Source: Terriglobia bacterium
Lineage (GTDB): Bacteria > Acidobacteriota > Terriglobia > 20CM-2-55-15
Assembly (NCBI GenBank): GCA_965218585.1
Contig: CBDCLE010000026.1
Location: forward strand, 313,833-377,832
Direction: 5' to 3'
DNA length: 64,000 nt
The notes beneath the pieces were generated by a model. That model was not told the DNA's origin and made no database searches. It saw nothing but the letters and a program-made list of their open reading frames with translations. Below, in pieces: positions 1 to 64,000 of this stretch. Position 1 is the first letter of the stretch. Each line of letters starts with the position of its first letter. The position numbers and the translations under genes are program-made.

Positions 1-1039
1 CGAAGAACAGTGGAAAACGCGTCAGGTTCACTCTGCGATTGTCGACTTCAGTCTCTGCGAAATCCGTGTTGACAGTGAAGTTGGCTTTGAGCTGCGGAGT
101 CACGCTATAGATGAAATCAACTCCAACATCTCCCTGATACAGGGAATCGACGGCTCGAAGCGTCGAGTCCGTGTACGTACCTGTCGTGTACGGCTGCACG
201 TCCAAACCCAAACCCTGACTGACATCTGAAATGCCGGTCAGCAATCCGGCATTCGACATCCGTTCAAGGCCCTGGTTCCTCGCAAAACCTGTCCACAAAC
301 TCTCTTCGTTCCGCCGCTGGAGCGTACGCTGAAAATTGATCCCCCATGCCGGCACATTGGGATCGAAGTTCACTGTCCGAAACGGAATTTCAATCTCGAT
401 CGTCCATCCGATGTCACTTTTTTGGACACTGCCGTACCAGATACCGTCCCAAGCAAGTTCGCCACCACTCCCTTCCCTATTGAAGTCGGTCACGCCACCA
501 CTGTTCATCAGGGTGTCTCTCATGGCACCGCTGGGATTCATCTCGAAAAGGTATCCGGAACGCCCGTCGAGATACGTATCGATCGTCCACCGGAACCGGT
601 CGTCGGCCGAAAGCGACGCGTCGCGTTGCATTGTGTTCGCTATGATCGCATCCGGTTCGGAGTCATAACAGATCACTCCGATGTATAGAGCGTCTTCAGT
701 GAAGAGGATTCGTACTTCCGTCGGTTGGGTCGCGGGTTCGCCGAGATCCGGATCCTGTTGGATGAAGTCGGAAGCTGGAACGGCACGTTCCCAGGCGGCT
801 TCATTCAGAAGACCATCAACATTCACGTTTTCGCCCGGACTTAGCCGGACCGCTGCGACGCGAGGCTGTCCTTCATAAAGCGAGAGGTCGTACCCTTCCA
901 AATCCGGACGGTCTTGCTGGGCTATACCGGGAATGACGGCAAAGATCCCCAAGACGCACGACAGAGGGAGGGTTCGAAAACCACGGGGCTTCAACGAGGC
1001 CCGGTGCCGTTTCGAGCCCATCCCATCAGAATCTGTCAT
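1..1039 (-). CDS. DUF5916 / CBM9-like domain secreted protein, 5' part (runs off window start); paralog of 10426..12657
   Basis: Absent from the ORF track. Manual translation of the minus strand gives MTDSDG...VRLSPGENVNVDGLLNEAAWERAVPASDFIQQDPDLGEPAT...VDNRRVNLTRFPLFF, matching ITLDGRLDEAVW and RQVNLTRFPLFF in the 10426 gene. Confidence 0.85.
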   Translation of the reverse strand, partial: MTDSDGMGSKRHRASLKPRGFRTLPLSCVLGIFAVIPGIAQQDRPDLEGYDLSLYEGQPRVAAVRLSPGENVNVDGLLNEAAWERAVPASDFIQQDPDLGEPATQPTEVRILFTEDALYIGVICYDSEPDAIIANTMQRDASLSADDRFRWTIDTYLDGRSGYLFEMNPSGAMRDTLMNSGGVTDFNREGSGGELAWDGIWYGSVQKSDIGWTIEIEIPFRTVNFDPNVPAWGINFQRTLQRRNEESLWTGFARNQGLERMSNAGLLTGISDVSQGLGLDVQPYTTGTYTDSTLRAVDSLYQGDVGVDFIYSVTPQLKANFTVNTDFAETEVDNRRVNLTRFPLFF

Positions 1040-1200
1040 TTTGAAAACGTTCGCTTAATGCTTAATGAATGTAGGTCAAGCCTGGAAAACCGATGCCACT
1101 GTGGCCGGCGCGGCATGTAGACTCAAACCTTAAAATCCTACCATGAGATCAATCCCGCTCATTCCAAAACCAAGGCGAAGAGCTTGATGGCGCTGGTGCG

Positions 1201-2616
1201 CTAGAGTGTGGGGTGGCTCTGGCTCCACGGTGTCGCACGTTCGTAGACCGCCCCGATCTGCAGTATTCGGGCTTCTGTCCAGGCGCGGCCGGCAATCTGG
1301 AGACCAATGGGCAGTCCCTCCGAGCTAAATCCGCAGGGCACAGAAACTGCAGGCGAACCTGTGAGGGAAAAAGGGGCGGTCAAACCGGCCAACAGCTCGA
1401 ACTCATTGATGGACTTGCCATCGACGGTCGCGAACGGCTCGCCGATCGGGAAGGCAACAGCGCGGTTGGTCGGGGTGACCAGCGCGTCTAGATCGCTCAT
1501 GATCCCATCGAGCTCCTGCCGCATGGCTGTCCGCAGCCGCTGCGCCCGGATGTAGTCGGTCGCAAGCATCATTTCTCCGGGTTCAACTTTCCCCCGGACG
1601 TCCCCGTAGTCGTCGGCCCGCTTGCGGAGAAAGTCTGATTGAAAAGAAGCCGCTTCTGGCCTGCTCAGAAACGGGAAAATAGTTGTGGCTTGCGAGGCGC
1701 TCGGGAATCGAACCTCTCGAACAGTGGCGCCAAGGTCTCGAAACACGTCGATGGCCGCTTCGACGGCGGCCCGCACTTCCGGATCCAGGGGCTCGAACAA
1801 ATACCCACGAGGCAACCCTATCCGAACTCCCCTCAAGTCGGTCTTCAATTCACGAGTGAAGTCGGGGACTTCGACGTTTGTCGAACCCGAGTCCTTCGGG
1901 TCGTAGCCTGAAATCGAATTCAGGACGAGAGCGGTATCTTCTACCTCGCGCGTGATGGGACCTGCATGGTCGAGGCTCCAGGACAAGGGAACGGTTCCAT
2001 ACACGCTGACCCGCCCGAAGGTTGGCTTCAGACCCACCAGGCCACACAGGGATGCCGGATAACGGATCGATGCGATGGTGTCTGTTCCCAACGCTGCGTA
2101 ACAGAAACCCGCTGAGACGGCTGCGGCTGACCCACCGCTCGACCCGCCCGGAATGCGGTCCAGTTTCCATGGATTGTGCGTCGCGCCGTAGTGAGGATTC
2201 GTCGTCGTCCCCCCGAGCGCGAGCTCATGCATGTTGAGCTTGCCTGTGATGACGGCACCGGCAGCGCGAAGCCGCGAGACTGCGGTGCCGTCTTCGGCCG
2301 GAACAAAATCGGCCAGAAGCCTGGACCCGGCTGTCGTTGGGATCCCCTCGGTCCAGTAATTGTCTTTGAGCCCGATCGGAACTCCGTGCAGGGGGCCGCG
2401 GTACTTACCGGCAGAGATCTCGCTCTCTGCGCGGCGGGCGTCGTCCATCGCCCTGTCGAAGGTGGTAGTGATGTAGGCGTTTACCCGCGGCTCAACGGCA
2501 TTGGTCCGCTCGATCGCGGCATTCAACACTTCGACAGGAGATAGTTCCCGCCGTGCGATACGTTCGGATACCTGCTTGAGAGAGAGGTAGAAGACGTTCC
2601 CACCGCCGGGACTCAT
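1201..2616 (-). CDS. Amidase-signature family amidase (GatA/AtzE-like)
   Basis: GPLHGVPIGLKD, IPGGSSGGSAAAV and LGTDTIASIRYPA (Lys-cisSer-Ser triad motifs). Confidence 0.92.
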   Translation of the reverse strand: MSPGGGNVFYLSLKQVSERIARRELSPVEVLNAAIERTNAVEPRVNAYITTTFDRAMDDARRAESEISAGKYRGPLHGVPIGLKDNYWTEGIPTTAGSRLLADFVPAEDGTAVSRLRAAGAVITGKLNMHELALGGTTTNPHYGATHNPWKLDRIPGGSSGGSAAAVSAGFCYAALGTDTIASIRYPASLCGLVGLKPTFGRVSVYGTVPLSWSLDHAGPITREVEDTALVLNSISGYDPKDSGSTNVEVPDFTRELKTDLRGVRIGLPRGYLFEPLDPEVRAAVEAAIDVFRDLGATVREVRFPSASQATTIFPFLSRPEAASFQSDFLRKRADDYGDVRGKVEPGEMMLATDYIRAQRLRTAMRQELDGIMSDLDALVTPTNRAVAFPIGEPFATVDGKSINEFELLAGLTAPFSLTGSPAVSVPCGFSSEGLPIGLQIAGRAWTEARILQIGAVYERATPWSQSHPTL

Positions 2617-2822
2617 TCCTGTTCGTCGCCGGCCTGCGGCACCGGAACCCGGAAGTTCAGATCCGGAGCCAGGTTTTCGTACCCATCAGGGCGCATCCCT
2701 CTTAACTTGGTCAGCGCGGGATCCAGATACCTGGCCAGGTCCCCGGCCCTGTCCGATTCGAGCGGCAAGCCAGCATATCGGGCTAATTCGGCTATAAGTT
2801 CAGGCGTCACTTTTTCGGTCAT
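2613..2822 (-). CDS. Small amidase partner protein (GatC/AtzG-like)
   Basis: About 69 aa (ELARYAGLPLESDRA); its stop overlaps the amidase start (ATGA). Confidence 0.6.
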   Translation of the reverse strand: MTEKVTPELIAELARYAGLPLESDRAGDLARYLDPALTKLRGMRPDGYENLAPDLNFRVPVPQAGDEQE

Positions 2823-2955
2823 TTTGCTTTCCAACCCCTCACATCCTACACTGGCTCCACATGAGCCGCCAGGCTGATGCTGGCCTCATGGCTAAGGGCT
2901 GCGACTACTGCCTACCGGATCAATCCGAAGTCAGAAGCCCGATTGGAACGATCGA

Positions 2956-3531
2956 ATGAAACTCATCGTCGGCATTACAGGCGCAACCGGAACAATCCTT
3001 GGAGTCCGCCTGTTGGAAACACTTCGGCAATCCAAAATCGAAAGCCACCTCGTCATGAGCAAGTGGGGCGCGCGCACGCTTGCCCACGAGACCTCACATA
3101 CGATCGATGAAGTCAAAGCACTCGCCACCCATACCTATCCCGAGAACGCTCAGGGCGCGCCCATTTCGAGCGGTTCGTTCGTCACCGATGGAATGATCGT
3201 CGCACCGTGCAGCGTCCGGTCCCTGGCGGCCATCGCCCATGGCCACGGAGACAATCTCATTCATCGCGCAGCCGACGTTGTGCTCAAGGAAAAACGGAAA
3301 CTCGTTCTGATGGTCCGGGAATCACCGCTCGGTGAAATCCATCTCGAAAACATGTTGAAGCTCTCGCGGATGGGGGTTGTCATAGTTCCCCCGGTGCCCT
3401 CCTTCTACAACCGTCCCGAAAACCTGGACTCTGTCGTCGACCATATCGTTATGCGCGCCCTGGACCAGTTCGGCATTCACACAGAACTGTCAAAGCGATG
3501 GGACGGTAAACTCGGCGGAACTCGGCGGTAG
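2956..3531 (+). CDS. ubiX: Flavin prenyltransferase UbiX
   Basis: IVGITGATG, APISSGS, RAADVVLKEKRKLVLMVRESPL and PSFYNRP motifs. Confidence 0.95.
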   Translation: MKLIVGITGATGTILGVRLLETLRQSKIESHLVMSKWGARTLAHETSHTIDEVKALATHTYPENAQGAPISSGSFVTDGMIVAPCSVRSLAAIAHGHGDNLIHRAADVVLKEKRKLVLMVRESPLGEIHLENMLKLSRMGVVIVPPVPSFYNRPENLDSVVDHIVMRALDQFGIHTELSKRWDGKLGGTRR

Positions 3532-3561
3532 GAGCTTGAGGCTGAACCAGGCAGGGATACG

Positions 3562-4629
3562 CTATGACTCTTTCCGGCGCGCCCTGACGGCACCGGCAAG
3601 CTCGTCCAATACCGGGACCGTGTCTTCCCAGCCGATGCAGGCATCGGTAATGCTCTGGCCGTAGACCAGATCCTGGCCCGGTTCCAGATCCTGGCGGCCG
3701 CCTTTCAGATGGCTTTCAACCATCACACCGAATATCCGGGCGTCTCCGCCGGCGATCTGGGAGGCGACGTCGCTGCCGACCTCGATCTGACGCATGTGTT
3801 CTTTCCGACTGTTGGAATGGCTCAGATCGATCATCACGCGTTCCCCCAGCCCGGCTTCCGCTAGCTGTTTGGACGCCCCGGCCACACTCGCTCGATCGTA
3901 GTTCGGTTCCTTGCCACCGCGCAGGATGAGATGACAGTCTTCGTTACCACTCGTCGATACGATCGCCGAGTGGCCGGCCTTGGTCACAGACAGAAAATGG
4001 TGCGGATTCTGGGAAGTTCGGATCGCGTCCACTGCGATCTTCAGATTACCGTCGGTTCCGTTCTTGAACCCGACCGGGCACGACAACCCGGACGCAAGTT
4101 CTCTATGAACCTGGCTTTCAGTAGTGCGCGCGCCGATCGCTCCCCAACTCACCAGGTCGGCAATGTATTGGGGTGAAATCATATCCAGGTATTCGACGCC
4201 CGCCGGCATCCCCATTTCGTTGAGTTCCAGAAGCAGCTGCCGGCCAATCCGTATACCCTCGTTGATCTGAAAACTGCCATCGAGGTGCGGATCGTTGATC
4301 AGGCCCTTCCAGCCGACGGTCGTCCGCGGCTTCTCAAAGTACACCCGCATGACGAGGAGTACATCTCCGGCCAGTCGATCTTTTTCGGCTTTGAGCCGCC
4401 CGGCATACTCGAGTGCAGCCCTCGGATCATGGATCGAACAGGGGCCCACGATCGCGAGTATCCGGTCGTCATCTCCATGCAGTATCTGATGAATCGCCTC
4501 GCGGGTCTCGTATGTAAGCTTCGCTACAGCCTCGGTGATGGGGAATTCGCGCAGCACGTGACTTGGAGGCGACAGCTCTTTGATTTCGGCAACGCGAAGG
4601 TCGTCGGTCCTGTGGAGCATCTCGGTCAT
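3562..4629 (-). CDS. aroG: DAHP synthase, type I-alpha
   Basis: GPCSIHD, RVYFEKPRTTVGWKGLINDP, GAIGARTTESQVHRELASG and DLSHSNS motifs. Confidence 0.95.
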   Translation of the reverse strand: MTEMLHRTDDLRVAEIKELSPPSHVLREFPITEAVAKLTYETREAIHQILHGDDDRILAIVGPCSIHDPRAALEYAGRLKAEKDRLAGDVLLVMRVYFEKPRTTVGWKGLINDPHLDGSFQINEGIRIGRQLLLELNEMGMPAGVEYLDMISPQYIADLVSWGAIGARTTESQVHRELASGLSCPVGFKNGTDGNLKIAVDAIRTSQNPHHFLSVTKAGHSAIVSTSGNEDCHLILRGGKEPNYDRASVAGASKQLAEAGLGERVMIDLSHSNSRKEHMRQIEVGSDVASQIAGGDARIFGVMVESHLKGGRQDLEPGQDLVYGQSITDACIGWEDTVPVLDELAGAVRARRKES

Positions 4630-4642
4630 AGTTCAATCGACC

Positions 4643-4648
4643 ATTATA
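4643..4648 (-). promoter_or_regulatory. Possible sigma70 -10 box (TATAAT) for aroG
   Basis: Exact TATAAT 13 nt upstream of the aroG ATG; no obvious Shine-Dalgarno between them. Confidence 0.4.
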
Positions 4649-4682
4649 GACAAAACGGGATTGAAGTTTGTAATGGGTGGAG

Positions 4683-4916
4683 TGAAGGGGGCGTCTGAAT
4701 GCGACCAACCATGATTCGATCGCCCCTTTTCATCAGTCATTCGACTGACGCCTCGGCTTTGCCTCGTTGTCCCCCCGCACGGAGGAACCGTGCGGGGCCT
4801 CTTGTTCTCTAGCGCACCATTCCGCTTCTTCCCAAGAGGGCTCGCGATCACGATGATCGCGAGCGTCGCCGGTCGTTCGGACAGGATGTCCGAATGAACG
4901 ACCGAGCGAAATCTTC
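4683..4916. ncRNA. Multi-hairpin structured intergenic element, copy 1 (candidate ncRNA or MITE-like repeat)
   Basis: Six consecutive stems: 4683-4732, 4733-4748, 4773-4797, 4798-4839, 4840-4864 and 4870-4904. The segment 4840-4916 aligns without gaps to 36723-36799, with compensatory changes. Confidence 0.65.
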
Positions 4917-4957
4917 CACGACCGCACACCTTCGCACTGTTAGGCCCCCCCCGATTC

Positions 4958-5365
4958 TCAAGTCTCTAATCCGCCAATCGCCGCGTTCGCCACTTGCTCG
5001 TCCTCGGCGGACTTTACACCGCTCACACCGACAGCTCCGAGGACCTTACCGTCGACCACTACCGGAACACCTCCCTGGATTGGAACGATGCCGTCCACAG
5101 CCATGAAACCGGGCCGGGGACCTGTGACCATCTCCTCCACTTCCTTTGAAGTTCGGCTGAAATTGGCAGCTGTCCGTGCCTTTCCGATGGCCACGGCGAG
5201 GCTTCCGGTCTGGACCCCGTCCATCCTCTGGAACATGATCAGGTTCGCCGCTCGATCGACAATGGCAACGGCAACCGTCCAGTTGTTATCGCGGGCCTCG
5301 ACTTCAGCCGCCGCCATCATGGCCTGTGCGCCTTCTAACGTGATGAATTGATTAGTTCCAAGCAT
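4958..5365 (-). CDS. GlcG/HbpS family heme-binding protein
   Basis: VAVAIVD..NLIMFQRMDG, AIGKARTA and GGVPVVVDGKVLGAVGVSG motifs; start set to MLGTNQ. Confidence 0.9.
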   Translation of the reverse strand: MLGTNQFITLEGAQAMMAAAEVEARDNNWTVAVAIVDRAANLIMFQRMDGVQTGSLAVAIGKARTAANFSRTSKEVEEMVTGPRPGFMAVDGIVPIQGGVPVVVDGKVLGAVGVSGVKSAEDEQVANAAIGGLET

Positions 5366-5538
5366 GCTTTTCGACTCCTTAGACAGATGGTCATTCGTAA
5401 GACTCCGGATAGAGGTGTTCGTTGCTATTGTGACGACTGATTCTGCCCTGAAACACGTGACCATTTCCATAAGACACTGATATTACTCGCATTCGATGTC
5501 TGGACAGACTGTTGCACATTACTCCCCTGGAGCGCGAT

Positions 5539-5952
5539 ATGAAAACGCAGATTTCAGCAAACGAGTTACTCAAGCGCTACACACGGACACTCCTGCCTAC
5601 AGTGAGGCCCTCGCCCGGGGACGGTTTCCTATCTTCAGAGGGTCTGTCAGCAGCGAAAAGGATCGAATCAGGGGCACGGTTGTCGAAAACATCCTCTGCC
5701 ACAACGTCGTCGTCAAGAGCGAGATCGAAGAGCTGTCCGCCTGAGTTTCGACGAGCATTTCGGCAACGAACTCGGGAACCTCAATGAATTCGAAAGAGAC
5801 GTCCTTGTAGGGATGGAATCGGGAACGATCAAGGTGACTCCGACAGGCCGCCTGTTCATCCGGCGAATAGCCCAGGTTTTCGATCAGTATCACGCCGCAG
5901 CAGTCGCGTCCCAAACCGTAAAAAAAGGGGTCTTCCGAAAACCCTGCCATAG
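5539..5952 (+). pseudogene. hemN: Remnant of oxygen-independent coproporphyrinogen III oxidase (radical-SAM core missing, frameshifted)
   Basis: N-terminal MKTQISANELLKRY is joined to C-terminal-domain fragments YSEALARGRFPIFRG..DRIRGTVVENILCH and FDEHFGNELGNLNEFERD..IKVTPTGRLFIRRIAQVFDQY, spread across frames. Confidence 0.75.
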
Positions 5953-6056
5953 TCGTCAGAGTCCCCCTAAAATCTGCCGTTTCCGAGATCGGCTGTTGTA
6001 TAGTTTTCGAGTCGCGACGCGGAAATTTTTTGTCTTTGTTGTCAGAAGGAACAGGT

Positions 6057-7721
6057 ATGAGTTCGAATCACAGAAGGGAGCCCACTGGGATGAACCGGCG
6101 GACGTTCCTTGGGACAGGAGCAATGGCCGCGGCGGGTCTGCTTGTGGGTGGCAAGCCGGCAAACTACGCCTCAGCCCAAGACATGCGTTTGACCACAGCG
6201 GGCGGCACCGTGAGGACCCAGGCCGGACGCGTCCGGGGTCCCCTGAAGGACGGCGTCCATCAGTTCTGGGGCGTGCCCTATGGCGCGCCGACCGACGGTA
6301 TGAACCGTTTCATGCCCCCTCAAAAGCCGGCGCCCTGGTCCGGTGTTCGTGACCATTTCCAGCTTGGCTTCAGGGCACCGCAAGCACCCGGAGCCAGCGA
6401 ATCCGCCCCTGTTGTCTTCGCATTGAATCGAGGAACCCGGGACGGCGAAGATTCTCTGACGACGAACATATTCACGCCCGGTCTGGACAACCAGAACCGA
6501 CCGGTGATGGTCTGGTTGCACGGAGGCGGCTTCACTGGCGGGTCGGGAAACTTCCTCCTATACGACGGCACGAACCTGGCCAAGAAGGAAGACGTCGTCG
6601 TTGTCGTCGTCAATCACCGCCTGAACATCTTCGGATTCCTCCACCTGGCAGATATCGGCGGCGACAAGTGGGCGCAGTCGACCAACACGGGCGTGCAGGA
6701 TCTTGTCGCAACATTAGAGTGGGTCCGGGACAATATCGAGAATTTCGGCGGAAATCCCGATAACGTCACGATCATGGGTCAGTCAGGTGGCGGAGGAAAG
6801 ACCACGACGCTGATGGCCATGCCCTCAGCCCAGGGCCTGTTCCATCGCTCGATCGCCCAGAGCGGTTCGGCCTTCAGGGGCACGCTGGCCTCGGACGCGG
6901 GCGAAGGCGCCGAACGCTCTCTCGCCAAGCTCGGACTCGGAACCCACCAGTTGGATGAGCTTCAACGAATCAGCGTGGCCCAGATCCAGGATGCCTTCTA
7001 CAGTGAACCGCGGATCCGTGGCCTGGGTAATGGCCCTGTCATCGACGGTAACATCATCCCGCGCCACCAATGGGATACAACCGCACCCGCGTATTCTGCG
7101 AATGTCCCCCTGATGATGGGTTCGACCGAAACCGAGAACGGCTGGGTCGGCCCGCCACCATTCGATCTGTCGGACGAGGACATGCTCGATCGGTTCACCA
7201 CACGGCTGGCGAATGACGATCCGGCAAGGGGACAGGGGTTGCTCGAACTCTATAAACGACTCCATCCGGAAAAGAGAAACCAGATACTATGGCTGACGGC
7301 AGAATCGGACAACTCGCGGCGGTGGAACGCTCAATCCCTGGGGCGGCTGAAGTATGACCAGGGAACAGCTCCCAGCTACCTGTATTTCTTCGACTGGTAT
7401 TCGCCGGTACACGACAACCGGATGGGCGCTTACCACACGCTGGATATTCCCTTCGTGTTCTACAACGTGGACATCGCGGCGTCGATGTTGGGCTCGGCCC
7501 AGTCGCGCTACCCACTGGGACACGTGATGAGCGCGGCATGGGCCGCGTTTGCCAGAAACGGGAACCCGGACCATGCGGACATGCCACACTGGCCGGCGTT
7601 CAACCCGAATGAGTACCCGACGATGATCCTGGGCGACAACGTCCGGGTTGAAAACGACCCCAACCACGAAGAGAGGATGGCCCTGGCCGACTTGCGGGGA
7701 AGCGAACTGAGCGACGACTAA
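6057..7721 (+). CDS. Tat-exported type-B carboxylesterase (pNB esterase-like), paralog 1
   Basis: NRRTFL twin-arginine signal; WLHGGGF, GQSGGG nucleophile elbow and GAYHTLDIPFVF. Confidence 0.92.
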   Translation: MSSNHRREPTGMNRRTFLGTGAMAAAGLLVGGKPANYASAQDMRLTTAGGTVRTQAGRVRGPLKDGVHQFWGVPYGAPTDGMNRFMPPQKPAPWSGVRDHFQLGFRAPQAPGASESAPVVFALNRGTRDGEDSLTTNIFTPGLDNQNRPVMVWLHGGGFTGGSGNFLLYDGTNLAKKEDVVVVVVNHRLNIFGFLHLADIGGDKWAQSTNTGVQDLVATLEWVRDNIENFGGNPDNVTIMGQSGGGGKTTTLMAMPSAQGLFHRSIAQSGSAFRGTLASDAGEGAERSLAKLGLGTHQLDELQRISVAQIQDAFYSEPRIRGLGNGPVIDGNIIPRHQWDTTAPAYSANVPLMMGSTETENGWVGPPPFDLSDEDMLDRFTTRLANDDPARGQGLLELYKRLHPEKRNQILWLTAESDNSRRWNAQSLGRLKYDQGTAPSYLYFFDWYSPVHDNRMGAYHTLDIPFVFYNVDIAASMLGSAQSRYPLGHVMSAAWAAFARNGNPDHADMPHWPAFNPNEYPTMILGDNVRVENDPNHEERMALADLRGSELSDD

Positions 7722-7734
7722 AAATTGATTTTTT

Positions 7735-7805
7735 CTGTAGGTGCTGTCTATGACCGCACGTTTACGATTCGCAAACTTTTGTGCGGTCATAGACCGCACC
7801 TACAG
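7735..7805. repeat. GTAG-type REP doublet (REPIN-like)
   Basis: CTGTAGGTGCTGTCTATGACCGCAC...GTGCGGTCATAGACCGCACCTACAG inverted pair. Confidence 0.85.
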
Positions 7806-7819
7806 TTTTGTCAGGAGGT

Positions 7820-9487
7820 ATGAGCATGAGTTCGAAACGTGACAAGGAGCGGTCCGGGATGGATCGACGAACTTTTCTCGGAACGGGAGCCATGGCCGCG
7901 GCAGGCCTGCTTGTTGGGAGTAGGACAACTCAGGCTTCGGCCCAGGATATGCGACTGACAACTATGGGCCACACGGTGTCGACCCGGTCGGGGCGGGTTC
8001 GGGGTCTCGTCAAGGACGGTGTCCAACAGTTCTGGGGTGTGCCCTACGGAGCACCCACCGATGGAATGAACCGCTTCATGCCTCCGGAAAAGCCAGCACC
8101 GTGGTCCGGTGTCCACGACCACTTCCAGATCGGCCACAGAGCACCCCTTGCGCCCGGTGCCGGGCCGCCGGCTCCCGTCGTCCTAGCACTGGACCGAAGA
8201 GACGAGGAGGGCGAAGACTGCCTCAGCGTCAACGTGTTCACGCCGGGTACGGACAACAAAGCCCGGCCGGTGATGGTGTGGATGCACGGCGGTGGATTCT
8301 CAGGAGGAGGGGGAAACTACCTCCTCTACGACGGGACGAACCTGGCCAAGAAAGAGGACGTGGTCGTGGTGGTGGTCAACCACCGCCTGAACATCTTCGG
8401 ATTCCTGCATCTGGCGGATATCGGCGGCGACAAGTGGGCACGGTCGACCAACATGGGTGTTCAGGATCTGGTCGCAACATTGGAGTGGGTCCGGGACAAC
8501 ATCGAAAACTTCGGGGGCAATCCGGATAACGTAACGATCTTCGGTCAATCCGGAGGCGGCAGCAAGACGACGACGCTGATGGCCATGCCCTCGGCTGAAG
8601 ATCTGTTCCATCGCTCGATTGCCCAGAGCGGTTCCGCGTTCACCGGCACACTTGCATCAGACGCCAGCGAAGCGGCCAAACGGTTCATTCGAAAGCTCGG
8701 ACTGAACACCAGCCAGTTGGACCAACTTCAGAGGCTGCATTTCAGAGAGATCCAGGACGCGTTTTACAGCGATCCCCGGATTCCACGATTGGGCTCGGGC
8801 CCGGTAATCGATGGCACGATAATCCCGCGGCACCAGTGGGATCCAACCGCTCCGTCCTACTCGGCGAACGTGCCACTGATGATGGGTTCCACCGAAACCG
8901 AAGACGGCTGGAGTGGGCCGCCACCATTTGAACTGACTGACCGAGACATGCTGGATCGGTTCGTCACGCGGCTGGCCAACAGCGATGCGACCAGGGGGCA
9001 GGAGTTGCTCGATCTCTACAAGCGGCTCCATCCCGAGAAACGAAACCAGATGCTGTGGCTCACGGCAGAGTCGGACAACTCGCGGCGCTTCAGAGCACAG
9101 ACCCTGGGCAGGCTCAAGCACGAACAGGGCGCGGCCCTCAGTTACCTGTACTTCCTCGACTGGCATTCGCCGGTACACGACAACCGGATGGGCGCCTACC
9201 ATACTTTGGACATTCCGTTCGTCTTCTACAACATGGATATCGGCGCATCGATGACGGGCTCTTCTCAGTCGCGTTACGAACTTGCTCATGTGATGAGTGC
9301 CGCCTGGGCCGCGTTCGCCAGAAACGGCAACCCGAACCATGCAGACATGCCGAACTGGCCGGCGTTCAACCCCACCGACTACCCGACGATGATGTTTGGC
9401 GATGAGGTCAGACTCGTCAACGATCCGAACCGGGAAGAGCGCCTGGCGTTGGATAATTTACGTGGAAGTGAGCTGAGCGACGACTAG
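7820..9487 (+). CDS. Tat-exported type-B carboxylesterase, paralog 2
   Basis: DRRTFL signal, EDCLSVNV and GQSGGG; highly similar to paralog 1, with the same C-terminus LRGSELSDD; GGAGG RBS. Confidence 0.92.
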   Translation: MSMSSKRDKERSGMDRRTFLGTGAMAAAGLLVGSRTTQASAQDMRLTTMGHTVSTRSGRVRGLVKDGVQQFWGVPYGAPTDGMNRFMPPEKPAPWSGVHDHFQIGHRAPLAPGAGPPAPVVLALDRRDEEGEDCLSVNVFTPGTDNKARPVMVWMHGGGFSGGGGNYLLYDGTNLAKKEDVVVVVVNHRLNIFGFLHLADIGGDKWARSTNMGVQDLVATLEWVRDNIENFGGNPDNVTIFGQSGGGSKTTTLMAMPSAEDLFHRSIAQSGSAFTGTLASDASEAAKRFIRKLGLNTSQLDQLQRLHFREIQDAFYSDPRIPRLGSGPVIDGTIIPRHQWDPTAPSYSANVPLMMGSTETEDGWSGPPPFELTDRDMLDRFVTRLANSDATRGQELLDLYKRLHPEKRNQMLWLTAESDNSRRFRAQTLGRLKHEQGAALSYLYFLDWHSPVHDNRMGAYHTLDIPFVFYNMDIGASMTGSSQSRYELAHVMSAAWAAFARNGNPNHADMPNWPAFNPTDYPTMMFGDEVRLVNDPNREERLALDNLRGSELSDD

Positions 9488-9510
9488 CGGCCCCTGCGAC
9501 TGGATGGATT

Positions 9511-9543
9511 CCGGAATCTGAGAATTCCCTTCTCAGGTTCCGG
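9511..9543. terminator. Stem-loop after esterase 2 (terminator or mRNA stabiliser)
   Basis: CCGGAATCTGAGAA-TTCCC-TTCTCAGGTTCCGG; no clear U-tract. Confidence 0.45.
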
Positions 9544-9640
9544 CTCCAGGCAGTTACCCACCCGGCTCGAATATCTTTTGGTATAGTCTGAAGACATCAG
9601 AAATCCGGTATTCTGTCCCCCTAATTCAGAGAGGAGAAGC

Positions 9641-10438
9641 ATGCGTCGAAGATTTACGTTCTTTCTCGTCACAACGGCTCTGTTTCTTGGCCTGACGGGC
9701 GGCGTGTTCGCCCTGAAGGTTCGGGCCGGAACATTGCAGGCCTCGGCCGAGAACGTCCGAACAGTCCTGGACGGTGTCTACAGCCAGGAGCAGATGGAGC
9801 GCGGCCAGGCCGCATACGAAGCCACCTGTTCGGGCTGTCACGCCTTGAATCTGGTCGGAGGGCGAAACGCGGCACTTAAAGGCGACCTCTTCCTCGACAA
9901 GTGGAGGGAGTTCAATCTCGACCTGCTCTACGGATTTATTTCTGGTGCCATGCCACCCCGCCAAAACGAAAACGCGGTGATATTGCCTGACGAAGAGTAC
10001 CTGGACATCCTGACCTACATCGTCAGCGGGAACGGCGCACCGGCCGGTGAAGACGAACTGACGATGGATGAGCTGGCCGAAGTCCGGTTCGTAGGACCGG
10101 ATGGCCCCCAGCCCCTGCCCCTGGGTGCCCTGGTAAGCGTCGTGGGGTGTCTGGAACGTTCTCCAGATAACGACTGGGTCCTGACCAACGGGAGCCAACC
10201 GATCCGTTCTCAGACGTTGCCGTTTGACGCAACCACGGATGAACTCATGGACGCTGAGTCTATTCCGCTCGGCACCGAGACATTCGGGTTACAGGATATG
10301 GCCTTCGTCAGAGGCTTCGAGCCGGACGATCATGACACGCACAAGGTCCAGGCGAAGGGCTTATTGATCCCGGTGGCCGACAGCCGAAATATCTCGCTCA
10401 CCACCATGGAAATGATCTCGGCTGAATGTTCGGAGTGA
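9641..10438 (+). CDS. Secreted mono-heme cytochrome c with C-terminal extra domain
   Basis: Signal peptide; VLDGVYS..QMERG..CSGCH..AMPP (CxxCH plus distal Met). Confidence 0.85.
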   Translation: MRRRFTFFLVTTALFLGLTGGVFALKVRAGTLQASAENVRTVLDGVYSQEQMERGQAAYEATCSGCHALNLVGGRNAALKGDLFLDKWREFNLDLLYGFISGAMPPRQNENAVILPDEEYLDILTYIVSGNGAPAGEDELTMDELAEVRFVGPDGPQPLPLGALVSVVGCLERSPDNDWVLTNGSQPIRSQTLPFDATTDELMDAESIPLGTETFGLQDMAFVRGFEPDDHDTHKVQAKGLLIPVADSRNISLTTMEMISAECSE

Positions 10439-12657
10439 TTTCCCGGCGGAGGAATCCTCTTCGCCACGTTGTCCTCTGCTTCCTGATATCTGCCGTCTTT
10501 GCTTCGGGCCCATTGGCCGGACAGGTTTCCGACCCAGCCCCTGACCGGCCGAGTGTCCGCGCGATTCGTTTAGGTCCCGGTGATGAAATCACCCTGGACG
10601 GCCGGCTTGACGAGGCTGTCTGGGATCGGGCCCAACCCGCGACGGACTTCAAACAGGCGGATCCTCTCAGCGGTGAACCTGCCACCGAAGACACGGACAT
10701 CCGCGTCGTTTTCAACGAAAACAACCTCTACATCGGCGCAGCATTCTTCGACTCCAATCCTGACGGATTGCTTGCCAACCAGATGGTGCGCGATGGAAGC
10801 CTGGACTCGGACGACCGCTTCATGTGGACGATCGATCCCCTGTACGACCAGCGCAGCGGGTATTTCTTCGAAGTCAACCCCGCGGGCGCGATGGGGGATG
10901 CCCAGTTGGTGCCTGCAACGGGCGGAACGTTTGGTACCAGCCAGAACCGCGCATGGGATGGCATCTGGATGGCGCGGGTTGAAACACACGATGCGGGCTG
11001 GACAATCGAAGTTGAAATTCCTTTCAGCACGATCAACTTCGACCCGGAGGCCGAAGCTTGGGGGGCCAATTTCCAGAGGACAGTCCGAAGGAAGAACGAA
11101 GAAGACATCTGGTCCGGTTGGGCACGGAACGAAGGCCTGTTCAATCTGACAGCCGCCGGCCGAATTGAAGGCATCGAAGGCGCCAGTCAGGGCGTGGGCC
11201 TCGATATACAACCCTATGTGATCGGTACCTACAGTGAAACTGTCGGAAACCCCACTCCAGCTGACTACAACGCAGAAGCCGGACTCGATGTTTTTTACAA
11301 GCTCACACCTCAGCTCCAGGCGAACCTGACGATCAATACCGATTTCGCGCAGACCGAGGTCGATGACCGACAGGTGAATCTCACACGATTCCCACTTTTT
11401 TTCCCGGAAAAGCGGGACTTCTTCCTTGAGGGAGCGGGCGATTTCGACTTTACGCGGGAACCAAGCAGGACCATAAGCGCGTTCTTTTCACGCCGTATCG
11501 GCCTCAATAACGGACGACCCCAAAAGATCGACTACGGCATGAAACTCGCTGGACAGGCCGCGGGTTTCAATCTGGGTGTGATGCAGGTCCGCACTGCCCA
11601 AGAGCCCGGCGTCGCCGGCGAAGACTTTACCGTCATTCGCCCGAAGCGTCAGTTTTTTAGCCAGTCGTATGCGGGCCTGATCTACACCCGCCGCGCGGAA
11701 CGAGATTCCAACTCCCCCGACCGCCAAACTATTGGTGTGGATTTTCAGTTGGCCACAGCTCGGTTTAGAGGCGACAAGAACCTTCAGTTCAATGCCTACT
11801 ATGTGAATACTCCCAATGGCGACGGAAAAGAGGACACCGCTTCTTACGGACTCCGGTTGGTCTTCGCGAACGAACCCATCAGCAGCCGGATCTGGTTCGT
11901 CGCTGTTGATGAAAACTTTGATCCAGCCGTGGGATTCGTCCAACGGACGAACTACCGGCACTTGCAACCCGTGATCACGTGGATTCCGCGTCCAGCCAAC
12001 CATCCATGGATACGTCGGATGCAGCTTCGAACATGGGCCGCACTGATCACCGATGGGGATGGCCGGTGGTCAGAGCGTAATTATCCGTTCCAATTCGACA
12101 TCGACCTCCACTCAGGCGACCGGATCAACATCAATATCACCCGAACTACATTCGAACGCCTGCAACGGGACTTCCGCATCACGCCGGACGTCACGCTTCC
12201 CAAGGGCACCGTGTATACATACACGCGCTACCAGTTCAGTTTGAATACGGCAAGCCGGCGTGCGGTTTCCGGTAGCGCCAGCGCGACAGTGGGTTCGTTC
12301 TATTCGGGAACCCGCCGGGAGATCGCGTTGGGGTTGAATCTGCGGCCACGGCCGGGAGTGGTCGCAACACTGAGTTCGTCATTCAACCGGGTAGAGCTCG
12401 ACGAAGGGAGTTTCTCCACAAAACTCCTCAGAGCCGTGGTTGATACACAATTCAGCCCCTTCGTATCGATCTCGAACAATATCCAGTACGATACGATCAG
12501 TCGGATTCTGGGATGGCAGGCCCGCTTCCGCTGGATCGTGGACCCCGGCAACGACATCTACGTCGTGTGGCTGAACAACTGGCTCGACACGGGAGAAACA
12601 CTGACTGCCCTGGACCGCAGCGCGGCAGCCAAGTTGGTCTACACACATCGGTTCTAG
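10426..12657 (+). CDS. CBM9-like + DUF5916 secreted/outer-membrane protein
   Basis: LDGRLDEAVW, GWTIEVEIPFSTINF and NTDFAQTEVDDRQVNLTRFPLFFPEKRDFFLEG; C-terminal Phe typical of beta-barrels. Confidence 0.85.
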   Translation: MFGVISRRRNPLRHVVLCFLISAVFASGPLAGQVSDPAPDRPSVRAIRLGPGDEITLDGRLDEAVWDRAQPATDFKQADPLSGEPATEDTDIRVVFNENNLYIGAAFFDSNPDGLLANQMVRDGSLDSDDRFMWTIDPLYDQRSGYFFEVNPAGAMGDAQLVPATGGTFGTSQNRAWDGIWMARVETHDAGWTIEVEIPFSTINFDPEAEAWGANFQRTVRRKNEEDIWSGWARNEGLFNLTAAGRIEGIEGASQGVGLDIQPYVIGTYSETVGNPTPADYNAEAGLDVFYKLTPQLQANLTINTDFAQTEVDDRQVNLTRFPLFFPEKRDFFLEGAGDFDFTREPSRTISAFFSRRIGLNNGRPQKIDYGMKLAGQAAGFNLGVMQVRTAQEPGVAGEDFTVIRPKRQFFSQSYAGLIYTRRAERDSNSPDRQTIGVDFQLATARFRGDKNLQFNAYYVNTPNGDGKEDTASYGLRLVFANEPISSRIWFVAVDENFDPAVGFVQRTNYRHLQPVITWIPRPANHPWIRRMQLRTWAALITDGDGRWSERNYPFQFDIDLHSGDRININITRTTFERLQRDFRITPDVTLPKGTVYTYTRYQFSLNTASRRAVSGSASATVGSFYSGTRREIALGLNLRPRPGVVATLSSSFNRVELDEGSFSTKLLRAVVDTQFSPFVSISNNIQYDTISRILGWQARFRWIVDPGNDIYVVWLNNWLDTGETLTALDRSAAAKLVYTHRF

Positions 12658-12749
12658 AAAGCTGACGGAGATCAGGCCTCAACCGTCAGCCGCGGACGCA
12701 AAACTGACAAGTGAGGCCAGGACTGAATCGTTAGACAGGAGGAATTCAC

Positions 12750-13469
12750 ATGAGTGATGCAGGCAGGGTAGACGCCAACGGAACACCCGCGTACGTCGCC
12801 CGGCCGGAGGGGACGCCCAGAGGCGCCGTCGTCGTATGCTTTGAGATCTTCGGTCTGAACGGGCATATGGAAGACCTTTGCCGCCGCTTTGCAGAAAGCG
12901 GTTACGTGGCGGCAGCACCGGATTTTTATCATCGAAACGAAGGTGAACGGACGGCTCCGTACTCCGACAAGGACGGCGCCTTCACGCTCGCGAACACGAT
13001 TACAGATTCTTCAGTCATGAGCGACATCGACTCCGTCTACGAATATCTGAAATCGCAGTCCGACATCGATGAAACTCGCCTCGGAATCGTCGGCTACTGC
13101 ATGGGTGGTCGCCTGGCTTTCCTGACCACATGCCGGAATCCGTTCTTAAAGGCGTGCGTGTCTTTTTATGGAGGTGGGGTCGCCACGAAAAGTCGCTTCC
13201 AGGGTCTTACGACAATCCCGCTAGAGGAAGCCGAGGCGATAGAGACACCGATGTTCCTTGCCTACGGAGGACAAGACCAAAGCATACCGCCCGAACACAT
13301 TCAGACCATAAGGGACCGCCTTCGAGAGCTCGGAAAGAAGGCCGAGATCCAGATCTATCCTGAAGCCGGGCACGGCTTTCTCTGTGACGAGAGGGAATCC
13401 TACAACGCCGAGGCCGCGAAGGACGGCTGGACCAGAACAATTGCGTTTCTGAACGAACACATGGTCTGA
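12750..13469 (+). CDS. Dienelactone hydrolase family protein
   Basis: EIFGLN, GYCMGG and YPEAGHGF motifs; AGGAGG RBS. Confidence 0.93.
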   Translation: MSDAGRVDANGTPAYVARPEGTPRGAVVVCFEIFGLNGHMEDLCRRFAESGYVAAAPDFYHRNEGERTAPYSDKDGAFTLANTITDSSVMSDIDSVYEYLKSQSDIDETRLGIVGYCMGGRLAFLTTCRNPFLKACVSFYGGGVATKSRFQGLTTIPLEEAEAIETPMFLAYGGQDQSIPPEHIQTIRDRLRELGKKAEIQIYPEAGHGFLCDERESYNAEAAKDGWTRTIAFLNEHMV

Positions 13470-13527
13470 AAAGTGGGACAGATCACTCTTTTTGCGTGCA
13501 AAAAGAGTGACCTGTCCCCACTTTTTC
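13468..13527. repeat. Long near-perfect palindrome between convergent genes (GGGACA-type; possible bidirectional terminator)
   Basis: AAAAGTGGGACAGATCACTCTTTTTGC-GT-GCAAAAAGAGTGACCTGTCCCCACTTTTT. Confidence 0.75.
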
Positions 13528-13538
13528 AACCTGCCTAC

Positions 13539-14201
13539 TCAATCAGCGGCAAAGCAGTAGAAGTAGCCGTTGCCACCGGTCCCGATCAGGTTGTCCTGGC
13601 TGCAGCCCCTGCTGAAGTGTGTGGCATTCCATGAGGTATTTCCCCCACCGGTGCGGTCATGGTGACCGAGCATGGCATTGCCTGCATCGTTGCTGCTCCA
13701 GTTGTTACAGGTTGTCACTTCGGGGTTTATTCCAATCAGAGCAAAGCCGCGTGAGTCCGATCCTGTCAGCATGTCATGCTGGTTGCCCGGAATCTCATTT
13801 CCCTCTTCTGTGATTGCCGTGGAGCTTCCGATTGCATTTCGATCACGCAAAACGTCTCCGTGGAGATCGGCCACATTCGCGGCGATCATCTGGCCGTTGG
13901 CGTTATACCAGGGACCCGTGCCGATGCGGTCGCGCGCATTGATCCGCATCTCTGGGCCCCCGAAACGCGCGGATTGACTCAGATACGCCCGCCACGTCCG
14001 GTTGCCGGCTCCGGCGGCCGCGGCCAGCATCTGGCAGTGAGCGTCGGCCCCGTCCAGGCCACCCAGGTTGGCGCCGTCGCCCGACCCTCTACTGGTAATG
14101 AAAAAACTCATCCCCGGACCGTCCTGGGCACTGGCGATATTGGGAATCACGATCAGCGCCGCAACTGTGAGCGCAACAACTATGCCTGTTTTCCTATTCA
14201 T
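13539..14201 (-). CDS. Secreted endostatin/C-type-lectin-like fold protein, paralog 1
   Basis: Signal peptide; MSFFITS, GADAHCQMLA, ARDRIGTGPWYN, TCNNWSS and GYFYCFAAD. Confidence 0.75.
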   Translation of the reverse strand: MNRKTGIVVALTVAALIVIPNIASAQDGPGMSFFITSRGSGDGANLGGLDGADAHCQMLAAAAGAGNRTWRAYLSQSARFGGPEMRINARDRIGTGPWYNANGQMIAANVADLHGDVLRDRNAIGSSTAITEEGNEIPGNQHDMLTGSDSRGFALIGINPEVTTCNNWSSNDAGNAMLGHHDRTGGGNTSWNATHFSRGCSQDNLIGTGGNGYFYCFAAD

Positions 14202-14278
14202 AATATTTTCCTCTTTCCTTCTTGTGTGGTTTCTCCGGGCGAGGTTCAAACGCCCGACAAAATGATTCGAAAACTGTC

Positions 14279-14959
14279 TCAATCTGCGGCGAAGCAATAA
14301 AAGTAGCCGTTGCCTCCCGTCGAGTTCAGATTCTCCTGGCTGCAGCCGTTCGACATGTGTACGGCATTCCATGAGACATTCCCGCCACCGATGCGGTCAT
14401 GATGACCGACCATGGCATTACCCGCGTCGTTACTTGTCCAGTTGTTGCATGTCGTCACATCCGCCCGGCCAATCAACGCAAAGCCCCGGGAGTCGGAACC
14501 GGTCAGGATGTCATGCTGGTTGGGTTGGTCACCGACACCATTGATGGGATCTCCGTTCTCGTCTACGGCGCTCTGTTTCCTGACGTTGTTGCGGTCGCGC
14601 TGAACGTCACCGTGAAGATCGGCCACGCTCGCGGCGATCATCTGGCCGTTGGCGTTATACCAAGGACCGCTGCCGATACGATCACGCGCGTTGACGGCGG
14701 GGCTCGCACCTCCGCGCCCGCCCGTCTGAGTTCGGCTCAGATAGGCATGCCAGTGACGGTCGCCGGCTCCAGCAGCGGCAGCCAGCATCTGGCAGTGGGC
14801 GTCGGCCCCAGCAAGGTCTCCCAGATTGGCGCCGTCTCCGGGACCCGAACTGGTAACGAAGAAACTCATCCCTGGCCCGTCCTGCGCACTGACAATATTG
14901 GGAACTGCGAGTAGGGTTGCTACTGCTAGCGCAACGGATATCCATGTCTTCCTGTACAT
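14279..14959 (-). CDS. Secreted endostatin/C-type-lectin-like fold protein, paralog 2
   Basis: Same motifs as the adjacent paralog; tandem duplicate. Confidence 0.75.
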   Translation of the reverse strand: MYRKTWISVALAVATLLAVPNIVSAQDGPGMSFFVTSSGPGDGANLGDLAGADAHCQMLAAAAGAGDRHWHAYLSRTQTGGRGGASPAVNARDRIGSGPWYNANGQMIAASVADLHGDVQRDRNNVRKQSAVDENGDPINGVGDQPNQHDILTGSDSRGFALIGRADVTTCNNWTSNDAGNAMVGHHDRIGGGNVSWNAVHMSNGCSQENLNSTGGNGYFYCFAAD

Positions 14960-15189
14960 AATACTTTCCTCTTTTGATCTTCGGTTTATCTGGGTGTCGC
15001 CCGGTGGACGCACCGATCCAAAAAAGCCAAATCGGCTGAACTTTACTAGTACGGCGAATCATAGTCCTGTGGACGAAGGTTTACAAGTGTAACGGCCATT
15101 CTCGAACTGATGCAAAGGTTCTTGACTCCTGTGCAATCTGGAACAAATATGGACCGGAATCATCAAGATAAGGATTGGAGAAAAGGAAC

Positions 15190-16623
15190 ATGAGAAATCT
15201 AAATCGTTGGGCGTACCGACTGACGTTGGCTACCGTCATCCTGGCAGTCGGAACGACAACTGTTTGGGGGCAATCGGCAATCCCCACACGCGGTGGAAAC
15301 GATGGGATCGAGAGGCAGGGTTTCCAGGGTCGCGGTGGGACAGAGGCGGAAGAGCCTTTTGAGCAGGTGGTATCTGCGCTGGCCACGATTTCGGGAGAAA
15401 TCACAGGACCGGGAACGATGTTCGAGTCGTTGATGGAACTGCCTCCAACCGACGACATGGCTCATTACGGCTACGTAGCGAAGGAATACTTCGTTTCAGG
15501 CATGGCCAACGGAGCTCCGTACAAAACCCGCATTGTCGTTCGCAAGCCGGCCGACGACGATGACTTCAGTGGACTGGTCCTTGCCGAATCGATGCATCCG
15601 AGCGGGAACGCCTGGATGTTGCATTTCACTCATCGCTATACCATGAATTCCGGACACATCTCGGTCGACATTCTTACGAGCAACCCGACGGCATTCGCCG
15701 AATACAACGAAGAACGCTATGGAGATCTCGAAACGACGAACGGACAGTCCAGCGAGATCATTGCTCAGGTCGGGGCCCTTCTGAAATCACGGCAGGCCAA
15801 CAGCCCGCTCGCCGGACTACCCCTGAGGAAAATGGTTCTTGCAGGGACTTCCGCGTCTGCAGGAGTGTTGATTCGATACCTGCCCACACATATGTCGATG
15901 CGGCTCGCGGATCTCGGGCCCATCTTTGACGGTTTCCTGCCCACGAGCACAGGCGGAACGATCCAGTCAGTCGATGTGCCGTTGATCCAGGTTCCGACAA
16001 TGACTGAAGTGCATCGCGGCAACGCCACGACGCGGCAGGATGGCGACGAACCCGACAATCAGTACCGGTCGTACGAGTTTGCAGGTATGGCCCACATCGA
16101 TTCCCGGGACGCTGCAGCTTACTACCCGGATCCGTGCAAGTTCCCGATCAGCCGATTCCCGATGGCCGCTTACATGTCGGTGGCCCTGGACCACCTCTTA
16201 AAATGGGTGGATGAAGGCATCACGCCGCCACGTGCCCAGCGAATCTGGGTTGACCGCACGACGGCCAATGACGGCTCACACATGGCTCTGGACGAGTACG
16301 GGAACGCAATCGGGGGCATCCGCAACCCGTACGTCGACGTGCCGACCAAGAAGATCTCTGTTCGAAACGAAGGAGCCGATCCGCCGATTCCGGACGCCCA
16401 TCCGTTTGTCGGAACTCGCGGACCGCAGGCACAGAATCAGTTATGCGGGCTTGCGGGCTACGAAATAGCGTTCTCCCGGAACCAATTGAAAGAACTTTAC
16501 GGGGACATGCGTAACTACAAGGCCAAGGTAGAGCAAAGCTATGACCAAAGAGTGCGGGAAGGCTGGGCCCTGCCCGTATACAAGGACGTGGTCATGGCCG
16601 ACGCCGCTTCGGTGGAGTTTTAG
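15190..16623 (+). CDS. Secreted alpha/beta-hydrolase-domain protein
   Basis: Signal peptide; KEYFVSG, YKTRIVVRKP, AGTSASA elbow, YEFAGMAH and DEYGNAIGGIRNPYVDVP. Confidence 0.75.
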   Translation: MRNLNRWAYRLTLATVILAVGTTTVWGQSAIPTRGGNDGIERQGFQGRGGTEAEEPFEQVVSALATISGEITGPGTMFESLMELPPTDDMAHYGYVAKEYFVSGMANGAPYKTRIVVRKPADDDDFSGLVLAESMHPSGNAWMLHFTHRYTMNSGHISVDILTSNPTAFAEYNEERYGDLETTNGQSSEIIAQVGALLKSRQANSPLAGLPLRKMVLAGTSASAGVLIRYLPTHMSMRLADLGPIFDGFLPTSTGGTIQSVDVPLIQVPTMTEVHRGNATTRQDGDEPDNQYRSYEFAGMAHIDSRDAAAYYPDPCKFPISRFPMAAYMSVALDHLLKWVDEGITPPRAQRIWVDRTTANDGSHMALDEYGNAIGGIRNPYVDVPTKKISVRNEGADPPIPDAHPFVGTRGPQAQNQLCGLAGYEIAFSRNQLKELYGDMRNYKAKVEQSYDQRVREGWALPVYKDVVMADAASVEF

Positions 16624-16637
16624 CAGCGTCTCGTCCA

Positions 16638-16674
16638 AAGAGAACGGGATGCCAGATAGGCGTCCCGCTCTCTT
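16638..16674. terminator. Hairpin between convergent genes
   Basis: AAGAGAACGGGATGCC-AGATA-GGCGTCCCGCTCTCTT. Confidence 0.55.
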
Positions 16675-16720
16675 CTCAAACTGTCAAACCCACCAGCGAA
16701 ATCTTCGGCGCCAGCCGAGT

Positions 16721-17128
16721 CTAGTTGACGGCCGGATCGTTCGGATTAGAAGATCCCGCAAACAGACTGCGGCCTTCCTTTGTAACCGTCGAAGCGTTCA
16801 CCATCGGCGATCCATCCCGCGCCAGAGCGCCTTCCACGCTTACAGCGTCACCTGGCTGCAACGTATCGGGCAACCATCCCTGCCTGAAAAGACGGGTTGG
16901 AGGGCCGCCTTCAACGGCGTAGTTGGTCACCTGGCCGTTTTCGCCTCTCACATCCACATAGAAATAGATGTGCGGGCTCATCCACTCCATCTTCGTCACG
17001 GTACCTTCGAGCTCGATCCGTTTGTCCGCGTCGTATTGCGCGGCAAACGAATGGTGGGCGCTTGCCGTTGCGCCTGCCAGCGCGAGGCCAAACACTACGC
17101 CAAAAACGATCAACAGATTCCATTTCAT
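16721..17128 (-). CDS. DUF6152 family secreted protein (copy 1)
   Basis: Signal ASA/HHSFAAQYD, LEGTVTKMEWMSPH and GWLPDTLQPGDAVSVEG. Confidence 0.85.
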   Translation of the reverse strand: MKWNLLIVFGVVFGLALAGATASAHHSFAAQYDADKRIELEGTVTKMEWMSPHIYFYVDVRGENGQVTNYAVEGGPPTRLFRQGWLPDTLQPGDAVSVEGALARDGSPMVNASTVTKEGRSLFAGSSNPNDPAVN

Positions 17129-17148
17129 CAGATTCTTTACCTCCAGAC

Positions 17149-17865
17149 CTAGCCCTGGGGACCTATAACGACGCCAGGTACCAGATGTTCCGCATCTCTT
17201 TCGTTCTCCGTGCATGTGTAGTCCATGACGCGATCGTTTTCCATCAGTTCGAAGGTCTTGCTTACCGTGAACGGCTCTGTATAGAAGAGGGGGTCCTCTA
17301 TGGTGATTTCCCAATCGAGCGTGTTCGAATCGGTTCTTCGAATGCGCTCCTCCAGCCGCAATTGATCACTGTGCTGGTGACCGATATTGTCCAGATCGGC
17401 TCTCGCGTTGATGCCCACGGTTTCGAAGATCAGCGTATCTCCTTCATAACGACCCACAGAGTGTCCCATCCATTCGGGAGCGGCGAAAACGATGTCCGGA
17501 TGATCCCGGCCATCGGTGTACACGATTCGAAAGGTGCGGCGGACCTCATAGGCGATAATGAGCATTTCAGGCGTCTGCATGATCCTGAAGGGAAAGTTGG
17601 CCATCCAGGTTCGGCTTGGGCCCATCGGCAGACAGCGCGCTGCGGTGTTCAGGGCGTGATCGAAGTTCATATAGCGTTCAAGCCCGTAGTCGGTATAAGG
17701 AAGTTCGCCCACCTGTCGCTCGAAGTTCGGGCTCAGGACGGCGTTGCCCGATCCGATCCAGAGCCCACTTACATCGGGCATGGGTCCGGACTGAGCGAGG
17801 GCGGCGGCCGGAGCTATGCTCAACAACACCACAGCAGCCATGGTCGGTACAAAAGCTGATCTCAT
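17149..17865 (-). CDS. Uncharacterised secreted CxPxG / GxSxG-EGDTL family protein (member 1)
   Basis: Signal peptide; CLPMGPSR, WMGHSVGRYEGDTL, HSDQLRLEER, EDPLFYTEP and YTCTEN. Confidence 0.85.
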   Translation of the reverse strand: MRSAFVPTMAAVVLLSIAPAAALAQSGPMPDVSGLWIGSGNAVLSPNFERQVGELPYTDYGLERYMNFDHALNTAARCLPMGPSRTWMANFPFRIMQTPEMLIIAYEVRRTFRIVYTDGRDHPDIVFAAPEWMGHSVGRYEGDTLIFETVGINARADLDNIGHQHSDQLRLEERIRRTDSNTLDWEITIEDPLFYTEPFTVSKTFELMENDRVMDYTCTENERDAEHLVPGVVIGPQG

Positions 17866-18043
17866 CTGAAATTCCTCCCCTACACATTGAGCGCTGAGAT
17901 TGACGCAAGTCTACAAGATTCGACCAGCGGCATCAATTGAATCAGACGGTCTGGGTCCTGACTTGAAAACTTCCCGGTGCGGGCGTAGGCTAGGCTTCGA
18001 AATGGCACCCACAACACGACAGAAAAACGAAGAGGCTTTACCT

Positions 18044-19126
18044 ATGAGAAGAACACATTTCCTAACCTGGATCCTGGTCTTTACAGCAACGGCCAGCCTG
18101 TTTGCCACCCGAGGCATTGCCCAACGGGATCCGTTCATGCAAACGCTGACAAACATGATGGTCCAGGGCCAGATCGAAGCTCAGCGAAGCGGAGCCGAGC
18201 CGGTGCGCGAGATCATAAACGTGACTGGAGATCTGTACCGATTCCGAAGCGGCGGACATTACGGGCTCTTCCTGGTGACGTCGGGGGGAATCATCCTCGT
18301 CGATCCACTAAACACAGATGCGTCGACCTGGCTCAAGGGTGAACTGGACGAACGGTTCAATGTGCCGGTTCGCTACGTCATCTACAGCCACTTCCATTAC
18401 GACCATATCGAGGGCGGCGGCGTCTTTTCCGACACCGCAGAGATCGTCGCTCATGAGAACACGGTGGATGCGATCTACCGCGGCGTGGCCCAGACCCTTC
18501 CGGGCGCCAGCTATGACGAGAACGGTGACGCTATCCTCCAACGCGAGGAAGCCGTCACAGGGATGAGGGCTGCCTTCGATCGCCTGGATCGGAACGGAGA
18601 TGACCTTTTGACGGGCGCAGAGATGTTTGCGGAGATTCCCCCGCCGGACATCACCTACTCCGACAGGCACACCCTGACGCTGGGCGGCAAGAACGTCGAA
18701 CTGATCTATCCGGGTCCCAACCACGCACCCGATATGACAGTGGTTCTCTTCCCCGATGAACGAACGATGTTCACTGTGGATATCATCAGCATCGGTGGGC
18801 TACCTCTGGAACCGTATTTCGACCGGAGGCCCCTGACATCGTGGATCCAATCGATCCGCACGATCGAATCGCTCGACTTCGACATCGCGGCCCTCGGACA
18901 CGGCAACACGATGGGGACCAAGGCCGACGTCAGTGATCAGCGCGCCTATTTTGAAAACCTTGTCCGAATCGTGTCGGAGGCGATGGATGCGGGCATGAGC
19001 CTCGATGAATTCAAAGCCACTTCACCCCTGGAAGAATACAGTGATTGGGGCAACTACGAGATGCTCAGTGGGCCGCATGTCGATTGGGCGTGGGAGAACC
19101 TGACGGCGTATCCTCTATCAGACTAG
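18044..19126 (+). CDS. Secreted metallo-beta-lactamase-fold hydrolase with EF-hand pair insertion
   Basis: SHFHYDH (HxHxDH), PNH, D and GHG motifs; DENGDAILQREE and DRNGDDLLTGAE loops. Confidence 0.88.
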   Translation: MRRTHFLTWILVFTATASLFATRGIAQRDPFMQTLTNMMVQGQIEAQRSGAEPVREIINVTGDLYRFRSGGHYGLFLVTSGGIILVDPLNTDASTWLKGELDERFNVPVRYVIYSHFHYDHIEGGGVFSDTAEIVAHENTVDAIYRGVAQTLPGASYDENGDAILQREEAVTGMRAAFDRLDRNGDDLLTGAEMFAEIPPPDITYSDRHTLTLGGKNVELIYPGPNHAPDMTVVLFPDERTMFTVDIISIGGLPLEPYFDRRPLTSWIQSIRTIESLDFDIAALGHGNTMGTKADVSDQRAYFENLVRIVSEAMDAGMSLDEFKATSPLEEYSDWGNYEMLSGPHVDWAWENLTAYPLSD

Positions 19127-19134
19127 TTTGCTTG

Positions 19135-19197
19135 CTGTAGGTGCGCTCTTGTGAGCGCATACAAACGAAAACGTGCGCTCATAGAGCGCACCTACAG
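19135..19197. repeat. GTAG-type REP doublet
   Basis: CTGTAGGTGCGCTCTTGTGAGCGCA...GTGCGCTCATAGAGCGCACCTACAG. Confidence 0.85.
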
Positions 19198-19375
19198 TCG
19201 AAAAGGCGGATACCGGTTTCAAGGCACCAACGGAATAAGCGGTAACACGAACACAAGCGAGAACGATCAGCCGCTTGCATCGTCAAGGAAGGGTTCCTTG
19301 CCGAGAGTGTCGACCCGCGCGACTAAACGTCGATGTTGCCATTCACCGAACAAAGGATTTGCTTCGTTTGAAACT

Positions 19376-20182
19376 TCAGTCGATCAAGTTCCCCGATCCG
19401 ATCAGTCTCTGGAACGCAAGCTCCTCTTCAGGCACGCAGTAGACCTGCTCATCCCAGTCGCTGTTCTTCTCACGGTTCAACTCGAAGATCTTCCGATCAC
19501 TCTCGAATGGTTCGGAGTAAACGACGGGATCGATGATCGTCATCGTGAGTTCCATCGTATCGGCGTCCAGGCGGCGGTAGCGCTCCTCCAGCCGCATCTC
19601 TCCGGAATGTGGATAACCGAACTTGTCCAGCCAGCTTCGCTCGTCTATCCCGATGGTCTCAACAACGAGTGTGTCGCCCTCCATCCGGCCGATGGAATAA
19701 CCCTGCCACCTGGGACCGAGCTCATCGATCGAGGGAAACTCCCGCCCGTCCATCCAGATTTCGCGCCAGTCATGCCGGTACTCGAAGAACTGAAATATCC
19801 GTCCCGGCGTCTGGACGATTTCAAACGTCGAGTGCGGATCCACAATCTCGACATTGACGTTTCGAGGTATGCCCGCGGGTTCGCACCGGCCAAGAGGGTC
19901 GTTTCTTTCAAGCGCTCTTCGGGGCCCATAGCCCGGTTTGTTGGCATCGTACATGGCCCGGCCTTCTTCAGTGAACGGAGCCTCCTGGGCACCGGGGTCC
20001 TCGCCGGCTGCACCCGTCGGTACATTACCGAAAGTAATGATGGGTGTCGTGCGCACCCAGTCACCGGATAAGTCACCCGGGTCGAACGAGCCCCCGGATT
20101 GAGACGCCGCCTCGGCCATGAGGGCCGGTGCACACACCGACAGCACAACAGCCACCATACTCAAAAGATTTATTCGTCGCAT
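19376..20182 (-). CDS. Uncharacterised secreted CxPxG family protein (member 2)
   Basis: CEPAGIPR, WQGYSIGRMEGDTL, HSGEMRLEER, IDPVVYSEP and YCVPEE. Confidence 0.85.
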   Translation of the reverse strand: MRRINLLSMVAVVLSVCAPALMAEAASQSGGSFDPGDLSGDWVRTTPIITFGNVPTGAAGEDPGAQEAPFTEEGRAMYDANKPGYGPRRALERNDPLGRCEPAGIPRNVNVEIVDPHSTFEIVQTPGRIFQFFEYRHDWREIWMDGREFPSIDELGPRWQGYSIGRMEGDTLVVETIGIDERSWLDKFGYPHSGEMRLEERYRRLDADTMELTMTIIDPVVYSEPFESDRKIFELNREKNSDWDEQVYCVPEEELAFQRLIGSGNLID

Positions 20183-20186
20183 CGTT

Positions 20187-20584
20187 TCACATACCCTCGT
20201 CAAGAAACTCGCCGTTCACTTCAATACGGCGAGCGAAGCCAACGGTCGGTGCCGTCCTGTGGGGAGAATAGATCAACGTGATCGTGTCGCCCGGCTTCAA
20301 TGAATCGCGAGTCCAACCTCTCCGTCGCAATCCCACCGGGGAGAGCCTCATCACCCCAGCCCATTGGACAATTTCGCCGTTCTCATCGGTATGGTCGAAA
20401 AAGACCTGGGGATGAGGGAACGTGAAGTTGAATCGCGTCACGGTTCCGCTGATCGGCCCCCGGGTCTCGTTCATGCGATATTCGACGCCGCCCCCGTGAT
20501 GGGCGAGCGTAAGACCCGAGGGAGCCGAGATCACAACTGCTGCCAGAACAGAACACAAAAAACCTTTCTCATAAGAACAGCCAT
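20187..20584 (-). CDS. DUF6152 family secreted protein (copy 2); apparent 1-nt deletion in the signal-peptide homopolymer
   Basis: TLA/HHGGG, SGTVTRFNFTFPH and GWTRDSLKPGD; the GGAGG-ATG start at 20584 is in frame only if the A6 run at 20557-20562 is A7. Confidence 0.75.
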
Positions 20585-20686
20585 CTGGATTGACCTCCTA
20601 ATTGCAGGCCGTATCGAAACCATTACCGAAAACTGGCTAAATGATAATAAAGGGGGGAGTTAGAAGCAATTAAAGTCTCCCCTAAC

Positions 20687-22288
20687 CTAGCCCGTTGCGG
20701 ACTGGTCTGAGAGGTCTGACTGGCGGGTGCCCTTCATCAACTTGAAGTGGAGACTGTCGGCAAGAGCGATCCAACTGGCCTCAATAATGTTTTCCGATAC
20801 TCCGACGGTTCCCCAAACATCTTGTCCGTCGGAGGACTCGATCAGGACCCGCACCTTTGCGGCCGTGCCGTCTGAGCTGGAAAGGACACGGACCTTGTAG
20901 TCTTCCAGATGGACCTGGTGGATATTGGGAAACTCGGCTTCTAACGCCTTGCGCAGGGCCTGGTCCAGGGCGTTCACCGGGCCGTCCCCACCCGCCACCA
21001 TGTGGTAGTGTTTCCCGTTCACCTCTACCTTCACGATCGCTTCAGCTTCGTCAGCCTCGGTTCCAATGCGCCTGTTGATTGTCCGGAACTCGACGAGCTT
21101 GAACATATCCTTGTACGTACCCTGGACGCGGCGTGCCATCAGCTCAAAAGAACCCTCGGCGGCCTCGAATTGATAGCCTTCGTGCTCACGCTGCTTGACG
21201 CGTTCGAGCACCTGTCCCACCAGCGGGTCCTTCTTGTCGATGTCGGGGATGTACCGCCGCAGCTTGTTCACGATCGTGCTGCCACCGGACTGATCCGAAA
21301 CCAGAAAACGTCGCGCGTTGCCCACCGTCTCAGGCTGGACATGTTCAAAAGAGTGCGCAACCTTCATCACACCGTCGATGTGCGCCCCGCCCTTGTGTGC
21401 AAAGGCGCTGTCTCCAACGTAGGGCTGACGATGATCGTGGGGTGCGTTGGCGATCTCGCTCAGGAATCGGGAAAAATCTACCAGGTCGTGAAGTTTGTCG
21501 GGCCCGATACTCTGCTTTCCCATCTTGAGTTCGAGGTTGGGGATGACCGAACAGAGGCTGGCATTGCCGCAACGTTCACCAAAACCGTTGAACGTGCCTT
21601 GCACCTGTGTGGCCCCCAGCTCAACTGCGAGAAGAGAATTGGCAACGGCCAGGCCGGCGTCGTTGTGGGTGTGGATACCGAAGGGCGCGTCGATGTTTTC
21701 TCGAACATCTCTGATGATACGGTCCATGTCACTGGTAAGCGTCCCGCCGTTTGTGTCGCATAAGACCAACACGCGTGCCCCGCCCCGTTGGGCAGCCAGC
21801 AGAGTCTCAACAGCGTATTTGGGATCCGCCTTGTAGCCATCGAAAAAATGCTCGGCGTCATAGACCACTTCCCGATCATTCCCCACGAGAAACGCCACGG
21901 AATCTTCGATCAAAGCGAGATTTTCTTCGAGCCGGATACCAAGAACATTTTCGACGTGCAGCGTCCAGCTCTTACCGAAGATGGCAATGCTGTCGGTGCC
22001 GGCCGCAAGCAAGGTGTTCAGTATCGCGTCTTCGTCGGCAGGGTTCGAAGCGCGCCGCGTGCTTCCGAAGGCCGTGACCTTCGCCCGAAGCCCGAGCTTT
22101 CCGACTTCTTCAAAAAAGGCCAGGTCTTTCGGATTGGTAGGATTCGGCCAGCCGCCTTCAATGTAGTGGACTCCAAGTTCGTCGAGCCTTCGCGTGATGA
22201 GGAGCTTGTCCTGGAGGGAGAAAGCAATCCCTTCGCCCTGTGCGCCATCGCGCAGCGTGGTATCGTATATTTCGACGAACTCGGGCAT
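20687..22288 (-). CDS. cimA: Citramalate synthase
   Basis: YDTTLRDGAQGEG, YDAEHFFDGY, HTHND, GERCGNA, SAFAHKGG and a LeuA-type regulatory domain. Confidence 0.92.
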   Translation of the reverse strand: MPEFVEIYDTTLRDGAQGEGIAFSLQDKLLITRRLDELGVHYIEGGWPNPTNPKDLAFFEEVGKLGLRAKVTAFGSTRRASNPADEDAILNTLLAAGTDSIAIFGKSWTLHVENVLGIRLEENLALIEDSVAFLVGNDREVVYDAEHFFDGYKADPKYAVETLLAAQRGGARVLVLCDTNGGTLTSDMDRIIRDVRENIDAPFGIHTHNDAGLAVANSLLAVELGATQVQGTFNGFGERCGNASLCSVIPNLELKMGKQSIGPDKLHDLVDFSRFLSEIANAPHDHRQPYVGDSAFAHKGGAHIDGVMKVAHSFEHVQPETVGNARRFLVSDQSGGSTIVNKLRRYIPDIDKKDPLVGQVLERVKQREHEGYQFEAAEGSFELMARRVQGTYKDMFKLVEFRTINRRIGTEADEAEAIVKVEVNGKHYHMVAGGDGPVNALDQALRKALEAEFPNIHQVHLEDYKVRVLSSSDGTAAKVRVLIESSDGQDVWGTVGVSENIIEASWIALADSLHFKLMKGTRQSDLSDQSATG

Positions 22289-22308
22289 CACAAACTCTCA
22301 AGAAAACA

Positions 22309-22336
22309 GGAAATAGGGGGTCAGAGCCCTATTTCC
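22309..22336 (-). terminator. Hairpin with U-rich tail just upstream of cimA
   Basis: Minus strand GGAAATAGGG-CTCTGACC-CCCTATTTCC followed by TGTTTTCTT. Confidence 0.5.
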
Positions 22337-22435
22337 CCAATTTAAGTCTCTGCAATTATTACGGATAGACGGATTTGGAAGCAAATCAAAGCGATAAGTG
22401 ACGGCTAGATAACGGTGGCTTAAAGGTCTGAACGG

Positions 22436-23134
22436 CTACCGGACGGCTTCGTACATGCGTTGATCGAGCGGGCTACCGGTAGTCGGTCCCAACTCGTCGC
22501 GATATTGCCGCGTGTGGTCCGCCTCCACATGGGCCTGGTGCGCCTCCTGGCTCTCCCAGGACTCGATGACCGTGAAATGATTCCCGCGCATCGCATGCTG
22601 CAGAACGTCGAACCGGCCATTCCCTTCGTCCCGACGGCCCTCCTCGGCCGCTCGCCGCAACAGGCCCTCAGGCGGAACCGCCGAATTGGGAGACACGTCG
22701 ACGTGTGAGATGACATGAACCGCCTGGCGGTCTTGGGAAGCCGTCGACGAACCGACGGTCAACGTCTTGTATGGACGCTGGTCGTAGTCGCTGATACGGA
22801 TTGGCCCGAGCGCAGCAAGGAGCTGTTCCTGGACAGCCGCCCCGCGCGTCCGGTAGGCATTCGCGTCCCGCCAGGTCTCGATGACGGCTAAATGACCCGG
22901 CGCGCCCGATTGTTCGAAAATCTCGAAGCGAACGTACCCCGGTTCTTCACTCCTGGCGGCTTCGTATTCTCTGAATGCAGCCAGCGCAGCGGCTCTGGAT
23001 GCGGCCGAAGACATCACCTCAACGTAGGACACGGTGTAGGAAGCCTCGTCTGTCGGCATATCGGCCTGTCTCTGGGTTCCGAAACCGGGTGATGCCATCA
23101 GCGTGACGACCAGCAGAAGAAATAATCGTTGCAT
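22436..23134 (-). CDS. Secreted tandem ABM (antibiotic-biosynthesis-monooxygenase-like) domain protein
   Basis: Signal peptide; two repeats, EPGYVRFEIFEQ..HLAVIETW and DEGNGRFDVLQH..NHFTVIESW..HQAH. Confidence 0.8.
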   Translation of the reverse strand: MQRLFLLLVVTLMASPGFGTQRQADMPTDEASYTVSYVEVMSSAASRAAALAAFREYEAARSEEPGYVRFEIFEQSGAPGHLAVIETWRDANAYRTRGAAVQEQLLAALGPIRISDYDQRPYKTLTVGSSTASQDRQAVHVISHVDVSPNSAVPPEGLLRRAAEEGRRDEGNGRFDVLQHAMRGNHFTVIESWESQEAHQAHVEADHTRQYRDELGPTTGSPLDQRMYEAVR

Positions 23135-23319
23135 GAGGAATCTCCGCGTATCGAGCATACTCTTCAAGCTTGGGACGGCGCCTCTTTTTTTACCACAACC
23201 AACGGCCCCGACAAACGCTGGAGTTCGCGACTCCTGCAGAGACATTTAATCCTTGTGTTGAATCGCACAGTTGAGCTGGCATGATTTGTCGTTAACTTGA
23301 ACCCGGGACGCAAGGACAA

Positions 23320-23727
23320 TCAAGTCTGCCCTCCCGTCTTCTTCTTCATGATCGGCTGTCCGTCCTGGAATGCCGGCGCTTCGATTCCCCAACTCCAATA
23401 TTTGTCGGGGGTGACCTTCAAGTGCTTCGGAGATCCACGATCCACCGGACGCTCTACGATTTCGGCTGATCCATGCATCTTGATCCCTCTCAGTTCCAAC
23501 GGATCCGTCGATGGCACATCATCGATCACCAACGCCACCTTTGTGTTGCCATTGGCCACGTTCCTATACTTGTGCGTTTTCTCCTGCTGGAATCCCCCGA
23601 TATAAAAAGCTTCACCGTCGAATTCGAACACAACCGGAGCAACGTCGGGCTGGGACGGAGTTGAAACCGTCGCGATTCTCGCCAACCGCTGGGATTGCAG
23701 ATATTCAACCTCAGACTCTGAAAACAT
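23320..23727 (-). CDS. PPOX-class (split-barrel) flavin/F420-dependent oxidoreductase
   Basis: YLQSQRLARIATV..PDVAPV and KYRNV..KVALVIDD motifs. Confidence 0.85.
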   Translation of the reverse strand: MFSESEVEYLQSQRLARIATVSTPSQPDVAPVVFEFDGEAFYIGGFQQEKTHKYRNVANGNTKVALVIDDVPSTDPLELRGIKMHGSAEIVERPVDRGSPKHLKVTPDKYWSWGIEAPAFQDGQPIMKKKTGGQT

Positions 23728-23743
23728 AACTCACCTCATCCGA

Positions 23744-23774
23744 ATTGATACTTCTCACCATTGATACTTCTCAC
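23744..23774. repeat. Tandem 15-bp direct repeat (16-bp period)
   Basis: ATTGATACTTCTCAC-C-ATTGATACTTCTCAC upstream of the PPOX gene RBS. Confidence 0.7.
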
Positions 23775-23788
23775 TCCGGGCAACAACA

Positions 23789-25988
23789 TCAATCCTCAGC
23801 GCGTATCCGATAGTCCGCCGGTGGATCAGCTCCGAGCAGGTGCCGGACGAAGTAGTCCCAGCGCCGCCGGACCATGTAAGGCTCGTTGCCAAAACCGTGT
23901 CCCCGGTTGGGCAAGACGACCAGGTCGAAGTCCTTATTTGCCGCAATCAACGCGTCGACCACCAGGAGCGTGCTGTAGAACGGAACGTTTGGTGTCCATC
24001 GTTCCGTGCGCCAGGAGAAGCTTGCCCTCCAGGTTTTCGGCCTGCAGCTGATTGGCCTGGTTGTCGTAGTTGGTTTCACCGTCTGCGTTGACGGTCAGGA
24101 GACCTTGCCATTTCTCGGCCCAGTCGTCTTCGTAGTTGCGGTTGTCGTGATTTCCGGCCTGGGAGACGCCGACCTTGAAGAAATCCGGATACTGGAACAT
24201 TGCCGCAGCCGTGGCGTAGCCGCCGCCGGAATGGCCGTAGATACCGGCTCGCTCGATGTCGATCCAGTCGTAAAGTTCCCCAAGCTGCTCCATCCCGTTC
24301 ACCTGGTCAGGGAGCGTGTTGTCGCTCATGTCTCCGTAATAGGCGTCCTGAAACTCCTTCGACCGCCACCGGGTTCCCATCCCGTCAATCTTGACGACTA
24401 CGAAGCCCAGATCCGCAAGCGCCTGAGCATCGCCCCGGGCCGCGGAGAAGCTTCGGCTCCCGACGCTGCCAGTCTGGGGTCCCGGGTAGACGTTGTTGAT
24501 GATCGGGTACTTCAGTGACTCGTCGAGGTGGGTGGGGACGAACATCAAGCCGTACAGGTCAGTCATCCCGTCTCGGGCCTTGACGCTGAACGGAATCGGC
24601 GGCCGCCAACCTTTCTCCGTGAGTCGGGAGATGTCTGCGGTTTCGAGGGTCAGGACCAGTTCTCCCTCGCTCGATCGGAGCACGGCAACCGGCGGGGCGT
24701 CCGGGCGCGAATATCGGTCGACGAAGTAACGGCCCGAATCCGAGAAAGTCACGGAATGATTGGCGTCCTCGGGCGTCAGCAACGCCGGCTCTCCGCCATC
24801 GAACCCGACCCGGTAGAGATGGATGAAATATGGGTCCCGGCCCTCGCGTCCAACTCCTTCGAAGTACAGCATTCGATTTTCGTGGTCTACGCCCAGGAGT
24901 TCGGTGACGTTCCACTCCCCACCCGTAATAGCGTGCTTCAAGCCGCCGTCTTCGAGGTCGTACATGTAAAGATGTCCCCAGTTGCTGCGCTGGGAATACC
25001 AGACGACCTCGTTGGATTCGGGCAAGAACCACCAGTTCCGAGCCCCCATGCCGGACTCGAAGAACGTGGCGACGTTCTCCTCGAACACATCACGGACGAT
25101 GCCGGTAGCCGTATCGGCGAGGCGAAGTGTTGCTCGCTTGTGATCCCTCGGTGTGGAAACGAACGCGATCTGGGAGCCGTCCTCGCTCCACTGGACATCA
25201 GCCCACCGGCCCCTGCAAACCACGTGGTCGCATACGGTGGAACGATGGGGATCCGGGTCCATCTGGAACCACACGATTTCACCTGAGACGACGTCGACGA
25301 TGAGCGGTTCGATCGTGAAGATGTCGTCGTCGCCAGGAAGCGGATACTTCCAGGCTTCCAGATTCGGGTGTCCGACTCCGGTGTCGGCCAGATACATCTC
25401 GCCCACGTTTCGCCCGTCGTGCCGGAAAGTGACGATCTTCTCCGAATCGGGCGACCACACCACGACCGGACGGTTGCTCCGAATCCATCCTGCGTTGTTT
25501 GTCGCGTAGCCGTAAGCCTCGAAGCCATCGCTGGTGAGCTGGATTTCTTCCCCGGTTCCGGTAGTGCGGACCCAGAGGTCATAGTCCCTGACAAAAATCT
25601 CCCGAGCGCCGTCGGGGGAGGCCACCGTGGGCGAGGCGCCGCCGCTATCGGCACCGGCGTCCCCGCTCTCCCTGCAGTCGTAGGCCTCGAACTGGCAGAC
25701 CCAGGTCCGGTCATCCACGTCGAACCGGATCCCGCGATCATCGTCCAGGAATTCGAACCGATTGAACCCCAGGTCGTAGGTTGAGTGCTCCATTGCCGAA
25801 GCAAGGGACAGCCCTCGGGCCAGGAGGTCGCCGGTGTTGTAACCCATGAAGCGCTCGGCATCGGCGTAATCCTGTTCGGTCAAGGCCTCGGGAGCGTACG
25901 GCTGCTGAGCTTTAAGGGGCCCCGCCGTCGCAGTCGCCAGAATCGCGCCCAGTGCGATCAGGCGGGAGGGTTTCAAGAATCGTCGCAT
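23789..25988 (-). CDS. S9B / DPP-IV family secreted peptidase (frameshift near 23989)
   Basis: YPGPQ, GIYGHSGGG, LLLAHGTMD-[fs]-NVPFYST and NRGHGF; the two ORF-track fragments join if one base is removed from the T3 run. Confidence 0.88.
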
Positions 25989-26294
25989 CGTGGATCCTCC
26001 GGCGTGCAAGATGCTGAGTACTTCGTAAGTGGCCAGGTTTGTACCTGTGCCGAAAGCGCCATATTAGCCCTAAAACGGCGTACCGGGAAGGCTGAGGATC
26101 TCCGAGTGGCCGAGTTCTATCGGACTCGGTGGCTTTACGCACCGACACTTGTCAGGTAAGAGCGTGCTTTACTGAAGCGACTTATGTTTCGTGAAACCCC
26201 ATTCAGTCGCAATCTCGGTCTGTACAGCCCTCCAGATCATATGTATCGTTATGTGTCCCGAATGTGTCCAGAACCCGACATCAAGGAGAATGAA

Positions 26295-28034
26295 ATGAAG
26301 AGCCTCAGCCTGCCAATCCTCGCGATCGCGATCCTGGCGGTTTGTTTTCCCGTCATCGCCCAGGAAGGTGAGTTCGTATCGGTTACCGATGCGATGCTGG
26401 AGAATCCCGATCCGGCCGACTGGCTGATGTGGCGCCGGACACATAACGGATGGGGCTTCAGCCCGCTGGACCAAATCGACCGCAATAACGTTAACCAGAT
26501 GCAGTTGGTCTGGACTCGGGGCCTGGAAGAAGGTGTCCACGAAGGAACACCTCTCGTCCATGACGGGGTCATGTACATACCGAATCCAGCCGACGTGATC
26601 CAGGCCATGGATGCCGCGACAGGAGATTTCAAATGGGAATACAGGCGGGAGTGGCCCGACGACCTGACCGACATGCTCAACGCGCCGCATCTGAACCGGA
26701 ATATCGCGATCTACGGTGACGTGATCATCGACACGACTGGAGACGGTTACGCTATCGGCCTCGACGCCCGGTCAGGGGATCTGGTCTGGGAAACGCTGGT
26801 CAGCGACTATCGGACCTATCCCGTCCAGCACAGCGGTGGGCCCATTGTTGCAAACGGAAAAGTCGTGTCGGGCCGAAACTGCGGATTGCAGGGCCCCAAT
26901 GGTTGCGTGATCGTCGCACACGACCCGGTAACAGGCGAGGAACTCTGGCGCACGGGAACGATACCGAAACCCGGCGAACCCGGGGACGAAACCTGGGGTG
27001 AAATCCCCTATGAGAATCGGTTGCACGTCGGTACCTGGATGCCCCCGACCTACGATGCGGAATTGGATCTCGTCTATTACGGGACGTCGGTCACTTCGCC
27101 GGCACCGAAATTCATGCTGGGTTCCAACGACAACCAGTACCTCTTTCACAACTCGACACTGGCCCTCGATATCGACACCGGCTCTATCGAGTGGTACTAC
27201 CAGCACGTGGTCGATCACTGGGACCTGGACCATCCGTTCGAGCGCCTTCTTGTGGACACGGAAGTGTCGCCGGACCCGGACGCAGTCCAGTGGATCAACC
27301 CTAACGTCCAACCCGGAGAAACGCGGCGCGTCGTCACGGGAATCCCGGGCAAGACCGGCATTGTCTACACGCTGGATCGAGAAACTGGCGAGTTCCTCTG
27401 GGCGCGGCCCACGGTCGAACAGACGGTCGTCTCCGACATCGATGGCGAGACGGGTGAAGTAACCGTGAATCCCGAGATGCTCTTCTCTGGCGCAGGCCAG
27501 CAGCGCCTGGTCTGCCCATCGACCCGCGGCGGGAAAAACTGGCCGGCCGGCAGTTACAGTCCGTTGACACATACCATGTATTTCCCGCTTCAAAACACCT
27601 GTATGAACGTGACCGCCCTTGCTGACGAGCCGATCCCGGGCAGCTTCTATGCAATCCGTATGGACACCCAGATCACTCCGGGCACGGACGATGTGGGCAC
27701 GATCCAGGCGATCTCTGTTGAGACGGGCGAGACTCTGTGGCAGTTCCAGCAGAGGGCGGCCATGCTATCGCTTCTGACAACAGGCGGCGAACTCTTGATA
27801 GGCGGTGATGCGAACGGTCGCTTCCGCGCCTTCGATCAGGACACCGGAGAAGTTCTCTGGGAGGTCAATCTCGGCGCGCCCGTCACGGGATATCCGATTA
27901 CGTACTCTGTGGATGGCCGGCAATACGTCGCCGTCAGCACCGGGACGTCCTTTGCCACGCCCAGTCTCAATCAGGTAGCCGGGGTCAATCCCCGAGTCAA
28001 CAACGGCGTTTTCGTGTTTGCTTTACCCGACTAA
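26295..28034 (+). CDS. PQQ-binding beta-propeller dehydrogenase
   Basis: Signal peptide; DWLMWRRT..FSPLDQI, EGTPLVHDGVMY, HWDLDHPFE, CPSTRGGKNW and ITYSVDGRQYVAV. Confidence 0.9.
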   Translation: MKSLSLPILAIAILAVCFPVIAQEGEFVSVTDAMLENPDPADWLMWRRTHNGWGFSPLDQIDRNNVNQMQLVWTRGLEEGVHEGTPLVHDGVMYIPNPADVIQAMDAATGDFKWEYRREWPDDLTDMLNAPHLNRNIAIYGDVIIDTTGDGYAIGLDARSGDLVWETLVSDYRTYPVQHSGGPIVANGKVVSGRNCGLQGPNGCVIVAHDPVTGEELWRTGTIPKPGEPGDETWGEIPYENRLHVGTWMPPTYDAELDLVYYGTSVTSPAPKFMLGSNDNQYLFHNSTLALDIDTGSIEWYYQHVVDHWDLDHPFERLLVDTEVSPDPDAVQWINPNVQPGETRRVVTGIPGKTGIVYTLDRETGEFLWARPTVEQTVVSDIDGETGEVTVNPEMLFSGAGQQRLVCPSTRGGKNWPAGSYSPLTHTMYFPLQNTCMNVTALADEPIPGSFYAIRMDTQITPGTDDVGTIQAISVETGETLWQFQQRAAMLSLLTTGGELLIGGDANGRFRAFDQDTGEVLWEVNLGAPVTGYPITYSVDGRQYVAVSTGTSFATPSLNQVAGVNPRVNNGVFVFALPD

Positions 28035-28097
28035 ATAGTAGCGGGCATCAATGAGAAGGCATCGGCTCCTATCGTCACCGCCGATTCTTGCAATCTG

Positions 28098-29573
28098 CTA
28101 TCGACGCGCCCGGGCACCAGACCGTTCGTCGGCCAGGCCCGCGTATCTGGATGCTCGAAATATGCCGAGGTGTTCCCCAAAAAAACCTTTGACTCTTCGG
28201 ACAGGCAAACCCATATCCGTCATCAGGTCATCGACGTAGTGAGAGATATGCGGTCCGATAAAACCCTCTGTCCCACGGTTAGGAAGATTATCGTTAGCCC
28301 AGGTGTGTACTCGATCAATGTCCCGGTTCATCTCGTCTAGGGAAGGTAGCTGAAGAGTTCCGATAAAGTGCTCGGCTAGCCAATGAGCACCGATTTCTGC
28401 AGTCAACTGGCACGCAAAAGACGATGCGTATCCTACAAAGCCTATGTCTTGTGCCGTCGGTGGCAATATCTGCCTGAAGAGCCGCAAGTATCCGTCACCG
28501 GCGATTTCGTTCTGAAGTTCCTCGCCGAGGAACGAGACGCTCTGGTGCCAACCAGTTGCGAAGATTACGACGTCAGCCGGAAGTAGTGTACCGTCACCGA
28601 GCTCGACACCGTCTCTGGTGAATCTGCTGACTGAACCACGCACCAATCGTGCGGCGTCTTCGTTTACAGCGTCATATAGGTCGCTACCGACACCGATCTT
28701 CTCGATACCCGACGGAAGGTTTTCTTCCGGAATCAAGTCTGCCGGCATCTTCAGGTCTTTGCGCCAGCCAAGAGCTATTAGTCCTCACCAGAGACGTACA
28801 AGCGGTCTGCCCACGCTATGCATTAGGCGTCCGATCCTATTGGTGTGGTAGTAACGTAGAAAGAGCGACATCAAACGCGAGGTGACCAGCCAGTCTCCCG
28901 GTATGCGCCCGCCGGGCAAGAACCTTGGCGCCATCCATTGTGGCCGCCGATATACCAAGACCGGATTTACGCTTTGTCGGGCAGCGTAGGCCGCACAGTC
29001 AAAGGCGGATTTGCCTCCACCGACGACGACCTTGTCACCCGGCTGGTAGGCCGATTCGGTCACCTCGCTTGAATGCAGGATCCGGCCCCGAAACTGGTCT
29101 ACCCCTGCAACCGTTGGGAGCTTCGGCCGATGGAAGACCCCATTGCAGACAACCACAAAGTCGAACTCGCCTTCGTAACCCGTGTTTCTATCGTCCCCAT
29201 GCCGACACCTGATCGAAAACTTGCCAGTCTGCGGGGATGAGCGGTCGACGGCGACCACCTCTTCATTGAAACGGATTCGTTCGCGAATTTCGAAGCGATC
29301 AGCATACGACTCCAGGTAACTCCGCACCTCCTCTGCACGGGGAAACAATCCCGTGCTGTCTGGATACGGATGGTCTGAGAACTCGTAGGTCTGCTTCGAG
29401 TTGTTGGTTCGTAGGCCTGGATACGTGCGTGACGGCGCCCAGGTGCCCCCTAAATCAGTGTCTTTCTCAAAAACACGGACATCAAATCCATCCTGAGTCA
29501 GGGTTTTCGCCGTGACTAGTCCGGCGATACCAGCGCCAATCACAGCCACCGTTTTCTTGTTATCTGGTGTCAT
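28098..29573 (-). pseudogene. Flavin-containing monooxygenase (FMO-like) interrupted by an in-frame TGA at 28785-28787
   Basis: GAGIAG, FRGRILHSSE, VVGGGKSAFD and IFATGW; reads LVRLW*GLIALGWRKDLKMPADL in a single frame. Confidence 0.8.
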
Positions 29574-29630
29574 CTGCTGGTCGCCTTCAGGTTCTTCTGA
29601 CCGAATACCGAATCGATTCAGTTTGACAAC

Positions 29631-30212
29631 TCATCGAGCAAGGACCTCTGACACACGTTTCCTAAGCGCCGGGAGCACGTCAGCCTCGAACCAGGGATTC
29701 CGGCGCAGCCACACGTTGTTTCTCGGACTGGGGTGTGGAAGCGGAACTCGGTGCGGCCAATAGGTACGCCACGACTTCACACGGTCGGTCAGGGACGAAC
29801 TCGCGTCACCCAAGTGGTACGCCTGGGCATACTGTCCGAGCACCAAGGTGACTTCCAACTGGGTAAGCTCGCCGAGAAGCTGCTCGCGCCAGGCAGGCAC
29901 GCATTCCGGTCGTGGCGGAAGGTCTCCGGACTTTCCTGAACCCGGAAAGCAGAAGCCCATTGGCAAAATCGCGATCTGCTTCGGATCGTAGAACACGTCG
30001 CGTGTCACGTCCAACCACTCGCGCAAACGATCTCCGCTGGCGTCATCAAACGGCAGACCCGAGTCGTGAACCTTTCTGCCCGGCGCTTGCCCAGCAATCA
30101 GCACCCTGGCGTTAGGGTGCAACTGAACGACGGGCCGAGGACCGAGCGGTAAGTAGGCCTCGCAGATGGCGCAGGCCCTAACCTCAGATAGTAACGACGA
30201 AAACTTGCTCAA
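29631..30212 (-). CDS. Uracil-DNA glycosylase superfamily protein
   Basis: GQAPG, FDDASGDRLREWL, PMGFCFPG and LPHPSPRN motifs; TTG start with GGAGG RBS. Confidence 0.9.
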   Translation of the reverse strand: MSKFSSLLSEVRACAICEAYLPLGPRPVVQLHPNARVLIAGQAPGRKVHDSGLPFDDASGDRLREWLDVTRDVFYDPKQIAILPMGFCFPGSGKSGDLPPRPECVPAWREQLLGELTQLEVTLVLGQYAQAYHLGDASSSLTDRVKSWRTYWPHRVPLPHPSPRNNVWLRRNPWFEADVLPALRKRVSEVLAR

Positions 30213-30369
30213 GTGACATGTCCCTCCAGTCTGACTCTGAGGTAGGTTGGAAACCAATTCAGAGTTTTTCTGTTTGCATGTGGCACCAGCTTATATCCGT
30301 GTGACGAAAGACTGGATGGATCTTACGGTTGAAGCTCATCCCCCGAAGCCCGGTTCGACATATCAACTC

Positions 30370-31173
30370 TCAATTCTCTTGTCTCGCTTCCAACGACGCC
30401 GCGAGGGAAGCCAATTCTGGCTCGTCAGGTTGCGTGTTGTGATTGAAGTACGTCTCGATGGAAACACGCGACTCGGCGAAGCCGGCCTGGACCCACGCCT
30501 TCCGCCACAGGTGGACCATGTCGCCGCGGCCTACGAGATGGATGTGCGTCTCATCGAGCGCCGTGAGTTGACCGGGCACGCTTTCCTGGACCCGGCCCGC
30601 CAGACCCGGCCAATCTGAAGGCGGCTCTGTTAGTGAAAAGGCAAACGAGAAGTTCGAATGCTCGCGGGCGAGTTGGCCAAGCTCAGGCAGCAGGACCCGG
30701 TCTTCTTGTTCCCGAAAACCGGCATAGAGTGCAAGCGGCCGGGATTCACCCTCGGCCAATGCCTTTCGGGCAAAGCCGTACAACGGGCCGATTCCCGTCC
30801 CGGTCGCGACACCGACGATGCGTGTAGCTTCTGGATCGATTTCGTTCTGGATCGGGTTGTGATAAGGGCCGTCGAAGTATATGTCGTCACCTTGAGACAG
30901 TTTTTCGAGGCGCGGTGTGAGCTTCCCGTCGGGAATCACGCGGAAGAGGTGCGAAAATCGCCGCCTGTCCGGGTCTCCATGCGAGACCGTGTAGGCATGC
31001 CGTGCATAAGTACCATTGCCGTTTCGTAAGGCCAGGGCCAACACATGACCGGGCTCGTAGGCCGCCTCGTTGTCATCGGCGGCTTCAAGCGTCAGCCAGA
31101 CGCTTCCCCGTGCCATCGCACGATTCTCAATGACCCGCGCCGGACGCCAGTATCCCAACCCTACTCCTCTCAA
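30370..31173 (-). CDS. FNR-like FAD/NAD(P)-binding oxidoreductase
   Basis: RHAYTVS, GKLT, VATGTGIGP and AGRVQ motifs; start codon uncertain. Confidence 0.8.
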   Translation of the reverse strand: MRGVGLGYWRPARVIENRAMARGSVWLTLEAADDNEAAYEPGHVLALALRNGNGTYARHAYTVSHGDPDRRRFSHLFRVIPDGKLTPRLEKLSQGDDIYFDGPYHNPIQNEIDPEATRIVGVATGTGIGPLYGFARKALAEGESRPLALYAGFREQEDRVLLPELGQLAREHSNFSFAFSLTEPPSDWPGLAGRVQESVPGQLTALDETHIHLVGRGDMVHLWRKAWVQAGFAESRVSIETYFNHNTQPDEPELASLAASLEARQEN

Positions 31174-31209
31174 ATCACAAATGAAGATTGCTCGACTGCC
31201 TTCACGATC

Positions 31210-31758
31210 TCAGTTGGGAAACAGGTCGAGCAAACAGGCCATCGTCCTCTGCAGCTGTGCGCTTTGGGCGGGCTTGAAATCCCTTTCCACGAATGAATCC
31301 CTCGTCGTGACCCTCATCCACTCGATTTCGGTTTCAGCAAGTGTTTCAGCCTGTTCCAGGTTCCCCTTGAAATCTCCAAACCAGACGAACAGGCTCGAAA
31401 TGCAGTTGGAGTCGCTGTCGCTCGTCGCCTCGATTCGGGAACCGTCTATCAAAAGGATACTGACACTGTCACCGCCATTAATGCATTGACCGCCACCTGA
31501 TGCCTGAACCGACATCGAGACAACTTCGAACCCCGGCCGGTTAACTTCCGCAGCAAAACGGATGCTGAAACCTGTCTGACCATCGTCTTCCGAGATCACA
31601 ATGAAATCACGCGAGACAACATTGGATCGCCCTGAAGCCAGATCCTGATTGGTTACGACCAACTCTGAACATTCGGTCTGGGCTGGTTCAACTCCGTGGC
31701 CATATGACGGCACTCCAAGGATCAGGATCCATGTACTTAGAAGGGCGCTTCGGGTCAT
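31210..31758 (-). CDS. Hypothetical secreted protein (4 Cys)
   Basis: Signal-like N-terminus; the ORF-track 5' extension comes from a REP. Confidence 0.6.
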   Translation of the reverse strand: MTRSALLSTWILILGVPSYGHGVEPAQTECSELVVTNQDLASGRSNVVSRDFIVISEDDGQTGFSIRFAAEVNRPGFEVVSMSVQASGGGQCINGGDSVSILLIDGSRIEATSDSDSNCISSLFVWFGDFKGNLEQAETLAETEIEWMRVTTRDSFVERDFKPAQSAQLQRTMACLLDLFPN

Positions 31759-31784
31759 TAGGCCTGTGTCGGTGAGATTTTCGA

Positions 31785-31836
31785 CTGTAGGTGCACTAGG
31801 ATCGCAGGTCTGTGCGGTCATAGACCGCACCTACAG
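31785..31836. repeat. GTAG-type REP doublet (left arm degenerate)
   Basis: CTGTAGGTGC...GTGCGGTCATAGACCGCACCTACAG; the right arm is identical to that of the 7735 copy. Confidence 0.85.
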
Positions 31837-31844
31837 AAAGAAGC

Positions 31845-32987
31845 TTACTGTGGCCGCCTGGATCGACTCCCCAGCGAACGCAAGGGCAACGTCCAGGAAA
31901 CCGTGACCGAACTCGGGCTGTAGCAAATACTGTCGTCACAGGCCTGATATTCGATCGTCCCCGTAAGGGTCAGCGCCTCCTGTCCCCGAAAAACCGCCTG
32001 CGCGCGGGGCGTGCCTTCGAGGATAACCTCCTGGATCAGCGTGAACGGCCCTTCACACACCGGCACCGTTTCGTCCAGCGGTTCAAAGTAGTACGTCGTC
32101 CATTCCGGATACTCCATCGAACGTAGTCTCACGAAGGGTTGCGGGTCGATCCTCAGGCCGATCACCTGATAGTCGGTCGCACCTGGAGCATAGACGTGCA
32201 TCCCAGGTCCGGGTTCGACCTCGAGTGCCAGCGAGAAACGGTTCCCGGCCGCAACTTCCGCATCGCTCGCATACGTCGTGATGTCGAGTTGAGGTGTTGA
32301 GATCCTCGTCGCTTCAACAGGAGCTTCGCTGGCTCCAAGCCGCATGATGATGCTCGACACGGTATTCCGTTCGATATAAAAATCCTCGAAATACCGTGAC
32401 GACACCCGGCCGTCGGTCTCGAGAACGAACGTACCTGGAAATGCGATCCCGATCATTATGGGCCTTGGATTCATGACCGACACGTAGGTGGCGATGTCGG
32501 CAGCCACTATGGGATCGTCGCTGTTCGGACCCTGCGCCCATTCGGGAACGGGGTTGAGGATTCCGTATTCTCGGATGGTTCGAGAACCTAGATCCGAGAG
32601 CAGCGGAAAGGTAATGCCCTGTTCCTGGGCAAAAGCGCTCAAAACATCAACCGCGTCGTAACTGATCGCGGCTAAACCGATTCCACGTTCCTGTAGCTCT
32701 TCGACCTGGCTTTGCAGCTCCACGAGCTGCGTGCGGCAATACGGTCACCAACTGGCCGAACGGAAAAACACCAGCATGGCTCCGTTCGGTCCCATGATGG
32801 CATCGCGCGTCCAGGTTTCTCCGTTCTGGTCCATCAAACTGAAATCCGGGACGATCTCGTCCACTTGAGGACCCAGCTCGGACACATCGATCTTAGAGGG
32901 CTCCAGCGTCTGAGCTGCAACCGGGGCCGGCATGATCAGTCCAGCCAACAACAAGAGACTCAGTGATGAAAGGATTCGAAGTTTCAT
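31845..32987 (-). CDS. Probable selenoprotein: exported AhpC/TSA (UxxC) redoxin fused to a DsbD-alpha-like domain, 380 aa
   Basis: The two ORF-track pieces are in one frame: PDFSLMDQNG..VFFRSASW-TGA-PYCRTQLVELQ; C-terminal YQACDDSICYSP; SECIS-like hairpin downstream of the UGA. Confidence 0.88.
32714..32730 (-). promoter_or_regulatory. Candidate bacterial SECIS hairpin
   Basis: GCAGCUC-GUG-GAGCUGC perfect 7-bp stem with a G/U loop, starting 14 nt after the UGA at 32745-32747. Confidence 0.75.
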
Positions 32988-33181
32988 AGTTTGCCTAATT
33001 TATAAGTTTCTGCCTGGAAATTCCAGAAACGGACGCCTAAGTCCAATTCGTCTTCGATGATCGCGGCAATCACCTCGAAACGGCGATTACCTGCCGAGCG
33101 CTGTTCTTGGGGGGCCTGCGCTCCGAGAACGAGCGTCGGCGCAAGGACCCAGACGCAAATACCGACGACACCTAGTCTCAT
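32984..33181 (-). pseudogene. Probable remnant of a second DsbA-like gene (signal peptide + C-terminal helix only)
   Basis: GGAGG RBS and signal peptide, then GNRRFEVIAAIIEDEL, which resembles the neighbour's C-terminal GSHPYQSIVEVIESEL. Confidence 0.5.
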
Positions 33182-33253
33182 ACGCTTCCTCCCTTTAAAG
33201 AAGCGTGGCACAAAGAGCGCCCCTTACACTGGAAGCTCGATTACAGGCGGGGA

Positions 33254-33874
33254 TCACCGGCCGGATTCGATACGCTCCAGTTCCGACTCGATCACCTCAA
33301 CGATGCTCTGGTACGGGTGGCTGCCTTCCATGATCAGACCGTTGATGAACATCGTGGGAGTGCTGAACACCGCAGCGTTCACGCCTTCCTCGATGTCGAC
33401 TTCCGCATCGGCCCACTTGACCCCAGAATCCAGGCATTCGTTAAACCGAGCGGTGTCGAGACCGAATTCCACGGCCCGGCGTTTCAACGCGGGGACGTCG
33501 ATGTCTTCCTGATTCTCGAACAGGGAGTCGTGAAACTCCCAGAAACGATCCTGCTCGTGAGCGCACAAGGAGGCTTCGGCTGCCTTCTGAGCGTACTGGT
33601 GCGTAAAGATCAACGGAAATTGCCGAAACACGATCCGAACCTGGTCCGGATAGTTCCGCCGCACGGCCTGGAGCGTGGGATGCAGCCCCGCGCAGAACGG
33701 ACATTCGAAGTCCCCAAACTCGACGATCGTTACCGGCGCATCGGCCGGTCCGCGGGACGGATGCCCCTCGGTTCTGATGTCTTTCCGTGACAATTCGAAT
33801 TGCTGGGCTGCGCCGGCCGAACCCGAGGCCAATGCCAACGCGAAGGTCAGGATTAGAACACGATGGATTTTCAC
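33254..33874 (-). CDS. DsbA/BdbD-like thioredoxin-fold oxidoreductase
   Basis: Signal peptide; GPADAPVTIVEFGDFECPFC and STPTMFING (cis-Pro loop). Confidence 0.92.
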   Translation of the reverse strand: MKIHRVLILTFALALASGSAGAAQQFELSRKDIRTEGHPSRGPADAPVTIVEFGDFECPFCAGLHPTLQAVRRNYPDQVRIVFRQFPLIFTHQYAQKAAEASLCAHEQDRFWEFHDSLFENQEDIDVPALKRRAVEFGLDTARFNECLDSGVKWADAEVDIEEGVNAAVFSTPTMFINGLIMEGSHPYQSIVEVIESELERIESGR

Positions 33875-34016
33875 TGTGACATCCTCCTCTGGAAGTGTTT
33901 CAGTATATTATGAAATTCGTCCTGAATCAGAATTCAGTAAGTCTTCGCCGAAGCCAACGCGAGAACAAAGTAGGGCTTATGAACAGCGCACAATTCACGC
34001 ACCGAAAGGGTTCGAA

Positions 34017-34610
34017 ATGAGACAGTACATCTTGTTTTTATTGATCGGAGCCTCGGCATCGATCGTCCTGGCCTGCGCTCCGGCAGCCGAACCGGTCGAG
34101 ACCGGACCGGAGTTCAGGCCTACAGCCACCATCAAGGACATCATGCTCGGGGTCATCGACCCGAACGCCGACGCAATCTGGAACGCGAGTGCGATCGTCG
34201 TCGACTTCGAAGGCATCCACGAGAGCTTTCCCGAGACCGACGAAGAGTGGGACGCGCTTCGTTATTCGGCCCTCACGATCATCGAGGCCAGCAACATGAT
34301 GCTGATACCCGGACGTCAGGTGGCCGCCCCGGGAGATCGATCAGAGTTTCCGGGTATCGAACTCGAACCAGAAGAGATCGCAGATCTGATCGCCGCCGAC
34401 CCCGACACTTATGCCCAGCTCACGCTGGGACTCCACGACGCTGCAACCCAGATGCTGGCAGTCATCGAGGACCGGGATTCGGAAACACTGCTGAACATTG
34501 GCGACCGCCTGGACCGCGCCTGCGAAAGATGCCATCTCGAGTACTGGTATCCCGACGACGAAGCCGCCAGGCGAGCCTTTGAAGAGACCGAAGCCCTTCT
34601 AGAGCAGTAA
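34017..34610 (+). CDS. Cytochrome c'-like lipoprotein
   Basis: Lipobox VLAC; helical protein with C-terminal CERCH. Confidence 0.8.
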   Translation: MRQYILFLLIGASASIVLACAPAAEPVETGPEFRPTATIKDIMLGVIDPNADAIWNASAIVVDFEGIHESFPETDEEWDALRYSALTIIEASNMMLIPGRQVAAPGDRSEFPGIELEPEEIADLIAADPDTYAQLTLGLHDAATQMLAVIEDRDSETLLNIGDRLDRACERCHLEYWYPDDEAARRAFEETEALLEQ

Positions 34611-34622
34611 GACGGTGTATCT

Positions 34623-35074
34623 ATGCAGATAAGACGCTATTGTCTCGGGTTGCTGGCATTGTGCCTGGTAGCGTTCGGCATCGTGGGTCATGGGAATGGG
34701 GTGGCCTCGGCCCAAGGTGGAACCGGATCAATCGAAGGCCACGTCACCCTCAGCGGGAGGCCGCCTGGTAATCGTGTGATACGGATGGGCGCCGATCCGA
34801 AGTGCACGCAAGTGGACATGGGCGAGCTGGTGATCCAGGAAGCGGTCATGGCCACACGGAACGGCAGCCTCGGCAATGTCTTTGTGAACCTGGAAGGAGA
34901 TTTCCCCGCAACGCCGGTGACGGAAGAAACGGGTATGTTTGAGATGTCAGATGTGCCCGAGGGAACCTATACGATCTACGCCTGGCATGAGGTGTACGGG
35001 GAGAACTCAGTCGGACCGTCGAGGTGACTCCCGGCGCCCGGGCCGTCGTGGATTTCACATACGACGGAGAGTAA
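34623..35074 (+). pseudogene. Carboxypeptidase-regulatory-like domain secreted protein, internally shortened and frameshifted near 35000
   Basis: GSIEGHVTLSG..IRMGADPKC..LGNVFV, then directly TGMFEMSDVPEGTYTIYAWHEVYG; the C-terminus LSRTVEVTPGARAVVDFTY is in another frame. Confidence 0.65.
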
Positions 35075-35086
35075 CCCAAGCCGATC

Positions 35087-35458
35087 CTACTGGTACGTCG
35101 TTCCGTCGGCTGCTACTACTGAAGTGTAGTTTCCACCCTGCCTGCCATTCTTCAGCGGGTTCATCGTCACCGTTATCACGTCGCCGGTTTTGAAGGTCGA
35201 GCCTCCGATACCGCGCCGGATCGTGTTTCCGATATTCGACATTTCGATCGCCCAGGCAACAACTTCACCGTCCTCACCTTCGACGTCGACATAGAGAAAG
35301 ACATGCGGGTTTCTGAAGGAAAAGTCCTTAACGGTTCCCGTGACAGTGACTTCAACCTCGTGGTCGAACATCGCGTGTGAATGGTGAGAAAGCGCGGGCA
35401 TTGTCACGCCGATCATTAATCCAGAAGCCAACACGCCTACGACGATGTATTTCTTCAT
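35087..35458 (-). CDS. DUF6152 family secreted protein (copy 3)
   Basis: ALS/HHSHAMFD, VTGTVKDFSFRNPH, WAIEM and FKTGDVITVTMNP. Confidence 0.88.
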   Translation of the reverse strand: MKKYIVVGVLASGLMIGVTMPALSHHSHAMFDHEVEVTVTGTVKDFSFRNPHVFLYVDVEGEDGEVVAWAIEMSNIGNTIRRGIGGSTFKTGDVITVTMNPLKNGRQGGNYTSVVAADGTTYQ

Positions 35459-35526
35459 TTCATCCTCTCTATCTGGCTTTCTGTCGCACCCCTCGCATCA
35501 TCGAGCGCGCCTACAGACGCAGTGTA

Positions 35527-36591
35527 TCAGTTCTCCCCAATTGCGTAGTGTGCGGCCCACGGGCGGGGATCTGTAGGATCCCAGTATCCGGGGGTTCCAG
35601 GAGTGCGTTCGTCTAAAATGCCATCGGCGTTGACGAATATATTGCTCGCCGGTCCGTTCGTGTCCGTGCACGTACTGAAGACCGGCCGGATCTGTGGGTT
35701 CGTCTGCAGGTTGTACGTGAAATCTGCGTGGAGCGGCTCGACGAAAGCCACCGGGTCGTAGAGGGTCACCTCTCCTATGATCGAGTCGCCCACGCGCTCG
35801 TAGCGTTCGACCGCCCTCATCTGGTCGCTCCACTCGAACATCGAATGCGTGGCGTTCCACTGCCGGATCTGGTTGGTATGCACCACGAGCGCATCGCCGT
35901 CCCAGAAGGCGATCGATTCACCCAACCACTGCGGAAATTGAAAATCCTCGGGCACGTGCCCGCCATCGGTCTTAATCCAGCGGACTTCGATCGAACTCAG
36001 CATGTCGCTGATGAAAACAACCTGGTTCGGACGGACAATAAAATGTTGGGCGCGTGACAAGGCGCGGATAAATCCATCGGGAAGGCAGAATGCTGCCGCC
36101 CACCAGTGGCGGCCTTCCGCTTCGGCTTTGACCTGCTGGACGTAATACTCCTGATACTGGGGTGCCAGCGAGGCGGCTATTGTACTGGCCTGGATGTTCC
36201 GGCTCCCCAGCCAGCTTCCGCCACCACCCCAGAGCCCGTCCCAATCGGGCAAGGTTTCAATTGTGTGTGCTGTCCCGCCGTTTGCTTCTTCGAGCCAGGC
36301 TTCATAGTGTTCTTCAGCCGTTCTATAAGGATAGGGACTCCTGGTATCGAAATCGTCCCGGCCAGAACCCTCTTCACCGTATCTAAAATCGACCTGCATG
36401 TCCGTCAGCTGCCGGGCCGTGTTATTTCTGTAGTACGCGGGATCGGTCCAGTGCTCGCGATCCTGGCGAAAGTCATCGGTTGTAAAGATGGTTTGCGCAA
36501 CCGCCGGTGCCGCACACAACATGCCGAGTAAAACCACCGCGATCCGGAACCCCTTGCGGTCTCGACTCATGCCTGCCTGCTCATGTTTCAT
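35527..36591 (-). CDS. Uncharacterised secreted CxPxG family protein (member 3, long form)
   Basis: CLPDGFIR, WLGESIAFWDGDAL, WSDQMRAVER, YDPVAFVEP and STCTDTN. Confidence 0.82.
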   Translation of the reverse strand: MKHEQAGMSRDRKGFRIAVVLLGMLCAAPAVAQTIFTTDDFRQDREHWTDPAYYRNNTARQLTDMQVDFRYGEEGSGRDDFDTRSPYPYRTAEEHYEAWLEEANGGTAHTIETLPDWDGLWGGGGSWLGSRNIQASTIAASLAPQYQEYYVQQVKAEAEGRHWWAAAFCLPDGFIRALSRAQHFIVRPNQVVFISDMLSSIEVRWIKTDGGHVPEDFQFPQWLGESIAFWDGDALVVHTNQIRQWNATHSMFEWSDQMRAVERYERVGDSIIGEVTLYDPVAFVEPLHADFTYNLQTNPQIRPVFSTCTDTNGPASNIFVNADGILDERTPGTPGYWDPTDPRPWAAHYAIGEN

Positions 36592-36722
36592 CTGAATAAT
36601 CTCAAGAGTCTTACCACATCCTGAATGGGAGCCAAAGCATTTGAAGCGGATCGGGTTCGATCTGATCGTTCTTCACACTGACTGTACCGTGCTTGCTCCA
36701 AAGAGTCGTTCAGCCCCTGAGG

Positions 36723-36799
36723 CCACGCAATCAGGATGATTGCGTGGGTCGCCCCTCGTTCGGTCAGGACGACCGATTGAACGAGGGAGCGAAATCTTC
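36723..36799. ncRNA. Structured intergenic element, copy 2
   Basis: 62 of 77 nt identical to 4840-4916 with both stems fully preserved. Confidence 0.7.
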
Positions 36800-36853
36800 T
36801 GCCGATGTCGGGGCACGATCGGGCCCATGGTGTTCGACTTTGAACAACAACGG

Positions 36854-37753
36854 TTACGGCCAGGCCAACTCTCTCGCCGAAACAAAAGTCCGCGGCTCGC
36901 CGTTCACAGGATCGACAAACTCCAGCCGGTCCGCGAGTAACTGCAGCGGAGGTTCTTCATCTTCAGCGTCTCTTATCTCGGGATAAAGACGCTCGCCCAT
37001 GATCGGAAACCCGATCGACGCCATGTGGATGCGGATCTGATGTTTCTTTCCGCTTCCAGGCCGGATCCTGAAGAGTCCAATGCCCTTTCGATCATCGATA
37101 AGTTCAATGTCCGTGAACGCGTTGGCGGCTCCCTCGACGATCTTCTGCCTGTACCAAGGATCCCCTGCTTCTAGCCTGTTGCTGACTTGCCATCGATTCA
37201 CTTCGGGACGAACCTCAAGGCCCGCCAACGCAAGGTATTCCCTTTCAATCTCTCCGTTTGCGAAAAGTCTATGGTAACGGGGCCGCGTCTGGGGAACAAG
37301 ACTGAAGAGGATCACTCCAGCTGTCTCACGGTCCAACCTGTGTAGAGGTACGAGCGATGTAAGCCCGGTCCTCCTTTGAAGGCGCACCAGGAGGGAACGC
37401 TCGACGTGGTCCCCGGCAGGCGTGACGACCATCCCGTGAGGCTTGTCGGCAACCAGGATCTCGCCGTCGCGATAGAGGACGGTTTCTTCTTCACTAACGC
37501 CCGGCTCGGAATCCACTTCCCTGCCGTAATAGACGGTTGTCCCGTGGCAGTAGGGCGTATCCGGAGTAATAACCGTGCCGTCGTCTAATGCAACCCGGCC
37601 GCGCGCGACACGGTCCCCCCAGGTGTCGGCCCCCACCTGGGGGAAATGTTCGATCAGGTGCTCCAGTATCGTCGCTGGAGGATCATCCAGCTTGGGAAGG
37701 TACAGGCGGGAGAGCAGAGGGGACCCGCGATGGACATCATTCGAATCCTTCAT
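36854..37753 (-). CDS. RluA-family pseudouridine synthase
   Basis: DKPHG, LHRLDRETAG and GKKHQIRIHM motifs. Confidence 0.93.
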   Translation of the reverse strand: MKDSNDVHRGSPLLSRLYLPKLDDPPATILEHLIEHFPQVGADTWGDRVARGRVALDDGTVITPDTPYCHGTTVYYGREVDSEPGVSEEETVLYRDGEILVADKPHGMVVTPAGDHVERSLLVRLQRRTGLTSLVPLHRLDRETAGVILFSLVPQTRPRYHRLFANGEIEREYLALAGLEVRPEVNRWQVSNRLEAGDPWYRQKIVEGAANAFTDIELIDDRKGIGLFRIRPGSGKKHQIRIHMASIGFPIMGERLYPEIRDAEDEEPPLQLLADRLEFVDPVNGEPRTFVSARELAWP

Positions 37754-38924
37754 TCACCCTCGTCCCGGTTCCCCGGACTTTCCTGTTACTGCCCGCTACA
37801 AGCTTGAACTCGAACAGACGGCAGTCGAGCGCGCCGTTAAACAGTGGAGTACGCCGGGACGCACTCAACCGGATCAGTTTCGGCAAGCGCATGTCAGCTG
37901 TAAAAATATACGCCGTCCAGCCGCTATATCTCTTCTTCAGAGCGTCTCCAAGTTGAGGATAGAAGCCGGCCAATTGTTCCTGTTCGTCCATCCGTACCCC
38001 GTAAGGCGGATTCATGACGATGATGCCTGACGGCGCGGGCGGTGAGGATTCCAGAACGTTGGCGCGTTCGAGCCGGACGAGAGGCCCCACTCGGGCCCCA
38101 GTGATATCGCTTCGCGCCAGCGTGAGGGCCTCACCGTTCCGATCGCTCCCGAAGATGCTGGCTTCGGCGAACTCCTTCCCCCGGGCGCGGGCTCGGTCGC
38201 GCAGGGATTGCCATGCCTTGGCATTGTGCGGTTTAAGCTTCTCAAAACCGAAGCGGCGGTGGGCGCCGGGTGCCAGGTCGCTGGCAATCATCGCAGCTTC
38301 GGTGAGAAACGTGCCGGACCCGCACATCGGGTCGAATAGCGGCACTCCCGGCTTCCACCCTGAAAGGAGCAGGATACCGGCTGCGAGGTTTTCGCGCACT
38401 GGCGCTTCGCCCGTGCCCGAGCGATAGCCTCTTTTGAACAAAGCCTCTCCGGAGGTGTCGAGGTAGAACGTGCTACCGCTGGCCGTCAGGAATGCATGGA
38501 TGCGCACGTCCGGGTTTCGAGTGTCCACGTCGGGACGTCTCCCAGCCTGGGCCCGAAACGCATCACAGACCGCATCCTTAATTCGCAAGGTCGTGAACTC
38601 CAGGCTCTTCAAGGGACTCTTGATCGCGGAAATGTTTACCCGGATCGTGCGGTTCGGGCTGAACCAGTCGAACCACGGAAGTCCTCGTGCGGCCGTGTAT
38701 ATGTCCTCTTCATCCCTGTACCTGGTGTGACCTACGCGCCAGAGCACCCGGCTGGCGATGCGGCTTTCAAGATTGATCGCGTAACAGAGCTGATAGGGAC
38801 CATTGAACTCGACCCCGCCCTTGACTGCTTTAACATCATGGGCATCGAGTGCGGCGAGCTCGGTGGCAAGAACGTCTTCAAGACCTCTGGGGCAGGGAGC
38901 AAAGAATGTTTCTGATTCACTCAC
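37737..38924 (-). CDS. THUMP-domain rRNA m2G methyltransferase (RlmL-like)
   Basis: DTSGEALFKRGYR, EAPVRENLAA, DPMCGSGT and NPPYGVR motifs. Confidence 0.92.
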   Translation of the reverse strand: MSESETFFAPCPRGLEDVLATELAALDAHDVKAVKGGVEFNGPYQLCYAINLESRIASRVLWRVGHTRYRDEEDIYTAARGLPWFDWFSPNRTIRVNISAIKSPLKSLEFTTLRIKDAVCDAFRAQAGRRPDVDTRNPDVRIHAFLTASGSTFYLDTSGEALFKRGYRSGTGEAPVRENLAAGILLLSGWKPGVPLFDPMCGSGTFLTEAAMIASDLAPGAHRRFGFEKLKPHNAKAWQSLRDRARARGKEFAEASIFGSDRNGEALTLARSDITGARVGPLVRLERANVLESSPPAPSGIIVMNPPYGVRMDEQEQLAGFYPQLGDALKKRYSGWTAYIFTADMRLPKLIRLSASRRTPLFNGALDCRLFEFKLVAGSNRKVRGTGTRVNEGFE

Positions 38925-38943
38925 GAATTAACGTGTGGTCCGA

Positions 38944-39711
38944 TCATGGAGTCTTGAACTTGTCGGCCAGCTTCTCGCTTTCACTGGTCAGAATGCCTGT
39001 ATCGGTACCCACTGCTACAAACCGGCAGCCCAGGCCAAGCCAATGCCTGGCGTTCTCTTCGACGCCGGTCAGAATGCCGGGCGCCTTCCCAGTCCGGCTT
39101 ATGCGGCCGATGGCCTCGTCGATGATCGGCGTGACCTCAGGGTGGGCGGTTTCGCCACGGTAACCGTAGGAACCGTGCAGATCCGACGGTCCGATAAACA
39201 CTCCATCAACCCCCTCAACCGCGGCAATCTTTTCAATGTTTTTGACGCCGGTTTTCGTCTCGACCTGCACGAGCAGGCAAATCTCTTCGTGGGCGCGTTT
39301 GTGATAGTCCTTCACGCGACCAAAGCGGTCAGCACGCAACATGCGCCCGATACCACGCACGCCCTCGGGCGGATACCGCGTATTGGCGACCGCGCTTTGC
39401 ACTTCCTCCGCGTTCTGGACATATGGAACCAGGAGGGTCTGGGCACCGACGTCAAGGAAACGCTTGATCATTACCATGTCGTTCCACGGAACACGTACGA
39501 CCGGGTGTGTCGGATAGGAGGCCACAGCCTGCAACTGAGACAGGACCATAGTCATGTCATTGGGGGAGTGCTCGGTGTCCAGCAATAGCCAGTCAAACCC
39601 CGACCCCGCCAGCAACTCGGCTGAGTAATGACTGGCAAGATTCAACCAGAGGCCGATCTGCGGCTTCCCTTCCCTGAGGGCTCTCTTGAACGAGTTGACG
39701 GGCATTTCCAC
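38944..39711 (-). CDS. HpcH/HpaI family class II aldolase
   Basis: GFDWLLLDTEHSP, RYPPEGVRG, VQVET and GVFIGPSDL motifs. Confidence 0.93.
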   Translation of the reverse strand: MEMPVNSFKRALREGKPQIGLWLNLASHYSAELLAGSGFDWLLLDTEHSPNDMTMVLSQLQAVASYPTHPVVRVPWNDMVMIKRFLDVGAQTLLVPYVQNAEEVQSAVANTRYPPEGVRGIGRMLRADRFGRVKDYHKRAHEEICLLVQVETKTGVKNIEKIAAVEGVDGVFIGPSDLHGSYGYRGETAHPEVTPIIDEAIGRISRTGKAPGILTGVEENARHWLGLGCRFVAVGTDTGILTSESEKLADKFKTP

Positions 39712-39855
39712 GACGCGTCTCCTAATTGAGATATGTACGGACCCTCCGAACGGAGAGACCCTCGATTCTTACACGAACTGGGCTGTTACGGGTCGGGGTT
39801 GTGAGGAAGAAAGTCTTTTCGCTGCCAGTATTGAACCGATCCGGATACGGTGAGG

Positions 39856-40639
39856 CTAGTCGATTGGTTTGACGCTTTTCCGCAAGATCTCGACCATTTC
39901 TGCACCACCGGCAAAGATCGTCTCAGGGGTCAATCCCCGATCCATGAGTTCGCCCAGATCAACCGGTCGGCCGGAAGCATACACCAGAACAGCCCCGGTC
40001 TTTTCCAGAAGAGCGGAGGGTAGTGCCAGGTCCCACAAGTTTACCGTCGGACCGAATACGAAGCCCTTCACGGCTCCCTTGGCCAACAGGCACAACTGAT
40101 AGATGGGCGCACCCAGGGAGTAGACTCGTCCGGGAAAGTCGATCTTGTATTCCGAATGGTGATTCGTGGGCGCCAGAATTATTGTGTTGGGCTTGAGTTC
40201 GACAGAGAGATCCGGCCGAAGAACTTCATCATTGCAATAGGCCGGCCCGTCCTCATCGCACCAGAACAGTTCGTTCGTGACGGGGTTGATCGCAGCGCCC
40301 CCAATCGGCCTGGAACCCTGCATGATGCAGACGGCCGGCGTCCAGAGTGGGAGCCGAACGGCGAAGGCACGCGTGCCATCGAGTGCATCCACGACCCAGG
40401 AGCGATCCTCGCCGGAGTCAGGTTCCCCTGTTTTCCTTTGTCTCCTCTCCGATATAGCCATAGTCAGGAGCAAGGGCCTTGAGCGAAAGCTTGAGAAATT
40501 CCTCGATGGCCGCGTCGGCTTCGGTGACGATGCTCAGATCGGTCTTGAGCGACTTCGAGACCTTGCCGTAGTACAGCATGGCCAATTGCCCCGCTTCAGT
40601 AACGACCTCTTTGAGGTCTTTGATGTCAACCGTTGTCAT
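39856..40639 (-). CDS. Inositol monophosphatase family phosphatase (frameshift near 40426)
   Basis: IVTEAD, IGEE-[fs]-WVVDALDGT and LWDLA; the fragments join if one base is removed from the C4 run. Confidence 0.85.
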
Positions 40640-40644
40640 ATTGA

Positions 40645-40743
40645 TGTAGGTGTGGTCTGTAATCGCACAGATTGAAGAGGTGCGGTTAAGGAAGCTGTGA
40701 ATAAATAGCAGTCAGCGACTGTAGGGGCGCTCTGTGAGCGCCC
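40645..40743. repeat. Two degenerate GTAG-type REP units
   Basis: TGTAGGTGTGGTCTGTAATCGCAC at 40645 and CTGTAGGGGCGCTCTGTGAGCGCCC at 40719. Confidence 0.65.
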
Positions 40744-40765
40744 GCTTATCAAAGAGACGTGCGCG

Positions 40766-42455
40766 TTAGACGCGCTTGACGATATCGACCTTCCCGGCCT
40801 CACCGTCAACCCGGATGATGTCGCCGTTCTTGATCGAACTCGTCGCGTTCCATGTGCCGACCACTGCGGGTATGCCGTATTCTCTGGCGGCGATTGCCGC
40901 GTGGGTCAACATGCCGCCGGTGTCGGTAACGACGCCTCCGATCTTCAGGAACAGCGGCGTCCATGCAGTTCCGGTATAGGGGCAAACAAGGATTTCGCCA
41001 GACTGGACGGTCGGAAAATCCTCGAAGTTCAGGATCACACGGGCCGGCCCTTCGACATTGCCGGGAGCGCCAGGGAAGCCCTCGAGCTTATCAGAAACTT
41101 CGGTTTCGCCCTTCGGGTGGAGCACTTCGTCGATGATACCGAAGACCTTGATCGCGATCGGGTCGGTCATGGTTTCAGGCACGTTGCCGACGGTCAGCGG
41201 GGCGTCCAACTCACCTGCGGTTTCCCAACTCTTTCTTCTCTCTTCAACCAGGGGTTGCACCAAAACCTGGTGGTGGTAGGTGCCAATCTTCTCGTCCCGT
41301 GCCAGGTCGGTAAAGATTTCCGACAAGCTCGCTATAGGTCAGGAAGAACACTTCGTCGGCTTTCTTGAGCAGACCCAGTTTCTCGAGACGCCGTCCGCAC
41401 ACCATCAGCGAATCGTGGAGCGCTGCGGTGCAGCCCTGATCGATGTAGAATCCGTGGTCTTCCTGATAAGCGTAGATCTTCTGTGCCGCCCTGAGAAACC
41501 TTTGAAACGCGGCCATCTCGTCATCGCCAAGCTCTTTCTCGCAGGCCTCGATTGCTTTCTGGCGCTGGTTTGCGACGTCGCTACGCGCCTTGAAGAAATC
41601 CCAGCCGTCGTCCATGCGTTTGAAATAACCCTTGATGGTTTCCAGGACCGGCTGCGGATCTTCTTTCCAGGTCGGGAACAGGACGTCGAGATGAGCTGCG
41701 CTGATCCTGTGGCCGTAGACGTCCAGAAACTTGTCGAACCGTCCGAGCCAGCTCTTGGCATCGGCCGTTCCCTCGAGCGTCTCGAGCAGAGACTGGGCCG
41801 GTGTGTTGGCGAAGGTATCTTCGAGGCCAGCTTCTTTGGCGGCCTGTGCCAGGTTCCACAACTCCTCGTCGGTCTTCGACGGCATGCTGTCAAAGCCCTT
41901 GAGCATCGTGACGAAGTCCTTCTCCTGAAGTCCCATCTCTTTGCAGTACTCTTCGAACTGCAGATAGAGCCCATCGGCCGGGTACATCAGAATGAAGTGA
42001 ATTTCCCAGGCGCGGCGGTTCATCTCCTCGCTCTTGCGAAGGTGGTCGAGAAGCTCGGGCGTTGAAAGCTGGTCGGCCTTCTCGATATCGAGTGCAGCGA
42101 TGTTAGCGACGATCTCGTCGATGTGTTTCCGATAGTAGTCGTCCCAGTTGTCTTTAAGTTCTTCGATCAGCGCACCAAACGATTGAGCGCGCCGACCCAC
42201 TTCTTCGGGATCCTCGATCAGCGTAAATCCCAGATACACTCGCCCTTGATGAATCTTTACGTAGGCGCCCTTCGAGGGCGGAAGGCTGGTCTGATCCGCA
42301 GCAACGTGGTAGCCCCAGGCATGATGTTTCTGGATGGTGGTCATCCCCATTGGGGAAATGGGGTACGGCTGGTGCAGGTCGTCACGGAACCAGAAGATGC
42401 CGTTGTCCAGATCGGGACGCAAGGTCTGGAGGGCCGATATGCTTCGGTCTATCAT
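40766..42455 (-). CDS. PEP-utilising phosphohistidine protein with large substrate-binding domain (phenylphosphate synthase subunit A / rifampicin phosphotransferase C-terminal-like); frameshift near 41320
   Basis: WFRDDLHQPYP, FLDVYGHR, PTWKEDP, DEVFFLTYSE-[fs], VEGPARV and TDTGGMLTHAAIAAREYGIPAVVG. Confidence 0.88.
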
Positions 42456-42530
42456 AGTGGACTCCGTTTGTATGGCTTCCCTTCGCCCTCGAACGGGCGA
42501 AGGGAAGCGATCTGTCCAGTCGGATCTTAC

Positions 42531-43604
42531 TTAGTCAGCGGGAACTGCTGCGTCTGCCAAAGGACTCAATCCGTAGCTCTCCAGCGGCGGGAGGTTGAAC
42601 AGCTGCTCTGCGTTCTTGCCCAACAGCAAGTCGGTTGTTTCCTGGTCCAGACTGAGCTCTGCGGCCAGATCCTTGATGCTCTGGATCGCACCCTCGGGAT
42701 CTCCAACGCGGTGAGCGTAATCGGTCCCGATCATCATGTGCTCAGGTCCTACCCACTCCATGCAGCACTTCATCGCAGGCAGGTAGAACGAGGTGGTGTC
42801 CGGATAAACGCGCTTTCGATACGTTTCCTCGGGATGCTCATTGAGCTCGAGACCCCATTCCTTGGCATAACCCTTCCATGAGTCCTTGAGTCTGCGGACC
42901 AGGTAAGGGGCGACACCGCCGAGATGGGCGTGAATCAGCTTGAAATCCGGGCAGCGCTCGAACGTGCCGTTGAAGATCAGGCTGATGACGCACAGCGTCG
43001 AGTCCAGCGTATAACCGTAAAGCTGATACGGAATCCGGCTCTTGTTCATGGCTTCCGATGTCATCGGAACGGTGGGATGCAGGAGGATGGGGAGGTTGTA
43101 TTCGCCGGCCATCTGGAATATGGGATCGAACTTTTCCTGGAACATCACTTCTCCATTGCAGTTGGAGAACATCTGAATCCCGTTGATGTCCAGTTCCTTG
43201 TGACAGCGCTCGAGTTCTTCACAGGCCGCATCGACGTCCTGATACGGAAGACACGCATAAGCGTAGATCCGTCCCGGATATTTCTTGACGGTCTCAGAAT
43301 AGGCGTCATTGATCTTCTTTGCCCAATAGACACCGTCATCCCGTTCGAGCAGTTCAGGCGCCGGAATGGTCTTGCTCATGATCTGAGTATCCATTCCAAA
43401 CTTGTCCAGATCCCGGATTCGCTCATCGATGTCGTAATGGCCGGCACGGTCGATGTGGGCCACGATGACGTCTCCGGCGTAGCAGAGATAGGAATGTTCC
43501 CCGGTCTGCTCGGCACGTATCCGCTTTCCTTTCCGGGTTGTTAGATATTCGAGGTAGTCCTTCGGATAAAAGTGATTGTGAACGTCTACAGTTCTTTGTG
43601 ACAT
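42531..43604 (-). CDS. Amidohydrolase_2 family protein (ACMSD/LigW-like non-oxidative decarboxylase or hydratase)
   Basis: DVHNHF, ILLHP, LIHAHLGG, YPDT and IGTDY motifs. Confidence 0.88.
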   Translation of the reverse strand: MSQRTVDVHNHFYPKDYLEYLTTRKGKRIRAEQTGEHSYLCYAGDVIVAHIDRAGHYDIDERIRDLDKFGMDTQIMSKTIPAPELLERDDGVYWAKKINDAYSETVKKYPGRIYAYACLPYQDVDAACEELERCHKELDINGIQMFSNCNGEVMFQEKFDPIFQMAGEYNLPILLHPTVPMTSEAMNKSRIPYQLYGYTLDSTLCVISLIFNGTFERCPDFKLIHAHLGGVAPYLVRRLKDSWKGYAKEWGLELNEHPEETYRKRVYPDTTSFYLPAMKCCMEWVGPEHMMIGTDYAHRVGDPEGAIQSIKDLAAELSLDQETTDLLLGKNAEQLFNLPPLESYGLSPLADAAVPAD

Positions 43605-43635
43605 ATGGTTCGTCCTTCTTGGTTAGTCGTTTATG

Positions 43636-44616
43636 TTAGTTAGTCTGAGCGGCTTTCTCCAGGCCGCGGATCCTGCGAGTCTGCAGGATGTACATTTTCC
43701 CGTCCTGGAAAGCCCATTCCACGTCGGCGTTGAATCCGAAATGATCTTCGATCCGCTTGCCGGCGTTACCGAGTTCGCCGAGCTGGGCCCCGGACAGGGT
43801 CGGTTCTTTAGAGCGGTTCGCTGGAACAGGCCGTTCCGTGCGCCCTGAACCGCTGTCGTCCATTGTTACCATCACGGTCTTCGGGGCGATCTGCTTCTGT
43901 TTCGTTGACAGAGTATCTTTGTCGAGAACGAAGAAATCGTTCATCGATTTTCCGGAAACGACCGATTCCCCTAACCCCCAGTTGGATTCGATCACGATTT
44001 CGCTGGTGCTCCCAGTGATCGGGTGCGCCGTGAACAGCACCCCGGCGACCTCGGAGTGGATCATCAACTGAACGACCGGCGCGATGACTCCCTTTTCATG
44101 GGGAACCTCCTTCGAATGACGGGCGTAGGCGGCGCGCGTCGTCCAGAGCGAGGCCCAGCATTCGAGAATCTTGCCCAGTACGTCGTCCGCACCCTGGATG
44201 TAGTGATAGGTATCCATCATGCCGGGAAACGAAGAGACTTCCGAATCCCTTACGGCTACGGACGAGCGCACGGCGACGTGCTTGTTGTCCCCTGCCACGA
44301 GCTTGCCGAAAGAGTCCCGGATGTCTTCCTCCAGGTCAGTGGGGATCTTGGCAGAAACGATGAGCGTTCGAATCGTTTCTGTCTTCTTCTCCACGCCGGC
44401 ATAGTCTTCGAAGTCGAGGTCGGCCGCGATCTGGGAGATCTGCTCCCCGAGCGAGTTCGACTCGACGACATAAGGCAGGGCGTCCCCGGTGACGCAGAAC
44501 CCCCCGGGAACAGGCAAGCCAAGTCGGGTCAGTTCGCCAAGCCCGGCTGCCTTACCGCCACACTGCTGAACCTCGGCCTGGCTTACTTCCTCAAGCGCTT
44601 TGACGTACTGGGTCAT
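43636..44616 (-). CDS. Stand-alone PEP-synthase ATP-grasp domain (phenylphosphate synthase subunit B-like)
   Basis: GGKAAGLGEL..VPGGFCV, VAVRSS, SFPGMMDTY, WGLGESVVSG and DVEWA..ILQTR. Confidence 0.9.
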   Translation of the reverse strand: MTQYVKALEEVSQAEVQQCGGKAAGLGELTRLGLPVPGGFCVTGDALPYVVESNSLGEQISQIAADLDFEDYAGVEKKTETIRTLIVSAKIPTDLEEDIRDSFGKLVAGDNKHVAVRSSVAVRDSEVSSFPGMMDTYHYIQGADDVLGKILECWASLWTTRAAYARHSKEVPHEKGVIAPVVQLMIHSEVAGVLFTAHPITGSTSEIVIESNWGLGESVVSGKSMNDFFVLDKDTLSTKQKQIAPKTVMVTMDDSGSGRTERPVPANRSKEPTLSGAQLGELGNAGKRIEDHFGFNADVEWAFQDGKMYILQTRRIRGLEKAAQTN

Positions 44617-45003
44617 TCGATCATTTCCACTCTGCCATAGGGGTCTCGACCCCATTTTGGAAGGTTTTCGGCACTGGCTGTCGTGGTTTTCCAGAGATTC
44701 ACGGAAATCTCCAGCCCCAAGATAGTAACGAATCCTTGGATGGAAGGCTTGCAGAATTTGCACCATGATGAACAGGATTATGACTTTTGATCCCCTATCC
44801 GGCCGCCTGGGGTTCAGATGGCCCACCCACAAATATACAAACAATTGAAACTAAATGGCTTGCCTGTCTGAGGGATCGGTTGGGTGGGTCGACGCCAACT
44901 CCCTTACCTGAAATTTGAGTCCCAAATTGTCGGCAGTGAAGTATAGGGACAGACTGAAACTGGTTTGCGTCACTCGATACTTAGCGTCATTATAGGGATA
45001 CCG

Positions 45004-45927
45004 ATGAGCGCTTTGCCCAATTCGGTCTTTGCTGCCGACGAGACTCATGGTCGGGTCTTGAGGCCGGGCAACCGTCTGCTGGTGGACAGCCAGGACGCAG
45101 GCTGGCGTTCTTTGCATGCCGCTATCTTCCAGGAGGTGCCGTTCGAGGCGAAGGAAACACCCCTTGGTCATCCGTCGTTCATTTACCATCGCCACCATCC
45201 GGCCCGGGTGACCCGCAAGATCGAAGGCGGGCCCCGTAACCAGGAGCTGATCGGCCCCCGCCGAATCTGTCTGACGCCAGCAGACGCGACCGCGCACTGG
45301 TCGCACAATGGCGAACCCGAGATCCTTCAGGTCTATCTGCGTGGATCGATGTACCAGGCTGCGGTGGCCGAACTTTACGGTTGCGACGTTTCCGAGGCAG
45401 AGATCGTACCCCGGTTCGCGATGGTGGATCCTCTACTCGAGCAACTGGCCCTGGCGATCACGGCGGCATTGTGGGACGGGACAGTGGAGGACGGACTCTA
45501 CGTCGATACTCTCGCGCAAACGATAGCCGTGCATCTGGCACGGGTACATTCGTCACAGGGGCGGCAGCCCCGCACAGCCTCGGCGCCGAGCATGCAGGGG
45601 GCACGCATGAGGCGCGTGAAGGAATACATCGAGGAACATCTCGACGGAGATCTCCGTCTGGAGGCAATGGCTGCAGAAGTCGGGGTCAATCCCGTCTATT
45701 TTGCACGCTCCTTCAGAGAGGCGGTTGGAGAATCGCCGCACCGCTACGTGCTGCAGCGCCGCGTAAAACGCGCAAAGGAACTCCTGCGTAACACGGAGAT
45801 GTCGGTTGTGGAGGTGGCGCTGGCAGCAGGCTTTTCATCGCAGAGCCATCTTTCCCATTGGTTCCAGCGCTATGTGGGTGTCTCCCCTGCCGCTTACCGG
45901 GGACACCGTGCCACGTCGGGAAGCTGA
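45004..45927 (+). CDS. AraC-family transcriptional regulator
   Basis: C-terminal double HTH: YFARSFREAVGESPHRY and AGFSSQSHLSHWF. Confidence 0.93.
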   Translation: MSALPNSVFAADETHGRVLRPGNRLLVDSQDAGWRSLHAAIFQEVPFEAKETPLGHPSFIYHRHHPARVTRKIEGGPRNQELIGPRRICLTPADATAHWSHNGEPEILQVYLRGSMYQAAVAELYGCDVSEAEIVPRFAMVDPLLEQLALAITAALWDGTVEDGLYVDTLAQTIAVHLARVHSSQGRQPRTASAPSMQGARMRRVKEYIEEHLDGDLRLEAMAAEVGVNPVYFARSFREAVGESPHRYVLQRRVKRAKELLRNTEMSVVEVALAAGFSSQSHLSHWFQRYVGVSPAAYRGHRATSGS

Positions 45928-46044
45928 CGCTTCCACTGTGTTCAATCCGACAAGCGGGACAAAAAGCCCCTCAAGCGACGCTCCCCTCAAATGGCTTTGC
46001 CGACCGGATTGTCAAAACGCCAACAAAGTGAAAAGGTCCGAACA

Positions 46045-47346
46045 ATGAAGAGAGCACTTGCCATCGTCAGTTTGGCATCGATTTGCAGCCTGGGCTGGGT
46101 AGAAAACCTTCGAGCTCAGGATCTTGTGATTACGAATGCCCGAGTCCTGGACAGTAACGGCAGGGACATTCCCAGCGGTGCCGTTGTGGTGCAGGATGGC
46201 CAGATCGTTTCGGTGTCTCCGGGAGCCGTTCCCGACCTTGCGGGCGTAACCCAGATCGACGCTGAGGGCATGACCGTCATGCCCGGATTTATCGATGGCC
46301 ACCGTCACCTGGGAGCGGGACCCGATCCCGACCAATGGCTGACGGAGGAAGCCCCTCGCCTGATGCGGCAATTCCTTGAGGGCGGATTCACAACCGTGTT
46401 GGAAGCGGGTTCGGGATCGGAGACCCTGATCGAACTGCGTCGCCGGGTCGCGGAAGGCGAAGTTGCAGGCCCGCGCCTGATTCTCTCCGGCCGCGCGCCC
46501 ACGGCTCGTGGAGGCGGAGGCGGCGGGGGCGGAGTTGATCCGGCCCGTGCCGACAGGTCGCGCCCGCCCCTTCGGCCGACCGAAGCTGCAGTTGCAGTGC
46601 CTGCCGAAGACACACGTCAAAGGGTGCGGGAGTTGGCCGAAGCCGGACTGGATGCAATAAAGACGAGCATCATCGTGACGCCGGATGGTCCTGAGCCCGA
46701 GACGCTCGCCTTGATCGCCCAAGAGGGCAATCGAGCGGGCATTCCTACGATCACCCACGCCGTAACTGTAGTGGACACAGTGGCCGCCGTTCGAGCAGGC
46801 GGAGTAAGGACGCTTGTCCACACGCCCCATATAGGCCAGCTGGACGAAGACACCGCAAGAATGATTGCCGAGGCCGGGATTCCCATGATGTCGACCCTGG
46901 GTATTTTCGTTCCGGCATTCGGCGCAGAAAATGAGCTGATTCGCGCCGAGTTTGGGGAGGAAGATGGAGCGGCGCGTTTCCGCGACCTGCTTCCCTATCC
47001 GATGGAGAACCTGTCCAGCGCGGGCCAGGGTCCGGTGAATGCGAGGATGCTCTGGGATGCCGGCATTACGTACGGATACGGTACCGACACCCGTTTCGTT
47101 CCCAGCGACGCTCTACGACACGAGCTCAAACCGCTGCAACTGGTCTTCTCTGCCAAGGAAATCGTGACGATCCTGACTCGTAACGCAGCGATCGCTGTCG
47201 GCCGCGAAGATCAACTGGGAACTCTTGAGCCAGGAAAACTCGCTGACATCGTGATCGTCGACGGCGATCCGCTTACCGATATTTCAGACGTGCTGAACGT
47301 CGCCGTCGTCATCAAGAGCGGGGAAGTCGTCGTAGACAACCGCTAG
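46045..47346 (+). CDS. Secreted amidohydrolase-superfamily protein
   Basis: Signal peptide; MPGFIDGHRH, YGTDT and LGTLEPGKLADIV. Confidence 0.88.
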   Translation: MKRALAIVSLASICSLGWVENLRAQDLVITNARVLDSNGRDIPSGAVVVQDGQIVSVSPGAVPDLAGVTQIDAEGMTVMPGFIDGHRHLGAGPDPDQWLTEEAPRLMRQFLEGGFTTVLEAGSGSETLIELRRRVAEGEVAGPRLILSGRAPTARGGGGGGGGVDPARADRSRPPLRPTEAAVAVPAEDTRQRVRELAEAGLDAIKTSIIVTPDGPEPETLALIAQEGNRAGIPTITHAVTVVDTVAAVRAGGVRTLVHTPHIGQLDEDTARMIAEAGIPMMSTLGIFVPAFGAENELIRAEFGEEDGAARFRDLLPYPMENLSSAGQGPVNARMLWDAGITYGYGTDTRFVPSDALRHELKPLQLVFSAKEIVTILTRNAAIAVGREDQLGTLEPGKLADIVIVDGDPLTDISDVLNVAVVIKSGEVVVDNR

Positions 47347-47381
47347 CCCGCAGCGGAGGAACCCATCGAGAGCCTACAGTC

Positions 47382-48149
47382 TTACTCCCTGCATGAGGTG
47401 GGGTTCCAATTAGACCCATCTGCCTCGCGCTTGAAGTGTGAGCTCGTGATGAACGGCTGGTTCAGGTAGATGGGGTCGTCCACGATCGTGGTGATCGAGA
47501 GCCATTCGTCGCCGTTAGGAGACCCGAAGCGGTCGAAGTACTCAGTGATCACAGCGTTTTCACTGTAAGGCACACCGTTCTTCCTGAGCCAACCCGCCGT
47601 CATGTTCGTGGTCATGACTTCGAGGTTCCCTCCGGGCGGCTGGACAGCGTTGGCACCACGTCCCTGACGCGCTGGCTGGTCCCACTCCGCCACTGAATAG
47701 CCCTGGAGCGAGGGGAGGCCGGGATTATCTGCCTGGAAGTCGATGGTCCGGGTCTGCTGGCCTGCGTCGGTCTCGATCTGCAGGGTGTCCGGGTTGGGCC
47801 AGGTAATGTTCAGACGCGTCGGCATCCGCATCAGGCCGCCCACACCGTAAGCCAGGCACGAACCATCCTGTGACTCGTCCCACATGTCAGCCATGGCGCG
47901 GCCCTCGGGCGTCAGGGGAACGCTGGCATAGTCGCCTTTGGGAGGGGTAACCATGCGCCACCTCCAGTCCTCGTTGACGATCGCGACCCAGTAACCTTCC
48001 ACATCGATGGGCGCGGCCTCCTCGGGCGCCGCGGGCGCCTGCCCGCGCCCTCGGCCGGGCCCTTGAGCCTGGAGATCTGAACCCGTCATTGTGACCAGTG
48101 CCATCGCGAAACCCGCGGCAGCAACGAACTGAAGTGCTCTGTGACTCAT
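47382..48149 (-). CDS. Uncharacterised secreted Cys-pair family protein (member 4)
   Basis: SCLAYG, LQGYSVAEW, AGWLRKNGVPYSENA, DDPIYLNQP and TSCRE. Confidence 0.8.
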   Translation of the reverse strand: MSHRALQFVAAAGFAMALVTMTGSDLQAQGPGRGRGQAPAAPEEAAPIDVEGYWVAIVNEDWRWRMVTPPKGDYASVPLTPEGRAMADMWDESQDGSCLAYGVGGLMRMPTRLNITWPNPDTLQIETDAGQQTRTIDFQADNPGLPSLQGYSVAEWDQPARQGRGANAVQPPGGNLEVMTTNMTAGWLRKNGVPYSENAVITEYFDRFGSPNGDEWLSITTIVDDPIYLNQPFITSSHFKREADGSNWNPTSCRE

Positions 48150-48153
48150 ATTC

Positions 48154-49161
48154 TTATTCTCCGGCCAGACCGGCGTAAACGTTCTCGATGAAACCTTCGG
48201 TCGTGACGAAACCCGTGTCCGCTCCGTAGCGGCCGTCGTAATCGCTGGTTGGACGCGCTGCCTTGATCTGGTCGAGCGTCATCCCCCGGTCGACCATGTC
48301 CTGGATGCGGTCCCGGATGATCGTCAGCATGTCGCGGTACTCGAGTACGTCGGCTTCATCCCCCAGGCGCCCATGACCGGGGATGACGTAGGTGCCGCCC
48401 TCCTGTTTGTCGGCTGGGACCGTGATGTCGAGGATGTTGTTGAGAGCGTCGATCATTCCGTTGATGTGCCCGCCACGGGCACGGTCGATGAACGGGTACG
48501 TCGTGTTGACGTAGACGTCACCGGTAGCGACCACGTCGGAACCTCGAAAGTGCACGATGATGTCGCCGTCGGTCTGCGCATTCGGCTGGTGCAGGATGAT
48601 CACGGCCTCGCCGTTGAAATACAGGTCCATCCTGTCACCAAAAAAGGTGTCGGTCGGCCACGCTTCGAACGGCGGGGGCTCACCCTGAAGCGGGGAGATC
48701 ATGTGGTTGAGCGTGTTCTCGTGCGCGATGATGAACGCCGCCTCCTCACCGCCCGTACGTAAGTTGATTTGACCGGCGAAGTTGCCGGCAACGATCTGGG
48801 CCCCCGCTGCTGCGACCCGGGCGTTCCCGCCCACGTGATCAGGGTGAACGTGCGTGTTGACGATATAGCGAATCGGCCGTCCCTCGGCTATCTCGTTGAT
48901 CTTGGCGATCAGTTTGTCGGCCATCCCTTCAAACTGGGAGTCGACCACGAGTACACCGTCATCGCCGTACTGGATGGTGACGTTGCCGCCGGCACCCACC
49001 AGCATGTAGACGTTACCCTGAACGTGTAACGACTGAACCTCGACGTCATCAAAGTTCTGCTGGGCTGCAACTCCCGCGGTATTCAGAAGCATGACGGCGG
49101 CCAGGGAGGCCACCCAGAAGATCGGGGACGACACTCGGTACTGTCTTTTTTCCATTCTCAT
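48154..49161 (-). CDS. Secreted MBL-fold (cyclase-like) hydrolase
   Basis: GAGGNV, NTHVHPDHVGGN, TDGD and IPGHG motifs; usual AHTDGD reads AQTDGD. Confidence 0.88.
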   Translation of the reverse strand: MRMEKRQYRVSSPIFWVASLAAVMLLNTAGVAAQQNFDDVEVQSLHVQGNVYMLVGAGGNVTIQYGDDGVLVVDSQFEGMADKLIAKINEIAEGRPIRYIVNTHVHPDHVGGNARVAAAGAQIVAGNFAGQINLRTGGEEAAFIIAHENTLNHMISPLQGEPPPFEAWPTDTFFGDRMDLYFNGEAVIILHQPNAQTDGDIIVHFRGSDVVATGDVYVNTTYPFIDRARGGHINGMIDALNNILDITVPADKQEGGTYVIPGHGRLGDEADVLEYRDMLTIIRDRIQDMVDRGMTLDQIKAARPTSDYDGRYGADTGFVTTEGFIENVYAGLAGE

Positions 49162-49245
49162 GACTCGCTCCAGACTGGTGATCAGGAAACTCCCTCTGCC
49201 GAGCAAGCCCGTCCACCTTTGTTCATCAACTACGGCCCAGCCTCA

Positions 49246-50097
49246 CTATTGCCGATCTTGGAACTGCAACATGTATTCTGGCAAAGCCGTTTCCGCTCCG
49301 CCCCGAGCCGCTTCGAGCGGGAGATTGAACTCGATGGCGAAGTCGTCGACGAACGGGTTTTCTCCAGGCAAATGATGGGGCACGGCTCCGCGTTCGCGCG
49401 GGACCTCGACGACCACGCTGCAGGGATACGGATCCATGTTGTCGCCCTCGAGGCGGAGGAAACCATTCGTCTTGACCATCGGTTCGGTCAGGTAGTGCGG
49501 GTCCTCGACCATGTAGACGTGAGTCATCACGTCGCCATGGACGATAAACAGATCCGTCATCACGGCCTCATCGCTGATGGACATGCCGTTTCGCCGGATC
49601 CAGCCCGCCTTCAGATGCGTCGTGCGGACCCTCAGGACGTTCCCATCCCATTCGCCGGTGGAAAACCCCTGCCAGGTGTGCGGCGCGAACGAAGGTGGAT
49701 GCTCGCGCCCATCCATCCAAATCGTCCGCTCCTGCTCCATCCAGCGGATGTGCGTCGTGTACGCAATGATCGCCTCAGTCCTCTCGTCCACTATCGGCTG
49801 GATGCGCATGTTGCCGACCCCCCGGAATCCATATGTGGAAGGATGCGGCTTACATTGATGTTCGGGCACCGCGAGCAAGCCCGCGTCCCAGCTGTCGGCC
49901 CGAAGGCGCATGGCGTCATTGATCGGGAGACCGGCGTAATCACCGATGGCCGGCCCACCTGCACGCTCGAGTTGGTCCTCGTGCATGATCGGGCCCCAGT
50001 TGCCGGTGAGATTCAGCTGTGCGTACGCGGGCGAACCGGCGCCAGCGGCCATCACAACAACGAGGACACCTCCGAGAAGAGCAGTTTTGCTATTCAT
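49246..50097 (-). CDS. Uncharacterised secreted Cys-pair family protein (member 5)
   Basis: EHQCKPHP, WQGFSTGEWDG, AGWIRRNG, EDPHYLTEP and YPC. Confidence 0.82.
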   Translation of the reverse strand: MNSKTALLGGVLVVVMAAGAGSPAYAQLNLTGNWGPIMHEDQLERAGGPAIGDYAGLPINDAMRLRADSWDAGLLAVPEHQCKPHPSTYGFRGVGNMRIQPIVDERTEAIIAYTTHIRWMEQERTIWMDGREHPPSFAPHTWQGFSTGEWDGNVLRVRTTHLKAGWIRRNGMSISDEAVMTDLFIVHGDVMTHVYMVEDPHYLTEPMVKTNGFLRLEGDNMDPYPCSVVVEVPRERGAVPHHLPGENPFVDDFAIEFNLPLEAARGGAETALPEYMLQFQDRQ

Positions 50098-50152
50098 CAA
50101 TCGTTCTCCGTTGCATTCTTGATCTCTCGAGATCGCACCAATCCGGTACCCA

Positions 50153-51007
50153 CTACTGCCCGCCTGCCTCTAACTGCAACATGTACTCCGGCAACGCGGT
50201 TTCGGCTCCGCCCTGGCCCGCCTCGACAGGAAGGTTGTGCTTCGTGGCAAAGTCATTCGCGTACTGATTCTCACCGGGCAGATGATGGGGCACCGCGCCG
50301 CGGTCCCGCGGCACCTCGACGACAACGCTACAGGGATACGGCTGCATGTTGTCGTCCTCGAGGCGGAGAAAACCGTTCGTCTTGACCATGGGCTCGGTCA
50401 GATAGTGTGGGTCCTCGACCATGTAAACATGAGTCATGACGTCGCCATGAACGATGAACAAGTCGGTCATCATGGCCTCATCGCTGATGGAGAGACCGTT
50501 GCGCCGGATCCAGCCCGCCTTCAAATGTGTCGTGCGCACCCTGAGTGTGTCACCCACCCACTCCCCGGTAGAGAATCCCTGCCAGGTATGAGGCGCGAAC
50601 GCGGGCGGATGCGGCCGTCCATCCATCCAGATCGTGCGTTCCTGCTCCATCCAGCGGATGTGTGTTCGGTAAGCGACGACTGACTCGGTCCGATTGTCGA
50701 CTATCGGCCGGATGCGCATGTTGCCGACTCCCCGGAGTCCATATGTCGAAGGATGCGGTTTGCATTGGTGCTCAGGCAGAGTCAGCAACGACGCGTCCCA
50801 ACTGTAAGCCCGCCGGCGCATGGCGTCATTGACCGGAAGACCCGCGTAGTCACCGAGCTCGGGCCCGGCCACTCGTTCGATCGCGTCCTCGTGCATAATC
50901 GGGCCCCAGTTGCCGGTGAAATTCAACTGCGCATGCGCAGGTGAACCCGCACCGAGGGCCATCGCCACCGCCAGGACACTCACTAAAAAGGCGACTCTGT
51001 GACTCAT
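50153..51007 (-). CDS. Uncharacterised secreted Cys-pair family protein (member 6; tandem duplicate of member 5)
   Basis: Near-identical to 49246..50097; GGAGG RBS before MSHRV. Confidence 0.82.
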   Translation of the reverse strand: MSHRVAFLVSVLAVAMALGAGSPAHAQLNFTGNWGPIMHEDAIERVAGPELGDYAGLPVNDAMRRRAYSWDASLLTLPEHQCKPHPSTYGLRGVGNMRIRPIVDNRTESVVAYRTHIRWMEQERTIWMDGRPHPPAFAPHTWQGFSTGEWVGDTLRVRTTHLKAGWIRRNGLSISDEAMMTDLFIVHGDVMTHVYMVEDPHYLTEPMVKTNGFLRLEDDNMQPYPCSVVVEVPRDRGAVPHHLPGENQYANDFATKHNLPVEAGQGGAETALPEYMLQLEAGGQ

Positions 51008-51051
51008 CGAACAACCTCCATCCGAATTCGGTCTTTTAAAACAGATCGGAT

Positions 51052-51076
51052 GTGCGGTCATAGACCCCACCTACAG
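51052..51076. repeat. Single GTAG-type REP
   Basis: GTGCGGTCATAGACCCCACCTACAG. Confidence 0.8.
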
Positions 51077-51205
51077 TGCCGACCATGTTATGCGCGCCTC
51101 GCAACCCGCGCCTTTCAGAAACCGTACTCAAAGGAACAGAATCTTTACCGATTGATCAGTGACCCATTCTGCTACCAAGCTGGCCCGACCGCAATTCTTT
51201 AGTCC

Positions 51206-52255
51206 TTAACCCTTCCGAAGCGGCCAAAAGCCAAAAAACTCCGCGAAGAAGATCAGGAAAGGAAAGGTCACGCTCAGCAAGGCCGAAGCCAGCCAGATTT
51301 CGTAGTCATAGGCCGGCGGGCCACCGGCCAGCGATCCCGTAACCGTAGGCATGAGAGCACTATAAACCAACGCCAGAATGGAACCGACCACAGCGGCAGC
51401 GACGGCACTGACAACGCCCTTCAGCGGCTGAGCCAGCTTGCCGGCTATCGATCCCTGGAGCATGTTGAGGACAACGATCGTCCCGAAGATGAACGGGACA
51501 GGAACACGCACCATGAAGCGAACAACTTCGACACCCATCAGGACGGTCCCGATGTAGAACGCGATTCCACCCACGACCAGTGCGGTGATTGTCCAGACGA
51601 GCCCGAGGACCGGTTGTTGCATAACGGCGGGAAACTTCGTCATCGGCCAGAGATCAAAATGCACAACGAGAAACAGCGCGGCGAGGGCCGAGAGATAGAA
51701 GACCAAAGCGTTGAACGCGTTGAACATCCCTCCAGGGTCCAGTGCCGCCACATAAACCGGCGCGCCCTCCATGAAACCGTAATCGAACAGGATCAGGAAC
51801 AACACGTAGTTGACGACGTAACACGCGGCCAACATCGATAGCCCGGCCACAGTCTGATTCTTGAAGATCGCGGTAAATGGCCAACCACCCCACACTATCG
51901 CGGCGAAGAAGGCGACCACGACGGAAACAATGGCACACTGCGCCAGCATGGGCGATGGCGGACTGACGCCCCCGCCCGGGACGAGGAAGTAAACCACGCC
52001 CACTACGAGCCCCACCACGAGCGTCAAGGCCACCAGGAGGATACCTTGCAGAGGCTGACCCTGCCCGGCCGCTGCCTCCGGGAGTTTCACTCCCCACGTA
52101 ACGGCTATCACGATCTGCATCGGAATGACGCAGAGCAGCCCGTAAGCAATCCAGCCGGCAAACAGCGGAAATTCAAAAAGCGAGACGAAGCCGAGCGAAA
52201 CGACGATGACTAGCGCGGTCGCGGCAATTCCCAGTACTGGTTGTTTCAGATCCAA
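51206..52255 (-). CDS. Polytopic membrane protein (about 10 TM), putative transporter
   Basis: Very hydrophobic; five QPxxG-like repeats; TTG start with GGAGG RBS. Confidence 0.8.
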   Translation of the reverse strand: MDLKQPVLGIAATALVIVVSLGFVSLFEFPLFAGWIAYGLLCVIPMQIVIAVTWGVKLPEAAAGQGQPLQGILLVALTLVVGLVVGVVYFLVPGGGVSPPSPMLAQCAIVSVVVAFFAAIVWGGWPFTAIFKNQTVAGLSMLAACYVVNYVLFLILFDYGFMEGAPVYVAALDPGGMFNAFNALVFYLSALAALFLVVHFDLWPMTKFPAVMQQPVLGLVWTITALVVGGIAFYIGTVLMGVEVVRFMVRVPVPFIFGTIVVLNMLQGSIAGKLAQPLKGVVSAVAAAVVGSILALVYSALMPTVTGSLAGGPPAYDYEIWLASALLSVTFPFLIFFAEFFGFWPLRKG

Positions 52256-52345
52256 GGCTGTCCTCCATTGCGTTCTTGCCCCCAGCGGTGGTCTAAGCCC
52301 ACCCGGAGCGGTTTAATCAGTTCAGCGTCCGGTTCAGTCTGCCGC

Positions 52346-54568
52346 TTAAGACGGCAGTTTCTCCTCGATCCATCCACGAATCACATCGAAGACTTCTTTC
52401 CGGTTCGTCTCGATCATCGCAAAGTGTCCGTTGCCGGTAATGCCGCGATCCCCCAGATTCAAGTGCTCTGCATCGGCACCGGACGCCCGGAGAGCTTCGA
52501 CGATCCCCGAACCTCGTTGGGCACGCCCGGAGTTTTCGGCAGTCAGATACAACATCGGGATGTTCCGCAAGTTCGGAAGCGCCCGTCCCGGGTTGTCTCC
52601 CCGTCCCACCAATGGCGCGCCGCCGCCTTCGTAGCAGATGAGGGCGCGGGTCAGCTCCGGGCGCTCGTCGGCAACGATCCACCCGAATGGCCCACCAGCC
52701 GAGTGGGTCTGGATGATCGCCGGGCCAATCTTATCCAGCAACTCTCCACCGCGGCTACGCCAGTACTCTTGCATCTGCTCGCCATTCCGCGGCGCGGCGT
52801 TCTGGCCAGCCATGAACTGATCGAGCAATGGATCTCCGATCTGACCCGTCCCTTCCCAACGGGGAGGATACCCTGCCGCCGCACGCTGGAAGTCCCTGGA
52901 TATCCCCGCATACATGGGCAGGTTACCGATCGGTCCCAGGGTATCGAGCCGGTACGAAATCCGGCCGTGTCCCGGGCGATCCACCAGATACACCTGGTAT
53001 CCGGCCTGGGCATAGTAGTGGGCCCAGCCCGCGTTACCGTTGATGCCCATGTTGTGTGTCATCTGGCCGCCGCCGCCGTGGACGAGGACGATCGGCGTGG
53101 GATAACGCACGTCTTCGGGAATCAAATACTGCACGTACATCTGGCCGACTATGATTGTCCCGTAGTCCATCTCTTTCGCCTCGGTGCCGACCCAGAAGAA
53201 TCCGGAATTAGCCAGCTTCAATGCGGTTGACTCGGTGCCGCGGCGCGGAACGGACGGCGTGAGTCCGGTAACGTTCTTGTCTATCCAGTCCAGGATCGGC
53301 TGTAGTACCTGACGGTTGTTCCGCTCCACCATCATCATGTGGCCGTTGCCGTGGATGCCGGCGTCGGCGATCCGAAGCTCTTCGGCCTTGACGCCGGCCT
53401 GCCTCAAAAACGCAACCTGGCCCGGACTTCCGGGGGCGGCCCTGGAAGCTTCGGCGGTCACAGCAAGGACCGCAGTGTTGGCCAGATTCGGCAACCGGCG
53501 TGCCGGTTCGGTCTGCAGCCAGTATCCGCCGACTCCGGGTTCGGGATTGTCCACGCGCACAACTTCGATCTCGGACGGATCTTCGATGGGCGGATCGTAA
53601 GTTACCGGAATCGTCGACATGCCCCATCGGTTGCCACCGGCGAACGGCTGGCCACCGCCTTCGACCATGATCGTCGCGCGGACCAAGTCCGGGCGGGCTT
53701 CGGCGACGAGCAGACCAAAAGCTCCTCCGGCGGAGTGGGTCATGATGATTGCAGGCCCGATCTGATCGAGTAGATCGGCACCCGCTTCCCGCCAGGTCAT
53801 GTGTGCCAGATTCGGCTGCCCCGCGGCGCGCTGATTTGCCGGCAGGGAAGGATCCCTCGGACCACCTCCACCACCGGGTCGAACCACATAGCTCCCACCT
53901 TGAGAGGCGAGGAACTGGGCGGTGTCGGCGGAACCGATCACGCCGGGTCCGGGCCACTGGGTGTGATTCCGACGGTATGGATCGGTGTTGTCCGGCGTGG
54001 GCGGAGTGAAATTCCCTGACAGGCCCTCCATCGTGCCCGCACGCTCGGGAATCCCTCCGTGGAGAAGCGGGTGCTGTGGCGAACGGCCGTGTCCCGGACG
54101 GTCCACAACGTATACCTTGAATCCCTCGGCAACCAGATGTTGGAACCAACCCGGACGGCCGTCCGGGGTCCCCATCCAGTCGAGGCCCTGTCCACCACCG
54201 CCGTGCACGAGCACGATCGGAAACGGGTGACGCACCTCGGACGGCACCATGTACTCGACGTACATCTGCTGCCCACCAACGAAGCTTCCTCGAGCGGTGT
54301 CGGCGCGCTTCACGTTGACCCACATGTAGCTCCACTCGGCTACATCGAGCGCCAGTGGCTCGGCTCCGGAAGCGCCCTCGGTCTGGGATGCAAGAGTTGA
54401 GGCTGCAGCCGGCTTCGCCCTCAGCTGGCCAAGCGCTGCGGCCCCGGCGCCGGCGACCCCCAAAACCCCAGCCCGGTGCATGAATTCACGACGGCTGATG
54501 CGACCGTCGGCGTAGGTCTGGCACAGCTTCACCACGCGATCATCTCGAATCGACTTCTTCGTGCTCAT
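52346..54568 (-). CDS. Tat-exported protein with two tandem alpha/beta-hydrolase domains
   Basis: SRREFM signal; QMYVxY, VLVHGGGG, VDRPGHGR, THSAGG and GNGH each occur twice. Confidence 0.88.
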   Translation of the reverse strand: MSTKKSIRDDRVVKLCQTYADGRISRREFMHRAGVLGVAGAGAAALGQLRAKPAAASTLASQTEGASGAEPLALDVAEWSYMWVNVKRADTARGSFVGGQQMYVEYMVPSEVRHPFPIVLVHGGGGQGLDWMGTPDGRPGWFQHLVAEGFKVYVVDRPGHGRSPQHPLLHGGIPERAGTMEGLSGNFTPPTPDNTDPYRRNHTQWPGPGVIGSADTAQFLASQGGSYVVRPGGGGGPRDPSLPANQRAAGQPNLAHMTWREAGADLLDQIGPAIIMTHSAGGAFGLLVAEARPDLVRATIMVEGGGQPFAGGNRWGMSTIPVTYDPPIEDPSEIEVVRVDNPEPGVGGYWLQTEPARRLPNLANTAVLAVTAEASRAAPGSPGQVAFLRQAGVKAEELRIADAGIHGNGHMMMVERNNRQVLQPILDWIDKNVTGLTPSVPRRGTESTALKLANSGFFWVGTEAKEMDYGTIIVGQMYVQYLIPEDVRYPTPIVLVHGGGGQMTHNMGINGNAGWAHYYAQAGYQVYLVDRPGHGRISYRLDTLGPIGNLPMYAGISRDFQRAAAGYPPRWEGTGQIGDPLLDQFMAGQNAAPRNGEQMQEYWRSRGGELLDKIGPAIIQTHSAGGPFGWIVADERPELTRALICYEGGGAPLVGRGDNPGRALPNLRNIPMLYLTAENSGRAQRGSGIVEALRASGADAEHLNLGDRGITGNGHFAMIETNRKEVFDVIRGWIEEKLPS

Positions 54569-54799
54569 AACCGGTCCTCCGGAGGGGCTGTGGATTTCGT
54601 CGGCGCGTGCCTTGAACCGACTCCGTACTTTTCGACAGATTGGAGCGGCAAGATACAACGTATACGCCTCGGTTGCAATCCAAATAGCTGCCTGTTGATT
54701 TGCACCCAAAACTGATCCACTTAAAGCGGGTATTTGCATCGAAATTTGACCCACGTGTATACCCATTCCTGCCGATTAACAGAGCAGGAGGGCAAAGGA

Positions 54800-56327
54800 G
54801 TGATAGACGTGGCGATATTGAGTGTGATCAGACGCTGGCATGTACGAGAGGGCGTATCGATTCGAGAGATCAGCAGGCGAACGAAGCTGTCGCGCAATAC
54901 GATCCGGAAGCACTTGGCGAGCGGCGCTCTGGAGGCGGTCTATCCGAAGCGCAGGAGCCGGAGCAAAGTGGACGGCTACGCCGAGTTGCTGGCGTCGTGG
55001 CTGAAGCGGGAATCGGCCCGGGGTCGCAAGGAGCGGCGTAATCTCAAGCAGCTGCACGGCGAGTTGATGAAGCTTGGCTACACGGGGTCCTATGACCGTG
55101 TGGCGGCGTTTGCGCGGGTATGGCGGCGCCAACAGCAAGAAGCCTCGAAGGTGAGCCGGGACACGTTCGTGCCGCTGGTGTTTGCGCCCGGCGAAGCGTT
55201 CCAGTTCGACTGGAGCGAGGACTGGGTGGTCATCGGCGGTGAACGCACGAAGCTGATGGTGGCGCAGTTCAAACTCTGCCACAGCCGGGCGTTCATGCTG
55301 CGGGCTTATCCGCTACAGTCCCACGAGATGCTGTTCGACGCCCACAACTATTGTCTGGCGGCGTTGGGCGGTGTGCCCCGGCGGGGCATCTACGACAACA
55401 TGAAGACAGCGGTGGACCGAGTGGGCCGAGGGAAGGCCCGGGTGGTCAACGCCCGGTTCAAGGCGATGGTGAGCCATTTCCTGTTCGAAGCGGAGTTCTG
55501 CACGCCTGGCGCCGGATGGGAGAAAGGCCAGATCGAGAAGAACGTCCGGGACGCGCGGCCCCGTCTGTTCCATGACGCGCCTGGGTTTGCTGGCTTCCGT
55601 GACGTGAACGTGTGGCTTGAGCGGCGATGCCGGGGTCTCTGGGACGAGATCCATCACCCGGAGCAGCCCCAGCGTACAGTCGCCGAGGTCTGGGCCGATG
55701 AGCACGCGCATCTGATGCGCATGCCGACGCCGTTCGATGGCTTTGTCGAGCACACCAAGCGTGTTTCTCCGACCTGCCTTATCGCCTTCGCGCGTAATCG
55801 CTACAGCGTGCCGGCCGCGTTTGCCAACCGGCCGGTCAGTGTCCGCGTCTACGCCGAACGCATCGTGATTGCCGCCGAAGGCCAGGTCATCGCTGAGCAT
55901 CCGCGGGTGATCGCGCGCGGGCGCGACTGCCGGTCAGGGCGAACCGTCTACGACTGGCGCCACTACCTGAGCGTCCTCCAACGAAAACCGGGCGCGTTGA
56001 GGAACGGCGCTCCCTTCGCCGAGCTTCCCCCAACCTTTCAAGCGCCTCCAGGCGGCGCGGCTCAAGCGACCTGGCGGGGACCGGGAGATGGTGGAGATCC
56101 TGGCGCTGGTGCTGCACCACGATGAGCCGGCGGTGCTGCGTGCCGCCGAGATCGCACTCGCAGCCGGGGCCGCCTCCAAGCAACATGTGCTCAATATCTT
56201 GAGCCGGTTACTGGAAGCCTCGCCGCCCAGCCTCATCGATATACCCGATGCGTTGACACTGCTCAATGAACCGAAGGCCGATGTTCATCGCTACGACCGC
56301 TTGAGAGGAGATGGCCATGTCATCTGA
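54800..56327 (+). CDS. istA: IS21 transposase IstA (frameshift near 56030-56038)
   Basis: N-terminal [16 protein letters not shown] and EKGQIEK; C-terminus [16 protein letters not shown] in another frame. Confidence 0.92.
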
Positions 56328-57090
56328 ATCTCTGGTCAGCGCGCTGAGGTCGCTCAAACTCCATGGCATGGCGCAAGCGGTCGATGAACTCGCGCGGCAA
56401 GGCGCTCCGGCTTTCTCAAACATAGAGCCCATGCTCCACACCTTAACCGAGGCCGAGGTCGCCGAGCGCGAGGTCCGCTCCATCAACTACCAGATGAGGA
56501 CCGCCCGCTTCCCAGCCTATCGCGACCTCTCCAACTTCGACTTCAATGAAAGCCCCGTTGATGAGGCACTGCTCAGCTCACTGTATCGATGTGACTTCGT
56601 CGCCGACGCTCACAACATCGTGATGATCGGCGGACCGGGCACCGGCAAGACCCATCTCGCCACGGCCATCGGCGTGCAGGCCATCACTCACCATCGCCTC
56701 AGAGTCCGGTTCTTCTCCACTATCGAACTCGTCAACACGCTGGAACAGGAGAAAGCCAAGGGTAAGACTGGGCAGATCGCCAACCGGCTCCTGCAAGTCG
56801 ATTTGGTCATTCTCGATGAACTCGGCTATCTGCCGTTCTCGCAGGCCGGCGGCGCCTTGCTGTTCCACCTGCTGAGCAAACTCTACGAGCGCACCCGCAG
56901 GGTCCTCACCACCAACCTTGCCTTCGGTGAATGGCCCCGGGTCTTCAACGACACGAAGATGACCGCCGCGCTGCTCGACCGCCTCACCCACCATTGCCAC
57001 ATCGTCGAAACCGGCAATGACAGTTACCGTTTTAGAAACAGTTCCACACACACAAAGGAGACTAAACCCCGGAAAAACCCCAACCCATGA
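56317..57090 (+). CDS. istB: IS21 ATPase IstB
   Basis: [15 protein letters not shown] and [15 protein letters not shown]. Confidence 0.95.
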
Positions 57091-57377
57091 GCCATAATCC
57101 GGCTCTCTAACCCGGGTCAATTTTCAATGCAAAACCCGGATCACTTTTCCGTGCAAATTAACAAGCTGCCGACCCGGACACCTCCCGAGGGGCCCCGGAA
57201 TGGGTCCGATCCGCCCCGATCCGTGGCCATTTCGACCCCTGGCCACTCGACAGGTCGCGGGAAATCGCGCGACGGGATATGTTATAAAGGCGCGGCCCGT
57301 CGGAACAGAAATACTCGGGGGATCTGCAGTACCCGGATTTCTTAAAGTGGAATACTCCCGTTCAAGGAAGGCAACCG

Positions 57378-58115
57378 ATGACGATGGAAGTGAAATGGTG
57401 TGGATTCGACTACGGGCAATGCATCATGGAGCCCGGAGGTCTGCGCAATCCCCGCATGTTCGGAGACATCTATAAGGCGTTGGGCAAGCCGGAGCTGATT
57501 CCTCAGAAAATCAGCCAGTACAGAAAGCTCAAGGAAAAATACGGTTCCTACGGCCGGATCAAAGAGGGCCACCGGGACGAGATCCACAGCTATGTTCTGG
57601 AAGACGATCCCGAAGCGATCGAGCTTTTCAGCAACAAGGAACAAGAGCTTCTGGACATGGGCGATGGCCTGGAAGATGCCCTGGACTATCTCCAGGACCA
57701 AGGTATCGAGCTTCAGGTGGTCTCAGAGATGAAGAAGACCCTGGGAGCTGTGGGAACCGACATCGTTTCGAAATTCTTAAAGAGAAGAGATCTTATCAAA
57801 TACTTCAATGAGCTGGTCACGCCACAGGGAAAGATGAACCTGGTGGACGACACCGTCGACCCCAGATACAAGGGACACACCAAGAAAGACGGCACGCTTT
57901 ACGATGTCCTCGCCGAGGACTTGAAGGAACGTGGCATCGAGCCCCACGAAGCGGTCATGGTCGGAGACAAGCCGGAGACAGACATAAATCCTGCTCACGA
58001 CAGGGGTTTCAAGACGATCAAATACACAGGTTTTATTGACCTGGGTGAGTCGAAGGCGGACCTTGTCATCGATAGTTTCGAGGAACTGAAGAGCATTCTA
58101 AAGAAAAAGGACTAA
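57378..58115 (+). CDS. HAD-superfamily hydrolase
   Basis: Motif I GFDYGQC, motif II VVSE, motif III K and motif IV MVGDKPETD. Confidence 0.82.
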   Translation: MTMEVKWCGFDYGQCIMEPGGLRNPRMFGDIYKALGKPELIPQKISQYRKLKEKYGSYGRIKEGHRDEIHSYVLEDDPEAIELFSNKEQELLDMGDGLEDALDYLQDQGIELQVVSEMKKTLGAVGTDIVSKFLKRRDLIKYFNELVTPQGKMNLVDDTVDPRYKGHTKKDGTLYDVLAEDLKERGIEPHEAVMVGDKPETDINPAHDRGFKTIKYTGFIDLGESKADLVIDSFEELKSILKKKD

Positions 58116-58120
58116 CACCT

Positions 58121-58750
58121 GTGCCTAGATCCAAACCCCAGAAGGTGGTCGTCGAGTTTGACGATGGCTCGAAAACTGAAACGAGCTTTGAAGCCCTGCC
58201 ATCCCAGTTACAGTCCGAACTCTTGAGACAACCCTTTGCAAGTCAACCGAGTGCGAACCCGGATCAGGAGAAATATGTTTTGCTCGAGTGGGATGATGGA
58301 TGGAGGGAGGTTATCCAGGTGGATGCGGCCTGCTCTGCCCTCAACCGCTACTACGTGATCAGCCGCCCGGAAGACGTAGGCCGCCTTTCCCTGACCAAGG
58401 AAGAGGGCTATCCCGAACTCATTGAGATCGGTAGAAAGCCCCTGGACCTAAAGAAAGTCACTTTTCTCGACACCTTCGATCTCTCCCTCGAGCGATCGGA
58501 CAGGGAGGGCAAGAAGACCGACCATTTCTTTAAGCTGTCCAAAGGGGCTGATGCTTTTGGCGAGGAATTAAGCGCGTTTAGGAAAGCCGTTCATGAGGAA
58601 GGTTACGACCTTCAGGAACTCGGGACTTCCGGTCCCGACCAGCAGAGAGAAGCCTATGAAAAAATCCGGCGCAGGATGGGCATTCAGGCAACCCATCGTC
58701 AGCAGGACGTATTCGACTTCATCGCTTATCTCGGCAAAGCCGCACAGTAA
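58121..58750 (+). CDS. Hypothetical cytoplasmic protein, likely co-transcribed with the HAD gene
   Basis: 209-aa ORF starting 5 nt after the HAD stop; no recognisable motif. Confidence 0.7.
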   Translation: MPRSKPQKVVVEFDDGSKTETSFEALPSQLQSELLRQPFASQPSANPDQEKYVLLEWDDGWREVIQVDAACSALNRYYVISRPEDVGRLSLTKEEGYPELIEIGRKPLDLKKVTFLDTFDLSLERSDREGKKTDHFFKLSKGADAFGEELSAFRKAVHEEGYDLQELGTSGPDQQREAYEKIRRRMGIQATHRQQDVFDFIAYLGKAAQ

Positions 58751-58763
58751 GACACCACAAGTA

Positions 58764-58816
58764 CTGTAGGTGCGCTCTCGGAGCGCACAAAAATACGTTA
58801 CAGACTACCCCTACGG
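58764..58816. repeat. GTAG-type REP doublet (right arm degenerate)
   Basis: CTGTAGGTGCGCTCTCGGAGCGCAC...CCCCTACGG. Confidence 0.75.
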
Positions 58817-58834
58817 TTGAGTCGATTTTCGCAC

Positions 58835-59626
58835 TTACGTTCGAACGAGTTCTCCGACCAGTTTGTCGAGTTCCTGGTGCAGAGAAGGAGTTGCACCGAC
58901 AAGGAAGCTCCGCGTGTTCAGGTTCCACGGCCCGTTGCTTTCCAGGTCCGTAACAACGGCACCCGCCTCGGAAGCAATAAAGCAACCTGCCGCCGTATGG
59001 ACAGAGCCGTGGGAGACGACGGCCGGTGTTCTGACGTCCACGATGCCCGAAATCCGACCCGACGCGAGGAAAGCCCAGCTGACGGCCGAAGGAAAGACCA
59101 ACACATACCACCGGCGCACGGAAAACAGCCGGTCAATTACGCCCACTGCGGGGGCAGACCCCGGCCGGGGTTCGACCCAGATCGTCTTGCTGTCTTCACT
59201 TGCCGCAATCGGACGGTCCCGGGTCCCGGTGCGCATCCGTGCGCCCGAACCCTTTTCTGCAAACAGGATTTCATCTGTGCGTCCAACGCCGACGGCGGCG
59301 AGGGTGATTTCTCCGCCCTCGACAAGCGCAATGTTGGTGCAGTAGAGGGGAAGGTTCGAAGCAAACATGCGGGTTCCGCAGATCGGATCCACGAGCCAGT
59401 ATGGATCTCCGTTTCGAGGCGTGCCCCCACGCTCCTCGCCTATGACAGGATAATCTGGAAACGACCCGAGCAGATCCGATCGGATGGCGTCTTCACAGAC
59501 CACATCAGTAGCAGTAACAAGATCGATGCCGCCTTTCGACTCTGTTTCGTCGGCACCCTTTCTTGAGTCCGCGATCTTGAGCGCGTCAGCGACCGCGCCG
59601 ATCGCAGCTTCGGTTTCCGGCCTCAT
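58835..59626 (-). CDS. Inositol monophosphatase-fold protein with altered active site
   Basis: DLVTATD, IGEE, WLVDPICGT (canonical DPIDGT) and VHTAAG (canonical WDxAAG). Confidence 0.85.
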   Translation of the reverse strand: MRPETEAAIGAVADALKIADSRKGADETESKGGIDLVTATDVVCEDAIRSDLLGSFPDYPVIGEERGGTPRNGDPYWLVDPICGTRMFASNLPLYCTNIALVEGGEITLAAVGVGRTDEILFAEKGSGARMRTGTRDRPIAASEDSKTIWVEPRPGSAPAVGVIDRLFSVRRWYVLVFPSAVSWAFLASGRISGIVDVRTPAVVSHGSVHTAAGCFIASEAGAVVTDLESNGPWNLNTRSFLVGATPSLHQELDKLVGELVRT

Positions 59627-59687
59627 AACGCGTCAGCTTACCAGCTTGCAACGGCCATTAAACACTGTCATTAAGTTCGAAGTTAGG

Positions 59688-61082
59688 CTAAGGTGCGCCG
59701 CGTCCTCTTCCCCCCGCCCCACTTCCCGTTCCCGGTTCAGTGGGATTCAACAACTCGGCTTCTGCGTTTACTTCGTCCTCCCAGTCGCGAATAAGACCGC
59801 GCAGGTCGGCAACAAGATTCGTCTGGGATCTCGCCAGGTCCATGCGTTCACCCAAATCCCGGCTCAAATCGAAGAGCATCAAAGCCGTTCCATCCACCAG
59901 TAACTTCCAGTCTCCCCGTCGCACGGCTCGCTGCCTCCAGAAACCACCCACTCGCCAGAACAAAGTGCGCTCCACCTGCTCCCCGGACTCTTGAATGAGG
60001 GGAATCAGGTCGATCCCGTCAAGGTTCGCCTCCTCCGGAACCGGCGTGTTCGTCGCGGCCAGAATCGTGGCCGTCAGATCCATCGTGATGCCGACCTGAG
60101 GCGTGGTTCGATCTGCAGGTATCCGGCCGGGCCATCGCATGATCGCAGGGACGCGGATCCCGCCTTCCCAGACGGTCTGCTTTCGATGAAACAGAGGTGC
60201 GTTCCGGGAAAGCCATTCTCCCCCGTTGTCGTTTGTGAAAACGACGAGGGTGTTTTCTGCCAGGTCTAGCGCTCGAAGCGTGTCAAGGATCCGGCCAACA
60301 CTTTGATCGACGCGTTCCACCATCGCGATATAGTCCGCACGCGTGTTAGTGTCCTCATCGCCGGGACCCAGATGCCTGGCGTTATCCCGCGCAACGGACG
60401 GCGAATCTGGCACCTGGTAGGGCCAATGCGGAGCGTTGAAGGCGACTTCCAGGAAGAAAGGACGTTCACGGTTCGCTTCGATAAATCCGACGGCCCGCTC
60501 TGTTATCAGGTCCGTCATATAGTCGGGTGAATCCACGGGCGTCTTGTTTTCCCACAGGTCTGGAATTCTGTTCTGGCCAATGTGGGTGTAGTAATCCATA
60601 TAGGCTGACAGAAATCCGAAGAAATACGTGAACCCGTGGGCCTCGGGGTGAAACTGCGGCTCGAGGCCGAGGTGCCATTTCCCTGTCAGCGCCGTGGCAT
60701 AACCGCTATCTTGCAGGAGTTGCGGAAGCGAACGGCCGGTTACGGCAAGCCCGGACGTCGTGCTCCCACCCAGCGGTCCTTCCAGTTGCCCACCCAACCT
60801 CTGTTGATAGCGTCCGGTCATCAAAGCCACTCGCGTCGGAGTGCAGGTGGCGCCGTTTGCGTAAAAATCGGTGAACCGGACGCCCTCACTGGCAAGCCGG
60901 TCAATGTTCGGCGTCTGAAGGTCCGTGGCACCGTAGCTGCCGAAGTCGCCGTATCCTGCGTCGTCGGTGATGATCAATACGACGTTGGGCCTTTCCGGGA
61001 TGGTCCCCTGCGCAAACGCCAGGGCGGCGTTCAGGAGACAGATCGAAATTCCGATCAGACACAGACCAAGCTTACATTTCAT
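59688..61082 (-). CDS. Secreted Cys-type (FGly) sulfatase
   Basis: PNVVLIITDD, CTPTRVALMTG, GKWHLG, APHWP and NDNGG motifs. Confidence 0.95.
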   Translation of the reverse strand: MKCKLGLCLIGISICLLNAALAFAQGTIPERPNVVLIITDDAGYGDFGSYGATDLQTPNIDRLASEGVRFTDFYANGATCTPTRVALMTGRYQQRLGGQLEGPLGGSTTSGLAVTGRSLPQLLQDSGYATALTGKWHLGLEPQFHPEAHGFTYFFGFLSAYMDYYTHIGQNRIPDLWENKTPVDSPDYMTDLITERAVGFIEANRERPFFLEVAFNAPHWPYQVPDSPSVARDNARHLGPGDEDTNTRADYIAMVERVDQSVGRILDTLRALDLAENTLVVFTNDNGGEWLSRNAPLFHRKQTVWEGGIRVPAIMRWPGRIPADRTTPQVGITMDLTATILAATNTPVPEEANLDGIDLIPLIQESGEQVERTLFWRVGGFWRQRAVRRGDWKLLVDGTALMLFDLSRDLGERMDLARSQTNLVADLRGLIRDWEDEVNAEAELLNPTEPGTGSGAGGRGRGAP

Positions 61083-61147
61083 TACGGATCCTCGCGATTG
61101 GTGGAAGTTTTGAAACTCATGAAGGCACGGTGCCGACTTTCAATAGC

Positions 61148-61666
61148 TCAGGGCAGCTCGATCAATATGTTCTCGAGGCTGAACATATCCGTCGGCAACG
61201 CCTCCTCGCCAGCCGGGTAGTCATTCGAACTCAAGAGATATGCGACGATCTCGGCGTAGTCTTCCAGACCGAGACTACCGGGATTGCCTTCAGGCATGGT
61301 CGTATAGATCAGATCAAACAGATCCGCAACGGTCTCGCCATCCCAACTTCTTCGAAACAGGGCGCCCGCAAACTCGTTCGGGCGGTGACATGAGGTACAC
61401 GCCTGCTGAAACCTTCGCTCCCCACGGGATGCCTGTCCGCTGCTGAACACGCCGTCCCGTACCGAAGTCCCAACTGCCGAGCTGACTCCTGCCTCTTCCG
61501 AGATCGTAGCTGGCGGGGGCGCTTCTACATTCACAACTGCCTGGGAACAAGCTCCTGCGAAAACCGACAGAAAGCACATCCCCAACACCAACCTCGAAGC
61601 CCGGCACTTGAGGGCTGTGATCCGGGAATTATTCAACTGCTCGGGGCTCGCCGCACTTGTCCTCAT
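61148..61666 (-). CDS. Mono-heme cytochrome c lipoprotein
   Basis: AGAC lipobox; VRDGVFS..RG..CTSCH..TMP; related to the N-terminal domain of 9641. Confidence 0.85.
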   Translation of the reverse strand: MRTSAASPEQLNNSRITALKCRASRLVLGMCFLSVFAGACSQAVVNVEAPPPATISEEAGVSSAVGTSVRDGVFSSGQASRGERRFQQACTSCHRPNEFAGALFRRSWDGETVADLFDLIYTTMPEGNPGSLGLEDYAEIVAYLLSSNDYPAGEEALPTDMFSLENILIELP

Positions 61667-61669
61667 CAG

Positions 61670-62554
61670 TCAGCGTTGACAACTATTGCCGGTCCGCTCC
61701 CCACGAACCCATCCGGCCAGCATCTGCCACTCCGGATCGTCCTGGGATCTCCACCGCCGGACTCCGTTATGCGCGTAGTCGCCTCCACCGTCGGGATGCA
61801 GCGGATGCATCAGGAGCCGGCTCTGGGTCGGGTATCCCGGATCGATCAAACGCATCGCCAACTCAAAGTTTTCCCGCGACTGCTGCTCGCTCCAGTAATC
61901 CTGACCTTCAGGTATGGGACGAACGAAGGTTTCCCCTCCTGAAGAGTGACAAGCGACACACGTCAGGCTGCCCGGAAGCGGGTTGACAAAGATCGGCTGG
62001 ACACAAGCCTCGAAGAAGTCGAAATCAAGTTCGGGAGCATCGGGCGCGGTCGGCGGCGAACCCGCCGCGGCGCTGACCCAGTCGGCAATGAGCTGCCACT
62101 CGGGATCGTCCGTGGAAGTCCAGTACTTGCCGCCAGTGTGGTTCACCGTACCCCCGGCCTGTACCCGAAGGGGTTTCCGGAGCAATCGGCTGTTCTCCGG
62201 ATCGCCCGGCGTCACGAGACGCGAGACGACCTCGAAGTTGAGCCGCGACTGCTCTTCTGTCCAGAAGACGCCACCGTTGGCATCTTCCTCGAGTGATTGA
62301 AGCTTGAGCGGTGTATTCGTCTGCCACGTATGACACATCACGCATGCCGGATCACCAGGGTCCGGCGGCAGGAAATCGCCTCGGGAACGAATGAAAATTG
62401 GCTCAATGTTTTCCCGGTAAAAATCGAAGTCCAACCCCTCTTGAGCGGCCGCAGGAATGGATGCAATCACGGTCAACAGTAAAATCCCCGCGATCGCACC
62501 AAATAGATAACGTATTCCGTATAGATAACGTATTCCGTGACTTGGATTAGTCAT
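61670..62554 (-). CDS. Secreted di-heme cytochrome c made of two homologous domains
   Basis: LDFDF..I/VxPIF..CVMCH / CVACH..WxExQSRxNFE..SRLL..PL..HxG..DDPEWQ repeated twice. Confidence 0.85.
   Translation of the reverse strand: MTNPSHGIRYLYGIRYLFGAIAGILLLTVIASIPAAAQEGLDFDFYRENIEPIFIRSRGDFLPPDPGDPACVMCHTWQTNTPLKLQSLEEDANGGVFWTEEQSRLNFEVVSRLVTPGDPENSRLLRKPLRVQAGGTVNHTGGKYWTSTDDPEWQLIADWVSAAAGSPPTAPDAPELDFDFFEACVQPIFVNPLPGSLTCVACHSSGGETFVRPIPEGQDYWSEQQSRENFELAMRLIDPGYPTQSRLLMHPLHPDGGGDYAHNGVRRWRSQDDPEWQMLAGWVRGERTGNSCQR
62503..62538. repeat. Perfect 18-bp tandem duplication in the signal-peptide coding region
   Basis: ATAGATAACGTATTCCGT x2, giving GIRYLY-GIRYLF. Confidence 0.85.
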
Positions 62555-63636
62555 TGGACCCCCGCACGTTTTCTACCCGACCTGCAGGGATGATATGCGT
62601 TGAGTTCCGTTTGGGCGCGTGGCCAACGGGGATCCGAGCGACGATCTCGCGCGTCTCCACATCCAGGGCCAGTGTTTCCATCGTTCCTACGACGCTGACA
62701 TAGACGATCCGGCTGTCCGGCGTTGCTGTCAACCACTGCGGCGAGGGACCTACGTCGATGCCTCCCTGAAATTCAAGGTCGGGCAGGGACCACACGTAGA
62801 CGCGGCTGTCCAGCCGGCTGGCATACCAGAGGGAGGACTTGTCGGGCAGAACGATCAGGCCATGGCCGGTTCCGTCCTGAATACCGTCGAAGTTCTGCCG
62901 TGATACCGGGACCGGAGGCGGGCTGATGAAATCCACGGCCTTTCGCTCATCCCAATCGACAACGTAGAACCCGTTGAGACGGGTCGTCTGGCCAAATATC
63001 CGATTCGGCGTTCCGTCGTCGTTGGACTCGATCGCCATGGGACGCACACGATGGCCTTCGAGCGGTACACCCCACACGACCTCGTCGGTGTTGGCGTCGA
63101 TGACCTGGATTGCGGGATCATCCTCGGTTGGGGGCGCCGCGCCCAGGCCGACGATGACGTGTTGATAATCGTCGGTGATATAAACGTTGTGGACGCCGTC
63201 GTTGACCGAGATCGTCTTGATAACTTCATGAGTATCGATGTCGATCACGTCGACATAGGGATCAGAGCGAATGCCGACATACACCTTCCGCAGCTCATCA
63301 TTGATCGCCAGTTTGTTGGGTCGGGCGGTGAGGGGGATGTGACCGACCGTTCGGAGCGTCTTGGTGTCGATGATGTCGACCGTATTGTCAGCCTCGTTGG
63401 CGAAGTAATAGTAGTAACCATCGGGATGATCGACGGCCGCGTGCGCTTTGGGGAACGAAATCGATGACGGCAACGATTTCGTGGGTCGCCGGATCGATGA
63501 GTTGGGCGTTCGTGCCCGCCGAGTTGGTCTGGATAATCCGGACCACCGAATCGGTCTGCGCTGCCACCGGGTTCACCAGCAGAAATATCCCCAGACATGC
63601 AAACAGCATTCCTCGTGAGTCGACGGTGTGCCTCAT
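62547..63636 (-). CDS. YncE/YVTN-type beta-propeller secreted protein (frameshift near 63452)
   Basis: Signal peptide; QTNSAG..LIDPATHEIV-[fs]-PKAH; repeated VDIIDT/VIDID/IPVG blades. Confidence 0.82.
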
Positions 63637-63744
63637 GTCAGAACCTCCGGTCATGCAAATTTCCGTCAATCATACGTGCAAACGGTGATCGCGCAACCCC
63701 GTCGACCAGTCAGGACGAATGAAATCTGCGCGCCTCTGTTCCGC

Positions 63745-64000
63745 TTATCTCAGCTCAGAGGGCCTGTTTGTCACGTACCTCATCAGGCGCGTCCGAGCGA
63801 CCTCACCCGCATAGATGTTGCCGTTGAAATCCACGCCGAGAAACTCGATCCCGGCTCCAACGTTTTCGTCGTGTTGCGGAATGAAGTGGGTCACCCATGC
63901 CTGTTCGGTTTTAAGGTCCCCGATACGGATGCCCTTCTCCCAGCCCAGGTTGCTCCGCCAGTTATCCGGGGGACCCTGGCGAACGTCGCCGGAGAGGCCG
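63745..64000 (-). CDS. C-terminal part of an NHL-repeat / 6-bladed propeller protein (starts beyond window)
   Basis: Manual translation GWEKGIRIGD..VTHFIP..EFLGVDFNGNIYAGEVARTRLMRYV..ELR*. Confidence 0.7.
   Translation of the reverse strand, partial: GLSGDVRQGPPDNWRSNLGWEKGIRIGDLKTEQAWVTHFIPQHDENVGAGIEFLGVDFNGNIYAGEVARTRLMRYVTNRPSELR

Follow-up and report, generated by a model that had tools for sequence, protein, structure and literature searches.

Three described pathways, Cre, Pps and Hpe, are initiated by a kinase, and the cassette analysed here joins them as a further form. In the 4-cresol pathway of Corynebacterium glutamicum (CreHI-CreJEF-CreD), a P450 system oxidises the phosphate-tagged intermediate. 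The tag is placed on the phenol by a split dikinase and is removed last by a phosphohydrolase (as cited in PMC9618137). The anaerobic phenol metabolism of Thauera and Azoarcus (Pps/Ppc, PpsABC and PpcABCD) pairs a protein with a central and a His-swivel domain, PpsA, with a second protein that holds the ATP-grasp domain; carboxylation comes next, and the system includes a phosphatase-family protein, as compared here in the annotated cluster of Azoarcus sp. KH32C. The closest published logic is that of the Hpe/Acv system for hydroxyphenylethanone, which the initial annotation of this DNA did not cite, and which comprises the HpeHI kinase, the HpeCBA carboxylase, the HpeD phosphatase, the HpeE CoA synthetase and the HpeF hydrolase (PMC9618137; PMC12167813). 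According to PMC9618137, a split dikinase tags the phenolic hydroxyl before the carboxylase, phosphatase and CoA ligase act; the carboxylase does not accept substrate that lacks the phosphate, and the phosphatase works preferentially on the carboxylated product. HpeHI, PpsAB and CreHI are all described as two-component dikinases acting on phenolic hydroxyl groups (PMC12167813, PMC9618137). The three-domain dikinase mechanism is described for RPH (PMC12167813), and PEP-utilizing and PPDK-like genes are reported as essential in the 3-hydroxypyridine dehydrogenase system HpdA (bioRxiv 10.1101/2020.01.08.898148).

The window, by which we mean the whole 64,000-nucleotide stretch of Terriglobia DNA that was analysed, contains the following features.

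38944..39711, minus strand: HpcH/HpaI-type aldolase, downstream local neighbour (HpcH_HpaI, 174.6 bits)
39856..40639, minus strand: IMPase-family phosphatase, frameshifted (Inositol_P, 66.2 bits, C-terminal piece only)
40766..42455, minus strand: PpsA-like subunit with a substrate-binding central domain and a phospho-His swivel domain, frameshifted (PEP-utilizers, 86.4 bits)
42531..43604, minus strand: AH2, candidate ACMSD-type metal-dependent (de)carboxylase of the amidohydrolase superfamily, 357 aa (Pfam Amidohydro_2, 107.4 bits)
43636..44616, minus strand: stand-alone ATP-grasp (PPDK_N) subunit of a two-component dikinase (Pfam PPDK_N, 289.5 bits)
44965..45927, plus strand: AraC-family regulator, divergent local neighbour (HTH_18, 87.8 bits)
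54734..57090, plus strand: IS21-type element with istA-like and istB genes, just upstream of the next pair (Mu-transpos_C_2 and IstB_IS21 matches)
57378..58115, plus strand: HAD-superfamily protein of the kind found inside the cassette in other lineages (Pfam HAD_2)
58121..58750, plus strand: X209/X222, conserved partner of the HAD protein, of no recognised family or fold (similarity to cassette X222 proteins)

The four cassette genes lie co-oriented on the minus strand at 39856-44616, where the initial annotation had placed them, and Pfam agrees with all four of its domain calls. It had also stated that a pyruvate-binding TIM barrel is missing, and Pfam reports no PEP/pyruvate-binding barrel in the four cassette proteins or the HpcH and AraC neighbours. 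It had overlooked the frameshifts in the PpsA-like and the IMPase gene. The ATP-grasp protein probably starts at 44616, which gives 326 aa, within an open reading frame that extends to 44844; its relatives have 322-327 aa, and in NCBIfam and the PDB it is matched best by the N-terminal domains of PEP synthase, RPH and PigC.

The cassette was searched for from two sides: from the kinase gene, with 91 genome hits that gave 80 loci, and from AH2 in metagenomes, with 197 hits that likewise gave 80 loci. On the kinase side, AH2 is present in all 45 loci that have the ATP-grasp gene, and the order ATP-grasp, AH2, (HAD, X222), kinase is kept in 39 of these. Among the loci with at least 6 kb on both sides (n=45), AH2 occurs in 35, an IMPase or HAD gene in 32, and all three functions in 28. 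On the metagenome side, the ATP-grasp gene was found in 49 of the 58 AH2 loci with enough upstream DNA, and a kinase part in 33 of the 36 with both flanks. The arrangement, which recurs across phyla and in both search directions, is far from chance, and the triplet whose non-conservation would have spoken against the original proposal is conserved elsewhere. The carriers include strict anaerobes and syntroph lineages, such as Pelotomaculum terephthalicicum, Syntrophus, Syntrophorhabdales and Desulfatiglandales. The HpcH aldolase, which scores 355.3 bits against TIGR02311 (HpaI), below the cutoff of 368.8, and the divergent AraC gene are present as first described, but neither has a match in the 80 related loci, and they are therefore not part of the system.

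The kinase is split as in the known pathways. The PpsA-like subunit has an invariant His motif, its swivel domain has the motif quoted in the initial annotation, and the protein shows full-length homology to the NCBIfam PRK08296 models. It is 27.7% identical to PpsA of the Azoarcus pps-ppc cluster and 28.5% identical to its counterpart in an Hpe/Acv-type cluster on a Rhizobium plasmid, and together with the PRK08296 homology these values support the proposed kinship with PpsA/PpsB and CreH/CreI. In a Thermomicrobium cluster with a xanthine-dehydrogenase-type enzyme, the kinase subunit is 32.4% identical. The closest solved structure is RPH (5hv1/5fbs, E 1e-30), matched over part of the substrate-binding domain and the swivel domain. 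RPH, described with the same dikinase mechanism, is nevertheless one polypeptide that serves in antibiotic resistance, whereas the ATP-grasp part of the cassette is a separate protein in a catabolic context. The HpdA system likewise requires a split dikinase pair beside a different second enzyme, but in the accessible part of the preprint this partner is a molybdenum hydroxylase, and neither an amidohydrolase-type decarboxylase nor a phosphatase is described there.

The cassette departs from Pps/Ppc in gene order as well, since PpsA precedes PpsB there, and it lacks the CBS-domain protein PpsC, the UbiD-family subunit and UbiX. No UbiD/UbiX or biotin-carboxylase occurs among the named neighbour families common to at least six loci, a count that leaves the unnamed families X369, X122, X203, X108 and X273 as possible exceptions. 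The Hpe/Acv carboxylase, by contrast, is described as biotin- and ATP-dependent, and no P450, as used in the Cre pathway, was seen among the conserved neighbours of the cassette.

In the position of these enzymes the cassette has AH2, its candidate carboxylase. Its family, for which NCBIfam holds no model, forms a group of its own across phyla, with 37-83% identity to the window protein. The best PDB sequence matches are ACMSD (1.7e-29) and LigW, and the AF2 model (pLDDT 88) superimposes on human ACMSD with TM 0.82/0.87 at about 24% identity. The best structural matches are all non-oxidative decarboxylases: ACMSD, IDCase (isoorotate), LigW, 2,3-DHBD and gamma-RSD (gamma-resorcylate), which like AH2 belong to PF04909. 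The invariant residues H9, H11, R53, H176, H227, R238 and D295 align to H6, H8, R47, H174, H224, R235 and D291 of human ACMSD, so that all aligned catalytic residues are retained, including the metal ligands, the catalytic His and the two substrate-binding arginines; the role of the latter in binding the substrate carboxylate is named in the titles of PDB entries 4ifk and 4ign. The predicted structure and the aligned residues support placing AH2 in the ACMSD/LigW/IDCase group, in line with the decarboxylase-type assignment made initially. We know of no enzyme of this group that acts on a phosphorylated substrate or is encoded between kinase subunits. Aromatic decarboxylases of the amidohydrolase type are known to bind a hydroxyl group that stands free in the ortho position, and a tagged monophenol would therefore be unfit as a substrate unless the enzyme relies on a second hydroxyl or a different group.

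It is rather improbable that AH2 is something other than a (de)carboxylase, such as a hydratase, a C-C or ring hydrolase like LigJ or LigY of the same Pfam family, or an enzyme acting on a non-aromatic enol phosphate that the kinase makes from a ketone, with a logic like that of PEP carboxylase and a side role for the phosphatases. LigJ hydratase and LigY hydrolase do turn up as PDB sequence matches, though weaker ones (1e-6 to 5e-6), and genes for an SDR (best match BadH), an acyl-CoA dehydrogenase and a crotonase accompany the cassette. Furthermore, six metagenome loci lead from AH2 directly to an old-yellow-enzyme (OYE) reductase and a CoA ligase, with no kinase part within at most 5 kb on each side, or less at contig ends. 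However, the best sequence and fold matches are decarboxylases, with E-values at least 20 orders of magnitude better than those of LigJ and LigY, the full ACMSD residue set is retained, and such a role would leave the near-constant presence of a phosphatase unexplained.

The phosphatase position is filled in two ways. The IMPase type and the HAD type occur in 26 loci each and together in only one of 79, and no HAD was found in five genomes with IMPase-type cassettes; this alternation fits one required function. The IMPase type, in whose family alignment the metal-binding residues never vary, is that of the window and of most Alphaproteobacteria, Chloroflexi and Actinomycetota; elsewhere the type is HAD with X222, and X222 adjoins the HAD gene in 24 of the 26 HAD loci. 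A second phosphatase-like pair, HAD and X209 (57378-58750), lies in the window and had escaped the first description: its HAD is 70-81% identical to the eight best cassette HADs, and X209 is 31-66% identical to cassette X222 proteins. The X209/X222 protein has no passing Pfam or NCBIfam match, and its AF2 model (pLDDT 91.8) found nothing in Foldseek at E<=1e-3; its best VIA Z was 4.3. In the alignment, motif I of the HAD protein reads D-x-G instead of D-x-D. Since the second Asp is missing, it may not be an ordinary phosphatase, whereas the KdsC-like delta subunit of the Azoarcus phenylphosphate carboxylase keeps this residue; HpeD is a NagD-like HAD.

A CoA ligase is encoded in 40 of 79 loci and ABC transporters in 35 of 79, and OYE reductases also travel with the cassette; none of these genes had been mentioned in the initial annotation. 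The ligase adjoining the ATP-grasp gene passes TIGR02262, the benzoate-CoA ligase family (537.5 bits, cutoff 375), and the OYE-linked one is nearest to 2,3-dihydroxybenzoate-AMP ligase. One Syntrophus cassette is adjoined by an aromatic-acid-type MFS transporter (best match PcaK, 384.7 bits, below the cutoff). The OYE, SDR and acyl-CoA dehydrogenase genes also set the downstream part of the cassette apart from Hpe/Acv.

From the observed gene content, its conservation, the protein families and the retained catalytic residues we infer an order of steps, a direction and a substrate class. The initial annotation had likewise proposed an O-phosphorylation coupled to (de)carboxylation and dephosphorylation. 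The ATP-grasp and PpsA-like proteins would form a two-component small-molecule dikinase that passes the beta-phosphate of ATP to the swivel-domain His and on to the hydroxyl of a small aromatic substrate (ATP + X-OH + H2O -> X-O-P + AMP + Pi). The ACMSD-type metalloenzyme, whose gene lies between those for the two kinase subunits, would interconvert the tagged compound and its carboxylated form, and the phosphatase (IMPase, or HAD with X222) would take the tag off. We tentatively read this as tagging of a phenolic substrate, ATP-driven carboxylation and untagging, with a probability of roughly 0.4. The metalloenzyme would be reversible and cofactor-free, and the carboxylating direction is favoured because the cost of converting ATP to AMP would be unexpected in syntrophs and strict anaerobes for a step that needs no driving force. 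If the metalloenzyme brings the tagged forms alone to equilibrium, and if the phosphatase acts preferentially on the carboxylated one, the ATP spent on tagging would pull the otherwise unfavourable carboxylation and the free product would be unable to run back, a 'phosphate-tag ratchet'. The Hpe carboxylase and phosphatase, with the preferences given above, offer a precedent. In a variant, coupling could resemble that of phenylphosphate carboxylase, with the phosphatase generating the phenolate in place. The hydroxy-aromatic acid could then pass to the co-clustered benzoate- or dihydroxybenzoate-type CoA ligase and on to the OYE, SDR, acyl-CoA dehydrogenase and crotonase.

Several observations count against this reading, namely the six kinase-less loci of AH2, OYE and CoA ligase, the HAD without D-x-D, and the scattered, frameshifted cassette of the window. 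The MFS and ABC transporters are at least as compatible with an imported acid, in keeping with decarboxylation, or with a substrate that is an acid from the outset, as they are with carboxylation. The opposite direction is unlikely. In it, an imported hydroxy-aromatic di-acid or hydroxy-acid would be tagged, would lose CO2 through the ACMSD-type enzyme and would then be freed of the tag, after which the CoA ligase would take the acid that remains. In its favour, the characterised close structural relatives are all physiologically decarboxylases, both carboxylate-binding arginines are kept, and aromatic-acid-type and solute-binding-type transporters flank the cassette. The phosphate would then mark or protect the molecule, as in Cre, and would not supply energy; the Cre and Hpe pathways, as described in PMC9618137, indicate that a tag can serve recognition. 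However, decarboxylation needs no ATP, the conversion of which to AMP would be costly for the cassette-carrying syntrophs, and the downstream CoA ligase would demand a second carboxyl group on the substrate.

The window copy itself is interrupted twice. Its PpsA-like gene consists of two overlapping reading frames, 42455..41244 (403 aa) and 41326..40766 (186 aa), while among the 120 relatives listed, 118 are unbroken proteins of 553-590 aa that carry PF27448 and PF00391; the family consensus continues directly across the break, where a +1 frameshift falls on GG (41320-41321). The IMPase gene is likewise divided between 40639..about 40420 and 40473..39856 by a +1 frameshift within GGGG (40425-40428), and single genes of 260-266 aa in relatives match both pieces. 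Both breaks fall in G runs of the coding strand, and homopolymer runs are the usual location of consensus errors. Assembly quality is suggested as the cause by a third broken gene of the window, the FMO-like one at 28098-29573. Logan contigs from X1 and X2, two public runs of one sample with a word depth of only 2-3.4, have one base fewer at both 40425 and 41320, which shows that there is an intact form; either assembly errors or a strain variant would account for the frameshifts.

That they are real, and that the genes are a decaying remnant or mere neighbours that no longer cooperate, is very improbable. Besides the two frameshifts, such decay would agree with the nearby IS21 element, the HAD-X209 pair 13 kb off, the scattering of the cassette in this genome, with a fragment of the matching CoA ligase at the end of another contig, and a kinase ortholog in only one of the 60 related genomes searched. 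Against it stand the contigs of both runs without the extra bases, the position of the breaks in homopolymers, the split FMO-like gene and the strong conservation of the cassette elsewhere.

The initial annotation knew of no description of this combination, and our literature search for a split kinase with an ACMSD-type enzyme and a phosphatase found none either. The cassette, which occurs in many bacterial phyla, may be a new way of adding CO2 to aromatic compounds.

The initial annotation described four co-oriented genes on the minus strand at 39856-44616, and this was right in substance: all four are present and supported by Pfam, and the intergenic gaps among them are 31, 75 and 126 bp. 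The cassette and its immediate neighbors are as follows.

43636..44616, minus strand: ATP-grasp protein (PPDK_N, 289.5 bits in Pfam), with its likely start at 44616
42531..43604, minus strand: Amidohydro_2 protein of 357 aa (107.4 bits in Pfam), here called AH2
40766..42455, minus strand: PpsA-like kinase subunit
39856..40639, minus strand: IMPase
38944-39711, minus strand: HpcH/HpaI-type aldolase, downstream of the cassette (Pfam)
44965-45927, plus strand: AraC-type gene, divergent from the cassette (Pfam)

The start of the ATP-grasp gene was placed at 44616 rather than at the first start codon of the ORF (44844), since the relatives are 322-327 aa long. As the annotation had stated, the pyruvate-binding TIM barrel is lacking, and no Pfam family of PEP/pyruvate-binding barrels was reported in any cassette protein. 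The aldolase and the AraC gene to which it had also drawn attention are both in place, but neither matched any of the 80 related loci described below, and nor did the neighboring RlmL-like and Amidohydro_1 genes.

Two of the cassette genes are interrupted in the window. The PpsA-like gene consists of two overlapping ORFs of 403 aa and 186 aa, while an uninterrupted protein of 553-590 aa with both PF27448 and PF00391 is seen in 118 of the 120 best relatives listed; the other two entries are a fragment of 478 aa and the 403-aa product of the window itself. The break is located at a GG (41320-41321, coding strand), and the family consensus is continuous across it. The IMPase gene is likewise read in two frames, with the break within a GGGG run at 40425-40428. 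We aligned contigs from three public sequencing runs (X1, X2 and X3) to positions 39800-42500. The contigs from X1 and X2, two runs on one sample, have one base fewer at 40425 and one at 41320, and also differ from the window by four single bases across 2.7 kb; their word depth is only 2-3.4, and the sample may be the source of the window itself and hence gives no independent confirmation of the organism. In run X3, from another study, 11 of 30 bins were covered, and neither frameshift site was among them. From the X1 and X2 contigs it is clear that both genes also occur without interruption. The two frameshifts are probably not real, with errors in the homopolymer consensus as the simplest explanation and decay as the alternative. 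A third window gene, for an FMO-like flavin monooxygenase (28098-29573, minus strand), is broken as well, into ORFs of 262 aa and 216 aa, which fits with consensus errors in the assembly.

The PPDK_N domain and the substrate-binding/His-swivel domains are encoded by separate ORFs in the window and in eight of ten relatives scanned with Pfam; in the other two (loci L032 and L035) the ATP-grasp gene lies outside the stretch scanned. The T-H motif of the swivel domain and its surroundings are invariant in all 24 aligned relatives, and are also present in the 186-aa ORF of the window. The mechanism of such dikinases, with an ATP-grasp domain, a His swivel and a substrate domain, has been described for HpeHI (PMC12167813). 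Against the NCBIfam PRK08296 set, the PpsA-like protein gave a full-length match to NF006153 at 326.6 bits (cutoff 578), and its closest solved relative is rifampin phosphotransferase (E ~1e-30). It is 27.7% identical to PpsA of the canonical Azoarcus ppsABC-ppcBDAG-ubiD-ubiX cluster in annotated plasmid records, 28.5% identical to a Rhizobium kinase whose cluster has a biotin carboxylase, a HAD hydrolase and a CoA ligase (Hpe/Acv type), and 32.4% identical to the product of a Thermomicrobium gene adjoining a xanthine-dehydrogenase-type enzyme. Within the family, the identity to the window query is 46-77% across phyla (best 80 of 91 genomes). Judged by these identities, the protein is a distinct orthologous group inside the two-component dikinases, homologous to the Pps/Hpe-type kinases.

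AH2 scored 107.4 bits against a Pfam gathering score of 26.4, and there is no NCBIfam model for it. Its best sequence matches in the PDB are ACMSD (1.7e-29) and LigW. The structure model (pLDDT 88) has a TIM-barrel fold that superposes on ACMSD (4ofc; TM 0.82/0.87, Foldseek E 1e-24), followed by IDCase, LigW, 2,3-DHB decarboxylase and gamma-resorcylate decarboxylase. In an alignment of 30 sequences, H9, H11, H176, H227, R238 and D295 are invariant and R53 is present in at least 90%; H9/H11/R53/H176/H227/R238/D295 align with H6/H8/R47/H174/H224/R235/D291 of human ACMSD. This set covers the metal ligands HxH...H...D, the catalytic His and two substrate-binding Arg residues. In family, fold and active site, AH2 is a predicted ACMSD-related non-oxidative decarboxylase (PF04909).

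The conservation of the triplet elsewhere, on which the annotation had made its proposal depend, was borne out from both the kinase side and the amidohydrolase side, in several phyla. A search with an alignment of 24 full-length kinase relatives (A1) matched 91 species-level genomes, of which the best 80 loci were kept. They come from Alphaproteobacteria (Rhodospirillales and Xanthobacteraceae, including Roseiarcus fermentans), Acidobacteriota, Chloroflexota, Actinomycetota (Gaiellales, Thermoleophilia), Desulfobacterota/Syntrophia (including Desulfocarbo indianensis, Syntrophus and Syntrophorhabdales) and Peptococcaceae (among them Pelotomaculum terephthalicicum JT). The ORFs of all these loci were clustered and the clusters were named with Pfam, and families were counted over the 79 loci with a called kinase ORF (L022 was left out, as the contig end cuts the gene there). 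The most frequent families were AH2 (53/79), ATP-grasp (45), CoA ligase (40) and a Peripla_BP_6 binding protein of an ABC transporter (35), followed by IMPase, HAD and OYE reductase (26 each), an unknown protein that always adjoins HAD and is here called X222 (24), SDR (20), acyl-CoA dehydrogenase (15), a hexapeptide-repeat protein (12), and crotonase and a second unknown protein, X369 (11 each).

AH2 was present in all 45 of the loci with an ATP-grasp gene (among the best 80 of 91), and the order ATP-grasp, AH2, (HAD, X222), kinase was found in 39 of them. Among the loci with at least 6 kb on both flanks (n=45), 35 have AH2, 29 ATP-grasp and 32 an IMPase or HAD, with all three in 28. Ten well-flanked loci lack AH2, and eight of these are of a Desulfobacterota type, with a transporter operon inserted upstream of the kinase gene; in the longer loci of this type (L035, L044 and L076) the amidohydrolase lies at least 7 kb away. 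In the reverse search, an alignment of AH2 (A4) matched 197 relatives on metagenome contigs, of which the best 80 were kept. Upstream DNA of at least 1.2 kb was available in 58 loci, of which 49 have ATP-grasp; 36 loci also had at least 4 kb downstream, and of these 33 contained a kinase part and 25 an IMPase or HAD (best 80 of 197). In six metagenome loci (L144, L155, L157, L160, L163 and L169), OYE and CoA ligase genes come immediately after AH2 and the flanks covered contain no kinase part; this represents either a variant in gene order that extends beyond the flank or a kinase-free use of AH2. Taken together, the neighborhoods show that a putative split dikinase with the catalytic His, a predicted ACMSD-type metalloenzyme and a putative phosphatase function are inherited together, usually with CoA ligases of the aromatic-acid type.

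The putative phosphatase function is filled in two ways, by IMPase or by HAD-X222; one or the other was found in 51 of the 79 loci and both in only one. A search for HAD at E<=1e-10 gave no match in any of five genomes that carry IMPase-type cassettes, all of them MAGs of unstated completeness. The IMPase matches Inositol_P at 66.2 bits (C-terminal piece in the window) and 100.7 bits (the intact ortholog in locus L001), and E64, D83, D86 and D202, which we take to be the residues of the metal-binding Glu/Asp motif, are invariant in 20 sequences. Its best NCBIfam matches, HisN and CysQ, were far below the cutoffs. A predicted complex of AH2 and IMPase (both from L001, with alignments) scored 0.00, which speaks neither for nor against their pairing. 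The window also encodes a second, intact IMPase-family protein of 263 aa (58835-59626, minus strand), whose identity of ~28-34% to the cassette IMPases places it outside the cassette type.

The window is itself an exception in that it combines an IMPase-type cassette with a HAD-X209 pair, 13 kb from the cassette, X209 being the window's counterpart of X222.

54734-57090, plus strand: IS21-type element, with an istA-like gene (Mu-transposase C-terminal domain) and istB, directly before HAD-X209
57378-58750, plus strand: HAD-X209 pair

The window HAD is 70-81% identical to the eight best cassette HADs, and X209 (209 aa) is 31-66% identical to the cassette X222 proteins. Motif I of the HAD family is D-x-G, in contrast to the D-x-D of the phenylphosphate carboxylase delta subunit of Azoarcus, so the chemistry of these proteins may not be that of a typical phosphatase. 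The model of X209 is a confident one (pLDDT 91.8). For X209/X222, nothing passed in Pfam even at E<=1 (two chance-level matches were far below cutoff), NCBIfam gave no match, and a profile search of PDB sequences gave chance-level matches only. In structure searches, Foldseek gave none at E<=1e-3, the best VIA-align Z was 4.3, and the best ESM Atlas score was 0.75. X222 is thus a well-folded HAD partner with no notable match among solved structures.

In Chloroflexota-type loci, the CoA ligase encoded beside ATP-grasp scores above the cutoff of the benzoate-CoA ligase family model (537.5 bits against 375); for the CoA ligase linked to OYE, the best match is 2,3-dihydroxybenzoate-AMP ligase, at 370-397 bits and under the cutoff. 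The SDR is nearest to BadH, and PcaK is the closest match of an MFS transporter encoded next to the Syntrophus cassette. For the L001 solute-binding protein, the PDB held no sequence relative at 1e-5, so its ligand could not be inferred. Since CoA ligase, SDR and acyl-CoA dehydrogenase recur as a trio, we considered a levulinate/ACAD10-like scheme, in which a hydroxyacyl-CoA is phosphorylated and then undergoes elimination; it was dropped as the main reading, as it leaves no role for the amidohydrolase. A gamma-carbonic anhydrase would have supported CO2 chemistry, and this identity was rejected for the hexapeptide-repeat protein, for which PaaY (192 bits, cutoff 319) came ahead of gamma-CA (150, cutoff 250). 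The families X369, X122, X203 and X108 had no Pfam match at E<=0.1. The gene for X369 (360-370 aa, no NCBIfam match) immediately precedes ATP-grasp or follows the kinase gene in loci from Syntrophia, Peptococcaceae and Actinomycetota, including L050, L052, L066, L067 and L071.

The genome of the window is 4.55 Mb in 26 contigs and 95.5% complete, and the window reaches the end of its contig. The kinase gene is single-copy. A CoA ligase fragment on another contig (G000 C7:3-920; L081, L091) comprises the C-terminal 305 residues and is 64% identical to the cassette-linked benzoate-CoA-ligase-type gene of locus L006; it lies at the very start of that contig, and the assembly lacks the remainder of the gene as well as its upstream neighbors. 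Cassette-type OYE, SDR and binding-protein genes were found neither in the window nor within the first 14 kb of the CoA-ligase contig. The window also encodes a PF02441 flavoprotein of 191 aa (2956-3531, plus strand), from the family that includes the UbiX/Pad1-type flavin prenyltransferases; it is 37 kb from the cassette and unlinked to it in the related loci examined. Two tandem carboxylesterase-family paralogs (563 aa and 559 aa; 6030-9487, plus strand) lie near a dienelactone hydrolase, an Abhydrolase_10 protein and metallo-beta-lactamase-fold proteins. A kinase ortholog (E<=1e-100) was found in one of 60 related genomes searched and in none of four from the same genus, which suggests that the cassette is an accessory trait with a patchy distribution. 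That the genes are decaying or are neighbors by chance in this genome is very improbable; the interrupted frames might be read in this way, and set against them are the intact copies in the X1 and X2 contigs and the recurrence of the same genes in other phyla.

The combination of a split kinase, an amidohydrolase and a phosphatase had no description in open-access PMC or bioRxiv full text, and a report in a subscription journal is possible. No UbiD-family subunits or UbiX were found in the cassette or among the named neighbor families common to at least six of the 80 loci, in contrast to the Azoarcus reference cluster (Pps/Ppc), which has both. Biotin carboxylase, BCCP and carboxyltransferase are also lacking among the conserved named neighbors, unlike in the Rhizobium Hpe-type cluster with its biotin-dependent carboxylase genes. 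The cassette resembles Hpe/Acv in that a phosphatase (51/79 loci) and a CoA ligase (40/79) are encoded with the kinase, except that the CoA ligase is on a separate contig in the window's genome. Its mode of action would resemble that of Pps/Ppc and Hpe/Acv, but it belongs to neither system, since the defining UbiD-type and biotin-dependent carboxylases were not found among the conserved named neighbors.

We suggest that the kinase would phosphorylate the hydroxyl of a small aromatic compound, that the metalloenzyme would act on the tagged compound, and that the phosphatase would then remove the tag. The reading we favor, with a probability of roughly 40%, is a tag-driven carboxylation. It is favored because no other carboxylase was found among the conserved named neighbors, an acid-activating ligase follows, a step that would consume ATP to AMP is retained by energy-limited syntrophs, and, by analogy, the Hpe pathway has the selectivities that would be needed: its carboxylase takes the tagged substrate only and its phosphatase prefers the carboxylated product (PMC9618137). 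With similar selectivities and a reversible, ATP-independent carboxylase, the tag would be the thermodynamic driver in a form of ratchet, where the cofactor-free AH2 would equilibrate the tagged pair and a product-selective phosphatase would make the step irreversible. Several points speak against tag-driven carboxylation. The transporters hint at an imported acid, and the HAD is atypical. To our knowledge, the known relatives of AH2 also need a free ortho-hydroxyl. A tag-dependent decarboxylation, the direction in which an imported acid would be consumed, is rather unlikely. Doubtful too is a role of the amidohydrolase other than decarboxylation, or a non-aromatic enol as substrate; the residues that AH2 shares with ACMSD speak against this.

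Under tag-driven carboxylation, the cassette might be a third ATP-expending route to phenolic carboxylation, independent of biotin and prFMN, with hydroquinone carboxylase as one concrete candidate, which we regard as a long shot. The same low odds apply to the cassette being an anaerobic hydroquinone carboxylase that converts hydroquinone to gentisate. In that case the dihydroxybenzoate-type CoA ligase of the cluster would be a gentisate-CoA ligase, and OYE would act on gentisyl-CoA. A 2013 review describes hydroquinone carboxylase as uncharacterised and has gentisate CoA ligase as the following enzyme of the pathway (PMC3727088). Pelotomaculum terephthalicicum, which carried the cassette in the kinase-side genome search, is reported as growing on hydroquinone and hydroxybenzoate (PMC10989887), which is indirect support.

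Four forms of kinase-initiated phenolic catabolism are known (Pps/Ppc, Cre, Hpe/Acv and the 3-hydroxypyridine system); all use one kind of split dikinase, and the second enzyme coupled to it differs from form to form. The cassette, which is spread over 91 species-level genomes on the kinase side and 197 metagenome stretches on the AH2 side, adds a fifth partner, a cofactor-free, metal-dependent enzyme of the decarboxylase type with its own phosphatase. Biocatalytic CO2 fixation onto phenols at present requires molar bicarbonate. If the cassette is carboxylating, ATP could drive a reversible and enzymatically simple carboxylase without biotin or prenylated flavin, which would be relevant both to such fixation and to anaerobic aromatic degradation, and its genes are specific candidates for anaerobic carboxylations that lack an assigned enzyme, hydroquinone carboxylation among them.
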